Positions 1 to 40,219 are shown, counted from the first letter of the stretch. The stretch is 40,219 nucleotides of DNA from a virus (IMGVR_UViG_3300038379_000388:1-40219), one strand, 5' to 3'. Numbers and translations are program-made. Notes: generated from the letters alone by a model not told the origin.

Positions 1-8
1 AGAGCCCG
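1..8. repeat. Terminal overlap AGAGCCCG, identical to 40212..40219 (circularisation point; unit length 40211 bp)
   Basis: The first and last 8 nt are identical. Merging them gives an open minus-strand frame reading ...PHFQVPT-GLSWRD-VADLALRGG... Confidence 0.88.
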
Positions 9-1234
9 GTCGGGACCTGGAAGTGAGGCTGCGTGGCTAGCGTGAACGGGAGCCCTGCCTGCACCGAGTTCAGGTCGGCGAGGAACTGTTCGGCGCACGG
101 CTCTGTGTAGGTGGAGAAGCTCGTGGTCAGTAGATCGCAGTCCTTGAGGCGCCTGCCCTTGGACCCGTAAGCCGATGGCACGGCCCAATTGTCATTCATG
201 TAGAGAGAGACGGAGCCCTCGTTAGCAAGGCGCGCCACGATCCCGCGGCGCTCGCTCACGCCGCTGAATTGCCCAGAAGTGGGTGTCGAGGCATCGCCGG
301 CCAAGATGCCGTTCGAGGTAAAGTCCATCCGTAACACGTTGTCCGCCGAGACGAGCTGGATCGCGGCGGGCTCCGAGACGTTGTGGATCAGGTTGCCGTG
401 CATTTGAATGTTGATCGGCGTCGTGACGGGCTGAGTCCCAGCGCTTCCGTCCTGGTAGCCACCGCTGACGAGTGGGTTTCTGGAGTCGCAGCCCGTGAAC
501 AGGTTGTTCACGAACGAGATGTTGCCCACGTCGTGCGAGAGGAGAGAGCACTTGCGCGAGTCCACCTCGCCTTCCATGCCCTGCGCGATGATGCTCCTCT
601 CAATGGTCACGTCGCGCACCGAGCCGCCGTAGGGGGCCGCGATGGAGAGCACTTCGTCCCAGCCCCACCGAGCCGTCACGTTTCGTAGGTAGAGGCGATG
701 GATCTCGCGGTCCTCGTCGTACATGACCGGCGGTATGTAGGAGAGAGCAACGTCCTCCTGTCTTAGGCGCGGGATGATGGTAATGGCGTCCTGGTTGCAG
801 ACCGTAGGGATGTCGGCCCCACTGAACGTTAGGTGCTCGAAGATCTGGTTCGAGCCAGAGATGGAGAACGAGCACCCCACGATCTCTACGCCATCGGGTC
901 CTGCAGTAGAGCCGTCGATGGTGAGGTTATCCTGCACGCAGTAGAGGTTGGCCGTCGTGAGGATCTGCCCTTCAAGGCCATCGAAGTCCACCGAGCACCC
1001 GTTCTGCGCCGTGCAGCAGGTGTTCCGCCCCTCGCAAATCTCGCGCAGGGTGTCGGTGGCAGTCGGCTCATCAGAGAGCGAGGCCACGGTGCAGGTCGGC
1101 TTCCCGGCGCCACCGGTCGCGCCGGACGCGAATCCGATGCGCTGCTTGAAGGGCACCATCGTCGGGTCGGCCGGGATGCCCCGAGCCCCCAGGAGCAGCA
1201 GGGCCAGCGAGGCGATCAGTACGCGCGCGGCCAC
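1..1234 (-). CDS. N-terminal part of a ~1992-aa exported multidomain protein: signal peptide plus PL1 pectate-lyase-like beta-helix (continues at 40219..35467; missing from the ORF track)
   Basis: Translated by hand: GTG at 1234 preceded by GGAGG, then MAARVLIASLALLLLGARG-IPAD...GFASGATGGAGKPTCTVASLSD...NLTIDGSTAGPDGVEI...QDAITI...RWGWDEVLSI...ISFVNNLFTGCDSRNP. No stop before position 1. The motifs match the PL1 pattern GFG-TTGG/TIAGQTAPGDG/WS-DE/SFHHNL/RNP. Confidence 0.88.
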   Translation of the reverse strand, partial: MAARVLIASLALLLLGARGIPADPTMVPFKQRIGFASGATGGAGKPTCTVASLSDEPTATDTLREICEGRNTCCTAQNGCSVDFDGLEGQILTTANLYCVQDNLTIDGSTAGPDGVEIVGCSFSISGSNQIFEHLTFSGADIPTVCNQDAITIIPRLRQEDVALSYIPPVMYDEDREIHRLYLRNVTARWGWDEVLSIAAPYGGSVRDVTIERSIIAQGMEGEVDSRKCSLLSHDVGNISFVNNLFTGCDSRNPLVSGGYQDGSAGTQPVTTPINIQMHGNLIHNVSEPAAIQLVSADNVLRMDFTSNGILAGDASTPTSGQFSGVSERRGIVARLANEGSVSLYMNDNWAVPSAYGSKGRRLKDCDLLTTSFSTYTEPCAEQFLADLNSVQAGLPFTLATQPHFQVPTGL

Positions 1235-4113
1235 TCCCCACCTCCGCCGCTGCCACTGGCATACGGGATCGCCAGCACTTCGGGCTCAAGCCCGGCCGTC
1301 GAGAGCGACCACGAGAAGTCACGCACACCTGGCGCGTTCACGCCCTGTCTGGGCCCACAGGCCGCCTTCCCGTAGCGCCCACTCGGATGAACGAGGTGCG
1401 TTCCCGAGTATGGGTTCGGGTACTCCGGCGAGCCATCTTGGAATGTCTCGAAGTAGTTCTGAATGAAGTCGCACGACGAACCCGGGCAGTTGCCTCCGGT
1501 GTTTCTCATGTCGTTCGAGTAGTCCTGCCCGTTGTTCCATGCACAGAGGGGGCCAGACGCCGTGTATTGCGAGAAGCCGTTCCCGCTGTTCCAGTAGAGG
1601 TCGAACGCCGGCCCCGACGAGCTCGCGGCCGTCGTGTTGAGCACGTTGGCTACCAGGATACCGCCAAGCTGATAGGTGCCGGTCGCGGTCTGACCGACCG
1701 CGGAGCCGCTGAAGCCGATGGTGTACCGGCGCGTGCGGGGGACCGAGGGCCGGTAGCTGATGCCGATGCGCTCAGCCACCGTGTTCGTGCCGCGTGTGAG
1801 CGATAGAACCCGGCAGCCGCCCGAGCAGGTGTTCGACGTGCCGTCGCGCTGGATGTCGATGAAAGCAAGGTTTTCGAGGCGGAACGCGCTCGTTGCCGAG
1901 TTGCTCGACAAGATGGCCGTCGCGTTGTTCCCGAAGAACACCCCGTTGTCGATGATCCCATTCTTGAGCGTGACCGCCGCGTCCTGCCCCGGGAATAGAA
2001 GCTGCGGGTTCCCGGTGTCTCGCATCTCGAAGTCGCGGATCACGAAGCGGTCGAACGTTCCGGTGCCGAACATCTGCTGGTGGGTCACGCCTGCCCGGAT
2101 GATCGACCCGACGCTCGTGAGGTTGGTGATGGTCGAGTCTGCGATTTCGACGTTGATCTGCGCCTCCGAGCCGATCACGGTCAGCCCGTTCACGTCGAAG
2201 CCCGTGATGGTCATGGTCGGGTGGGCCGGCACGGGGAGCGAGGTGTCTAGCAGCACCGGAGCCCCGTCTCGACTGGTACACGATGCGCAGTAGGCGTCCT
2301 CGACGTAGATGCGGTCGCCTGTCTCGGCGTGGTGCCCGCCGAAGTCCCAGCCGGAGCCAGAGCCATCCTGACCGTTCTGGAACTCCGCACGGGACCGGAT
2401 CAGGCGAATGTCCGTGGAGCCATCGCCGACCGTACAATAGAGCGACGTGGGCTCCGACATGTAGAAGCCGTCGAAGTCCCACCACATGTCGTCGCCCGTG
2501 TGACGGACCGACGAGTCCTCGATGGTGACGTCGTGCGAGCACGCCCAGCCCGCCCCGTGCCGGTTGTCTCCACTTGTCAGCACCACGCGCCGCACATCCA
2601 CGCTGTCGGAGTTCACGATCTCGAAGAGCGCATTGGTGTCCATCGGGTCGCGCAGCCAGACGTTCTCGAACTTGTTGACCGTCGGGCTCGTAGCCCCGGG
2701 CGTTCGATCCCCGATCACGACCCGGCTCGGCCGCTCGAATACGACGTTTTGCACCGCCACCGTGCCCTTGAAGTGGTACGGGGCGACCAGGGAGTCCGTC
2801 GTGTTGCTCGAAGAGATGGTGACGGGGGCCATGATGGCGATGGGCTGCCCACGCTGGAGCCCTTCGTCGATCCAGACGCGCTCTCCCGAAGCGTGCGGCT
2901 CAGCGACGCCGTTCTTGTCCGCAATCAGGATAACGTCGTCGTTCTCGTTGCCAGGGGCTCCGGCTGCGTAGCCTGCGTTCTCCTTCGCCTGCGCGATCAG
3001 GTATCCGCGCTCCGCAGGGCACTCGCCTGCCCCATCCCCGGTGCAGCATGCACGAGGCTTCCCGCTGGCCGTACACTGAGAGTTGTCCTCGAAGCGGAGC
3101 CAGCGCCCCACCATGTCCATGTTGGCGGTCACGAGGTTGTCAGTGGTCGCCGACGCGAACACGAACTTGCGCTGCCCTGTGGTCGTCGCAGCGGTAAGGA
3201 CGCCGGAGCGCAGGTCGCGCTTTGCAAGCGGCCACCACGGCGAGCCACCCACGGCGTCCTCGACGCCCTGCCGCACGTTGATGTCGATGGAGTTGATCGT
3301 CGAAGCCGTGCTCTTGGCCACGATGTTGAAGAACTGGTTGACGCTCGGATAGGTGAAGGCGTCCCCGGGGTAGGGGTCGTAGGTCATGATCACGTCGCTC
3401 GTCGCGATCGCGGCCCAATTCGTATCGAGGAAGGCGCGGCCCGCATTCGGGGCTCCCGTCGCGTGATCCGACTCGTCCCACTCGTTCGTCCCGTCCGGGA
3501 AGCTCGTGAACGGGGTCCCCACCGAATACGAGAGCCGTGTCACCTGGGTATCGCTCGCGCAGTCGTAGCCCGTACCTGAGGATCCCGGGCAATGCACCAG
3601 ATCCCCAACCTGCCAGTAGGCAGACGACGAAGGCTCGTCGAGGAGCTGAGCCGTCGAGGCTCCGTAGGAGCGAAACTTTCCCTGCAAGACGAGCGTAGTG
3701 CCTAGCTCCTGCGTCCATCCCTGGGAACCGACTGTGACGGTGGGCGTCACGGTGGCTGACGTGCGGAGTACCTGGATCGAGCTGGTGCCCTCTTGGGCGA
3801 TGCCTCCGAGCCCGTCGATCAGGAGCGACCCGTTGATGACCCCGGCGCTCGTGCCCTGCGTCCGCAGGATCGACGTGGCAGCGCCGCCCGTATCCAAGTC
3901 CACGGTCGAGCCCGCCGGAATCGTCCAGTTGCATCCATTTCCGGGGCGGAACTCATCGTCTGCGGTGGGGGTGCAGCCCGTCCACTGGCTCGCCGGGTTG
4001 GTCGTACCGACCGCCGTCCAGTCGAAGGTGGTGTTCGTGCAGGTGCAGAGTTCCGCGCGCGCCAGGGCGGGTGCGAGCAGGAGCAGAAGCGCCGCGAGGA
4101 GGACGGAGCGCAT
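1216..4113 (-). CDS. 965-aa exported Cys-rich parallel beta-helix protein (putative glycan depolymerase or receptor-binding protein)
   Basis: The likely start is ATG 4113, giving MRSVLLAALLLLLAPALARA-EL (Sec signal with A-x-A site). 20 Cys counted. Beta-helix-like repeats include HDVTIEDSSVRHTGDD, which resembles the GH28 TGDD motif. The C-terminus is SGSGGGGEWPRAY. Confidence 0.8.
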   Translation of the reverse strand: MRSVLLAALLLLLAPALARAELCTCTNTTFDWTAVGTTNPASQWTGCTPTADDEFRPGNGCNWTIPAGSTVDLDTGGAATSILRTQGTSAGVINGSLLIDGLGGIAQEGTSSIQVLRTSATVTPTVTVGSQGWTQELGTTLVLQGKFRSYGASTAQLLDEPSSSAYWQVGDLVHCPGSSGTGYDCASDTQVTRLSYSVGTPFTSFPDGTNEWDESDHATGAPNAGRAFLDTNWAAIATSDVIMTYDPYPGDAFTYPSVNQFFNIVAKSTASTINSIDINVRQGVEDAVGGSPWWPLAKRDLRSGVLTAATTTGQRKFVFASATTDNLVTANMDMVGRWLRFEDNSQCTASGKPRACCTGDGAGECPAERGYLIAQAKENAGYAAGAPGNENDDVILIADKNGVAEPHASGERVWIDEGLQRGQPIAIMAPVTISSSNTTDSLVAPYHFKGTVAVQNVVFERPSRVVIGDRTPGATSPTVNKFENVWLRDPMDTNALFEIVNSDSVDVRRVVLTSGDNRHGAGWACSHDVTIEDSSVRHTGDDMWWDFDGFYMSEPTSLYCTVGDGSTDIRLIRSRAEFQNGQDGSGSGWDFGGHHAETGDRIYVEDAYCASCTSRDGAPVLLDTSLPVPAHPTMTITGFDVNGLTVIGSEAQINVEIADSTITNLTSVGSIIRAGVTHQQMFGTGTFDRFVIRDFEMRDTGNPQLLFPGQDAAVTLKNGIIDNGVFFGNNATAILSSNSATSAFRLENLAFIDIQRDGTSNTCSGGCRVLSLTRGTNTVAERIGISYRPSVPRTRRYTIGFSGSAVGQTATGTYQLGGILVANVLNTTAASSSGPAFDLYWNSGNGFSQYTASGPLCAWNNGQDYSNDMRNTGGNCPGSSCDFIQNYFETFQDGSPEYPNPYSGTHLVHPSGRYGKAACGPRQGVNAPGVRDFSWSLSTAGLEPEVLAIPYASGSGGGGEWPRAY

Positions 4114-4115
4114 CG

Positions 4116-4580
4116 CTAGAGCACGAGCGCGCAGACGATCAGGTCCGCGCCGGTAGCAATGGTCGAAGGATCGGCGTACAGCCACCCGGCCATCGCCGCG
4201 CGCTCGAGGCCGCGCTTCATCTCCGACACGCCGTCGAGCTCGTTGTTCTCTTTCACACCGTCGCCGTCCGCGTCCCAGCGGTACGGCTCGCAGGTCGCAA
4301 CGTCCTTCGCGTTGCAGGTGTAGAGACCGATCAGCGATCCACCCGCACCGTCAAAGTTGGCCGAGAACACCACGCTACCGAGCCACAGGAAGTCGCTCTC
4401 ATTTGTGGCGTCCGGGAACTGGAGCACCGCGCACTGGCCCGGCTGTAGGCTCTTCACCGCCCCCTGTCCCACCGTCCCGTCGTTTCGGAACTGCTTCCAG
4501 ATCACCGTGTTTGCTGCGCTGGCCGAGCTCGCAGCGAGCGCCACGGCGGCCACGATGGCCGCGATCTTCACCTTGTCCAC
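4116..4580 (-). CDS. 154-aa exported protein with a DxDxDG calcium-binding-type loop
   Basis: Signal peptide MDKVKIAAIVAAVALAASSASA-AN; 4 Cys; DADGDGVKEN; purine-rich RBS (GGGGTGAGAG) before the GTG. Confidence 0.8.
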   Translation of the reverse strand: MDKVKIAAIVAAVALAASSASAANTVIWKQFRNDGTVGQGAVKSLQPGQCAVLQFPDATNESDFLWLGSVVFSANFDGAGGSLIGLYTCNAKDVATCEPYRWDADGDGVKENNELDGVSEMKRGLERAAMAGWLYADPSTIATGADLIVCALVL

Positions 4581-4590
4581 CTCTCACCCC

Positions 4591-6642
4591 CTAGTCGGCT
4601 GTGCCGACCGCGCGCACCCCCGCACGCGCGATATATCCCTTCATGCGGAGCGCCCACCCGGGGAACTCCGTGTTCGCTGGATTCGCGAGCAGATCGCGCG
4701 CGAGCCGCGGATCCCGTAGCGCCGCGCGCATGATCTTCTCCGCCTCCTGGGGCGCGACGTTGCGCGTCACCCACTGGACGGCCCGGCTCCCGGCGCCACG
4801 CTTCGCGATCTGCGCGGCCGCGGCAACCGGGTTCGGCGCCACGAGCGCGTCGATCATCGAGAGGAGCGCGCCTGCCGCCGGGACGTTCGAGCCGGTCATG
4901 TGCGCCGCCGCGGGCGTCCCTGCGCGGGTCGCTTGCAGCTTCTCCAACCGGCGCACGAAGAACTTGAGCCGGCGCACCTTGTCATCGCCGAGCACAGCGC
5001 GCGCCGTGTCCTCGTACTGGCGCAGTCGTTCGCCCGCCGTCCGGCCCCGGATGTGCGAGAGCTCGGGCCCCATGAGCTCGTCGAAGAACTGCGCCTCGAG
5101 CCCGGCCACGCTCTCCGCCCCGCCCTTCTCGGCGATGGCACGCAGCCGCGCGGCCTCTTTGGGATTCCCGAGGACGCTGCGCAGGGTGCGGACCTCTTCG
5201 AGGTTCTCCGAGCCCTGGAGGAGCCGGCGGACGTAGCTCGAGCGCTCGTCGAAGAGCCCGCGGAGCTCGCGCGTCGCCGTGCGCGCCTCCGTCCAGACCT
5301 CGAGCGCGGCCTCCGAGGCCACCGTCCCGGGCCGGAGGCCCTCGATCGTGTCATCCACCGAGCGCATGAGCGTCTCGGCGAAGAACCTGGTTCGGTGATT
5401 CCCCTGCGGAAGCGAGTTGGAGCGGATCGTCTCGAGCAGCTTCGAGCGAAGGGTCTGGAGCTCCTCGAACGGGATCTCATCGCCGTACTTCTCGAGGATC
5501 GTGTTGACGGCCGAGGGAAGATCCTCGGCGCCAGCCACGCCCGCGTCGCGCAGCGCCTGGGTCGCGCCGGCCTTGAGCGTCTCGGTCGGCACCCGGCCGA
5601 GCTCTGGCATCAGGTTGCGCGCGCGACGCCAGGCGTCGCGCTCGGCCGCCACGCCCTTCGCGTACACGTCGTCCACCGTGTCGAGCACTGAGCGCCCGCC
5701 CGGGCCGCGCACGTCGGTCGCGAGCTCGCGGAGAAGGCGCCCTTCGCGGATCCGCTGGCCGGCCAGGCCGCGCTGGAACTCGGGCGCCTCGCGGGCGAGC
5801 GATGCCTCGGCCGCAGCGACGCCCTGCCCGCCCTCCTCGCCAAGCGCCTGCGCGAGCGTGAGCCCGCCCGTCTGCTCCGGCGTGCGCCCCAGGAGCCGCG
5901 CAAGCTCTTCCTGGTCTGCGATCTCGTCCGTGAGCGAGCGGATGGCCGCGGCCTCCTCGCCCTCGGGCAGGAGGAGCCGGAGGCGGCGCTGCGCCTCGTC
6001 GAGCCCGGAGATGTCGCGCGAGACGCCGCCCGTCTTGTCCGAGGCGACACGGCTCATCTGCCCGCCCGCCACGCTGCGCGCGAGCGCCGGCCCGCCGGCA
6101 CTGACCGCAATATCGAGCGGCGTGGCGACCCACTCGGGGGCGCCCATCTCGCGAGCGCCCTGCCCCGCAAGGGCGCCCGTCACGGCGCTTACGCCCTCGA
6201 TCCCGAGGCGAGTGGCGCCGGCCGCGATGCCGGGGGCGCCAGTGAGCACGAGCGGCGCCGTGGCCGCGGTCCAGCCGAGCGCCTCGCCGCCGCGCTCCGC
6301 CAGTCGCTCGCCGGGCGTGACGGGCGGGCGGTAGGGCCCCGCCACCGCCTCGCCGAGGCGCGTGCCCGCTCGCTCGAGCGTGCCAGGCCCTTCGGGAGCT
6401 GGCGCCGAGCCAGGGACGGCGAGGTTTCGCAGGAACCGCGTCGCCATGTCGATCATGCCGCCGATCTGGCCGGGCGCGTTGCGGAGCGCACCCTGCGTCG
6501 CGGCGCGCACGATGCCCGGGCCCTGCGGCGCGGCGCCGAACACGTCCTCGTAGGACGGGCCCGCCGACGCGAAGTCGGCGACAGCGGGCCGCCGAGTGGT
6601 GGGCGACGAGCCGAACACCTCCTCGTAGGTGGCGCCGGCCAT
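4591..6642 (-). CDS. Large internal virion / DNA ejection protein (P22 gp16-like position)
   Basis: 683 aa, Ala/Gly/Arg-rich and helical, with Gly-rich hydrophobic segments. It is the last and largest of the ejection-protein series. Assigned by synteny and composition. Confidence 0.65.
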   Translation of the reverse strand: MAGATYEEVFGSSPTTRRPAVADFASAGPSYEDVFGAAPQGPGIVRAATQGALRNAPGQIGGMIDMATRFLRNLAVPGSAPAPEGPGTLERAGTRLGEAVAGPYRPPVTPGERLAERGGEALGWTAATAPLVLTGAPGIAAGATRLGIEGVSAVTGALAGQGAREMGAPEWVATPLDIAVSAGGPALARSVAGGQMSRVASDKTGGVSRDISGLDEAQRRLRLLLPEGEEAAAIRSLTDEIADQEELARLLGRTPEQTGGLTLAQALGEEGGQGVAAAEASLAREAPEFQRGLAGQRIREGRLLRELATDVRGPGGRSVLDTVDDVYAKGVAAERDAWRRARNLMPELGRVPTETLKAGATQALRDAGVAGAEDLPSAVNTILEKYGDEIPFEELQTLRSKLLETIRSNSLPQGNHRTRFFAETLMRSVDDTIEGLRPGTVASEAALEVWTEARTATRELRGLFDERSSYVRRLLQGSENLEEVRTLRSVLGNPKEAARLRAIAEKGGAESVAGLEAQFFDELMGPELSHIRGRTAGERLRQYEDTARAVLGDDKVRRLKFFVRRLEKLQATRAGTPAAAHMTGSNVPAAGALLSMIDALVAPNPVAAAAQIAKRGAGSRAVQWVTRNVAPQEAEKIMRAALRDPRLARDLLANPANTEFPGWALRMKGYIARAGVRAVGTAD

Positions 6643-7923
6643 CTAGCGCCACACCCCGAACTTCGCGCGGAGCTCCTCGACGGTCGGCTCGCGCCCGAGG
6701 CGATGGCGGAGCGCTGCCTTCTCGCGCTCGAACTCCTCGGGCGTCGGCTTCGGCCGCGCCGGGCCAGGCTGGGCGGGCGCGTTCGCCCACTCGGCTGGCG
6801 TCGGCTGCGCGCCGAGCGTCGCGGGATCGACCTGCACGCTCGGGCGGCCCTCGAGCTGGCCGCGAAGCGGGCCCACGACGTCCGGGTAGGCCAGGTCGGA
6901 CGGGATCCCGAAGCGCGCGGCCGTGGCGCCGTACTGCGCTTCGCGGGTCTTCTGACCCTCGTACTGCGAACGCAGGATCCCCTCGGCCTGCTGCATGTAC
7001 GAGGCCCGAAGCTCAGGCGTCAGAATGCCGCCCTCGACGAGCTTGTTGTAGGAGGCACGCACCTTGTCCGTGACGCCGCCCGCGTTCTCGGCCGTCGCAA
7101 ACTCGCCTTCACGCACGGTCGAGCCGGGGTCCACCATCTTCATGAACCCGAAGATCAGCGCGATGTCGCTCGGCCCGAGGCGCTTGTCGCCGGGCAGGTT
7201 CCCGAGCATGGCAGCCGTCTCGACGGCGGCGCGTACGCGCTGGTAGCCATCACGAACCGCTATGAAGTCGCGCGACTCCGTGACGAATCGACCGTGACCT
7301 CCGGCGATGTCGTCGTAGTTGATGCCCTCGGGCAGCCCCGCGAGCGCACCCGCGCCTCCGCCAGAGCCCGGCGCTGCGGTCTTCGGCGCGGTGTAGACGA
7401 GCTGCGGCTTCCCGTCAGGTCCGATGCGGACCAGCGACTGCCCCTCGGACACCTTCTGGAGTCCGCCATCCTCCGGCGCGTCGGGAATCGCCGTCTTCGC
7501 GATCGAAACCGCTGCCTTGGCGTCCATGCCCTGCCCGATCAGCCGCGCCGTGAGCCGACGGCGCTCGAGCGCCACCTGCTCGGGGCCCATCGCCGCCGCG
7601 GGCGCCGTCTCGCTTCGCGCCGGGTCGAGTGTCTCGACGAGCGCGCGCCGCTGCTGCTCCTCCGCCGCGGCCTCGCGCCGCGCCTTCATCACGCCGAGCA
7701 GGCTCTCGAAGCCGCCCATCTGCGACACCATCGTCATGGTCCCGAGCGGGTCGTTCTCGAGCTGGTCGGCCAAGCGGTCGGCGAGCGGGTCGCCGAGCTC
7801 GCGGAACATCTCGGCTGTCCCCGCCGCGGCACGACCGAGGAGGTTCTCCTCCTCCTGTCGCGCGCCGGAGTCCATGAGCATCTGGCCCATGCCCATGAGG
7901 AACGGGTTGGGCTGCGGGCTCAT
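6643..7923 (-). CDS. Internal virion / DNA ejection protein (gp20-like position)
   Basis: 426 aa, helical. Contains DIALIFGFMKMVDPGSTVREGEFATA, a motif I recognise from podophage DNA-transfer proteins. ATGA-coupled to the upstream gene. Confidence 0.7.
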   Translation of the reverse strand: MSPQPNPFLMGMGQMLMDSGARQEEENLLGRAAAGTAEMFRELGDPLADRLADQLENDPLGTMTMVSQMGGFESLLGVMKARREAAAEEQQRRALVETLDPARSETAPAAAMGPEQVALERRRLTARLIGQGMDAKAAVSIAKTAIPDAPEDGGLQKVSEGQSLVRIGPDGKPQLVYTAPKTAAPGSGGGAGALAGLPEGINYDDIAGGHGRFVTESRDFIAVRDGYQRVRAAVETAAMLGNLPGDKRLGPSDIALIFGFMKMVDPGSTVREGEFATAENAGGVTDKVRASYNKLVEGGILTPELRASYMQQAEGILRSQYEGQKTREAQYGATAARFGIPSDLAYPDVVGPLRGQLEGRPSVQVDPATLGAQPTPAEWANAPAQPGPARPKPTPEEFEREKAALRHRLGREPTVEELRAKFGVWR

Positions 7924-8780
7924 GAGTCGATCGCCGAGCCGGCAGCGCCACCGAGCGCGCCGCCGATCGCAGTGCCCACCCCGGGCATGATCAGCGAGCC
8001 GATCACCATGCCAAGAATCGAGCCGATGCTCCCGCCCCAGCCGCTACCACCTCCGCCCTCCTGCATGTACGACGTGGAGGTCGGCGTCAGCGCGAACGGC
8101 AAGAGCCCGAGCGCCGGGTTGAACACCGGGTTCGCCAACATCTCCTTCGCAGCGTTCTCGAAGCGGCGCTGAATCTTGATGGCCCGGTCGATCGCACCCG
8201 TCTGGAGCCCCACGTTGATGCGCGAGAGGTCCTGCTGCATCGATAGCGGGATCGCACGCATCTGCCGCTCGGCCGCGGCCTGCGCCTCTTGGCGCTCGTC
8301 GAGCGTGTCCTGGCGGATCAGCGCCGCGCGCTGCGCCGCGAGGTTCGTCGATAGATCCTCACCAGCACGCGCAAGCCGGTCGTTCAAGAATCCAGAGCGC
8401 CCGAAGCCTCGCGCGTTCGCCGCCTCCATGATCGAGGGGATCACGTCGCGCTCGAAGTCTCGCATCGACGGGTCGATGAACGCCTGATTCAGGTACGCTT
8501 CGCGCTGCGCAGGGTCGATCATGAATGCCGGCATCCCAGCCGTGCGCTGCGCGAGCGCGGAGTTTCGGAGCGGCCCAAACGGAGACTGGCCGCCCACGAA
8601 TTGACGCGCCTGCCCGAGCGCCATGCTCTGCAAGTCGCTCGCGCGAGGGAAGACCCGCGTGTTGAGCGTGATCCCCTGGCCGAGCTGCTGATTCAGGAAG
8701 CTCACGAGGTCGCCGTGCAGCGTGAGCTGGTCGGGCGAGAAGTTCGAGATCGTCTTGACGGTGGGCTTGTCGCTGCCCAT
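7920..8780 (-). CDS. DNA ejection / pilot protein (gp7-like position)
   Basis: 286 aa, Gln/Ala-rich, with ARGFGRSG and a C-terminal glycine-zipper hydrophobic tail GSILGMVIGSLIMPGVGTAIGGALGGAAG. Confidence 0.7.
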   Translation of the reverse strand: MGSDKPTVKTISNFSPDQLTLHGDLVSFLNQQLGQGITLNTRVFPRASDLQSMALGQARQFVGGQSPFGPLRNSALAQRTAGMPAFMIDPAQREAYLNQAFIDPSMRDFERDVIPSIMEAANARGFGRSGFLNDRLARAGEDLSTNLAAQRAALIRQDTLDERQEAQAAAERQMRAIPLSMQQDLSRINVGLQTGAIDRAIKIQRRFENAAKEMLANPVFNPALGLLPFALTPTSTSYMQEGGGGSGWGGSIGSILGMVIGSLIMPGVGTAIGGALGGAAGSAIDS

Positions 8781-8783
8781 TGG

Positions 8784-9173
8784 CTATGCGCCTCCTCCCA
8801 TCGCGACGATGTACGGGATGGTATTTGCCGGTGCCTGGGCATTGAGCGCAGCGGCCGCGAGCTGGTCCCAGCCGATCATGTTGATCGGCGCCTGGTAGTA
8901 GCCTGGCATCGACGGCGACTGCGGGAGCGTCTGCATCTGCGGAAGAGACGAGCGCTGCGCCTGCTGCGCGGCGAGCGCTTGCAGGCTCATGCCCATCGTC
9001 TGCTGACCCTGCGGGCTCGTGATGCCCGTCGTGATCCGGTCGAGAAGGCTGGCCCAGTTCACCCCGCTCGCGGACGGCGCCACACCCGTGAGAGAGCTGC
9101 CGATCCCCTGCGCTGCACCGCCTCCTCCGACGCCAGCCCCGATACCAGCACCTAGCCCGCTGAGCGACAGCAT
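8784..9173 (-). CDS. Small Gly/Ala/Gln-rich internal virion protein
   Basis: 129 aa, low complexity, at the start of the ejection series and coupled to the upstream stop (TGATG). Confidence 0.6.
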   Translation of the reverse strand: MLSLSGLGAGIGAGVGGGGAAQGIGSSLTGVAPSASGVNWASLLDRITTGITSPQGQQTMGMSLQALAAQQAQRSSLPQMQTLPQSPSMPGYYQAPINMIGWDQLAAAALNAQAPANTIPYIVAMGGGA

Positions 9174-9586
9174 CAGTGGACCTCCGCGCGCATCACCACG
9201 CCGAGTCGCTCCGGCCGAAACTCAGGGAACAGCCTCTCGTAGACCTTCGGGTGGTCCGTCTCGAAGAACACGTGCGTGTGGCCGCGCTGCTTCGCCTCCT
9301 GCTGCGCCACGAAACACGCAATCCTGACCACCGCCTTCGCGAGCCGCGGACTCCGGTAGGTGCGGTCGATGATCAGCGTGTCGATCGTGATGCCGCGGTG
9401 GAATGCGTTGTCGGATAGGCAGAAGAGCGCCGCCGGCTCCTCGTTCGCACCCACGTAGATCGCGTACGCGCGCCAGTCGGTGTCCGCTAGCGCCTCGTCG
9501 AGCACTAGATTCAGGTCCCAGTCCTTCTGGCGCAGGAGCCGCTCAGGAACCCGGTCGAGCGTCGTTCGTTCGATGGTGAGGTTCAC
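9173..9586 (-). CDS. GNAT-fold-like virion assembly protein (T7 gp13-like position)
   Basis: The likely start is GTG 9586 after GGAG. IDTLIIDRTYRSPRLAKAVVRIACFVAQQEAKQRGHTHVFFET resembles GNAT motifs A/B. It lies between the tail and ejection genes. Confidence 0.55.
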   Translation of the reverse strand: MNLTIERTTLDRVPERLLRQKDWDLNLVLDEALADTDWRAYAIYVGANEEPAALFCLSDNAFHRGITIDTLIIDRTYRSPRLAKAVVRIACFVAQQEAKQRGHTHVFFETDHPKVYERLFPEFRPERLGVVMRAEVH

Positions 9587-9590
9587 GCTG

Positions 9591-10007
9591 CTACTCCAGG
9601 TACGAAGTGAGGCCACCCTGCACGGCTACCGCACCTGAGAGCGTCATCACGAAGTCGTCGCCAGTGGCACGCGCGCGGAAGATGGGCTGGCCGCCGTTGC
9701 TCCAGATCAGCTCGCCGGCACCGGAGAAGACGTGCGGCCCGCTGATCACGGTGCTCCCCGACTTGAACGTCACGTTCACGGGCCCCACAGCCCGGATGCG
9801 CAGGTACGTGATGCAGAAGCGCTTTCCGTCCTGCACCGCGAGCAGCACGTGGTCGGCCGCCGTGTTCTTGTCGATCACGTAGGGAAGGACGTCGTTACGC
9901 ATGGCATCCACCGCCGAGCGACCGAGCTCTGCCACGAGGACACGCACGAGCTCTACGCCCCACGCCTGCCACGAGCCGTAGTCGCGCGGAAGCGGAAGCG
10001 CCCTCAT
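9591..10007 (-). CDS. Putative tail accessory protein
   Basis: 138 aa with an N-terminal helix and a beta-rich C-terminal domain. ATGA overlap with the nozzle gene. Confidence 0.55.
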   Translation of the reverse strand: MRALPLPRDYGSWQAWGVELVRVLVAELGRSAVDAMRNDVLPYVIDKNTAADHVLLAVQDGKRFCITYLRIRAVGPVNVTFKSGSTVISGPHVFSGAGELIWSNGGQPIFRARATGDDFVMTLSGAVAVQGGLTSYLE

Positions 10008-11836
10008 GCGACCTCACGTCCCACCCCCACGCGGGCGAAGTACGGCACCACGGCGTCGATGCCCTTGCCCGAGAGGCCGCGCGCCTCGAGCTCGATCGTG
10101 TGGCGCTCGGCGATCTGGTTGGCAGGCACACGCCGGCGTACCTTCGTCGCGTCGATCGGCGTGGCCGTGGACCCGAGGTCCCGCTCGACCACGGCGTAGG
10201 GCGCGTCTCGGTACTGGCGCGCCAGGCGCACGGTCACCTTCGCCAGCGCCACGCGATCCGCGATCACGTCCACGTGCCCGAGCCGGCAGCGGTCGAGCTT
10301 GTACGGGTTCAACTGCTGCGACTTCGCGCGACCCACGATCTCGGAGCCGTTGTCCGTGTCCTCCACGTCGAACTCGTAGACCCGCCCCGTCGGGTTGAAG
10401 TCGCCGCCCAGGATCGACGGGAACGCGACCTGGAGCCGATATTCGTCGAACGGCTCCTCCCAGTCGTCGAAGTCCTCCGAGTGCTCGTCCCATGTGAGCG
10501 TTCCGATGCGCCGGTAGCGGCCCCAGCAGTTCACGGCAAAGCTGAAGCGCGCGAAGCTCGCGTTCGTGGTCGAGAGCACGAGCGTCTTGCTAGGCGTCTC
10601 GGCATCCTTCGCGACCACCGACCACCAGACCTCCTTGTGCTCCGGCACGACGAGCGCCGAGGTCCAGTAGGAGAACTCGGCATTCACGAGGTCGCGGATC
10701 AGGTGCGGGTTGGTGCTCTCGTCGGCGTCGTCCACGCGCAGGCCGTTGCATTCGATCAGCGCATGGGTCCCAATCGCGAGTACCGCGCGGTCCACCGCGA
10801 CGGCCCCGAAGGAGCTGTCGCACCCGCGGGTCGTCGAGAGGTTCTCCCAGGAGTACGGGAAGATCGGGTCCCCGGTGTACCTGAACGCCCACGTCTCACC
10901 GCCCTCGCAGAAGTAGAGGATCGTGTCGCCGAGGACGACGGCGCTCAGAATCGCCGCCTCACTCGGGATGTCGGACCAGCGGTTGAGGTCGAGCTTCTCC
11001 GGGTTGTTCACCACCGAGAGCCAGACGCGCCCGAGGTAGAACGTCCCGTCGATCTTGAGCCCTGCGTAGAGCACGCGATCGCGGTGACGCGTGATGAGCC
11101 GCGCCGTATCCACGTGGTTCGAGCCATCCCCCACGGTGTCGAGCGTGTAGACGCCGAGCGATGCTCCGACCACCTTGCGCGGTCGGTTCACGTTGTCGGA
11201 GAAGTAGACGGCATCGCGGAACTCGCACACCACGAGGCGATCCGAGGCGCCCCCGGGCGTCCCCGTCCAGTCGATGCCGAAGTGGTCCTCGAACCGCTCC
11301 TGGACGGTGCTCCAGAGGTACGCGCGCGTCGGCGTGAAGGCCCAGAGGCGCTCAAGCCGCGTCGAGCCGTCGTAGGAGTTGATGATCCCGAGAATGGGAG
11401 CGCCGGATTCGTACTCGTACGTAATCAGGATGCTGTCGAGCGCGCACGGGGCGCCCCACGTGATCGACCATACGCCCGTCGCGTAGTTGATCGTCCCGGT
11501 GCCGCTCCCCACGAGGTTCCCGGCCCCGTCGTCAGTCACCGTCTGGGCGCCGCAGACGAACGTCACCTTGTAGGTGCTCGGCGCGACCTCGGCCGGATGC
11601 ACCGGGAGCTCGGTCAGCGTCCCGCCCGTCACCGTCAGGCCGAGATTCCCGCCGTCCGTATCGACCTGCTCCGGGTAGCAGGTGCCGAACACCCGATACC
11701 CGCGGCGCACCTCGAGCCGGCCGCGGCGCACCACCATGTCGTCGAGATCGCGCCATGTCTGCTCAGGCGCGATCCACGGCTCCTTCGCTCCGTAGAGGCC
11801 CACGCTCACGTCGGCGATCGGGTACGGCTCGTACAT
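10004..11836 (-). CDS. Tail nozzle / packaged-DNA stabilisation protein (P22 gp10 or T7 gp12-like beta-propeller)
   Basis: The likely start is ATG 11836 (TGATG overlap), 610 aa. N-terminus GLYGAKEPWIAP...DMVVRRGRLEVRRGY; propeller-like repeats; RVWLSVVNNPE; beta-sandwich C-terminus. Confidence 0.75.
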   Translation of the reverse strand: MYEPYPIADVSVGLYGAKEPWIAPEQTWRDLDDMVVRRGRLEVRRGYRVFGTCYPEQVDTDGGNLGLTVTGGTLTELPVHPAEVAPSTYKVTFVCGAQTVTDDGAGNLVGSGTGTINYATGVWSITWGAPCALDSILITYEYESGAPILGIINSYDGSTRLERLWAFTPTRAYLWSTVQERFEDHFGIDWTGTPGGASDRLVVCEFRDAVYFSDNVNRPRKVVGASLGVYTLDTVGDGSNHVDTARLITRHRDRVLYAGLKIDGTFYLGRVWLSVVNNPEKLDLNRWSDIPSEAAILSAVVLGDTILYFCEGGETWAFRYTGDPIFPYSWENLSTTRGCDSSFGAVAVDRAVLAIGTHALIECNGLRVDDADESTNPHLIRDLVNAEFSYWTSALVVPEHKEVWWSVVAKDAETPSKTLVLSTTNASFARFSFAVNCWGRYRRIGTLTWDEHSEDFDDWEEPFDEYRLQVAFPSILGGDFNPTGRVYEFDVEDTDNGSEIVGRAKSQQLNPYKLDRCRLGHVDVIADRVALAKVTVRLARQYRDAPYAVVERDLGSTATPIDATKVRRRVPANQIAERHTIELEARGLSGKGIDAVVPYFARVGVGREVA

Positions 11837-12696
11837 CAGACGTTCGCCATCCAGAGGCGCAGATCGACGCGCGGGCCGAAGCTCGCCTCCCACGCCGTCG
11901 AGTTGACTGTGCAGTTTTGGCTCGACCAGACGCGGATCGAAGCCGTTTGGGTCGCGTTCGGCGTGATGACCAGAAGCGTGCGGCGACACACGAACTCAGC
12001 GATCCCGCCGGCCACGATGTTCGCGGCCCCGGCGTGGTAGTACGTGTACGCACCAGCCCCAGGCTTGAGGCCAACCTGGGCGTGGACCTTCGCCGTGGCA
12101 CCGCTCACGTTGAACACGCTGAACGTCGCCTCGACCTCGACTTGGAGGGAGACGGCCGTCGGTAGGCTGGTCAGCGCCACCTCGAAATCGACGCCCGCCG
12201 ACGCCTCGATGGTCTTCCAGTTCCCCGTGGTGAGAGCGCCCTCGTAGGTCGTGAAGTTGTGCGCGTCCGAGCCAGCGCGCGCGCGCAAGAACTGCCACGA
12301 GGAACCGTTCCAGACCGTCGCGGCGTAGCCGCCGTCGGTCAGAATCCAGAGGTAGCCGGTCGGGAGCGTGTCGGTCAGCGCGTTGCGCTGCGCTAGCGTT
12401 CCGACGCCGTAGCCCAGGTACTGATCCCAGGTCGTTCCGTTGTGTCCTTCGACGAATTTGAGCGTCGAACGGAGAAACACGTTGCCGTCCGCCGGCGCCG
12501 TGATCGCGGTGCCACGGTCGGTGAGCGAGCCGCGCGCGAACTTGTGGCGGCCGCGCCGCGCTGCGCTCGCGTTGTCGGGGAAGTAGTGCTCCGCCGCGAT
12601 GCGCTCCTCGAGCGCGTTCATGTTCTGGCGGATCTTGTCGTCGCCGAGGTTGGCCGCCTCGGAACCTACCGGCCAAGTCTTGTCGAAGTCCACCAC
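11836..12696 (-). CDS. Short tail fibre / fibre-anchor protein
   Basis: 286 aa. N-terminus FDKTWPVGSEAANLGDDKIRQNMNAL resembles podophage fibre anchors. GTLAQR/GSLTDR and W-N-G-x-x-W fibre-shaft motifs. Beta-sandwich tip. No signal peptide. Confidence 0.7.
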   Translation of the reverse strand: MVDFDKTWPVGSEAANLGDDKIRQNMNALEERIAAEHYFPDNASAARRGRHKFARGSLTDRGTAITAPADGNVFLRSTLKFVEGHNGTTWDQYLGYGVGTLAQRNALTDTLPTGYLWILTDGGYAATVWNGSSWQFLRARAGSDAHNFTTYEGALTTGNWKTIEASAGVDFEVALTSLPTAVSLQVEVEATFSVFNVSGATAKVHAQVGLKPGAGAYTYYHAGAANIVAGGIAEFVCRRTLLVITPNATQTASIRVWSSQNCTVNSTAWEASFGPRVDLRLWMANV

Positions 12697-12698
12697 GG

Positions 12699-13343
12699 CT
12701 AGAAGTCCGCCCGCAGGCGGTAGCTCGTGGGTCGAGCCAGGCTTCGCGCGCGCATCCTCGCCACGACCGCCGGGAAGGCCGCGTCGTAGCGCTGCGCGAT
12801 GTCGTCGTAGCCGAGGTCACGCGCCACCTTCGCCGTGGCCCCGCGGATCACGGCCTCGGCCGTGAGTGAGTTCGCGATGCCGTCCGCCTCGAGCTCCTCG
12901 CGGTAGAGCTGGCAGGGCACGACGGCCGTGTATGCCTGGTCCGGGATCGGCCGGAACGTGAGCGACGAGCCGCGCACGAGCACCTCGGTAGGTCGCCCCT
13001 GCGCCGTGTCCTCTCTGTCCCACTCGGACCAGAAGTCCTCGGTGCGCGTGTAGCGGCATAGCGGAATCGTGTCGCCCAGGATCCACAGATCGCTCTGCGT
13101 CGCGCGCACCATGCCGGCGTTCGCTGCGCCGACGTCCGCTGCGCTCTCGAGGTCGTACGTCTCCTGACCGGGCACGAGCGCGAAGCGCACCTCGCCCTCC
13201 CGGAAGGTCCCGGGCACGAGATCCACCAAGTCAAACTGCCAGACGTAGTTCGCCGCGGCGAGGAGACGCGTTCCGTCGAGCACGTCTCCGGCTGCGTCTC
13301 CCAGGTTCACCCGTATGGCTGCCACGATCTCGTCGCGCGTCAT
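12699..13343 (-). CDS. Head-tail adaptor (tail tubular A-like)
   Basis: 214 aa. MTRDEIVAAIR, LVPGQETYDL, GRPTEV, LTFRPIPDQAY and a terminal helical bundle. Follows the capsid genes. Confidence 0.8.
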   Translation of the reverse strand: MTRDEIVAAIRVNLGDAAGDVLDGTRLLAAANYVWQFDLVDLVPGTFREGEVRFALVPGQETYDLESAADVGAANAGMVRATQSDLWILGDTIPLCRYTRTEDFWSEWDREDTAQGRPTEVLVRGSSLTFRPIPDQAYTAVVPCQLYREELEADGIANSLTAEAVIRGATAKVARDLGYDDIAQRYDAAFPAVVARMRARSLARPTSYRLRADF

Positions 13344-13362
13344 GCACTCTCTCGAAGGGTTC

Positions 13363-13398
13363 GGGCGGTCCGGGGAAAGCGACTACCCCGGACCGCCC
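13363..13398. terminator. Perfect 13-bp stem hairpin after the capsid/decoration genes (terminator or mRNA-stabilising)
   Basis: GGGCGGTCCGGGG-N10-CCCCGGACCGCCC. No U-tract on the transcribed (minus) strand; TTT follows on the plus strand. Confidence 0.6.
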
Positions 13399-13424
13399 TT
13401 TCACGAGGAGGCCGCACCCCCCTG

Positions 13425-13856
13425 TTACGCGGCTTCCCGATCCTGGTTGATCCCGGCGACGAGGACCGCCACCATGATCACCGGCGCGTTGGCCGGCGCG
13501 GTGCTCGACACGTCGAGCACCACGTCCACGGTGGACGACGCGGTTGCGGGGATCACCTTGGCCCCCTTGGCCGTCGTGGGGATCACGTTGTTTGCGTGCC
13601 CACCGGCCGTCTTCAGGTCGATCGCGCCCGAGAGGGCGATGTCACCGCCCGTGTTCTCGAGGTTGACCGTGCCGGTGACAGTCGTCCCCGTCGCGGCGGT
13701 GTCCACGCGGACCTGCGCATCGAGAATGCGAGCGTCCTTCGGCAACGTGAAGAGCACGTTGCGGTCGGTGTTCGCGATCGTCGGCGTGCAGACCCGCACG
13801 AGCCACGTCCCCTCGTCGAGGGCGTGCTTCTGGTGCCTGTCGGCTGTGAGAACCAT
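13425..13856 (-). CDS. Capsid decoration / cement-like protein
   Basis: ATG 13856 with RBS GGAGGGCCGGAGAAC; 143 aa. LFTLPKDARILDAQVRVDTA is a beta-sandwich pattern typical of the gene after the major capsid gene. Confidence 0.7.
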   Translation of the reverse strand: MVLTADRHQKHALDEGTWLVRVCTPTIANTDRNVLFTLPKDARILDAQVRVDTAATGTTVTGTVNLENTGGDIALSGAIDLKTAGGHANNVIPTTAKGAKVIPATASSTVDVVLDVSSTAPANAPVIMVAVLVAGINQDREAA

Positions 13857-13873
13857 GTTCTCCGGCCCTCCGC

Positions 13874-14920
13874 CTACGAGCTCGGCGCGTCGATGGTCGC
13901 GACGCGGATGAGCCCGTAGTCCTTCGAGTTGAACCGCGCCTTCTTCACGCCGAAGATCGACGCCACGCCGACGCCCGTGAGCTCGCCGTAGTCGTCCACG
14001 TCCTCGACGATCGAGAACAGGTCGCGGCTGCTCTCCACCTGGCGGCCGAGCTTCGAGTACGGGTTGCCGAACCCGATGTGCCCGGCCTGCGCGCCCAGGA
14101 GGAGCCCGTAGTTCGTGTTGCTCGCGGCGATGCGCGGCAGGTAGGTGCTCTCGTGAATCACCACCCCGTCCCACATGCCGACGGCCCCGTTGAATAGCGG
14201 GTTCTCCTCGCCCCGGTTCGCCGCCTGCGCGACAAAGCTCCGCCAGGCGTCCACACCCGTCCCCTCCTTGAGCGAGGTGATCTGGTACGGGTGGAGGAGC
14301 AGCACGAACCAGTCTCGCCCGTCGAACCGCGCGGGGCGGATCGGCGGATCCATCATCACGGCCATCTCCTTGAGGGTCGTGACGTAGGAGAGCAGGAATT
14401 GGCCCGCGCCCGTCTTGTCGAGCGCGTGCCCCGCGTCGGGAGCCGTGAGCGTGAAGCCGTTGAAGCTCACGGCGGCGGCCAGGTCGGCGTTGTCGCCGGC
14501 CGTACCGCAGAGCGAGGCGAGAAGGAACTCCTCGAACACCCGCGCGTAGAAGTCGGCGAGCTGATCCATCGCCGCCGCGCGGTAGTCGTGGAGCGTCCGC
14601 TGTTGCGTCATGGTGTCGTACCGGACGCCTTCGCGGAGCTGGTCGATCAGGAACGAGTCCTGATACCACGTGAGGGCCTGCTCGTTGCCCTTCAGCGTGT
14701 TCGACCCGTGGATGCCGTAGCCGCCGAGCCTGACCAGCAGGTCGTACTTGATCTGGTCTCCGCGCTCCTTCTTCAGGTCCGTGTGGAGCTGGATGATGGA
14801 GCCGGCGTCCGTGCCCATGAACCGCCGTGCGTACGTGCGGTTGATGGCCTCGCGCGCCATCCAGGGCGACCAGCGCTTGACCGCCTGCGGATCGGACGTG
14901 CCGATCTGCGACAGGGCCAT
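13874..14920 (-). CDS. Major capsid protein, N4-gp56 / DUF4043 family
   Basis: AVKRWS, DLKKERGDQIKYDLLVRL, LKGNEQAL, IDQLREGV, QQRTLHDYR, LHPYQITSL, NPLFNGAVGMWDGVVIHE, LLLGAQA, EDVDDYG and FGVKKARFNSKDYG. Confidence 0.93.
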   Translation of the reverse strand: MALSQIGTSDPQAVKRWSPWMAREAINRTYARRFMGTDAGSIIQLHTDLKKERGDQIKYDLLVRLGGYGIHGSNTLKGNEQALTWYQDSFLIDQLREGVRYDTMTQQRTLHDYRAAAMDQLADFYARVFEEFLLASLCGTAGDNADLAAAVSFNGFTLTAPDAGHALDKTGAGQFLLSYVTTLKEMAVMMDPPIRPARFDGRDWFVLLLHPYQITSLKEGTGVDAWRSFVAQAANRGEENPLFNGAVGMWDGVVIHESTYLPRIAASNTNYGLLLGAQAGHIGFGNPYSKLGRQVESSRDLFSIVEDVDDYGELTGVGVASIFGVKKARFNSKDYGLIRVATIDAPSS

Positions 14921-15187
14921 GTCGATTCCCCTAGTCCGAGGGCGCTCTCAACCGCGACTGCGGACCCTCCGCTGTGCGGAGAGCGCCGTTTCGGTCGCGG
15001 GGCGGTCGCTGTGTTCGCGCCCTGGCCCGGGGGTCCGGGCCCTCTCGGATATCGCTCCGAGGCGGCGGGAGTGGAACGACGCTCCCTGCTACGTCCCGTT
15101 CGCCCGATCTCGCTCGGCGGCGGCGGCGGTCGGGTGAGGCCGCATGTTCAACCCGACCATCGAGGTACTCGCTCAAGCGATCCCGGG
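14921..15187 (-). promoter_or_regulatory. 267-nt structured leader between the scaffold and major capsid genes
   Basis: It is one of very few long non-coding gaps in the genome. Several stems (15024..15041, 15044..15061, 15104..15117, 15128..15158) and interleaved pairings 14941-49/14979-87 and 14952-58/14994-15000. Confidence 0.5.
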
Positions 15188-16243
15188 TCAAGAGGCGGCC
15201 GAGAGCTCCTTCTCCGCGAGCTCGCCCATGAGCCGCTTGTACTCCTTCGCCTCGGCGTCGGTCCACTGGAGGACCGGCTTCGCTTGGAGCTCAGTGAGCC
15301 GCGTGCTCGAGGTGTCCGCCTCGCGCGGCGCGCGGCCCCTGGAGGCCATCGGACGCGGCTTCTCGGCCGGGACCCGACCGATCACCGGAGCCGGGTCGGA
15401 ATCGGCGGCCTGAGCCGGCGTAGCGCTCGCCTGCCGCGCCTTGTAGCGGCCGAGCACCTTGCGCATCCGCCCCGGCGACACGGTGACGGCGGCCGTAACC
15501 AGCGCCTCGACGTCCTCCATCGAGGTCGCGATGTCCGGGTACGCCGCCTGGAACTTCGGCAAGAGCCCGTTCGACTCGATGAACGCACAGACCCGCTCGA
15601 GGTCGGCCATCACGTCGCCCGTCGGATGTAGCGTCACCTGGGTTTCGACCTGCGCCTGCTGCACCAGGCCGTCGAGGTACTGGAAGCCCTCGACGAGCCG
15701 CGCCATCGGCTTCGCGTTCTCGGCCGGGTCCTCGAGCACGATCGACAGGCGTGCCGACTCAACGCGCGCCACGTAGGCCGCCGCCGGGTCCTGCGGCGCC
15801 GGGCTCTGGCTCACGTACTGGGTCAACGCCTCGGGCTTTACGTACGGCTGCCCGTTCTCGTCGATCTCGATGGGGATTCGCCCCGGCTTCGCTCCGGGCT
15901 GCGCAGCGGGCGGTGCGCCCTGCGGCGCGGGGGCCGCGGCGATGGCCGGCGTCGCGACCGGGCCATGCTGGCGAAGCTGCGTACGGAGCTCGGAGAGCGT
16001 GCGCACGAAGCCCTGGCGCTCGGCCTGTCGCTCTTGCTCGAGCGTGGCGAGGCGCGCCTCGAGCTGCTCGACCGTAAGCGGCGCGGGCTCGGGCGCCGCG
16101 CCCGCGGCGGTCGGCTCGGGGGCGGGGTCCACAGCCGGCGCGGCCGTGGCAGGCTCGGGAGCCGGTGCCAGCTCGGGCTGCGGGCTCGGCTCCGGCTCGG
16201 GGGCCTTGGCTTCGTCGAGCTGATTCAGGAGGTCATCGCTCAT
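15188..16243 (-). CDS. Capsid scaffolding protein (putative)
   Basis: 351 aa with a Pro/Ala/Glu-rich disordered N-terminus and a coiled coil, located between the portal and capsid genes. Confidence 0.75.
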   Translation of the reverse strand: MSDDLLNQLDEAKAPEPEPSPQPELAPAPEPATAAPAVDPAPEPTAAGAAPEPAPLTVEQLEARLATLEQERQAERQGFVRTLSELRTQLRQHGPVATPAIAAAPAPQGAPPAAQPGAKPGRIPIEIDENGQPYVKPEALTQYVSQSPAPQDPAAAYVARVESARLSIVLEDPAENAKPMARLVEGFQYLDGLVQQAQVETQVTLHPTGDVMADLERVCAFIESNGLLPKFQAAYPDIATSMEDVEALVTAAVTVSPGRMRKVLGRYKARQASATPAQAADSDPAPVIGRVPAEKPRPMASRGRAPREADTSSTRLTELQAKPVLQWTDAEAKEYKRLMGELAEKELSAAS

Positions 16244-16258
16244 GGGGTCGCCTTTCGT

Positions 16259-18361
16259 CTACTGCTGGACCGCTTCACCCGACCTCGGGTCCCCCCCGAA
16301 CATCGTCTGCAAGCGGAGCTTCTCGGCCTCGTCGGCCTTCTCCCAGAGCGCGAGGAACGCGAGCCACGCATCGGTCGCCGACTCCACGCGGTCGATCTTC
16401 TGCTGCCGCTTGCGGTCGGCCGACTCTTCCATCGCCTTTCGCTGGTCGAGCTCGAAGCGCGCACCCTTGAGCGCCACCTCACCGGCCATGAGCGCGCGCT
16501 GCGCCTTCTGCTCCTCGGCGGCCTGCTTCGCCGTGCCCTCGCGCACCTGGCGCGCGTAGCCCTTGAGCCGCTCGGACATCGACCGGCTCCCCGCGACGAG
16601 CTCTAGCAGCACCTCGGGATCGACCGGCGTCATGGGGGCGATGGCGAGCACCTGGAGTAGCACGTTGAGCTGCGACAGGCGCTGCATCTCGCTCGCCTCG
16701 CTCGGCTGGAGCTCGATGTCGTAGCGGAGATTGCGAAGATCGCGGATCTGGATCTGCTCCTTGCGCTCCGTATCCACGATTACGCCACCGGGCGCGATCT
16801 GGTAGCGCTCCGAGGAGCCGAGGAGCGCGAGAATCTGATCATCCGGCATCGCGGCGACGATCGTCTCGACCACGCGACGGGCAATGCCCTTCTGGTAGCG
16901 GTGGAAGTTGCGCAGCACGCCCTGTAGCGAGCGGATCGCCTTCTTCTCGCGCAGCGCCACGGTCGCCGCGGCCTCGACTGCGCGCGCCGGACTCTCGGCG
17001 TCCATGAAGATCCCGGAGATTCGGTCCACCATTTCTACCGCGACCTGGAGTCGCCTCGCAGCAGCGTCCGAGTAGACCGGCACTTGGCGCGGCTGCACCT
17101 TCCCGCCCGTGAGTCCGCCGTCGTTCACGATCGCGACGCTTCCGCCCTTGGCGTTGTCCTCCTCGAACGTCTCCTTGTCGTCGATCGCGCTCGCCTCGGC
17201 GATCCAGCCGGGCTTCGACTGCGCCATCATGTGGTCGAGCGAGACGCTGTGCGCCTTGTTCACGTCGCGCTGCGGGTCGATCAGATTGCGCAGCGGCCCG
17301 AACGAGCAGCCCGTCTTGCCGTCGATGTAGCAGGGGAACGGCTCGATCGAGAAGCCCTCGTAAGGTTCTGGCAGCACGTCCTCGAAGAGCACCTTCGAGC
17401 CCATGAACTCGATGACGCGGACCTCGTGGTCCCAGACGCGGAGCACCGAGACGCCCTGGAACGCAGGCACGCCTGCGCCCTGCTCGATCATCACGGCGAG
17501 CTCGTCGTCGATCTGCTTCACCTGGCCGTCGGGCGTCTCTACCCACGGGCGCTTCACGGGCTGGAGGTACTCGCAGCGAATGATCTTGACCTCGCGCTTC
17601 TCGCGCGATACGTAGAGCCCGCCGTCGTCGTAGTCGCCGCGCCGCCCGCCCCAGGCGCCACCGGCGCCACCGGCCGGGACCTGCGCGGAGCCCGCGTAGT
17701 AGCTAGACTCGCCCTCCATCATCGAGTCGAGGGCCGCCCGGTGCTGCGGGTACTCGCGCAGGAACTCCTCGCGCGAAACCCATCGGTGCTGGAACCAATC
17801 GCGCGCATCGGCTCTAGAGCGCCGCGTCGCGGTCGGGTCCGGGAGTATTTCGGTCGGGTCGAGCGGGTCGATGTGGATCGAGATCCAGCTCGGGCGCTTG
17901 GGATCGCGCGTCGCGGTAAGCTGTGCGTAGCCCTCTCCCGTGACCACGCCAGCCTCGTAAACCTGTGAATCCACTTCATCCGCCCCAGCGTCCTCTAGCA
18001 CGCGCTGAAGCAGCGCATCCACCACCTCGGCGGTTCCGACATCCTTCCCGTCCAATGGCGCGATGCGCGGCGAGCGCTTTCCATCCTCGTTCATGCCGAC
18101 GAGCGTCTGAATCTTCTGGAACACGACGTTCATGGTGAACGCCGCGCGCTTCTGCTCCTTCAGCACGCGGAGGTCTGCTTCGCGCCACTGCTGGCCGGCC
18201 ACGAATGAGAGCGCCTCGACCTTCTCACGAATCGAGTCCTTGAAGTGATTGCAGCGGTCCTCGTAGCGCTTTCGGAAGAGGCGGAGCTTGGCGTCCTCGC
18301 CCTTCTCCGACGCCTCGAAGAGGTCGCGCTCTTGATCGCTGCCGAGGCTCTCGTACGCCAT
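16259..18361 (-). CDS. Portal protein, P22-like
   Basis: 700 aa. FVAGQQW, KRAAFTMN, GVVTGEGY, ILPDP, FGPLRNLIDPQRDVNKAHS and a C-terminal coiled-coil barrel. Follows terL. Confidence 0.92.
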   Translation of the reverse strand: MAYESLGSDQERDLFEASEKGEDAKLRLFRKRYEDRCNHFKDSIREKVEALSFVAGQQWREADLRVLKEQKRAAFTMNVVFQKIQTLVGMNEDGKRSPRIAPLDGKDVGTAEVVDALLQRVLEDAGADEVDSQVYEAGVVTGEGYAQLTATRDPKRPSWISIHIDPLDPTEILPDPTATRRSRADARDWFQHRWVSREEFLREYPQHRAALDSMMEGESSYYAGSAQVPAGGAGGAWGGRRGDYDDGGLYVSREKREVKIIRCEYLQPVKRPWVETPDGQVKQIDDELAVMIEQGAGVPAFQGVSVLRVWDHEVRVIEFMGSKVLFEDVLPEPYEGFSIEPFPCYIDGKTGCSFGPLRNLIDPQRDVNKAHSVSLDHMMAQSKPGWIAEASAIDDKETFEEDNAKGGSVAIVNDGGLTGGKVQPRQVPVYSDAAARRLQVAVEMVDRISGIFMDAESPARAVEAAATVALREKKAIRSLQGVLRNFHRYQKGIARRVVETIVAAMPDDQILALLGSSERYQIAPGGVIVDTERKEQIQIRDLRNLRYDIELQPSEASEMQRLSQLNVLLQVLAIAPMTPVDPEVLLELVAGSRSMSERLKGYARQVREGTAKQAAEEQKAQRALMAGEVALKGARFELDQRKAMEESADRKRQQKIDRVESATDAWLAFLALWEKADEAEKLRLQTMFGGDPRSGEAVQQ

Positions 18362-18367
18362 TGTGTT

Positions 18368-19651
18368 TCAGCCCGCCATGAAGGAGGCGTCGGCGTGGTG
18401 GCGGCGCACCGGGCGCTTCCTAGGAAGGGTCTCGCGCAACGCGATGGCGAGGTAACCGAAGGCGTCCGCGCCATGCGAAGTCCAGTCGTGGAGCGGCCGA
18501 CCTCGGAGCTCGCCAGAGCGCGGATCCTCGGCGCGCCGATAGTGACGCAGCGCCTCGCGACCCTGGTTCGTGCGCATGTCGTCGAAGTACGTGCGCGGGA
18601 GAATGTTTCGCACCGCCTCGATCCGGTCCTCGACTGAGAGCGCCGGGGCCACGTCGAAGCGGATGCCGAGCTTCTCGGCCGTCTCGAGGCGAGACTTCCC
18701 ACTACCGAGCTCGCGGACCATGATGTCCGGCGGCGCGATGTGGCGCTTGTAGACGTAGCCGCGCTTGGCGAGCTCCTGCGCGTAGTGGCCGAGCCCTTCG
18801 CCCTCAGCCTCGTAGTAGTCGATCGCCCGGATCTCCGAGCCGAGCTGCTGCACGAACCATATCGCCGTCGCGTCGCCAACGCCGAGGTCCCAGGCCGTGG
18901 TAACCCCGAGCGCCGGGTCGTACGGGAGGCGCAGGATGCGGCCCTCGCGCTCGGCGTCCTCGATCCGCGTGGCGTAGTACGCGCCGCGCATGGAGGCGGT
19001 CCACGAGTCGCCGTACTCGCGCGCGAACTGCTCGGGGCTCATGTCGCGATGGAGGAGGCGCAGCTCCTCGCTGTTGATCACACCCGTGTCGGCGGCCGTC
19101 AAGAAGATCCGCGTCCACGGCGGCTCGGTCGCCTTCTGGTAGAGCTCGTAGAAGTAGTTGAGCCCGTTCTTCGTGCCGATGAAGAGCGCCCAGCCGTCGC
19201 GGTCGGAGAGCGATGGGCGGATCACCTCCGGCCAAGCCGAGGCCGGCATCTGCGAAACCTCGTCGAGCACCGCGCCGTCGAGGTAGATGCCGCGCAGCGA
19301 GTCGGGGTTGTCGGCGCCGAAGAGCGTGATGCGCGCGCCGTTCGGGTAGTCGCAGCGAAGCTCCGAGTCGTTGAACATGACGCCCGGGATGGGTCGCGCG
19401 AACTTCTTGAGCAGATCCCAGACGACGAGCTTCGCTTGCCGGTAGGTCGGTGCGATGTACGCAAAGCGCGGCATCTCTCGCTTACACGTGATTGCGCCGC
19501 GCTGGAGCTCGTTCAATCCGGCCCACGTCTTCCCCATGCGGCGATGGCAGACGGCTACGACGAAGCGGTGGTCGCGGAGCGCGTCGTGGATCTTGCGTTG
19601 GCAGGCACGGGGCGCGTACGGAATCTCGACCACGCGCGCCGCGGCGCTCAC
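18368..19651 (-). CDS. terL: Terminase large subunit
   Basis: Walker A CHRRMGKT, YIAPTYRQAK, GADNPDSLRG, Walker B AVLDE, nuclease motifs AWDLG and HGADAFGY. GTG 19651 overlaps the terS stop (alternative start 19669). Confidence 0.96.
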   Translation of the reverse strand: MSAAARVVEIPYAPRACQRKIHDALRDHRFVVAVCHRRMGKTWAGLNELQRGAITCKREMPRFAYIAPTYRQAKLVVWDLLKKFARPIPGVMFNDSELRCDYPNGARITLFGADNPDSLRGIYLDGAVLDEVSQMPASAWPEVIRPSLSDRDGWALFIGTKNGLNYFYELYQKATEPPWTRIFLTAADTGVINSEELRLLHRDMSPEQFAREYGDSWTASMRGAYYATRIEDAEREGRILRLPYDPALGVTTAWDLGVGDATAIWFVQQLGSEIRAIDYYEAEGEGLGHYAQELAKRGYVYKRHIAPPDIMVRELGSGKSRLETAEKLGIRFDVAPALSVEDRIEAVRNILPRTYFDDMRTNQGREALRHYRRAEDPRSGELRGRPLHDWTSHGADAFGYLAIALRETLPRKRPVRRHHADASFMAG

Positions 19652-19935
19652 TTCTCCGGCTCCTGCCACTTGATCACAATCGGTCCGCCGTCCTCTCCTG
19701 TGACCTCGAGCTTGGCGGGCCAGATGCGTTCGACGGCCAGGCGCCAGAACTTCTCGTCGCCATCGCGTAGCTTGCCCTCGAAGACATGGCGAAGCTCCTC
19801 GGCGGTCTCCGCTTCGTCGAAGAGGCGCCGGATGCGCCCGACGAAGCCTTCCTTCGTGCCCGGTGCGCGGCCCTTCGGATTGCCCGAGACGCCCTTCGGG
19901 AACGGGCGCAGGTTTTCCTTACGACCGCGCGGCAC
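19648..19935 (-). CDS. terS: Terminase small subunit (DUF5681-type)
   Basis: NLRPFPKGVSGNPKGR motif and C-terminal LEVTGEDGGPI, directly upstream of terL. Confidence 0.85.
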   Translation of the reverse strand: MPRGRKENLRPFPKGVSGNPKGRAPGTKEGFVGRIRRLFDEAETAEELRHVFEGKLRDGDEKFWRLAVERIWPAKLEVTGEDGGPIVIKWQEPEK

Positions 19936-20158
19936 GCTTGGCGCCCATCTTCGCGGGCAGAGGAATTCGTTGCTGTTCCACTGCTGGTGTCCGCGGCGGC
20001 TGTGCCACGTGGAACCAGCGCAGGCACTTCGGGCAGCGCAGCGGAGAGTCCTTCGCGTTCACGCCGAAGAACGCGAAGCCGACGGGTCGCTCGTGGCCGC
20101 AGTGCGAGCACGCAACGAGACGGCGCTCGTTTCGACTGGAACCACCCCCGGGGCTCAT
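19919..20158 (-). CDS. Small zinc-ribbon protein (Mu Com-like pattern)
   Basis: CSHC...LRCPKC; 79 aa; immediately upstream of terS. Confidence 0.5.
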   Translation of the reverse strand: MSPGGGSSRNERRLVACSHCGHERPVGFAFFGVNAKDSPLRCPKCLRWFHVAQPPRTPAVEQQRIPLPAKMGAKRAARS

Positions 20159-20167
20159 GGGGAGTGC

Positions 20168-20362
20168 CTACGCCTCCAAGCGATCCCGGCGCAAGCGGAG
20201 AGCTTCGAGGGCCGCGTCGAGCTGCCAGAGGACCCGGCCGCCCTTGGGCCCCGCGCGCCGGCACGGGACCCCGCATCGGGCGAGGCGCGATCGGAGCTTC
20301 TGGAGGTTACGCCGCTCGAAGCGGGCGGCCAGATCGCGGGCGGTGACCCACTCGGAGGTCAT
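20168..20362 (-). CDS. Small winged-HTH-like DNA-binding protein
   Basis: ATG 20362 (ATGA overlap). WVTARDLAARF...VLWQLDAALEAL follows an excisionase/MerR-like pattern; 64 aa. Confidence 0.55.
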   Translation of the reverse strand: MTSEWVTARDLAARFERRNLQKLRSRLARCGVPCRRAGPKGGRVLWQLDAALEALRLRRDRLEA

Positions 20363-20880
20363 TCGAAAACCTCGAGCACGACCCGGCCCTCGCCACGCTG
20401 CGCACGGGCCCAGGTGTACGAGCGCTCTAGCTGGTCTCGCCGGTCGCCCGCGATCACGCCGGGGAAGCCTTGCCTCGGCTGTAGCGCGTCGATCAGCCAC
20501 TTGAACGACCACTGGAGGTTTTCCGGGTCCGGCTCGACCGCGGAATAGCGGGTGCAGACGATGCGCGCGTGGGGAAGCGGCTCGGGCGGCAGGGAGCGCG
20601 CCGCCAGGAGGCGCACGGCGCGCTGCCACTGTCGCTTGAGCCGGATCTCTCGCCAACGGTGGGTGCGATCCCCCGTGTTCGTGGGCGGCAGCCCGGGCAG
20701 CTCGATGGTGAGCCGGTAGCTCAGGAGCCGGCCTTGAGCTGCTGCTTCGCGACGCGCAGGTTCGCGATCGCGACGTTGATCATCTGGACCGAGAGCGAAG
20801 GTTCCTCGCCGGCCTCGATGCCCTCGTCGATCTCGCCGACGGTGAGCGGAAGCGGGCGTGGTCTGCGTTGCTTCGGTCAT
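20359..20880 (-). CDS. RusA-like Holliday junction resolvase; its N-terminal ~52 codons look out of their original frame
   Basis: LTIELPGLPPTN, PDPENLQWSFKWLIDAL, VIAGDR and GRVVLEV. The RusA-like part begins at ~20724. Confidence 0.7.
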   Translation of the reverse strand: MTEATQTTPASAHRRRDRRGHRGRRGTFALGPDDQRRDREPARREAAAQGRLLSYRLTIELPGLPPTNTGDRTHRWREIRLKRQWQRAVRLLAARSLPPEPLPHARIVCTRYSAVEPDPENLQWSFKWLIDALQPRQGFPGVIAGDRRDQLERSYTWARAQRGEGRVVLEVFE

Positions 20881-20923
20881 GTGCGGTTCTCCTCTGGGTG
20901 CGGCTCGTGGCCGCGGTTGCGGG

Positions 20924-21514
20924 TCAGTCGAACGGGTTCGGGGCCGTGGCTTCGCTCGCGGTCACGCTGAGTGCTGCGAGTGCCGAGGCGAACGGTCGCG
21001 GCATGGGTTCGTCGCCGTAGAGCTGCCGCCACTTGGCTTGGGAGGCGCCAAGGGTCGGCGCTGGCCCGCAGTGGGCGCAGGGAGGCGCTGCGCGGCGCAC
21101 GCGCGGGTCGCGATCGCAGGATCGGCACGGCGCGTAGGACTGCGAGAGCGTCGCCTGGTAGTCCGGATCGTTCGGCGTGACCCAGCAACCGCGCACGAAG
21201 TCCCAGAGAGCGCCGCGGGCGTTGAGCGCGCGGATGACGGCGAAGAGCGCGAGCTCGACGGCGCTGTTCTCGCGCGGAACGCCTTGCGCCTGGTCGCGAG
21301 ACCCGCGTTCCGACTGGAGCCGCCGAGAGCGCGCCGCGTCGATCTCCGCGCGCACGACGGCGAGCGTCGGCGTCGAGGTGGTCTGTGCCTTCCGGTAGAC
21401 CGCATCGAGCGCGGCCGTGATGTCGGCGAAGTCGTAGGCCGCGAGGAACCTGTTCCACTTCGCGCGCTCGCGATGGCCGAGGCCGTGGAGGTCGAAGAAC
21501 TCGGCGAGCGTCAC
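20924..21514 (-). CDS. Putative helicase loader/inhibitor (gene after the initiator), with C-terminal CxxC pairs
   Basis: WNRFLAAYDFADITAALDAV...PTLAVVR resembles the G39P/P-like N-terminal pattern. GTGA-coupled to the initiator gene. Confidence 0.5.
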   Translation of the reverse strand: MTLAEFFDLHGLGHRERAKWNRFLAAYDFADITAALDAVYRKAQTTSTPTLAVVRAEIDAARSRRLQSERGSRDQAQGVPRENSAVELALFAVIRALNARGALWDFVRGCWVTPNDPDYQATLSQSYAPCRSCDRDPRVRRAAPPCAHCGPAPTLGASQAKWRQLYGDEPMPRPFASALAALSVTASEATAPNPFD

Positions 21515-22398
21515 GGGCGCCTCCCGGCGGTGTTCTCGATGGCGCGGAGGCGAGCGCGATGGGCGAGCACTTCATCGCCGGCTCTGGCGTTGGCCTTCGA
21601 CTTCGCGAGCGTCGCTTCCTTGCGGATCCAGTTGCGGACCGCGGCCTCCCAGTCCTTGCGGCGCTTGCCGTTGGCGCGGTGCCAGTCGAGGCAAGCGTTC
21701 ACGGCGTGGCGGACGCCCTCGCCGCCTTCGCCGAGTGCTCCGGCTTCGGCTGGGTGCTCGAGGCACCAGAACTCGGCATCGAGGACGAGCGAGTCGAGCT
21801 CCTGGGAACCTTCCGCCGGCGGGTCGGTGAAGCCGCGCGCTCGGCGGCCTCCGGGCTCCGGTTCCGGGTCCAGGGCGGAGCCCTGCGGGGGGGCCGGCGC
21901 GCCAGCGCCGGGGAGCGCCGAAGGCGCATCCCCCTCCACACCTCCCCCTCCCTCTCCAAGACCTTCTCCAAGACCAAGACCAAGACCTACAGAGGCGGGA
22001 GATTCCGGGAGATTCCCGGAGATTCCGGGATCACTCTTGGGGGGTTCGTGTCGGCTCCCGGAAGCCGGAGGAGCCGGGTAGCGACTCTCCTTCGAGCGGT
22101 TTTGCTTCCCGCGGTAAACCTCCCAGTTGACGAGCTGTAGGTAGAGGACGCCGGCGACGCGGTAGAGCTGCACGCAGCCCTCCTCCGCGAGCTCTTGCAC
22201 GTAAGCGGCGACGCGCTCGGGCGTGACCTTCGGCCGGCGAGGGAAGAGCGCGGCTTTGAGCACGAGCGGGTCGGCTTCCATGCGACCGTAGTCGTCAACG
22301 GCAACGATCAGCGCACGGAACGTCAGGTCCGCCTCGAGCGACACGCAAGCGAGCGACCGGCTGGCGTTGATCTCCCCGCGAATGACGCGGCTCGGCAT
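21511..22398 (-). CDS. Phage replication initiator (replisome organiser)
   Basis: N-terminal MPSRVIR...DDYGR...LFP...LYLQLVNW winged-helix pattern, a central low-complexity linker containing iterons, and C-terminal KDWEAAVRNW. Confidence 0.85.
   Translation of the reverse strand: MPSRVIRGEINASRSLACVSLEADLTFRALIVAVDDYGRMEADPLVLKAALFPRRPKVTPERVAAYVQELAEEGCVQLYRVAGVLYLQLVNWEVYRGKQNRSKESRYPAPPASGSRHEPPKSDPGISGNLPESPASVGLGLGLGEGLGEGGGGVEGDAPSALPGAGAPAPPQGSALDPEPEPGGRRARGFTDPPAEGSQELDSLVLDAEFWCLEHPAEAGALGEGGEGVRHAVNACLDWHRANGKRRKDWEAAVRNWIRKEATLAKSKANARAGDEVLAHRARLRAIENTAGRRP
21951..22030. repeat. Candidate replication origin: tandem 10-bp iterons inside the initiator gene
   Basis: CGGGAGATTC-CGGGAGATTC-CCGGAGATTC-CGGGA at 21996..22030, next to a strand-skewed tract with repeated CCAAGA at 21951..21990. 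Confidence 0.7.
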
Positions 22399-22456
22399 CC
22401 TCTCACCCCCTCAGGTGTGCCCCGCAGGAACCGGCCGGGGCCACGCCGGGAGGGAC

Positions 22457-22498
22457 TCAGCAGCCCGGCCGCTTGCCCTTCTTGCCCTTGCGCTTCAT
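22457..22498 (-). CDS. Possible 13-aa basic micropeptide MKRKGKKGKRPGC
   Basis: ATGA overlap with the upstream stop and purine-rich RBS AAAGGGGGTGAG. Confidence 0.35.
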   Translation of the reverse strand: MKRKGKKGKRPGC

Positions 22499-22872
22499 CT
22501 CACCCCCTTTCGTGCCCCGACGACGCGCTCGACCGGCACCGCCACATCACAAAGAGCCGGGTGAAGCAGGATCACGTCGCCCGTGTAGTCGGGCCTGCCC
22601 TCCTCCCACTTGCCGGGCTTGAAGTCACCCGCCTCGGCCTCGCGCTCCTCGCGCACGCGGATGGCGCGGGTAGCGATCTCGACCTCTCGCCACAGGCGCT
22701 TCTGCGCGGCGGCACGGGCCCTAGAACAACGATCGCACCGGCGCCTGGGGCGTCCCTGCCCTCCGGGCACGAATCGGGCCGTGTCTTGGCGATTGATCGG
22801 CGACCCGCATTCGTGGCAGTGGCGCCGGATGCGGCCGAGCGGGAAGAGCGGGAGCTCGAGCTGGTCGCTCAT
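22495..22872 (-). CDS. Zinc-finger hypothetical protein
   Basis: ATG 22872 (ATGA overlap); CHEC...GRPRRRCDRC; 125 aa. Confidence 0.6.
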   Translation of the reverse strand: MSDQLELPLFPLGRIRRHCHECGSPINRQDTARFVPGGQGRPRRRCDRCSRARAAAQKRLWREVEIATRAIRVREEREAEAGDFKPGKWEEGRPDYTGDVILLHPALCDVAVPVERVVGARKGVR

Positions 22873-23051
22873 CGCCTGGCCCACCACGGCGCGCGCGGCG
22901 CCTCGTGGGTCCACGTCACGTGCTCGGCGGGCGGCTTCGTGTTGAAGCGCTCGTGGGGCTCGGCCTCGATGGCTTCGTAGAGGCGGCGCCAGTGCTCCCA
23001 CGGCGCGTCGTGCTCGATCACGTAGGTGCGCTCGGGCACGCTGACGCTCAC
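22869..23051 (-). CDS. Hypothetical protein, 60 aa
   Basis: GTGA overlap with the upstream stop, GAGGAG RBS, and ATGA overlap downstream. Confidence 0.55.
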   Translation of the reverse strand: MSVSVPERTYVIEHDAPWEHWRRLYEAIEAEPHERFNTKPPAEHVTWTHEAPRAPWWARR

Positions 23052-23311
23052 GACTTCTCCTCGTGCGCCCGCACGTAGAGAACGCCAGCACGAACCACCG
23101 CCTCGAAGCCGAAGCCGGCCGGGAGGCCAGTGATCTCCCCGCGGTTGATCTTGCAGGCGGGCGACGAGAGGTACTGGCCCTCTGCGATCCGGCACCACTT
23201 GCCTGGCTTCTTCGTGGCCTGCTCGAGCAGCGGTAGCAACGCGGATCGCCTGCGCCCGCTGTTCACCTTCGGCGGCGCGTCCACGAACATCGCGTGAGGC
23301 AGAACCTTCAC
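23048..23311 (-). CDS. Small basic putative DNA-binding protein, 87 aa
   Basis: GTG 23311 after AAGGAG; KKPGKWCRIA...FEAVVRAGVLYVR. Confidence 0.6.
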   Translation of the reverse strand: MKVLPHAMFVDAPPKVNSGRRRSALLPLLEQATKKPGKWCRIAEGQYLSSPACKINRGEITGLPAGFGFEAVVRAGVLYVRAHEEKS

Positions 23312-23462
23312 CCTTGCTCCTTCTGCTTCTTCAGCCGCTCGCGGAAGTAGCCCGGGTGCGCCTGGCGCCACTTGCGGTTGTACTCGGAGCGGTGCTTGGC
23401 GTAGCAGGGGCCGCACCAGACCGGCGGACGCCCCGTCGTGTAGGGGAGCGCGACGCTGTCAC
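23308..23462 (-). pseudogene. Frameshifted zinc-finger gene remnant
   Basis: The frame ending at TGA 23308 reads LPYTTGRPPVWCGPCYAKHRSEYNRKWRQAHPGYFRERLKKQKEQG but has no in-frame start. The coupled GTG at 23462 is in a different frame. Confidence 0.5.
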
Positions 23463-23800
23463 GCGGGCTCTCCGACGGTGTGCCGCTGCAGCCGGCGCTG
23501 GCGAGCTCCCGCGCGCAGCGGCCTCCGACGGTGGAGAAGCACGGCGCGCAGGATCAGGCCGGTGAACTCCTCCCGGCCGACGTGGCGCGCGATGAGGAGC
23601 AGGGCGAACGCAGGGAGAGGGTGCGCCCGATCCGGCGAGAGCCACTTCGAGACGTTGGACCGCCAGGAGCGCAGGGACCCGCGCCAATCCTGAACCCGGG
23701 CAGCATCCACGACGATGGCGTGGCGCTGCTCCTCGGTCGCTTCGCTCCAGACTCTCCAGGCCGCGAGTCGCAACTCCTCGGCCAACTCCTCGGGGCGCAT
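23459..23800 (-). CDS. CII-like regulatory protein
   Basis: ATG 23800 after GGAGGGAG. VSKWLSPDRAHPLPAFALLLIARHVG resembles the phage CII-family pattern. Downstream of cro. Confidence 0.55.
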   Translation of the reverse strand: MRPEELAEELRLAAWRVWSEATEEQRHAIVVDAARVQDWRGSLRSWRSNVSKWLSPDRAHPLPAFALLLIARHVGREEFTGLILRAVLLHRRRPLRAGARQRRLQRHTVGEPA

Positions 23801-24006
23801 CGCGCTCCCTCCCTGCGTTCCACCCGGCGAAAGAAAGGCGCAGCCAATTCGCGGGCCCCTGCCCCGTCGTGGATGGCTGCGGATGGCTGCGAGTGCGAGG
23901 CACAGAGAGGCCTGTGCCAGCCTCGGGAAGAAGCGGCCCCGGGCTAGGCTCGTGCCGGCTGTCGAGGACCGGCGCGGGCGCAGGCCCGGGGCCGCGGAGG
24001 GGAGCG

Positions 24007-24219
24007 ATGGACGAGCTGATCGGATACGCAGCGGTCGCCCTGGTCGCGACCGCATGGCTTTCGTGGCTGTTCGCGGCGTGGTGCGCGCTGCACTCGTGGT
24101 GGACGCTCTCGCGGGGCGACACGGACCAGTGGGAGGCAACGCTCGCGGCGGCCGCCCTGCCCTTCGCGTTCGCCTTCGCGCTGGAGCGGGCGGTTCGGAT
24201 GGCGGAGCTCGTCAAGTAG
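24007..24219 (+). CDS. Counter-oriented 70-aa two-TM membrane protein (possible superinfection-exclusion or moron gene)
   Basis: Strong RBS GGAGGGGAG before ATG 24007. Hydrophobic segments LIGYAAVALVATAWLSWLFAAWCAL and TLAAAALPFAFAFAL. Confidence 0.6.
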   Translation: MDELIGYAAVALVATAWLSWLFAAWCALHSWWTLSRGDTDQWEATLAAAALPFAFAFALERAVRMAELVK

Positions 24220-24229
24220 CCCGCGGGGG

Positions 24230-24442
24230 TCACGCCGCCTGTCCTCGAAGTAGATCGCCAAGGTCGAATCCAAGGCGACGCAGGCGCCGGCCGTACTGCT
24301 CCATGATCCGCAGGGCGACGTCGCCGGGAACGGGATCGCCGTTGGCGAGCTCTGAGACGCGCGGCTGGGAGAGCCCGATGCTCTCGCCGAACTCGCGCTG
24401 CGTGGTCTCCAGATCCGCGATCAGCGCAGCGACGGGCGTCAT
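24230..24442 (-). CDS. Cro-like HTH protein
   Basis: TQREFGESIGLSQPRVSELANG helix-turn-helix; 70 aa from ATG 24442; divergent from the repressor. Confidence 0.8.
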   Translation of the reverse strand: MTPVAALIADLETTQREFGESIGLSQPRVSELANGDPVPGDVALRIMEQYGRRLRRLGFDLGDLLRGQAA

Positions 24443-24500
24443 TGCCAATGGCAATAGCACGGCGCGCGGCGCCACTGCAAGATCCATCTGCGGGAGCAAT
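24441..24500 (-). promoter_or_regulatory. PR-like promoter with two 15-bp operators
   Basis: ATTGCCAATGGCAAT (24441..24455, perfect 6-3-6 dyad) and ATCTGCGGGAGCAAT (24486..24500). On the minus strand: TTGCAG-N18-TATTGC-N8-ATG. Confidence 0.7.
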
Positions 24501-24538
24501 TGATGCTTGCCCCGCAGGGCGTGACTAGCGTCCCCGGG

Positions 24539-24949
24539 GTGGGGAAGAGGGTCCAGACGGGCGACGCCGACGTAGGGCGTCGGATCAGGGCCGCGCGCGA
24601 GGCTCAGGGGCTCAGTCAGGCCGAACTCGCCTCCAGGGCTGGCCTACGCTCTCAGGGGTACGTCTCCGGGCTCGAGACCGGATCTGTCGCAGCCTCGCGC
24701 AAGACTCTCCGCTCGATCGCACGTGTGGTGGGCGAAAGTGCGGGCTTTCTTCTGGACGGGCCCCAGACCGACATGCCGAACGAGCTAGAAACCCTGATCG
24801 AATCCGCCGTGTTGCGCTTCCCCAAGCGCGTCCTGCGAGCACTGCGCGACCTCCCTCCGGCCGAGCTCCGGGACCTCGCCGACCAGCTTTCTGCCCTAGC
24901 CGCGGCCCTGATCGACCAGCGCCGCGACGACCCCAAGCGCCGCCGCTAG
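24539..24949 (+). CDS. CI-like repressor (XRE/HTH_3 family), without a C-terminal S24 peptidase domain
   Basis: VGRRIRAAREAQGLSQAELASRAGLRSQGYVSGLETG. The start is uncertain (24500, 24503, 24521 or 24539); 24539 lies 7 nt after a -10-like TAGCGT. Confidence 0.85.
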   Translation: MGKRVQTGDADVGRRIRAAREAQGLSQAELASRAGLRSQGYVSGLETGSVAASRKTLRSIARVVGESAGFLLDGPQTDMPNELETLIESAVLRFPKRVLRALRDLPPAELRDLADQLSALAAALIDQRRDDPKRRR

Positions 24950-25011
24950 ATCGCCACCGCAGATAATTCCCCTTGCGCTCCGCTACGCGGGGTTGTATTG
25001 CTATTGGCGAT
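24950..25011 (+). promoter_or_regulatory. PL-like promoter with two 15-bp operators
   Basis: ATCGCCACCGCAGAT (24950..24964) and ATTGCTATTGGCGAT (24997..25011); TTGCGC-N17-TATTGC-N8-ATG. Confidence 0.7.
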
Positions 25012-25363
25012 GAAGGCCGCAGCCACTCAGCCCTGCCCGTCCTGCTCCGGCCGCGGTGGCCGCTTCGTCCCCGACGGCTGGGGCTGCGTCGATTGGGACC
25101 CCTGCGACTGCGTGGCCCATCTGCGCGGTCACGGCGACGACGCCACCGAGGCGCACCGGATCAGCGCAGGAGCGACCTGCGACCTCTGCTTCGAGGCGCG
25201 CACCGGGCACCCGCCCCGCGAGTACGACTACGGCCCTCCGCCTGTCTGCCACGAGTGCGGCGGCGTCGAGGCGTGCGACGAGCGCTGCACCGAGCTCGCC
25301 GACCTCGAACAGCCCGGGGCGAAGTGCGGCGACGCATGCGGCCACTGCGGCCGTTGCAGCTAG
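25010..25363 (+). CDS. Cys-rich (15 Cys in 117 aa) multi-zinc-finger early protein
   Basis: CPSC, CDC, CDLC, CHEC, CDERC and CGDACGHCGRC. First gene after the PL-like promoter. Confidence 0.65.
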   Translation: MKAAATQPCPSCSGRGGRFVPDGWGCVDWDPCDCVAHLRGHGDDATEAHRISAGATCDLCFEARTGHPPREYDYGPPPVCHECGGVEACDERCTELADLEQPGAKCGDACGHCGRCS

Positions 25364-25372
25364 GGGGGAACC

Positions 25373-25639
25373 ATGAGCACCGACCTGACCCTAGACCTAG
25401 ACCGCGAGCAGTACATCACGGACTGCGGCTGGTGCCGCACCAACCCGGTGATCGTGGCGCACCCCGACTCGACCGGGATCTGCGCGTCGTGCTTGGCCAA
25501 GCACTTCCCGGCCGAAGAGCCTCCCGACCCGATGGCGTTCTGGCGCGGCGTCCGCAACACGCTGCTGATCGTCGCGGCGTTCGTGGTGCTCGGGGCTGCC
25601 GTGCGGGTGGGGCTCATGGTGGCGGGGGTGACGCAGTGA
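25373..25639 (+). CDS. Small zinc-finger membrane protein
   Basis: CGWC...CASC plus a C-terminal TM helix LLIVAAFVVLGAAVRVGLMVAGV; RBS AGGGGGG. Confidence 0.65.
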   Translation: MSTDLTLDLDREQYITDCGWCRTNPVIVAHPDSTGICASCLAKHFPAEEPPDPMAFWRGVRNTLLIVAAFVVLGAAVRVGLMVAGVTQ

Positions 25640-26340
25640 CGATGGTAGGCGACATGGCAGAGGTAGCGTTCGAGACGATCCCGCTGCGGAAGGGCGCGCA
25701 CCAGACGCGCGATCATGGCGTCTGCGCGATGGAGCTTGTCGCGTGGATGGCGGGCGAGCCGCACGCAAAAATTTGGGGCGCTTGCCTAACGTCCGCGGAC
25801 CTGTCTGGCGCGGACCTGTCGTGCGCGCACGGCATCCTTGCCGTAGGCCCCTGTGATGGTTGGATGATGTACGCCGTGCGCCATCCCGACGGTCCGCGCA
25901 TCAAGGCCGGGTGTCGGTGGTTCACCGTTCCCGAGGCGCGCGAGCACTGGAGCAACCCAGACCGCGCGGCCCACAACGCGCTGATGCTGGCCGGTGTAGA
26001 CGCGCTCTTGGCGCTCGCCAAGGCGCACGGATGGGAGACGCGATGCGCTGCAAGCCGCGAGGGGGAACCGCGCGATCGCGGCGCGCCGACTCGGGATCAC
26101 GCGCGAGGGGCTTTACAAGGCGATGAAGCGGCTCGGGATCGAGTGGGCGAAGGGCAGCGGGAATGCGCCGCCGGTGCCGCCGCTGGAGCCGGCGCCGTGA
26201 CCCGCGCCTCGTGGGGCCACCCCTCGCGCCGCCGCCCCGCGGTGAACGGCGCCGAGGTCGCGCGGCTGCTGCCCGGCCTGGTCGGGCTCGCACTGATCGC
26301 GTGGCTCGTCGGGAGCTGCGTGGTGGAGGGGATGCGGTGA
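25636..26340 (+). CDS. Chimeric ORF: phage CAME-GEPH N-terminus, short pentapeptide repeat, AGCRWFT domain, then read-through into a small TM gene (own GTG at 26197)
   Basis: KGAHQTRDHGVCAMELVAWMAGEPH, then ACLTSADLSGADLS, then IKAGCRWFTVPEAREHW...AHGW. No stop until 26340. Confidence 0.5.
   Translation: MTMVGDMAEVAFETIPLRKGAHQTRDHGVCAMELVAWMAGEPHAKIWGACLTSADLSGADLSCAHGILAVGPCDGWMMYAVRHPDGPRIKAGCRWFTVPEAREHWSNPDRAAHNALMLAGVDALLALAKAHGWETRCAASREGEPRDRGAPTRDHARGALQGDEAARDRVGEGQRECAAGAAAGAGAVTRASWGHPSRRRPAVNGAEVARLLPGLVGLALIAWLVGSCVVEGMR
26039..26200 (+). pseudogene. 5'-truncated Fis-type HTH gene
   Basis: The frame reads DALQAARGNRAIAARRLGITREGLYKAMKRLGI...TGA. There is an in-frame TAG at 25997 and no start codon between it and the HTH. 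Confidence 0.65.
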
Positions 26341-26377
26341 GTTTCAAGCGGCCGCGCGCCGCGTCGAAGGAGAGCGA

Positions 26378-27181
26378 ATGAGTCTCTTGTCCCAGGTCGA
26401 ATCAAAGCCGTCGAAGCGGCCCCCGAGGATCGTCCTCTACGCCAAGCACGGCGTCGGAAAGACCACGTTCGTCGCTGGCATCCCCGGCGTCGTCGTCCTC
26501 CCCGCCGAGGAAGGTGAGGGCCGCCTTACCTACGCGAAGCTCCCGCGACCCGAGAGCTACGAGGACGTGCTCAACGGGATCGCCGAGCTCCTCCGCGAGA
26601 AGCACGACTACAAGGCGTACGCCATCGACACGATGGATCACGTCGAGCCGCTCGTCTGGTCCAAGGTCTGCGCCGACCACAGCGAGGGGAAGAAGCAGTA
26701 CGAGTCGATCGAGGACTTCGGCTACGCCAAGGGCTACGTCTACGCCGACCCCTACTGGGCCCGGCTCCTACGCGGCCTCGACGCCCTGCGCCGCGATCGC
26801 TCCATGACCACCGTTGTCCTGGCGCACGCCGAGACGCGGACTGTCGAGGACGCGCAGCACGGCTCCTACGAGTTCATCCAGACGAAGCTCCACAAGCGCG
26901 CGAACGCACTGCTCCACGAGTGGGCCGACATCGTGGCCTACGCCGAGCTCGAGCAGTCGGTCCGAACGAACGACCAGGGCAAGCGCGAGGTGCGGATCGC
27001 CAGCGTGACCGGGCGCCGGATCATGCACCTCGAAAGCCTCGGCGGGTTCGCGGCCAAGAACCGCTACTCACTCCACTCGCCGCTCGAGCTCGACTGGAAG
27101 GCGCTGCGCGCCGAGATCGCGAAGGCACTCAAGGGCACCGAGCCCACCCCGAAGGAGGACACGACCGATGCCGCGGCTTGA
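26378..27181 (+). CDS. AAA_24 family ATPase (Sak4-like single-strand annealing recombinase)
   Basis: IVLYAKHGVGKTT, AIDTMD, GYAKGY, VLAH, EWADIV and AKNRY. Adjacent to the SSB and exonuclease genes. Confidence 0.88.
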   Translation: MSLLSQVESKPSKRPPRIVLYAKHGVGKTTFVAGIPGVVVLPAEEGEGRLTYAKLPRPESYEDVLNGIAELLREKHDYKAYAIDTMDHVEPLVWSKVCADHSEGKKQYESIEDFGYAKGYVYADPYWARLLRGLDALRRDRSMTTVVLAHAETRTVEDAQHGSYEFIQTKLHKRANALLHEWADIVAYAELEQSVRTNDQGKREVRIASVTGRRIMHLESLGGFAAKNRYSLHSPLELDWKALRAEIAKALKGTEPTPKEDTTDAAA

Positions 27182-27671
27182 CGCGAATCTCGCCGATGTG
27201 AAGGACGAGGACATGGGCGGCGGAGGCTGGCGAGCCTTCAAGGACGGCGAGTACGTGTTCCACGTGCTCGAGAGCGACTACCGGCCGACGAAGGCGAAGA
27301 ACGGGATGGTGCTCGAGCTGGTCTACGAGTGCATCGACCCCGCGGCCGGGCGCTCCGGCAAGGTCTACGAGTACCTATGCCTGGAACACCCCAAGAGCGA
27401 CGTGGTTCGCATCGCGAAGGCGAAGCTCAAGGAGCTCGCCATTGCCGTCGGACACCAGAACCCTGACTTCATTCGGGCGAGCGAGGAGCTCCACAATAGG
27501 CCGTTCATCCTGAAGGTCAAGCGCGTGAAGGCCGAGGAGGGCTTCGGCGACGACCAAGGGATGAAGAACGAGGCCATCGGGTACGTGCCGATGGGCTCGC
27601 AGCGGCCCCGCACGGCGGCGGCGAACGGCGACGAGCCGCCCCCGCACGACGACGCGGACATCCCGTTCTAG
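27168..27671 (+). CDS. DUF669-type single-stranded DNA-binding protein
   Basis: DGEYVFHV...TKAKNGMVLEL...IAKAKLKELAIAVG...SEELHNRPF and the acidic C-terminus DDADIPF. Confidence 0.85.
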   Translation: MPRLDANLADVKDEDMGGGGWRAFKDGEYVFHVLESDYRPTKAKNGMVLELVYECIDPAAGRSGKVYEYLCLEHPKSDVVRIAKAKLKELAIAVGHQNPDFIRASEELHNRPFILKVKRVKAEEGFGDDQGMKNEAIGYVPMGSQRPRTAAANGDEPPPHDDADIPF

Positions 27672-28430
27672 GTGCCGGAGCTACCCGTGCCCGCGCTTCC
27701 GAAGCTTCTGAACCTGAAGCCTCATGTGGAGACGCGGATCTTCCGCGCGCTCGACGAGGCCAGGGCGAAGGAGGCCGATGGGGCACCGCGGCTCCTGCGG
27801 CTCTCCTCGGTCGGCGACTGTCCTCGGGCCCTGTGGGCTGCGCTCCACGGGGTTCCCGAGGACACGCCGCCTGAGGGGCGCATCCTGATCGTGTTCAAGC
27901 ACGGGAACGCCATCGAGGCGCACGTGATCGAGCTCCTACGCGCCGCCGGGTTCCTCGTGTCAGACCGCGACCAGGCCGGCGGACAGCACCGGATCGAAGC
28001 CTACGGCGGCCGCGTGCGCGGGCACATCGACGGGAAGATCCTGCTCGGGAGCAAGGTCGAGCGCGAGCACTTGCTCGAGATCAAGAGCGCGAAGGTCGAG
28101 CGCTTCGAGGAGTGCCAGCGGGTCGGCTACGAGGCATGGAACGAGCGGTACGCCGACACGCTGCACGCCTACATGGGGCTCGGTGGCTTCACCCGCGCGC
28201 TCGTCGTCGTCTACTGCAAGGACGACTCGCGGATGCACGTCGAGTCGATCGCCTTCGACCCAGACCGCTGGACGCGGCTACGCCTCAAGATCGAGTACGT
28301 CCTGGCCGCGGAGTCGGGTCCCGTGGCGAGGCCCGAGGAGGCCGCGTCGCAGTATTGCTCGTTCTGCAAGTGGTGCTCTCGCAACGAGTGGTGCTGGGGC
28401 CCGCTCGCTGAGACGCGCTTTGATGACTAG
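27672..28430 (+). CDS. Cas4-like PD-(D/E)XK exonuclease
   Basis: SSVGDCPRALW, GHIDG, LEIKS, AYM and C-terminal CSFCKWCSRNEWC (Fe-S ligand pattern). Confidence 0.88.
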   Translation: MPELPVPALPKLLNLKPHVETRIFRALDEARAKEADGAPRLLRLSSVGDCPRALWAALHGVPEDTPPEGRILIVFKHGNAIEAHVIELLRAAGFLVSDRDQAGGQHRIEAYGGRVRGHIDGKILLGSKVEREHLLEIKSAKVERFEECQRVGYEAWNERYADTLHAYMGLGGFTRALVVVYCKDDSRMHVESIAFDPDRWTRLRLKIEYVLAAESGPVARPEEAASQYCSFCKWCSRNEWCWGPLAETRFDD

Positions 28431-28740
28431 CGGGCGGGACTTGCCGCTGTTCGACTGGTCGCCCCGCGCGCGCACGTCGGACCCGAGGACGAGCAAGGTG
28501 GCCGGCGAGCGGGCGCAGCGGTTCGCGAGAGGGCACGCGGCGCTGATCATCAAGGCCCTGGTCGAGCACGGCCCGGGCACGGCGAGCGAGGTCGGTGCGC
28601 GCTGCGGGCTCTCGGTCGTGCAGGTCGATCGACGCGCGCTCGAGCTCGTGAACGGCGGGTGGGTGCTGCGCTTCGATCACGGGAGACGCGAGCTCGTGCT
28701 CGTCGCGACGGCGAAGAGCGAGGAGTGGTGCCGTGCCTAG
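28423..28740 (+). CDS. Winged-HTH protein
   Basis: RARTSDPRTSKVA motif plus IIKALVEHGPGTASEVGARCGLSVVQVDRRALEL; ATG 28423. Confidence 0.75.
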   Translation: MTSGRDLPLFDWSPRARTSDPRTSKVAGERAQRFARGHAALIIKALVEHGPGTASEVGARCGLSVVQVDRRALELVNGGWVLRFDHGRRELVLVATAKSEEWCRA

Positions 28741-29023
28741 CGACGCCGCGATGAAGGCCGCGCGGGAGGCGCTGCCCTGCTGCCGGTACGGACCAGAGGG
28801 CGAGTGCTCTCGCTTCGATGACCCTGATATCGGGTGCGAGGCGTGCTGCGCGCTTCGCGCCGTCGCCGCCGCCATCGACGCTGCGGTGGAGGCGGAGCGT
28901 GAGGCGTGTGCGGCGGTGTGTGAGGATCAAGCACAGAAGCAGGTTGAGAACGCGAACCCGATTGCCGCGGCATGGGCCGCGTCTGGATGTGCCCGCGCCA
29001 TCCGCGCAAGGAGCAAGCCGTGA
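28733..29023 (+). CDS. Hypothetical accessory protein
   Basis: Phage module AVEAEREACAAVCE...CARAIRAR; RBS GAGGAG. Confidence 0.7.
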   Translation: MPSDAAMKAAREALPCCRYGPEGECSRFDDPDIGCEACCALRAVAAAIDAAVEAEREACAAVCEDQAQKQVENANPIAAAWAASGCARAIRARSKP

Positions 29024-29364
29024 CCGACCTCGCCCGACTGCGAGAGCTACTGGCCGCTGCGACGCCGGGTCCGTGGGAAACCGCGGAGCGATCCGACACG
29101 ATCAACGTGCAGGCCGGCCAGCGCGCCGTTGCGCGGTGCCAGCGCAAGGCCGGCGTGTGGCGCGACGCCGCCCTCATCGTCGCCGCCGTCAACGCCCTCC
29201 CCGCCCTCCTCGACCGCATCGAGGCGCTGGAGCGGGTGGCGGAGGCGGCGCGTAGGAGGCGACACGGAGCGTGCCGCATTTGCGGCGTGATCTGGTCGGA
29301 GCGCGGCAACCACTCCGACAAGTGCGCCCTCGCCGCCCTCGACGCGAAGGAGCCCAAGCCGTGA
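29020..29364 (+). CDS. Ead/Ea22-like protein
   Basis: DLARLRELLAAATPGPW...DAALIVAAVNALPALLDRIEALE; GTGA overlap. Confidence 0.75.
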   Translation: MTDLARLRELLAAATPGPWETAERSDTINVQAGQRAVARCQRKAGVWRDAALIVAAVNALPALLDRIEALERVAEAARRRRHGACRICGVIWSERGNHSDKCALAALDAKEPKP

Positions 29365-29501
29365 TGTGGTCTGCGACCTCCATGCTCTACTTCATCATCG
29401 CCTTCCTCGAATGGCGCAGCGGGCACCGCGTTCGTTCTCAAATCGCGCTATCCACGTCGGCCTTCTGCGCCGGCATGGGCGTTGGAGTGCCTGGCCTATG
29501 A
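29361..29501 (+). CDS. Small hydrophobic protein, ~46 aa
   Basis: Overlaps the neighbouring genes at both ends; MWSATSMLYFIIAFLEW. Confidence 0.5.
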   Translation: MMWSATSMLYFIIAFLEWRSGHRVRSQIALSTSAFCAGMGVGVPGL

Positions 29502-29863
29502 CCGACCCGAAGCCGATGGAGCCGCTGAGCGAGGACGAGCTGCGGCTATTGCGTCTCCGGCACCGACGCCAAGGCGTCGAGGACCCCGGCTATTACTGCC
29601 ACGCTTGCTACGACGGTGATCCTGCACCGCTCGAAGAAGATGTTGGCGAGTGGCCCTGCTACACCGCCCGCCTCCTCGCCGAGCGCGACGCCCTCCGCGA
29701 GCGAGTGCGGGTGCTGGAGGCGGCGGCCGCGACATTGCTGGAAGGCTTCGATAAGGCGGTGTTCGTTCGCAACCCAGACATGGACGCCGACAGCGCGTGG
29801 GCCATCAAGCTTCTGCCGTACCTGAGAGCCCTGGCCGCCCTCGACGCGAAGGAGAAGCCGTGA
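29498..29863 (+). CDS. Modular accessory protein (PLSEDE / TARLLAERD / ALAALDAKE scaffold)
   Basis: ATGA overlap; variable insert CHAC...WPC; shares DNA repeats with its neighbours. Confidence 0.7.
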   Translation: MTDPKPMEPLSEDELRLLRLRHRRQGVEDPGYYCHACYDGDPAPLEEDVGEWPCYTARLLAERDALRERVRVLEAAAATLLEGFDKAVFVRNPDMDADSAWAIKLLPYLRALAALDAKEKP

Positions 29864-29991
29864 CCGACGAGAATCCGATGGATCCGCTGAGCGAGGATGA
29901 AGAAGCGGAGTTGCGCGAGCACCTACTGCCGTGGGGTGCTGAGTCATCTAGGGCGAATGATCTCACCGCCCGCCTCCTCGCCGAGCGCGAC
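29662..29991 (+). repeat. Identical 28-bp direct repeat at 29662..29689 and 29964..29991, one of four repeat pairs in 29015..29991
   Basis: CACCGCCCGCCTCCTCGCCGAGCGCGAC occurs twice. The other pairs are 29332..29352/29834..29854, 29513..29538/29875..29900 and 29015..29028/29855..29868. Confidence 0.9.
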
Positions 29992-30288
29992 CGGCTCAAG
30001 CTGGACATGGAATCGCAGGCAGCGGAGTCCGCTGCTGCGTGGACGCAGTGGTGCGAACAGCGCGACGCTCTGCTGCGCGAGGTGGAGAGGCTGCGCCGGC
30101 ATCTCGCGCAGGCCGAAGCGTGCATCGAGGATCACATGGAGCCGTTTGCAGACCGAACACACGTTCTCTGCGGCGTGATCCTCGACTCCGGGTATCCATG
30201 CACGCTGCCAGAAGCACACCACTCACCACACCTCACCGCCCCCGACGCCGCCCGCGCGGCCAGCGGGAAGGGCGGGGAGGAGCAGTGA
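29860..30288 (+). CDS. Modular accessory protein (paralogous scaffold to 29498..29863)
   Basis: MTDENPMDPLSEDE...TARLLAERD...RDALLREVERLR, with a C-terminal C-x8-CTL-xx-HHxxH motif. Confidence 0.7.
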   Translation: MTDENPMDPLSEDEEAELREHLLPWGAESSRANDLTARLLAERDRLKLDMESQAAESAAAWTQWCEQRDALLREVERLRRHLAQAEACIEDHMEPFADRTHVLCGVILDSGYPCTLPEAHHSPHLTAPDAARAASGKGGEEQ

Positions 30289-30566
30289 CACCCGACGAGC
30301 GCGCACAGTACGTCGAGGCGATGGCGCTCGCCATCGAGGTTCACCGTTGCGGCTGTGACTCCGACGGAGCGCACGTTCCCACCGCTCGCGTCGAGGACAA
30401 GCGCGCCGCCGAGTTCGTCTTGTCGCTGCTAGAGCGTCTGCGCGAAGAGTGCGCGCTGTCGTGCATGGACGTGGAGGACCCCGAAGAAGCGCACTTCGCC
30501 ACAAAGTACGCCTACCGCATCGCCACGCTCAAACTGCCGCTCGAGAAGGGTGGGGAGGCTAGGTGA
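30285..30566 (+). CDS. Hypothetical protein, 93 aa
   Basis: GTGA overlap and RBS GGAGGAG. Confidence 0.65.
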   Translation: MTPDERAQYVEAMALAIEVHRCGCDSDGAHVPTARVEDKRAAEFVLSLLERLREECALSCMDVEDPEEAHFATKYAYRIATLKLPLEKGGEAR

Positions 30567-30751
30567 GCAAGCGCGCGCTCTTGGAGGCCGCGCTCGAGAT
30601 CGGCCGGAGACGCGCCGCGCTCCTCGACCGCCTCCGACGCGCGCTCGTGCGCGACGACCAGGCCGCGGTGGTACGGTACGCACGACTCCTCACGGGGCTC
30701 GACGAGGACACGGATGCCGAGGGCGCTGGCGCTGCTTCGAGTGAGCACTGA
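30563..30751 (+). CDS. Small basic protein overlapping the integrase start (candidate recombination directionality factor)
   Basis: 62 aa, RBS GGAGG, GTGA overlap. The RDF role is inferred from position only. Confidence 0.5.
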   Translation: MSKRALLEAALEIGRRRAALLDRLRRALVRDDQAAVVRYARLLTGLDEDTDAEGAGAASSEH

Positions 30752-32222
30752 CGCGCAGGCCGCAGGCGACCGCGCCGGCCTCCCCTCGCAGCGCCGCGAG
30801 GTCGAGAAGATCGCGGAGCGCCACGGACTCGAGGTCGTCGAGTGCGTCGAGCTCGCGGGCGTCTCGGGCGCCCAGGTCCGCGAGGACCCTCGCTTCGTCT
30901 CGCTCCTCGCCCGCCTGGCAGAGCCCGGCATCGACGGCCTGATCGTCACCGACTTCGACCGGCTCTTCCGCCGCGGCCGCTTCGCCGACTACGGCATCCT
31001 CGACGCCTTCGCCGACACCGGAACCGTGCTCTGGACGTCCGAGGGCCCGGTCGATCCGCGGCAGGACTCCGACGCGCTCCTCTCGGTCATCCGGGGCGAG
31101 ATCGCAGGCATGGAGCGCCGCCGCATCGCCGAGCGCACGCAGCGCGCGAAGGAAGTCCTCCGCCTCGCCGGCCGCCACGTCGCGGGCGACGAGGGGCTCC
31201 CCTACGGCGTGGCCTACGACAAGGCCGCGGCGCGCTGGTCGTACCTCCCGGCCGAGGCGACCGTCGTGCGCGAGGTCTACGCCCGCTTCCTGGCCGGGGA
31301 GCGCAACCTCTCGGCCCTCGCCCGCGAGCTCGGCCTCGTGCGGACGCTCCCGTACAAGATCCTGACCCAGCCCCTCTACGGGGGCGTGCGCCGCATCCTC
31401 TACCGCTACCCGGGCCGGCGCCGGGTCGCGCGGGCGCCGCAGGAAGTGCTCGAGCAGCGCGTGATCGAGGCGCCGCTCGTCGCCTGGGAGACGTGGCTCG
31501 ATGTGCAGCGTCGGCTCGAGGCGCGGCGCCGGCCAGCGCGCAGCACAGCCCCGGCGCTCCTCCGGGGCCTCGCGACATGCGCGTCCTGCGGGGCGCCGCT
31601 CCACGTCCACTGGAGCCGGGAAGCCTGGGGCTACCGCTGCCGGGGTGGGGCCCGAGGGGGCGCCGCGCGCTGCCCGGTCGAGATCGCCGGCCCCGTCGTG
31701 GACCTGATCGCGAGCCGGGTCCTGGGCGAGCGCCTGGGCGACGCGGCGCTCCTAGCCGAGCTCCTCGCGGACGCCCTCCGGCGCGGAGCCGAGGGCGCCG
31801 AGGCGGACGCCGGGGCCGCCGCCCGCGAGGCGAAGCGGCTGCGCGAGGAGCGCGAGCGGGTCGCCGTCGCCTTCGAGCGCGGCCTGCGCTCGGCCGAGGA
31901 CGCCGCCCGCCGGGTGCGCGAGCTCGAGGCCGCGATCCGGCGCCTCGAGGCCGCCGCCCCGCGCGCCGCCTCTGACCCGCGCCGGCTGGCGCTCGACCTG
32001 GCCGCGCCCTTCGCCGAGTGGGACTTCCTCGGCCTCGCCGACCGGCGCCGCATCCTGGCCGCCGCGGTCGAGTGGGTGCGGGTCCGGCGCACCGGGCGCG
32101 CCCAGGCGGCCGTGGAGGCCGTAGGGCTCACGATCCCGACCGAGCCCAGCCCTGTCCCCCCGAACGGCCGACGTCGAGCAACCTGGGGCGTTTGCGGGGG
32201 CGTGCTCGAGGTATGGCTCTAG
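30714..32222 (+). CDS. int: Large serine recombinase (phage integrase)
   Basis: Catalytic LRVSTDAQ, VSG, DRLFR, ERRRIAERT, PYG, zinc ribbon LLRGLATCASCG...YRC...C and a coiled coil. Confidence 0.95.
   Translation: MPRALALLRVSTDAQAAGDRAGLPSQRREVEKIAERHGLEVVECVELAGVSGAQVREDPRFVSLLARLAEPGIDGLIVTDFDRLFRRGRFADYGILDAFADTGTVLWTSEGPVDPRQDSDALLSVIRGEIAGMERRRIAERTQRAKEVLRLAGRHVAGDEGLPYGVAYDKAAARWSYLPAEATVVREVYARFLAGERNLSALARELGLVRTLPYKILTQPLYGGVRRILYRYPGRRRVARAPQEVLEQRVIEAPLVAWETWLDVQRRLEARRRPARSTAPALLRGLATCASCGAPLHVHWSREAWGYRCRGGARGGAARCPVEIAGPVVDLIASRVLGERLGDAALLAELLADALRRGAEGAEADAGAAAREAKRLREERERVAVAFERGLRSAEDAARRVRELEAAIRRLEAAAPRAASDPRRLALDLAAPFAEWDFLGLADRRRILAAAVEWVRVRRTGRAQAAVEAVGLTIPTEPSPVPPNGRRRATWGVCGGVLEVWL
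32154..32201. other. Candidate attP inside the 3' end of the integrase gene
   Basis: 48-bp imperfect inverted repeat centred on the dinucleotide AG (32177-32178), with 16 of 23 positions complementary. There is no intergenic space on either side of int. Confidence 0.6.
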
Positions 32223-32575
32223 CGCACGCCCTCGTGCGTCAGGGAGAAGTGGTTCCCGTCTGGTCTGGAGAACCGACCTCCCCACGCGCAAAGAGGGTGA
32301 ACCGTCTCCCACCACTCCCCGAGCGGCGCGTAGTGCTCGCTCGCGACGAGGTACGTCCCGGCCCGGTACAGGTAGAGGTCGATCGCGAGCCGGCGCACGT
32401 GCGCCCCGTTCGCCGGGTTGCGGATCTGGCTCAGCCCGGCCCGGTTCAAGCGCATCTGCTCCTCGAGCGACCGCTCGGCCTGTCCCAGCGCCACCTCGAA
32501 GCCGAGCTCGTGGGCCCGGTCGAGGAGCCGCGGCAAGAGGCGGCTGAACAGTCGCTGCTTCTCCCCAAGGGTCAC
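32219..32575 (-). CDS. Endolysin, M15 family peptidase
   Basis: TLGEKQRLF, R-S-x-E-E-Q, HVRRLAID, LGEWWE and WGGRFSRPDGNHFS. The likely start is GTG 32575. Confidence 0.9.
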   Translation of the reverse strand: MTLGEKQRLFSRLLPRLLDRAHELGFEVALGQAERSLEEQMRLNRAGLSQIRNPANGAHVRRLAIDLYLYRAGTYLVASEHYAPLGEWWETVHPLCAWGGRFSRPDGNHFSLTHEGVR

Positions 32576-32880
32576 GGAGCTGGCCTCGGTCTGGTACACT
32601 GTGTCGCGTGGCAGTCTTCGCACGCTACGGCGGTTTGGGTATCACACTCCATGAACCGTGGAAGGATTTCGAGACGTTCTTGCAAGACATGGGGCAACGC
32701 CCAGAAGGCACTACGCTCGATCGGATCGACAACAGGAAAGGACATTTCCATGGCAACGTCCGGTGGGCGACCACCAGCGAACAGCAACGGTTCATAACGT
32801 TCCACGGACGGGAAATGCCTCTCGTCGCGGCATGTCAGTCCGTCGATATTCACTACGCGACCGTCCTCAAGCGGTTGCAC
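32572..32880 (-). CDS. Possible 102-aa ORF antisense to the HNH remnant; its stop overlaps the endolysin start (GTGA)
   Basis: Open frame with a coupling-type overlap and no recognisable motif. Confidence 0.3.
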   Translation of the reverse strand: MQPLEDGRVVNIDGLTCRDERHFPSVERYEPLLFAGGRPPDVAMEMSFPVVDPIERSAFWALPHVLQERLEILPRFMECDTQTAVACEDCHATQCTRPRPAP

Positions 32881-32925
32881 GAACTCGGCTGGGACGCAGA
32901 GCGAGCGCTCACGACGCCTTGCCGT
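32602..32925 (+). pseudogene. Degenerate HNH homing endonuclease remnant, antisense to the late operon
   Basis: YGGLGITLHEPWKDFETFLQDMGQRPEGTTLDRIDN...NVRWATTSEQQ-RFITFHG...LGWDAERALT. The N-terminus and the Asn-containing segment after EQ are missing. The DNA is AT-richer than its flanks. Confidence 0.8.
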
Positions 32926-33340
32926 CGTTCATTCGATGCTTACGCCAAGCAGACCATCCGCCAACGCGGACACCCGCCCACCGAACGAAGGCGCGCCACC
33001 GGGACAACCCGAGAGCGATCAAAGCCTCGTGGTACAGCGCATCGGCCGTAGCACGATCAACATGCCCTGTTCGGAAAAGCCAGTCGTGCAGGATTCCCGC
33101 GAGCCCGGTCCTGTACCACTCTGCCAGGTCCCAGGACTCGAGGTCGCACCAGAACGGTCGCTCGGGCGAGGCCGCGATGGGGAACTCGCACTTGTGGCGC
33201 TGGAGCTTCGGCCACCAGTATTGGTGCTCAGAGACGAACGTGACCGGGCTGGTCTGCGCCCAGAAGCGGCCATCGGCCGCCCCGTGCTCGACGTAGCCCT
33301 CTAGGCGGCCAATGAAGCGCGGCGCCGGGGGCCCGGTCAC
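32909..33340 (-). CDS. DUF1353 family protein
   Basis: FWCDLES, AGILHDWLF, RATADALYHEALIALGLSRWR and VRVGG. GTG 33340 overlaps the caspase stop. Confidence 0.85.
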   Translation of the reverse strand: MTGPPAPRFIGRLEGYVEHGAADGRFWAQTSPVTFVSEHQYWWPKLQRHKCEFPIAASPERPFWCDLESWDLAEWYRTGLAGILHDWLFRTGHVDRATADALYHEALIALGLSRWRAFVRWAGVRVGGWSAWRKHRMNDGKAS

Positions 33341-34104
33341 ACGAGCACCAGCCCGTCGCGGTCCCCGCCCCCGTCGAAGCGCGGCGTCTGCGGGAATTGG
33401 CCCGTCGGGACGTAGGCCGGCGTGATCGCCTGCCTGAGCTCGCGCCACGTCATGCCCGGCTTCCAGCACGCCTCGAAGGCCAGGCTGAAGGCCCCGCCCC
33501 GGCCCGTCGAGTACGCGAGCTCGTGCTCCTGGCAGGCCGCGAAGAGCCCGCGCCTCGAGCGCACGTCCACGATCCGCCCCGCCGTGGGCACGAACGGCGA
33601 GGCCGAGTCCGCGGTAGGCCAGTAGCGCGGGAGCGCCGTGGCGTTGCCGTAGAACCGGTCCCGCACCGCCGCCGCCCGGTGCATCCCGCCCGAGAAGCAA
33701 GAGTCGAGGATGACCCAGGTCGGACCCTGCGCGCGGCGCGCAAGCTCGGCGTAGCGGTTGTCCCAGAGGATCAGCCCGTCCACGCCGACCAGGCCCTCAT
33801 CCTTCCGGTCCCCCTCCTCGAGCCGTCCGGGGCGCCACTTGTTCGTGCCGTGGCCGCTGTAGAAGTGGTGCCCCGCGTCGTCCACGCCGATCGACTCGTA
33901 GTAGGCCGCCACGTCCACATCGAGCGCGTCGCGGGTGCGCTCGGTAAGCAGCGTGATCGAGAGGCCGCCGTACTTCGCCTCGATCGAGGGTCGGTACGCC
34001 TCGTACCAGTCGCGCTTGCGCTCGGCGTCGAGGATGCAGTCCGGGAGCTCCATCCCGGTCGGAGGGTTCTTGTAGTTGAGCCCGTGGAGCAGAACGCGCA
34101 GCAT
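33337..34104 (-). CDS. Metacaspase (peptidase C14 family)
   Basis: GLNY, LPDCILDA, His motif FYSGHG, acidic loop EEGDRKDEGLVGVD, Cys motif ILDSCFSGG, FAACQEHE, GGAFS and QTP. RBS AAGGAG. No signal peptide. Confidence 0.93.
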   Translation of the reverse strand: MLRVLLHGLNYKNPPTGMELPDCILDAERKRDWYEAYRPSIEAKYGGLSITLLTERTRDALDVDVAAYYESIGVDDAGHHFYSGHGTNKWRPGRLEEGDRKDEGLVGVDGLILWDNRYAELARRAQGPTWVILDSCFSGGMHRAAAVRDRFYGNATALPRYWPTADSASPFVPTAGRIVDVRSRRGLFAACQEHELAYSTGRGGAFSLAFEACWKPGMTWRELRQAITPAYVPTGQFPQTPRFDGGGDRDGLVLV

Positions 34105-34116
34105 GTGTAACTCCTT

Positions 34117-34656
34117 TCATGGCGTCTCGTGCCAGCGCGCGACGGGCGGCCAGACCGCCGGGAAGCGGCTCAGCCGCTCGGCCGGGAGGAGCACCTCGCG
34201 CTTCCTAGGCGGCGTGATCTCGGCCTCGTCGGGCTTGAGCGGTGGCGCCGGGTAGTCGCAGCTCGGCGTCGAGGCGGCGGTCCCGGCGATCCCGCCGAGC
34301 GCGCGCAGCGCGTCCGAGACGAGCCCTGCGCCGGCGCCCACCGCGGCCCCAACCGGGGCGATCCCGAAGGCCGCCCCGACCGCGGCGCCGAGGAGCGCTC
34401 CGAGCGCCGTGTTCTGGAGCGCGAAGGTCGGTGAGAGCGGGTACGCCTTCACCTCGCGCGGTCGGCCGTCGTCGCCAAAGCAGACCGAGAGGTTGCGGAG
34501 GCCCGGTCGAACCTCGACTGCTCCGCCAGTCGGCCCGACGACGACGACCGACGCGCACCCGAGGATCGCCTGCGAGACGACGAAGCATCCTCCGAACCAG
34601 AGCGCCATGGCGATGATCGGAAGTGCGGCCTCGATCCGGTCACGCCAGCTACGCAT
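34117..34656 (-). CDS. Putative lipoprotein with glycine zipper (spanin-like position)
   Basis: Hydrophobic N-region ending in lipobox-like ILGC; GALLGAAVGAAFGIAPVGAAVGAGAG; Pro-rich tail. Confidence 0.6.
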   Translation of the reverse strand: MRSWRDRIEAALPIIAMALWFGGCFVVSQAILGCASVVVVGPTGGAVEVRPGLRNLSVCFGDDGRPREVKAYPLSPTFALQNTALGALLGAAVGAAFGIAPVGAAVGAGAGLVSDALRALGGIAGTAASTPSCDYPAPPLKPDEAEITPPRKREVLLPAERLSRFPAVWPPVARWHETP

Positions 34657-34828
34657 CGTCCGGCTGGAGCTTGCTCCAGAGCGTGAGCCCAGCGGCCGAG
34701 AGCGTCGTGATCGCGAGGACGATCTCCTCCACCGACGCCTGGTCGAGCGGCTCGCCGCCGAAGAGGATCGGGTACGCCCCCGTCAGGACCCCGATCACGA
34801 ACGCCACGATGCGCCTGTAGCCTGTCAT
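34649..34828 (-). CDS. Holin-like two-TM protein, 59 aa (not in the ORF track)
   Basis: Translated by hand: MTGYRRIVAFVIGVLTGAYPILFGGEPLDQASVEEIVLAITTLSAAGLTLWSKLQPDDA; RBS GGGGGTGAGAG. Confidence 0.65.
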   Translation of the reverse strand: MTGYRRIVAFVIGVLTGAYPILFGGEPLDQASVEEIVLAITTLSAAGLTLWSKLQPDDA

Positions 34829-34831
34829 CTC

Positions 34832-35074
34832 TCACCCCCCATCGTCGCTCGGGGCACGCCCGAGCTCGCTCACGGCCCCCGCGAGACTGGTTTGCTTTGC
34901 GAGCACGCGGGCAAGATCCTTGCGTATGCCGCGCAGCTCGTAGCTGTTCCACACGCTGATTCCGAGCGCTGTCGCGATCCCAAACAGCACTAGTCGTGGC
35001 CCGATGCGGATCGTGTACCCGCCGTTGCTGCCCTTGACCTCGACCTGCGCCAACGCCTCGGTTACGCCGCCCAT
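34832..35074 (-). CDS. Single-TM plus coiled-coil protein (holin/antiholin-like)
   Basis: TM segment LVLFGIATALGISVW followed by an amphipathic helix. ATG directly follows the upstream TAG. Confidence 0.6.
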   Translation of the reverse strand: MGGVTEALAQVEVKGSNGGYTIRIGPRLVLFGIATALGISVWNSYELRGIRKDLARVLAKQTSLAGAVSELGRAPSDDGG

Positions 35075-35470
35075 CTACAGCTCCCGTCCGGTCACATCGA
35101 AACGCCTCGCGCACTCGGCCTCAGGCCCGGTGATCGCAAGCTCGCTGCACAGCTCGTCGCAGCAGAGGCGAGAGCGCGAGAGGGTCGGCAGAGGCCCGCG
35201 GACGCACTCGCCGGGGGCGATGTTGCCGGGTCCAAGGAGCGAGCCATGCTCGTCCTGGAGGTAGAGCGCGCCGTCACACGCTGCCCCATCGGGCACTCGT
35301 ATTATTGCCATCCTGTCACGCCCCGCTTCGGCGCCGGGAACCAGAGCGGGTGCGGCTGCGAGAGCCAGCCCCACTCCCCCGAGAAGCGCCCGAGCGCCCA
35401 GGCGACGGCCTCGGGCTCGTCGAGCCTCAGACCCACGATGCTGAGGTAGCGACCAGGCTGCCATTGTCAC
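35075..35470 (-). CDS. ~130-aa exported Cys-rich protein with an Arg-rich (Tat-like) signal peptide
   Basis: Start GTG 35470 (GTGA overlap) or ATG 35464. RRARGRRLGARALLGGVGLALAAAPALVPGAEA; 6 Cys in the mature part. Confidence 0.6.
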   Translation of the reverse strand: MTMAAWSLPQHRGSEARRARGRRLGARALLGGVGLALAAAPALVPGAEAGRDRMAIIRVPDGAACDGALYLQDEHGSLLGPGNIAPGECVRGPLPTLSRSRLCCDELCSELAITGPEAECARRFDVTGREL

Positions 35471-38400
35471 GGCCTCTCCACCGCGCCGATGTCGGGGGCC
35501 GCGCCGACCCACGGCAGGCTCACGCCAGCGCCAGCGGACCAGGTGCAGGCCGTGTCCAGGGTGATGGTGGTCGCCGTCATCGACTCGACCTTGCGAACCC
35601 CGCAACCCTCGATCTGCACCTTTCGGTCGTTGTTCTCGGTGCCGTCGCTGTTGTAGCCGGCTCCGAGGTAGCTGTTGCGTTCGATGAAGAAGTCGCGCGG
35701 GTCGCTGCTGCCGCCGTTCCCCACCACGTCCAGCGCGGTGCTGTTCGACTTGGCCGAAGCGGTGAGCATGAGGAAGCGGCCCTGGTCTACGAGCCCGCCG
35801 GCTGCCTGCGGCGTGAAGTCACTCAGCGTGTAGTCGGTCGCGTGGATCGTGGTGAAGGCCGTCGAGGCGGCCGGACACGCAGTCCCGACCATGTTGCCGT
35901 TTCCCGAGAACGCCGAGTGAGGGCTCGCATAGGTGCCAGAGAAGCCCTCGGTGCCAAGCGTCTCGGTGGTGGACGAGAAGTGCCGCCAGCACGAGTCTCG
36001 AATGACGGGAGTCAGGTTCCATGCGACCCCCGTGGCAAGCCCGCTGGACCCGAAGCCAGAGTCAGCGCGAGATGCACGCTGGTAGCTATTGATCCAGTAC
36101 GTGTTCCATCCACCCCGGTCGTACATGATGTCGCCCTTGGGCGAGCTGACGTTTAGGTTGGAGTCGTAGAGCGTAGCGTTCCAGACCTCAGTCCCAAGGC
36201 TCCCGTAACTCCACGCCGACCCCTGCTGGTTCCGGTAGCTTCGGTAGCCGACGATGGTGGCGCGGATGTTCGACGTGCTGTCGTCGCCGCTGCCGCCGTA
36301 CCCGTTCCCGAGACAATCCTGCGCGCAGACCGCACCGTTGTCGTAGGACACGAGGCCGCGGAAGCGGTAGCGGTAGGGTTCTGTGAACGGGTCGAAGATG
36401 ATGCCGACGTTCACGCCGCGCTGATTGTTGTCGTGGCTCGTGCAGCGCACGCACCAGATCGAGCGGCCACCGACTAGGAAGATCCCATCGTCGTTGGTGC
36501 TTGGAGTCGCAGAGCCGGTGTTGTAGACCTCTACGTCTACGAAGGCCCCGTTCGACTGCACGTGGTCAATGTTCAGTCCGGTCTGAATGCCGCCGCTGTT
36601 CGTGATGTCGTGAACAATGGTGTTGCTGATCTTGTAGTTGTTTAGGGGACCCAGGTTGATCCCGTCCGACGAGTTCAGGTGCTCGTGGTATTCCACGAGG
36701 AAGTCGCTCATCTGCGTAGTGCGCGCTGTCGTGTGGGTGGTCAGCGTGTTCCCGGTCGAGTCCTGCACGTTGATCCGCTGCGTGGAGCTAGCACCCTTGA
36801 TGTGAATTCCGTTTAGGCTGGTCACGTTGATGAGGGCGGCGTGCGTGTCGTAGACGCCGTAGGTTGGCGTGATCCCGGTGCCGTCGAGCGTGAAGTCCCC
36901 AGCCGAGCCGCTCCACTCCGAAGCCGTCGCCACCTTGATCGTGATGGGGCTAGCAGCGGTGCAGGACGAGTAGTACGTAGGGTCGATCAGCCAGGCCCCG
37001 CCCTGCGCGGCGTTCTGCGTGGCACCTCCCTTCAGGTAGATGGTGCTCCCGCACGGCAGCTTGTTGCCGCTGGTGATGGAGCCCCAGGTGCCATCGCCCC
37101 AGAAGCCGGCGTTGTTCGCGAGCCTCGTACCGGGCAGGTTCTGCCAAGCATTCGCGGGCGAAGTACCGCTTCGGTTGTTGTTGGGGTCGGCGCCGCCGGT
37201 GGGATCGACGAAGTAGGTGTTCGCGGAAACGGGCTGTGGCTCAACTTCGGAGGATGGGCCAATCCAGAAGGTTTCGTCGGCTGGGTATTTGCTGGCGGCC
37301 ATTCCGTGCGTCACGTATGCCGTCAGGCCAGGGGTTTCGCCAAACGCAAGTTTTACAATCTCGCCATCCCAGCGTGCTGCCGAATTTGCGCTGGAGGACA
37401 AACGCCCCTTGTCTTGGTATTCCCCTGTCTCGATCAACGTCACTCGCTGTCGCGTGTATAGCTTGTTTGCATCGGCGCCAGAACGAGAGTTGTGGTCCCA
37501 GCATATCTCGTAACGAATCCACTTCCCGCGTGCTTGAGACATCGTGATTGCGTCGCCCGACACTAGGCTTAGTGTCCCACCACTGCCCCACACAGAGCCT
37601 GCGGACCCATCGTTTGCCGCTCCGATGGAGCATCCGAGCGTATCCGTTGTTGATCTCTGCCAGAACGCATCCGTGTTGGTGCCGCCGGACGGCAAGTAAG
37701 AGCTGTCGCACCCGTGGCACTGTCCGCGCGGCATCTTTAGAGCCGGCTGCTGCCCTCCAGTAAACAGCCCGCATGTCGCTGTTGCTGGATAGAGGTAGTA
37801 ACTTCGAGAGCAAACCGTACCGCCGCTGAAGTTCACGACATCATTCGTGATCTCGAACTCGCTGCCGAGCTGCGCGGCAAGCACGCTACCGACTTGGGGC
37901 AGCCCTACCGTAGAACCGGCTACGCTCTGGATCACTCGCCCGGCAGACTGCCCGTCGTAAAGGGCCGTCGCGCTGAATCGGTATCCAGACACGCCGTAGC
38001 TGGTCGCCGTCAACGGATTGAGATTCGTCCATGACCCGTCGCCTGCGCTGTAGGGTGGGAAGCTCGTTGGGCTGTCAGCCCAGAAGTGCAGGCCGGTAGG
38101 CGCCAAGCTGTAGTTCAACGTTTCGCTGGCCAGGCATACAGTCCCGGGGTCGGCGTCCGCGTTGAGACTCGAGCAGCGCGCCTCGATGCCCCCTGTGGTG
38201 TGGACAGCCGGATTCACCACGAGCCGCACCGGCACGACGCACGTATCCCCCGGGTTGTCACTGTTCGCCCATGTGACCGTCGTCGTGTATCCAGCCGTGT
38301 TCTCGGTCAGGCTCCCAAGCGTCGGGTCGAACGTGTACGTGTTCGGGGTGACTCCGGCTGTTGTCGGAGTGACCGCCAGCCACGACCCACTTGCTCCGAT

Positions 38401-40219
38401 GGTGCGCGCGCCGAAGTTGACCTGCGTACCGTTGGCGGTCGTGAGCTGGCGCGTCGCCGTCGGCGGGATGATCGACGAGTCTCCCTGCCCGTAGGTCGCC
38501 GTGAACACCATCTCGGTCTGGTCGCAGGTGAGGTCGCCGATGGCGGTGGCTGTATTGTCCACCACGAGGGTTGTGGTGTCGGTGGTGACAAGGCCCTCGT
38601 CGGCCGGGTCAGCTAGGGCACGGCAGGTGATCGTGTAGGTGCCGTCAGCGAGATTGCTGCGAGCGGCCGGAGCCGAATTCCACTCGGGGTCGCGGACGAG
38701 GAAGCTCACGTAGTTCGGTGGCGCACCGTCCTGGTCATCGCAGTCCGAGGGCTGGCCGGACTTGGTGCAGTCCGCATCGAACTCGTAGTCGTAGGTTCCG
38801 TCGCTCGTGATGTCGCACTCTACGTCGCGAAGGAGCTGCACACCGGGCTTGTCGAACACCGTGCCCGAGGGGTAGATGCGGATGTTGGCGACGGTGTACG
38901 GCTCAGGGCCGCCGGGGTCCACAGCGCCAGCCGAATCCACCACGACGGCGCTAATGAAGAAGGTGGAGGGGTCGGTGTCCGGGTCCTCTTGTGTAACGAA
39001 ATCCACCTCAGCCTCAATAGAGGGCGCTGTCCCGCATCCGCTGATCGTGGCGGTGATGGTTTCTGTGTCTGGCAGAGGACCGGCCAGGTCAGAGCAGTCG
39101 CACGCATCGGTGAATACCTGAGTACCGTCCGTATCGTTCGAGACGCCCGTGGCAAAGCCAGAACTCGTCGCGCAGGCGCCACAGTCGCCCGCGATGTCGG
39201 CGCCAGTGGTGGGCCATGGGCATGTGCCGCCGTAGGTCACGGTGACATCGATCCCGCTGGCTTGGCTCAGCTCGTCCTCGGTGCGGTCGAGCGTCGCGGT
39301 GCCCACGATGGTCTGGTTTCTGACCGTGAGCTGTCGAGACACGACGGGGCTGTCGTCGCCATCGCTATCGTAGGCGCACAGGTTCACCCACTTCGTCGAG
39401 CCAGAAGGCGCCCACATGGCATCCGGGGTAGCAACCGCGGCCAGCGAGTTGCTCGCACCGAGCAAAGTCTCGAAGCAGGCGTTGTTACAGTCGGTTACGG
39501 CTCCGCAGTTGTGCGCCGTGCCGTCGCAGCCGTCGCACCTCCAATTGATCCCACCGTCTGCCTCTGTCCCGGCAATGAGGTTGGCGGTCGCTGTAACCCC
39601 GTTGCACGGCACAGTAGAGGCGTCGGCGAAGTAGCAATAACCGCTTCCGCTGAAGGAGAATGCTTCGATGACCGGGGTTACGTCGGTCCCAGAGGGGCCC
39701 ACGTTGAAGATGACCTGGACACCCTTGGGGTATCCGTAGGGCTGCCCATCGGCGCGGCGCGGGGTCATGGTGATGAAGCAGCGATATTCGCCTTGCGCCA
39801 GGTCTACGCCAGGCGTCTGATCCACCGACACGGTAATCGTGTCCGAGCCGCCCGGTGCGATGGAGCCAGAGCCATCGTCGGGACCGTCCGCCTCGATGGT
39901 GTCGCACCAGTCGTTGCTGGAGATGTCGTCGGCCACGGTCCAGTAGACCGTATCGACACCGCTCGCGTTCTCGATCACGACGTCTTGCGTGGCCGGGCTC
40001 GAGGCGCCCGCGGCCCCCACGAAGTTGAGCGTGGTCACGCCGCCGTCGATGGTGATGGCAGGCGGGGTGCGGTCGTCGGCGAGGGTGGCCGCCGTGGGGT
40101 TCGTGGCGACCTGCGTCACGAGCGCAGTCTGCCAAGCATCGGGCGGGTGGGGGCGGCGCCGGCCGGCGCCAATGCCGCCACGCAAGGCTAGGTCTGCCAC
40201 GTCGCGCCACGAGAGCCCG
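35467..40219 (-). CDS. C-terminal part of the ~1992-aa exported protein: two BACON/Ig-like domains, Cys-rich Ig-like spacers, a jelly-roll lyase/lectin-like domain and a second (PL9-like) beta-helix
   Basis: The frame is open to the window end. BACON-like: LNFVGAAGASSPATQDVVIEN...GSIAPGGSDTITVSV...LAQGEY and SWLAVTP...VPVRLVV. Jelly-roll-like: GKWIRYEICW. Beta-helix: TYFVDPTGGAD...GTSPANAWQN...GSTIYLKGG. C-terminus: DFTPQAAGGLVDQG...APDIGAVE. Confidence 0.88.
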   Translation of the reverse strand, partial: GLSWRDVADLALRGGIGAGRRRPHPPDAWQTALVTQVATNPTAATLADDRTPPAITIDGGVTTLNFVGAAGASSPATQDVVIENASGVDTVYWTVADDISSNDWCDTIEADGPDDGSGSIAPGGSDTITVSVDQTPGVDLAQGEYRCFITMTPRRADGQPYGYPKGVQVIFNVGPSGTDVTPVIEAFSFSGSGYCYFADASTVPCNGVTATANLIAGTEADGGINWRCDGCDGTAHNCGAVTDCNNACFETLLGASNSLAAVATPDAMWAPSGSTKWVNLCAYDSDGDDSPVVSRQLTVRNQTIVGTATLDRTEDELSQASGIDVTVTYGGTCPWPTTGADIAGDCGACATSSGFATGVSNDTDGTQVFTDACDCSDLAGPLPDTETITATISGCGTAPSIEAEVDFVTQEDPDTDPSTFFISAVVVDSAGAVDPGGPEPYTVANIRIYPSGTVFDKPGVQLLRDVECDITSDGTYDYEFDADCTKSGQPSDCDDQDGAPPNYVSFLVRDPEWNSAPAARSNLADGTYTITCRALADPADEGLVTTDTTTLVVDNTATAIGDLTCDQTEMVFTATYGQGDSSIIPPTATRQLTTANGTQVNFGARTIGASGSWLAVTPTTAGVTPNTYTFDPTLGSLTENTAGYTTTVTWANSDNPGDTCVVPVRLVVNPAVHTTGGIEARCSSLNADADPGTVCLASETLNYSLAPTGLHFWADSPTSFPPYSAGDGSWTNLNPLTATSYGVSGYRFSATALYDGQSAGRVIQSVAGSTVGLPQVGSVLAAQLGSEFEITNDVVNFSGGTVCSRSYYLYPATATCGLFTGGQQPALKMPRGQCHGCDSSYLPSGGTNTDAFWQRSTTDTLGCSIGAANDGSAGSVWGSGGTLSLVSGDAITMSQARGKWIRYEICWDHNSRSGADANKLYTRQRVTLIETGEYQDKGRLSSSANSAARWDGEIVKLAFGETPGLTAYVTHGMAASKYPADETFWIGPSSEVEPQPVSANTYFVDPTGGADPNNNRSGTSPANAWQNLPGTRLANNAGFWGDGTWGSITSGNKLPCGSTIYLKGGATQNAAQGGAWLIDPTYYSSCTAASPITIKVATASEWSGSAGDFTLDGTGITPTYGVYDTHAALINVTSLNGIHIKGASSTQRINVQDSTGNTLTTHTTARTTQMSDFLVEYHEHLNSSDGINLGPLNNYKISNTIVHDITNSGGIQTGLNIDHVQSNGAFVDVEVYNTGSATPSTNDDGIFLVGGRSIWCVRCTSHDNNQRGVNVGIIFDPFTEPYRYRFRGLVSYDNGAVCAQDCLGNGYGGSGDDSTSNIRATIVGYRSYRNQQGSAWSYGSLGTEVWNATLYDSNLNVSSPKGDIMYDRGGWNTYWINSYQRASRADSGFGSSGLATGVAWNLTPVIRDSCWRHFSSTTETLGTEGFSGTYASPHSAFSGNGNMVGTACPAASTAFTTIHATDYTLSDFTPQAAGGLVDQGRFLMLTASAKSNSTALDVVGNGGSSDPRDFFIERNSYLGAGYNSDGTENNDRKVQIEGCGVRKVESMTATTITLDTACTWSAGAGVSLPWVGAAPDIGAVERP

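Follow-up and report, generated by a model that had tools for sequence, protein, structure and literature searches.

The virion operon of the phage analyzed here ends in a run of genes whose products carry export-type leaders, and this observation is real and beyond chance. Two of these genes, for a 154-aa and a 965-aa protein, form a conserved pair, judging from the loci of their relatives, and this pair is the core unit of the exported block. We give an even chance to the idea that the two proteins make up an accessory spike, which would be exported, fold with disulfides outside the cytoplasm and attach to finished particles at lysis. What is new here is that the family of the 965-aa protein has alternative C-terminal tails, of PRA[YF] or CGxGxE type, which are intermixed on its sequence tree.

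The window, by which we mean the whole stretch of DNA that was analyzed, is a complete record of 40,219 bases with a GC content mostly between 61 and 78%, and the metagenome run containing the phage is of the freshwater type. Among its products are a large terminase, P22-like portal and major capsid proteins and a nozzle-like virion protein, together with a serine recombinase, a repressor and an endolysin, and its gene content reads as that of a temperate, short-tailed phage. For the nozzle protein, a single-sequence search of IMG/VR returned no relative, and tblastn against GenBank phages gave three partial matches. The late operon lies on the minus strand, as do the genes of the window described below, and ends with the endolysin (32219..32623; phrog_465, E 5e-7). 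Three Cys-free genes at 4591-8780, for which no library match supplied a name, probably encode ejection proteins, as their position and make-up suggest, the last of them (4591..6642) being directly ahead of the exported block. This block comprises the small partner of 154 aa with 4 Cys and a predicted Sec leader (4116..4580), the 965-aa protein with 20 Cys (1216..4113), a giant protein that is split between the two ends of the window, and an ORF of 129 aa with 6 Cys and an Arg-rich leader (35075..35464), which is a doubtful member. The four late genes of 154, 965, ~1992 and ~130 aa called in the first-pass annotation were thus confirmed as ORFs, the last at 129 aa and the third with a length pieced together across the window ends.

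It had also been claimed that these genes abut or overlap, with no room for promoters of their own, and the tight packing is confirmed. The intergenic gaps in the exported block are 10, 2, -19, 2 and 0 nt, and scans of 1-7000 and 31500-40219, in which the promoters sought were of the sigma-70 type, showed no promoter- or terminator-like sites above shuffles. Such compactness argues against lysogenic conversion, a quite improbable alternative in which a quiet prophage would express secreted or surface glycan-modifying proteins, for example altering the receptor against superinfection. The codon use of the 154-aa gene, which matches that of the virion genes (0.63), speaks against it as well, and the phage copies have no membrane anchor for surface display. 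In its favor are the serine recombinase and the repressor, the sorting-signal-like tails found in relatives of the 965-aa protein, and the precedent of lambda lom, which lies among tail genes, encodes a leader and is active in the lysogen (PMC12309495).

As for the leaders, all four proteins of the exported block (154, 965, ~1992 and 129 aa) pass a heuristic rule of our own, which asks for a basic n-region, 10 uncharged hydrophobic residues and a small-residue cleavage site. A first, stricter form of the rule missed the giant; it was loosened once, and the control counts are those of the loosened form. Controls were low. Among ORFs of at least 300 aa in 160 related loci, the rule was passed by 7/405 upstream, 0/153 matched and 8/284 downstream (15/842 in total), and by none of 78 ejection-protein homologues. 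The earlier claim of export-type signal peptides on all four proteins is therefore borne out by this rule, while the similar downstream and upstream rates show that export at this locus is no general trait of phages sharing the 426-aa ejection protein. The Tat-like character ascribed to one of the leaders fared worse. The Tat consensus is an S/T-R-R-x-F-L-K-like motif (RRxFL), and the leader of the 129-aa ORF, ARRARGRRLGARALL, lacks it, its RRLGARALL stretch being a poor fit, which leaves the Tat assignment of 35075-35464 weak.

The leaders are also conserved in two families. A search over 1.84 billion representatives with the 965-aa protein gave 55 hits including itself (54 others), 38 of which pass the rule, as do 32 of the 42 members of at least 800 aa. 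The small family consists of 21 proteins found with a three-row profile, and 19 of these 21 carry leaders when aligned. By the heuristic rule, an n/h/c leader with an AxA site is thus kept in both families, and it is followed by a conserved mature start, ETCT in the 965-aa family and WNDC in the 154-aa family. Moreover, Cys23, 47, 175, 185, 857 and 919 of the 965-aa family are kept in 90-100% of aligned rows. Export of the 154-aa and 965-aa families is supported because both have leaders of a constant type, together with conserved mature starts and conserved paired cysteines. The proposed check that homologues in related phages should keep their leaders at the same locus came out positively, since the pair is likewise placed in two other genomes, G402 and L187, described below.

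Cysteines alone carry less weight. The block had been described as Cys-rich with even counts, and the counts of 4, 20 and 6 are correct, the giant adding 52. However, Cys richness is weak evidence because the signal-less nozzle protein has 9 Cys in 608 aa, and four even counts arise by chance 1 time in 16. In addition, virion disulfides are possible without export, as reported for phage Milano (PMC10811340), and disulfides alone consequently prove nothing about export. The same finding, that ordinary virion proteins are disulfide-linked, favors a highly improbable reading in which the leaders are non-functional for export, either uncleaved tethers or relics of capture, with assembly taking place in the cytoplasm and disulfides forming after lysis. 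That reading is disfavored because relics would decay, whereas AxA leaders are kept in homologues at ~20-45% identity with the window proteins, always before the conserved mature start.

The 154-aa protein is an orphan when used alone, a single-sequence search of IMG/VR returning no relative, and its family profile revealed no additional viral loci. Neither the PDB nor PHROGs contained a relative, the best PDB match having an E value of only 0.19 over the DTDGDG loop, and the family does not resemble a small protein without a leader that is encoded in another locus, L181. Weak viral-cluster look-alikes were seen in the Atlas (0.79-0.83). Within the family, the cysteines and the DTDGDG loop are kept, and we take the DxDGDG loop to be a likely calcium-binding motif.

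Loci with genomic context came from a motif scan, which yielded G402 (L169), L187, L181 and two 626-base fragments; with the IDYGW pattern, family members were found in 1/4 viral and 4/119 metagenome matches. G402 is syntenic with the window from the portal through the ejection genes (capsid 42%, portal 32%, nozzle 27%). Its ejection genes are followed by one for a leader protein of 162 aa, which shares 30% identity with the 154-aa protein, by one for an 833-aa homologue of the large protein ending in GGGSGSIGPRAY, and then by lysis-type genes. The order in G402 and L187 is the same, with the last ejection gene followed by a small leader protein, a large leader protein (ending in GPRAY or VPRGF) and lysis-type genes. 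In L181, a locus of 13.9 kb, the gene ahead of the large one encodes 1176 aa and looks like a tail hub by eye (no PHROG match); there is no small-family gene, and the large protein is without a PRA tail. A pair of the 154/965 type therefore lies directly behind virion genes in three of the four loci with context (window, G402 and L187). Two further family members, P0141 (small) and P0088 (large, with a PRAF end), both come from a contig of 36,200 bases, probably one and the same. The four genes are consequently no single unit: the 154/965 pair travels together, but neither the giant nor the 129-aa gene has a tblastn match in G402 or L187.

The first-pass annotation placed the exported genes where tail spikes should be, and they do sit behind the ejection genes, but they are not the sole receptor-binding candidates in the window. 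The signal-less product of 11836..12696 has a homologue in G402 (38% over residues 1-122) that matches tail-collar and short-fibre PHROGs, the best with an E value of 3e-36. Since this ordinary short tail fibre is present, the exported pair would be an addition to it and no replacement. Nothing found implicates 11836-12696 or 9591-10007 as a dock, a role that had been suggested for the short fibre.

Next, we consider the 965-aa protein itself, whose structure was predicted with AlphaFold2 from a 48-row alignment (pLDDT 78.5, pTM 0.87), the pLDDT being 34 when a single sequence was folded. The model is a right-handed β-helix with a large insertion, in which the last 15 residues (951-965) are disordered and of low pLDDT. 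The leader spans residues 1-20 and is followed by ELCTC, the β-helix match starting around residue 26, and no N-terminal anchor was matched in PHROG or Pfam. Its fold is nearest to those of capsule depolymerases, tailspikes, GH87 glucanases, alginate lyases and polygalacturonases (6-16% identity in a second-look list), with comparable values for an alginate lyase (Z 18.6, rmsd 3.9, 254 aligned) and a tailspike (Z 18.3, rmsd 3.4, 269 aligned). The 965-aa protein is thus predicted to be an exported right-handed β-helix protein with the fold of a glycan lyase, hydrolase or adhesin, and it is predicted to bind or cut sugars.

This β-helix fold resembles monomeric secreted enzymes as well as tailspikes, and its matches to monomeric alginate lyases, polygalacturonases and Vibrio RbmB favor a rather unlikely alternative, a late secreted matrix-escape kit in which enzymes freed at lysis would digest capsule or biofilm and nothing would be on the virion. 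That an ordinary fibre is already present fits this alternative too. However, a free enzyme need only lose its anchor, not gain a conserved linker-borne peptide and a fixed partner gene, and the position of the pair directly behind virion genes in most loci with context also argues for a part of the virion.

The linker-borne peptide lies at the C terminus of the 965-aa protein, where a glycine linker and W-P-R-A-Y (1216..1257) form a candidate docking peptide. A tail census of the 45 family members of at least 700 aa gave 16 with a glycine linker and PRA[YF] or a close variant, 10 of the CGxGxE type and 19 with neither. The PRA[YF] pattern was found in none of 2,300 control ORFs, although it was drawn from the family itself. 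Of nine PRA-type proteins that were looked up, six sit on contigs of 30-41 kb, which fits these being phage genomes. The CGxGxE end consists of Cys-Gly-x-Gly-x-Glu, a hydrophobic stretch and arginines; more members than the 10 found by pattern have this three-part build when judged by eye, and by the same means about six of the 19 unclassified ends are anchor-like and several are glycine-rich. Members with CGxGxE tails carry acidic disulfide or thrombospondin-like repeats, and we infer that they are cell-surface proteins of hosts. No sorting-signal model was matched: the MYXO-CTERM model was not among the four NCBIfam families matched by 48 aligned members (E 0.01), nor was it matched by four members at E 0.5. 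According to 10.1101/2023.06.07.544157, lineage-specific forms of such sorting signals need custom models.

In a quick tree of 47 rows made with the tails cut off, tail type changes six times, as compared with a shuffled mean of 11.7. Its starred branches force at least three such changes, the long branches leaving the details unsure. Tail types are therefore clustered but have been exchanged more than once. Searches aimed at the host were negative. The phage-type profile was found in 0/401 genomes taken from the phylum to which an Archangium MAG belongs, a sample with no known positive, and a CGLGxEL pattern was at control level in those genomes and in 10 other genomes. In one of these 10, the pattern occurred 12 times, against three in the control. 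A search of IMG/VR DNA for Gly-Gly-Gly...PRA[FY]-stop was discarded, its 20 stretches being at chance level and none of them ending an ORF of more than 77 aa.

How the two proteins might come together can be outlined as follows. Late in infection, the virion transcript would give rise to the 154-aa and 965-aa proteins, which Sec would then carry across the inner membrane. The 965-aa protein may descend from, or exchange with, cell-surface proteins ending in a Cys-containing sorting signal, in place of which the phage copies would have the glycine linker and PRA[YF]. Because the N terminus is occupied by the leader, the C-terminal PRA[YF] peptide is proposed as the anchor, which would bind the small protein, a candidate base holding the spike. 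Decoration proteins that bind only mature capsids are known, such as Soc and Hoc of T4 and gpD of lambda. In a similar manner, the small protein might bind the mature head or tail once holin and endolysin act, after which the spike would bind or cut a polysaccharide of the host surface, the ordinary tail job being left to the signal-less fibre 11836-12696. Were the proteins free enzymes, the small protein bound by the PRA[YF] tail could instead be its chaperone or carrier, or the tail could be a secretion or protease-recognition tag. Somewhat short of even, and hence tentatively, we propose that this is a virion part built outside the cytoplasm, in which a host surface glycan-binding protein has had its sorting signal replaced by PRA[YF] and is clipped on at lysis through a disulfide-bonded adaptor, the repeated swaps reflecting an exchange between adhesins and spikes via the last 15-60 residues.

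We modeled this contact as a complex of three copies of the 154-aa protein with residues 930-965 of the large one, which scored 0.36 vs 0.02 for the best control and is rated weak. The complex runs gave 0.43, 0.01 and 0.36, with contact agreement of at least 23% and a partner pLDDT of at least 26. Of the calibration pairs, 116 of the 157 solved and 2 of the 215 mismatched ones come up to the mark used for complexes, and at 0.60 or below these are 18 solved pairs and both mismatched ones, the present job being unlike those of the calibration.

The giant behaves differently from the pair. An 8-base terminal repeat (1..8, identical to 40212-40219) closes the circle in frame, and it puts an N-terminal part with a predicted Sec leader (2-1234; 411 aa with 12 Cys, running off the window start) and a remainder (35467-40218; 1583 aa with 40 Cys, running off the window end) into one frame, giving 411+1583-2 = 1992 aa and 52 Cys. 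The chance of that 8-mer is ~4e-5. No contig bridges the join in the run containing the phage, the covering contigs ending at 40219 and 29, as would fit a coverage gap. The 1992-aa protein is consequently inferred, because no contig crosses 40219/1. Its N-terminal domain matches phrog_27797 (E 2.4e-6), which is pectate-lyase-like, and NF041900 PelZ with an E value of 1.3e-4 and 21 bits, far under the cut-off of 840. The lyase domain had no Pfam or PDB sequence match, PDB sequence searches with both halves of the giant returned nothing useful, and tblastn of the N-terminal part against GenBank phages gave no match. In the remainder, matches to the Ig-like Big_14 (E 0.068) and to BACON_2 (E 0.076) both fell below the cut-off, and a second β-helix is likely there, judging by eye from its motifs.

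The GC3 of the giant is 0.80-0.84, as compared with 0.87-0.95 in core virion genes, and drops to 0.62-0.64 in one 200-codon stretch. Together with its pectate-lyase-like domain, the lack of a match in G402 and L187 and the fact that it has no PRA tail, this favors secretion as a free enzyme. That the giant has no tblastn match in G402 and L187 and is not part of the pair is why this fate fits it better than docking on the virion, and it is more likely to be a later-acquired secreted polysaccharide lyase, released at lysis. As for the 129-aa ORF, it has the lowest codon adaptation of 25 genes measured (0.39) and a GC3 of 0.71, and limited searches that included tblastn of G402 and L187 found no relative.

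The closest annotated parallel comes from a cultured podovirus, Cellulophaga phage phi18:3 (KC821620), in which gp085-gp087 are each called "structural protein" on the basis of MS/MS. All three satisfy the leader rule, as compared with none of eight other MS-annotated proteins in the same stretch. As in the window, large proteins with leaders are encoded one after another, and holin-like and glycosyl-hydrolase genes come directly after them. Residues 1-64 of gp087 match phrog_27797, a profile that also matches the giant, there through its lyase part. They differ in being unrelated to the 154/965 pair, with 0, 1 and 3 Cys, no PRA[YF] tail and a Bacteroidota host. Leader-bearing structural proteins are thus annotated in this phage, although an MS/MS annotation does not tell whether a leader is cleaved, and no discussion of these leaders was found in the literature on gp085-gp087. 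The proposed attachment of the window pair to finished virions gains from this annotation, which counts against free enzymes, as it does from the shared travel of the 154-aa and 965-aa genes and from the conserved C-terminal peptide of the 965-aa protein.

In the RcGTA head spike, a pentameric jelly-roll base, Rcc01079, holds one fibre, Rcc01080, by a nine-residue terminal peptide (PMC7296036). The likeness is in a small partner with one large capsule-binding protein, a short terminal peptide on a flexible link, and a role as a tail accessory. In contrast to RcGTA, both proteins here have leaders, the peptide is the C-terminal PRA[YF], and no sequence relation was found; the RcGTA fibre docks by an N-terminal (I/L)xLGLGL, whereas the N terminus of the 965-aa protein is a leader and then ELCTC. 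P22-type and Klebsiella-phage tailspikes and depolymerases (7vul, 7w1c, 6w4q) share with the window a right-handed β-helix, a gene behind the ejection genes and a P22-like portal. Unlike them, the 965-aa protein has an export-type leader instead of an N-terminal particle-binding domain, and it differs by its low similarity (7-13% identity, Foldseek TM-score ~0.2), its large helix insertion and its conserved cysteine pairs. By analogy, the pair may work like the RcGTA head spike, yet it falls outside both the RcGTA and the P22-type tailspike classes.

Several cellular and prophage systems are alike in other respects. In at least 10 homologues the end is built like MYXO-CTERM and related signals, with a Cys motif, a hydrophobic stretch and a cluster of Arg residues, and acidic disulfide repeats often precede it, but the CGxGxE motif is not named among the passages on MYXO-CTERM-type signals in 10.1101/2023.06.07.544157, and the phage protein of the window is without such a signal. 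MAT fibres of Bdellovibrio are phage-fibre-like adhesins with signal peptides that act outside the cell; they differ in being cellular, displayed on the predator, trimeric and often equipped with S74 chaperones, the traffic being opposite (PMC10769870). Similarly, lambda lom (PMC12309495) and XepA/YomS of PBSX (PMC6834076) are non-core genes that neighbor tail or lysis genes and encode proteins destined to leave the cytoplasm. However, the lom product is an outer-membrane barrel made during lysogeny, XepA is a pentamer belonging to a lytic cassette, and neither, as described in those sources, is a glycan-acting β-helix with a fixed partner. In the literature searched, which included few subscription papers, no description was found of tailed-phage spikes that are exported and dock after lysis.

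The established view is that tailed phages put together all their particle proteins in the cytoplasm, so that only folds compatible with this compartment are open to them. If true, a route of export followed by docking would make host surface proteins with disulfide bonds usable for receptor binding by a phage, and leader-bearing phage genes now called morons or auxiliary may be structural. The window offers testable parts for this, namely a small protein, a short peptide and a single family in which anchored members can be compared with peptide-tailed ones, and the cultured phi18:3 allows a direct test for cleaved leaders in virion proteins.

Among the 160 distant loci used for the leader-rule controls, five (L019, L025, L040, L099 and L107) have leader-bearing tail-region genes that are convincing by eye, and the product of the one in L040 matches tail-fibre profiles.

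Several distant loci that resemble podophages also encode, within their tail regions, unrelated proteins bearing an export-type signal, as called by our in-house heuristic and judged by eye: two in L025 (2764-4179 and 12167-13666) and one each in L019 (15098-17695), L040 (12519-13181), L099 (17321-19240) and L107 (14212-14856). In L025, a nozzle-like gene is immediately followed by a gene for a leader protein, and the L019 protein carries a fibre-anchor-like stretch after its leader. A homologue of the 965-aa β-helix protein, itself predicted to be exported, is found in L181 (6813-9482), which by eye has the appearance of a long-tailed phage; this homologue is without the glycine-linked PRA[YF] C-terminus seen in some long family members, and the 154-aa small partner is absent from the locus.

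As for the giant gene encoding the inferred 1992-aa protein, GC3 falls to 0.62-0.64 over 200 codons (37218-37818), against about 0.8-0.9 in the flanks, and this stretch is likely to be a recently swapped domain.

The nozzle contains an inserted segment (11500-11760; residues 76-188) with matches to phrog_6128 and to proteins from two phages, SP-15 of Bacillus and phiXF1 of Xanthomonas. Between the nozzle and ejection genes lies a GNAT-like acetyltransferase gene (9173-9616, minus strand; E 0.007, below the cut-off), which is kept in the related phage G402 (29%). G402 has an additional gene of at most 488 aa (L291:3247-4713, minus strand) between its nozzle-side and ejection genes, which is missing from the window.

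The lysis cassette, also on the minus strand, contains a caspase-family gene (33337-34104; Peptidase_C14, E 5e-5, above the cut-off) with high codon adaptation (0.75) and no tblastn match in G402. Its product retains intact His-Gly and Asp-Ser-Cys motifs, which are presumably catalytic. Nearby, a 179-aa protein (34117-34656, minus strand) combines a lipoprotein-like leader (ILG then C) with a glycine zipper; it is possibly a fifth exported late protein, and perhaps a spanin-like lysis factor. Also among the lysis genes is one for a DUF1353 protein (32909-33340, minus strand; E 1.5e-8), whose family is named tail assembly chaperone by PHROG 1158.
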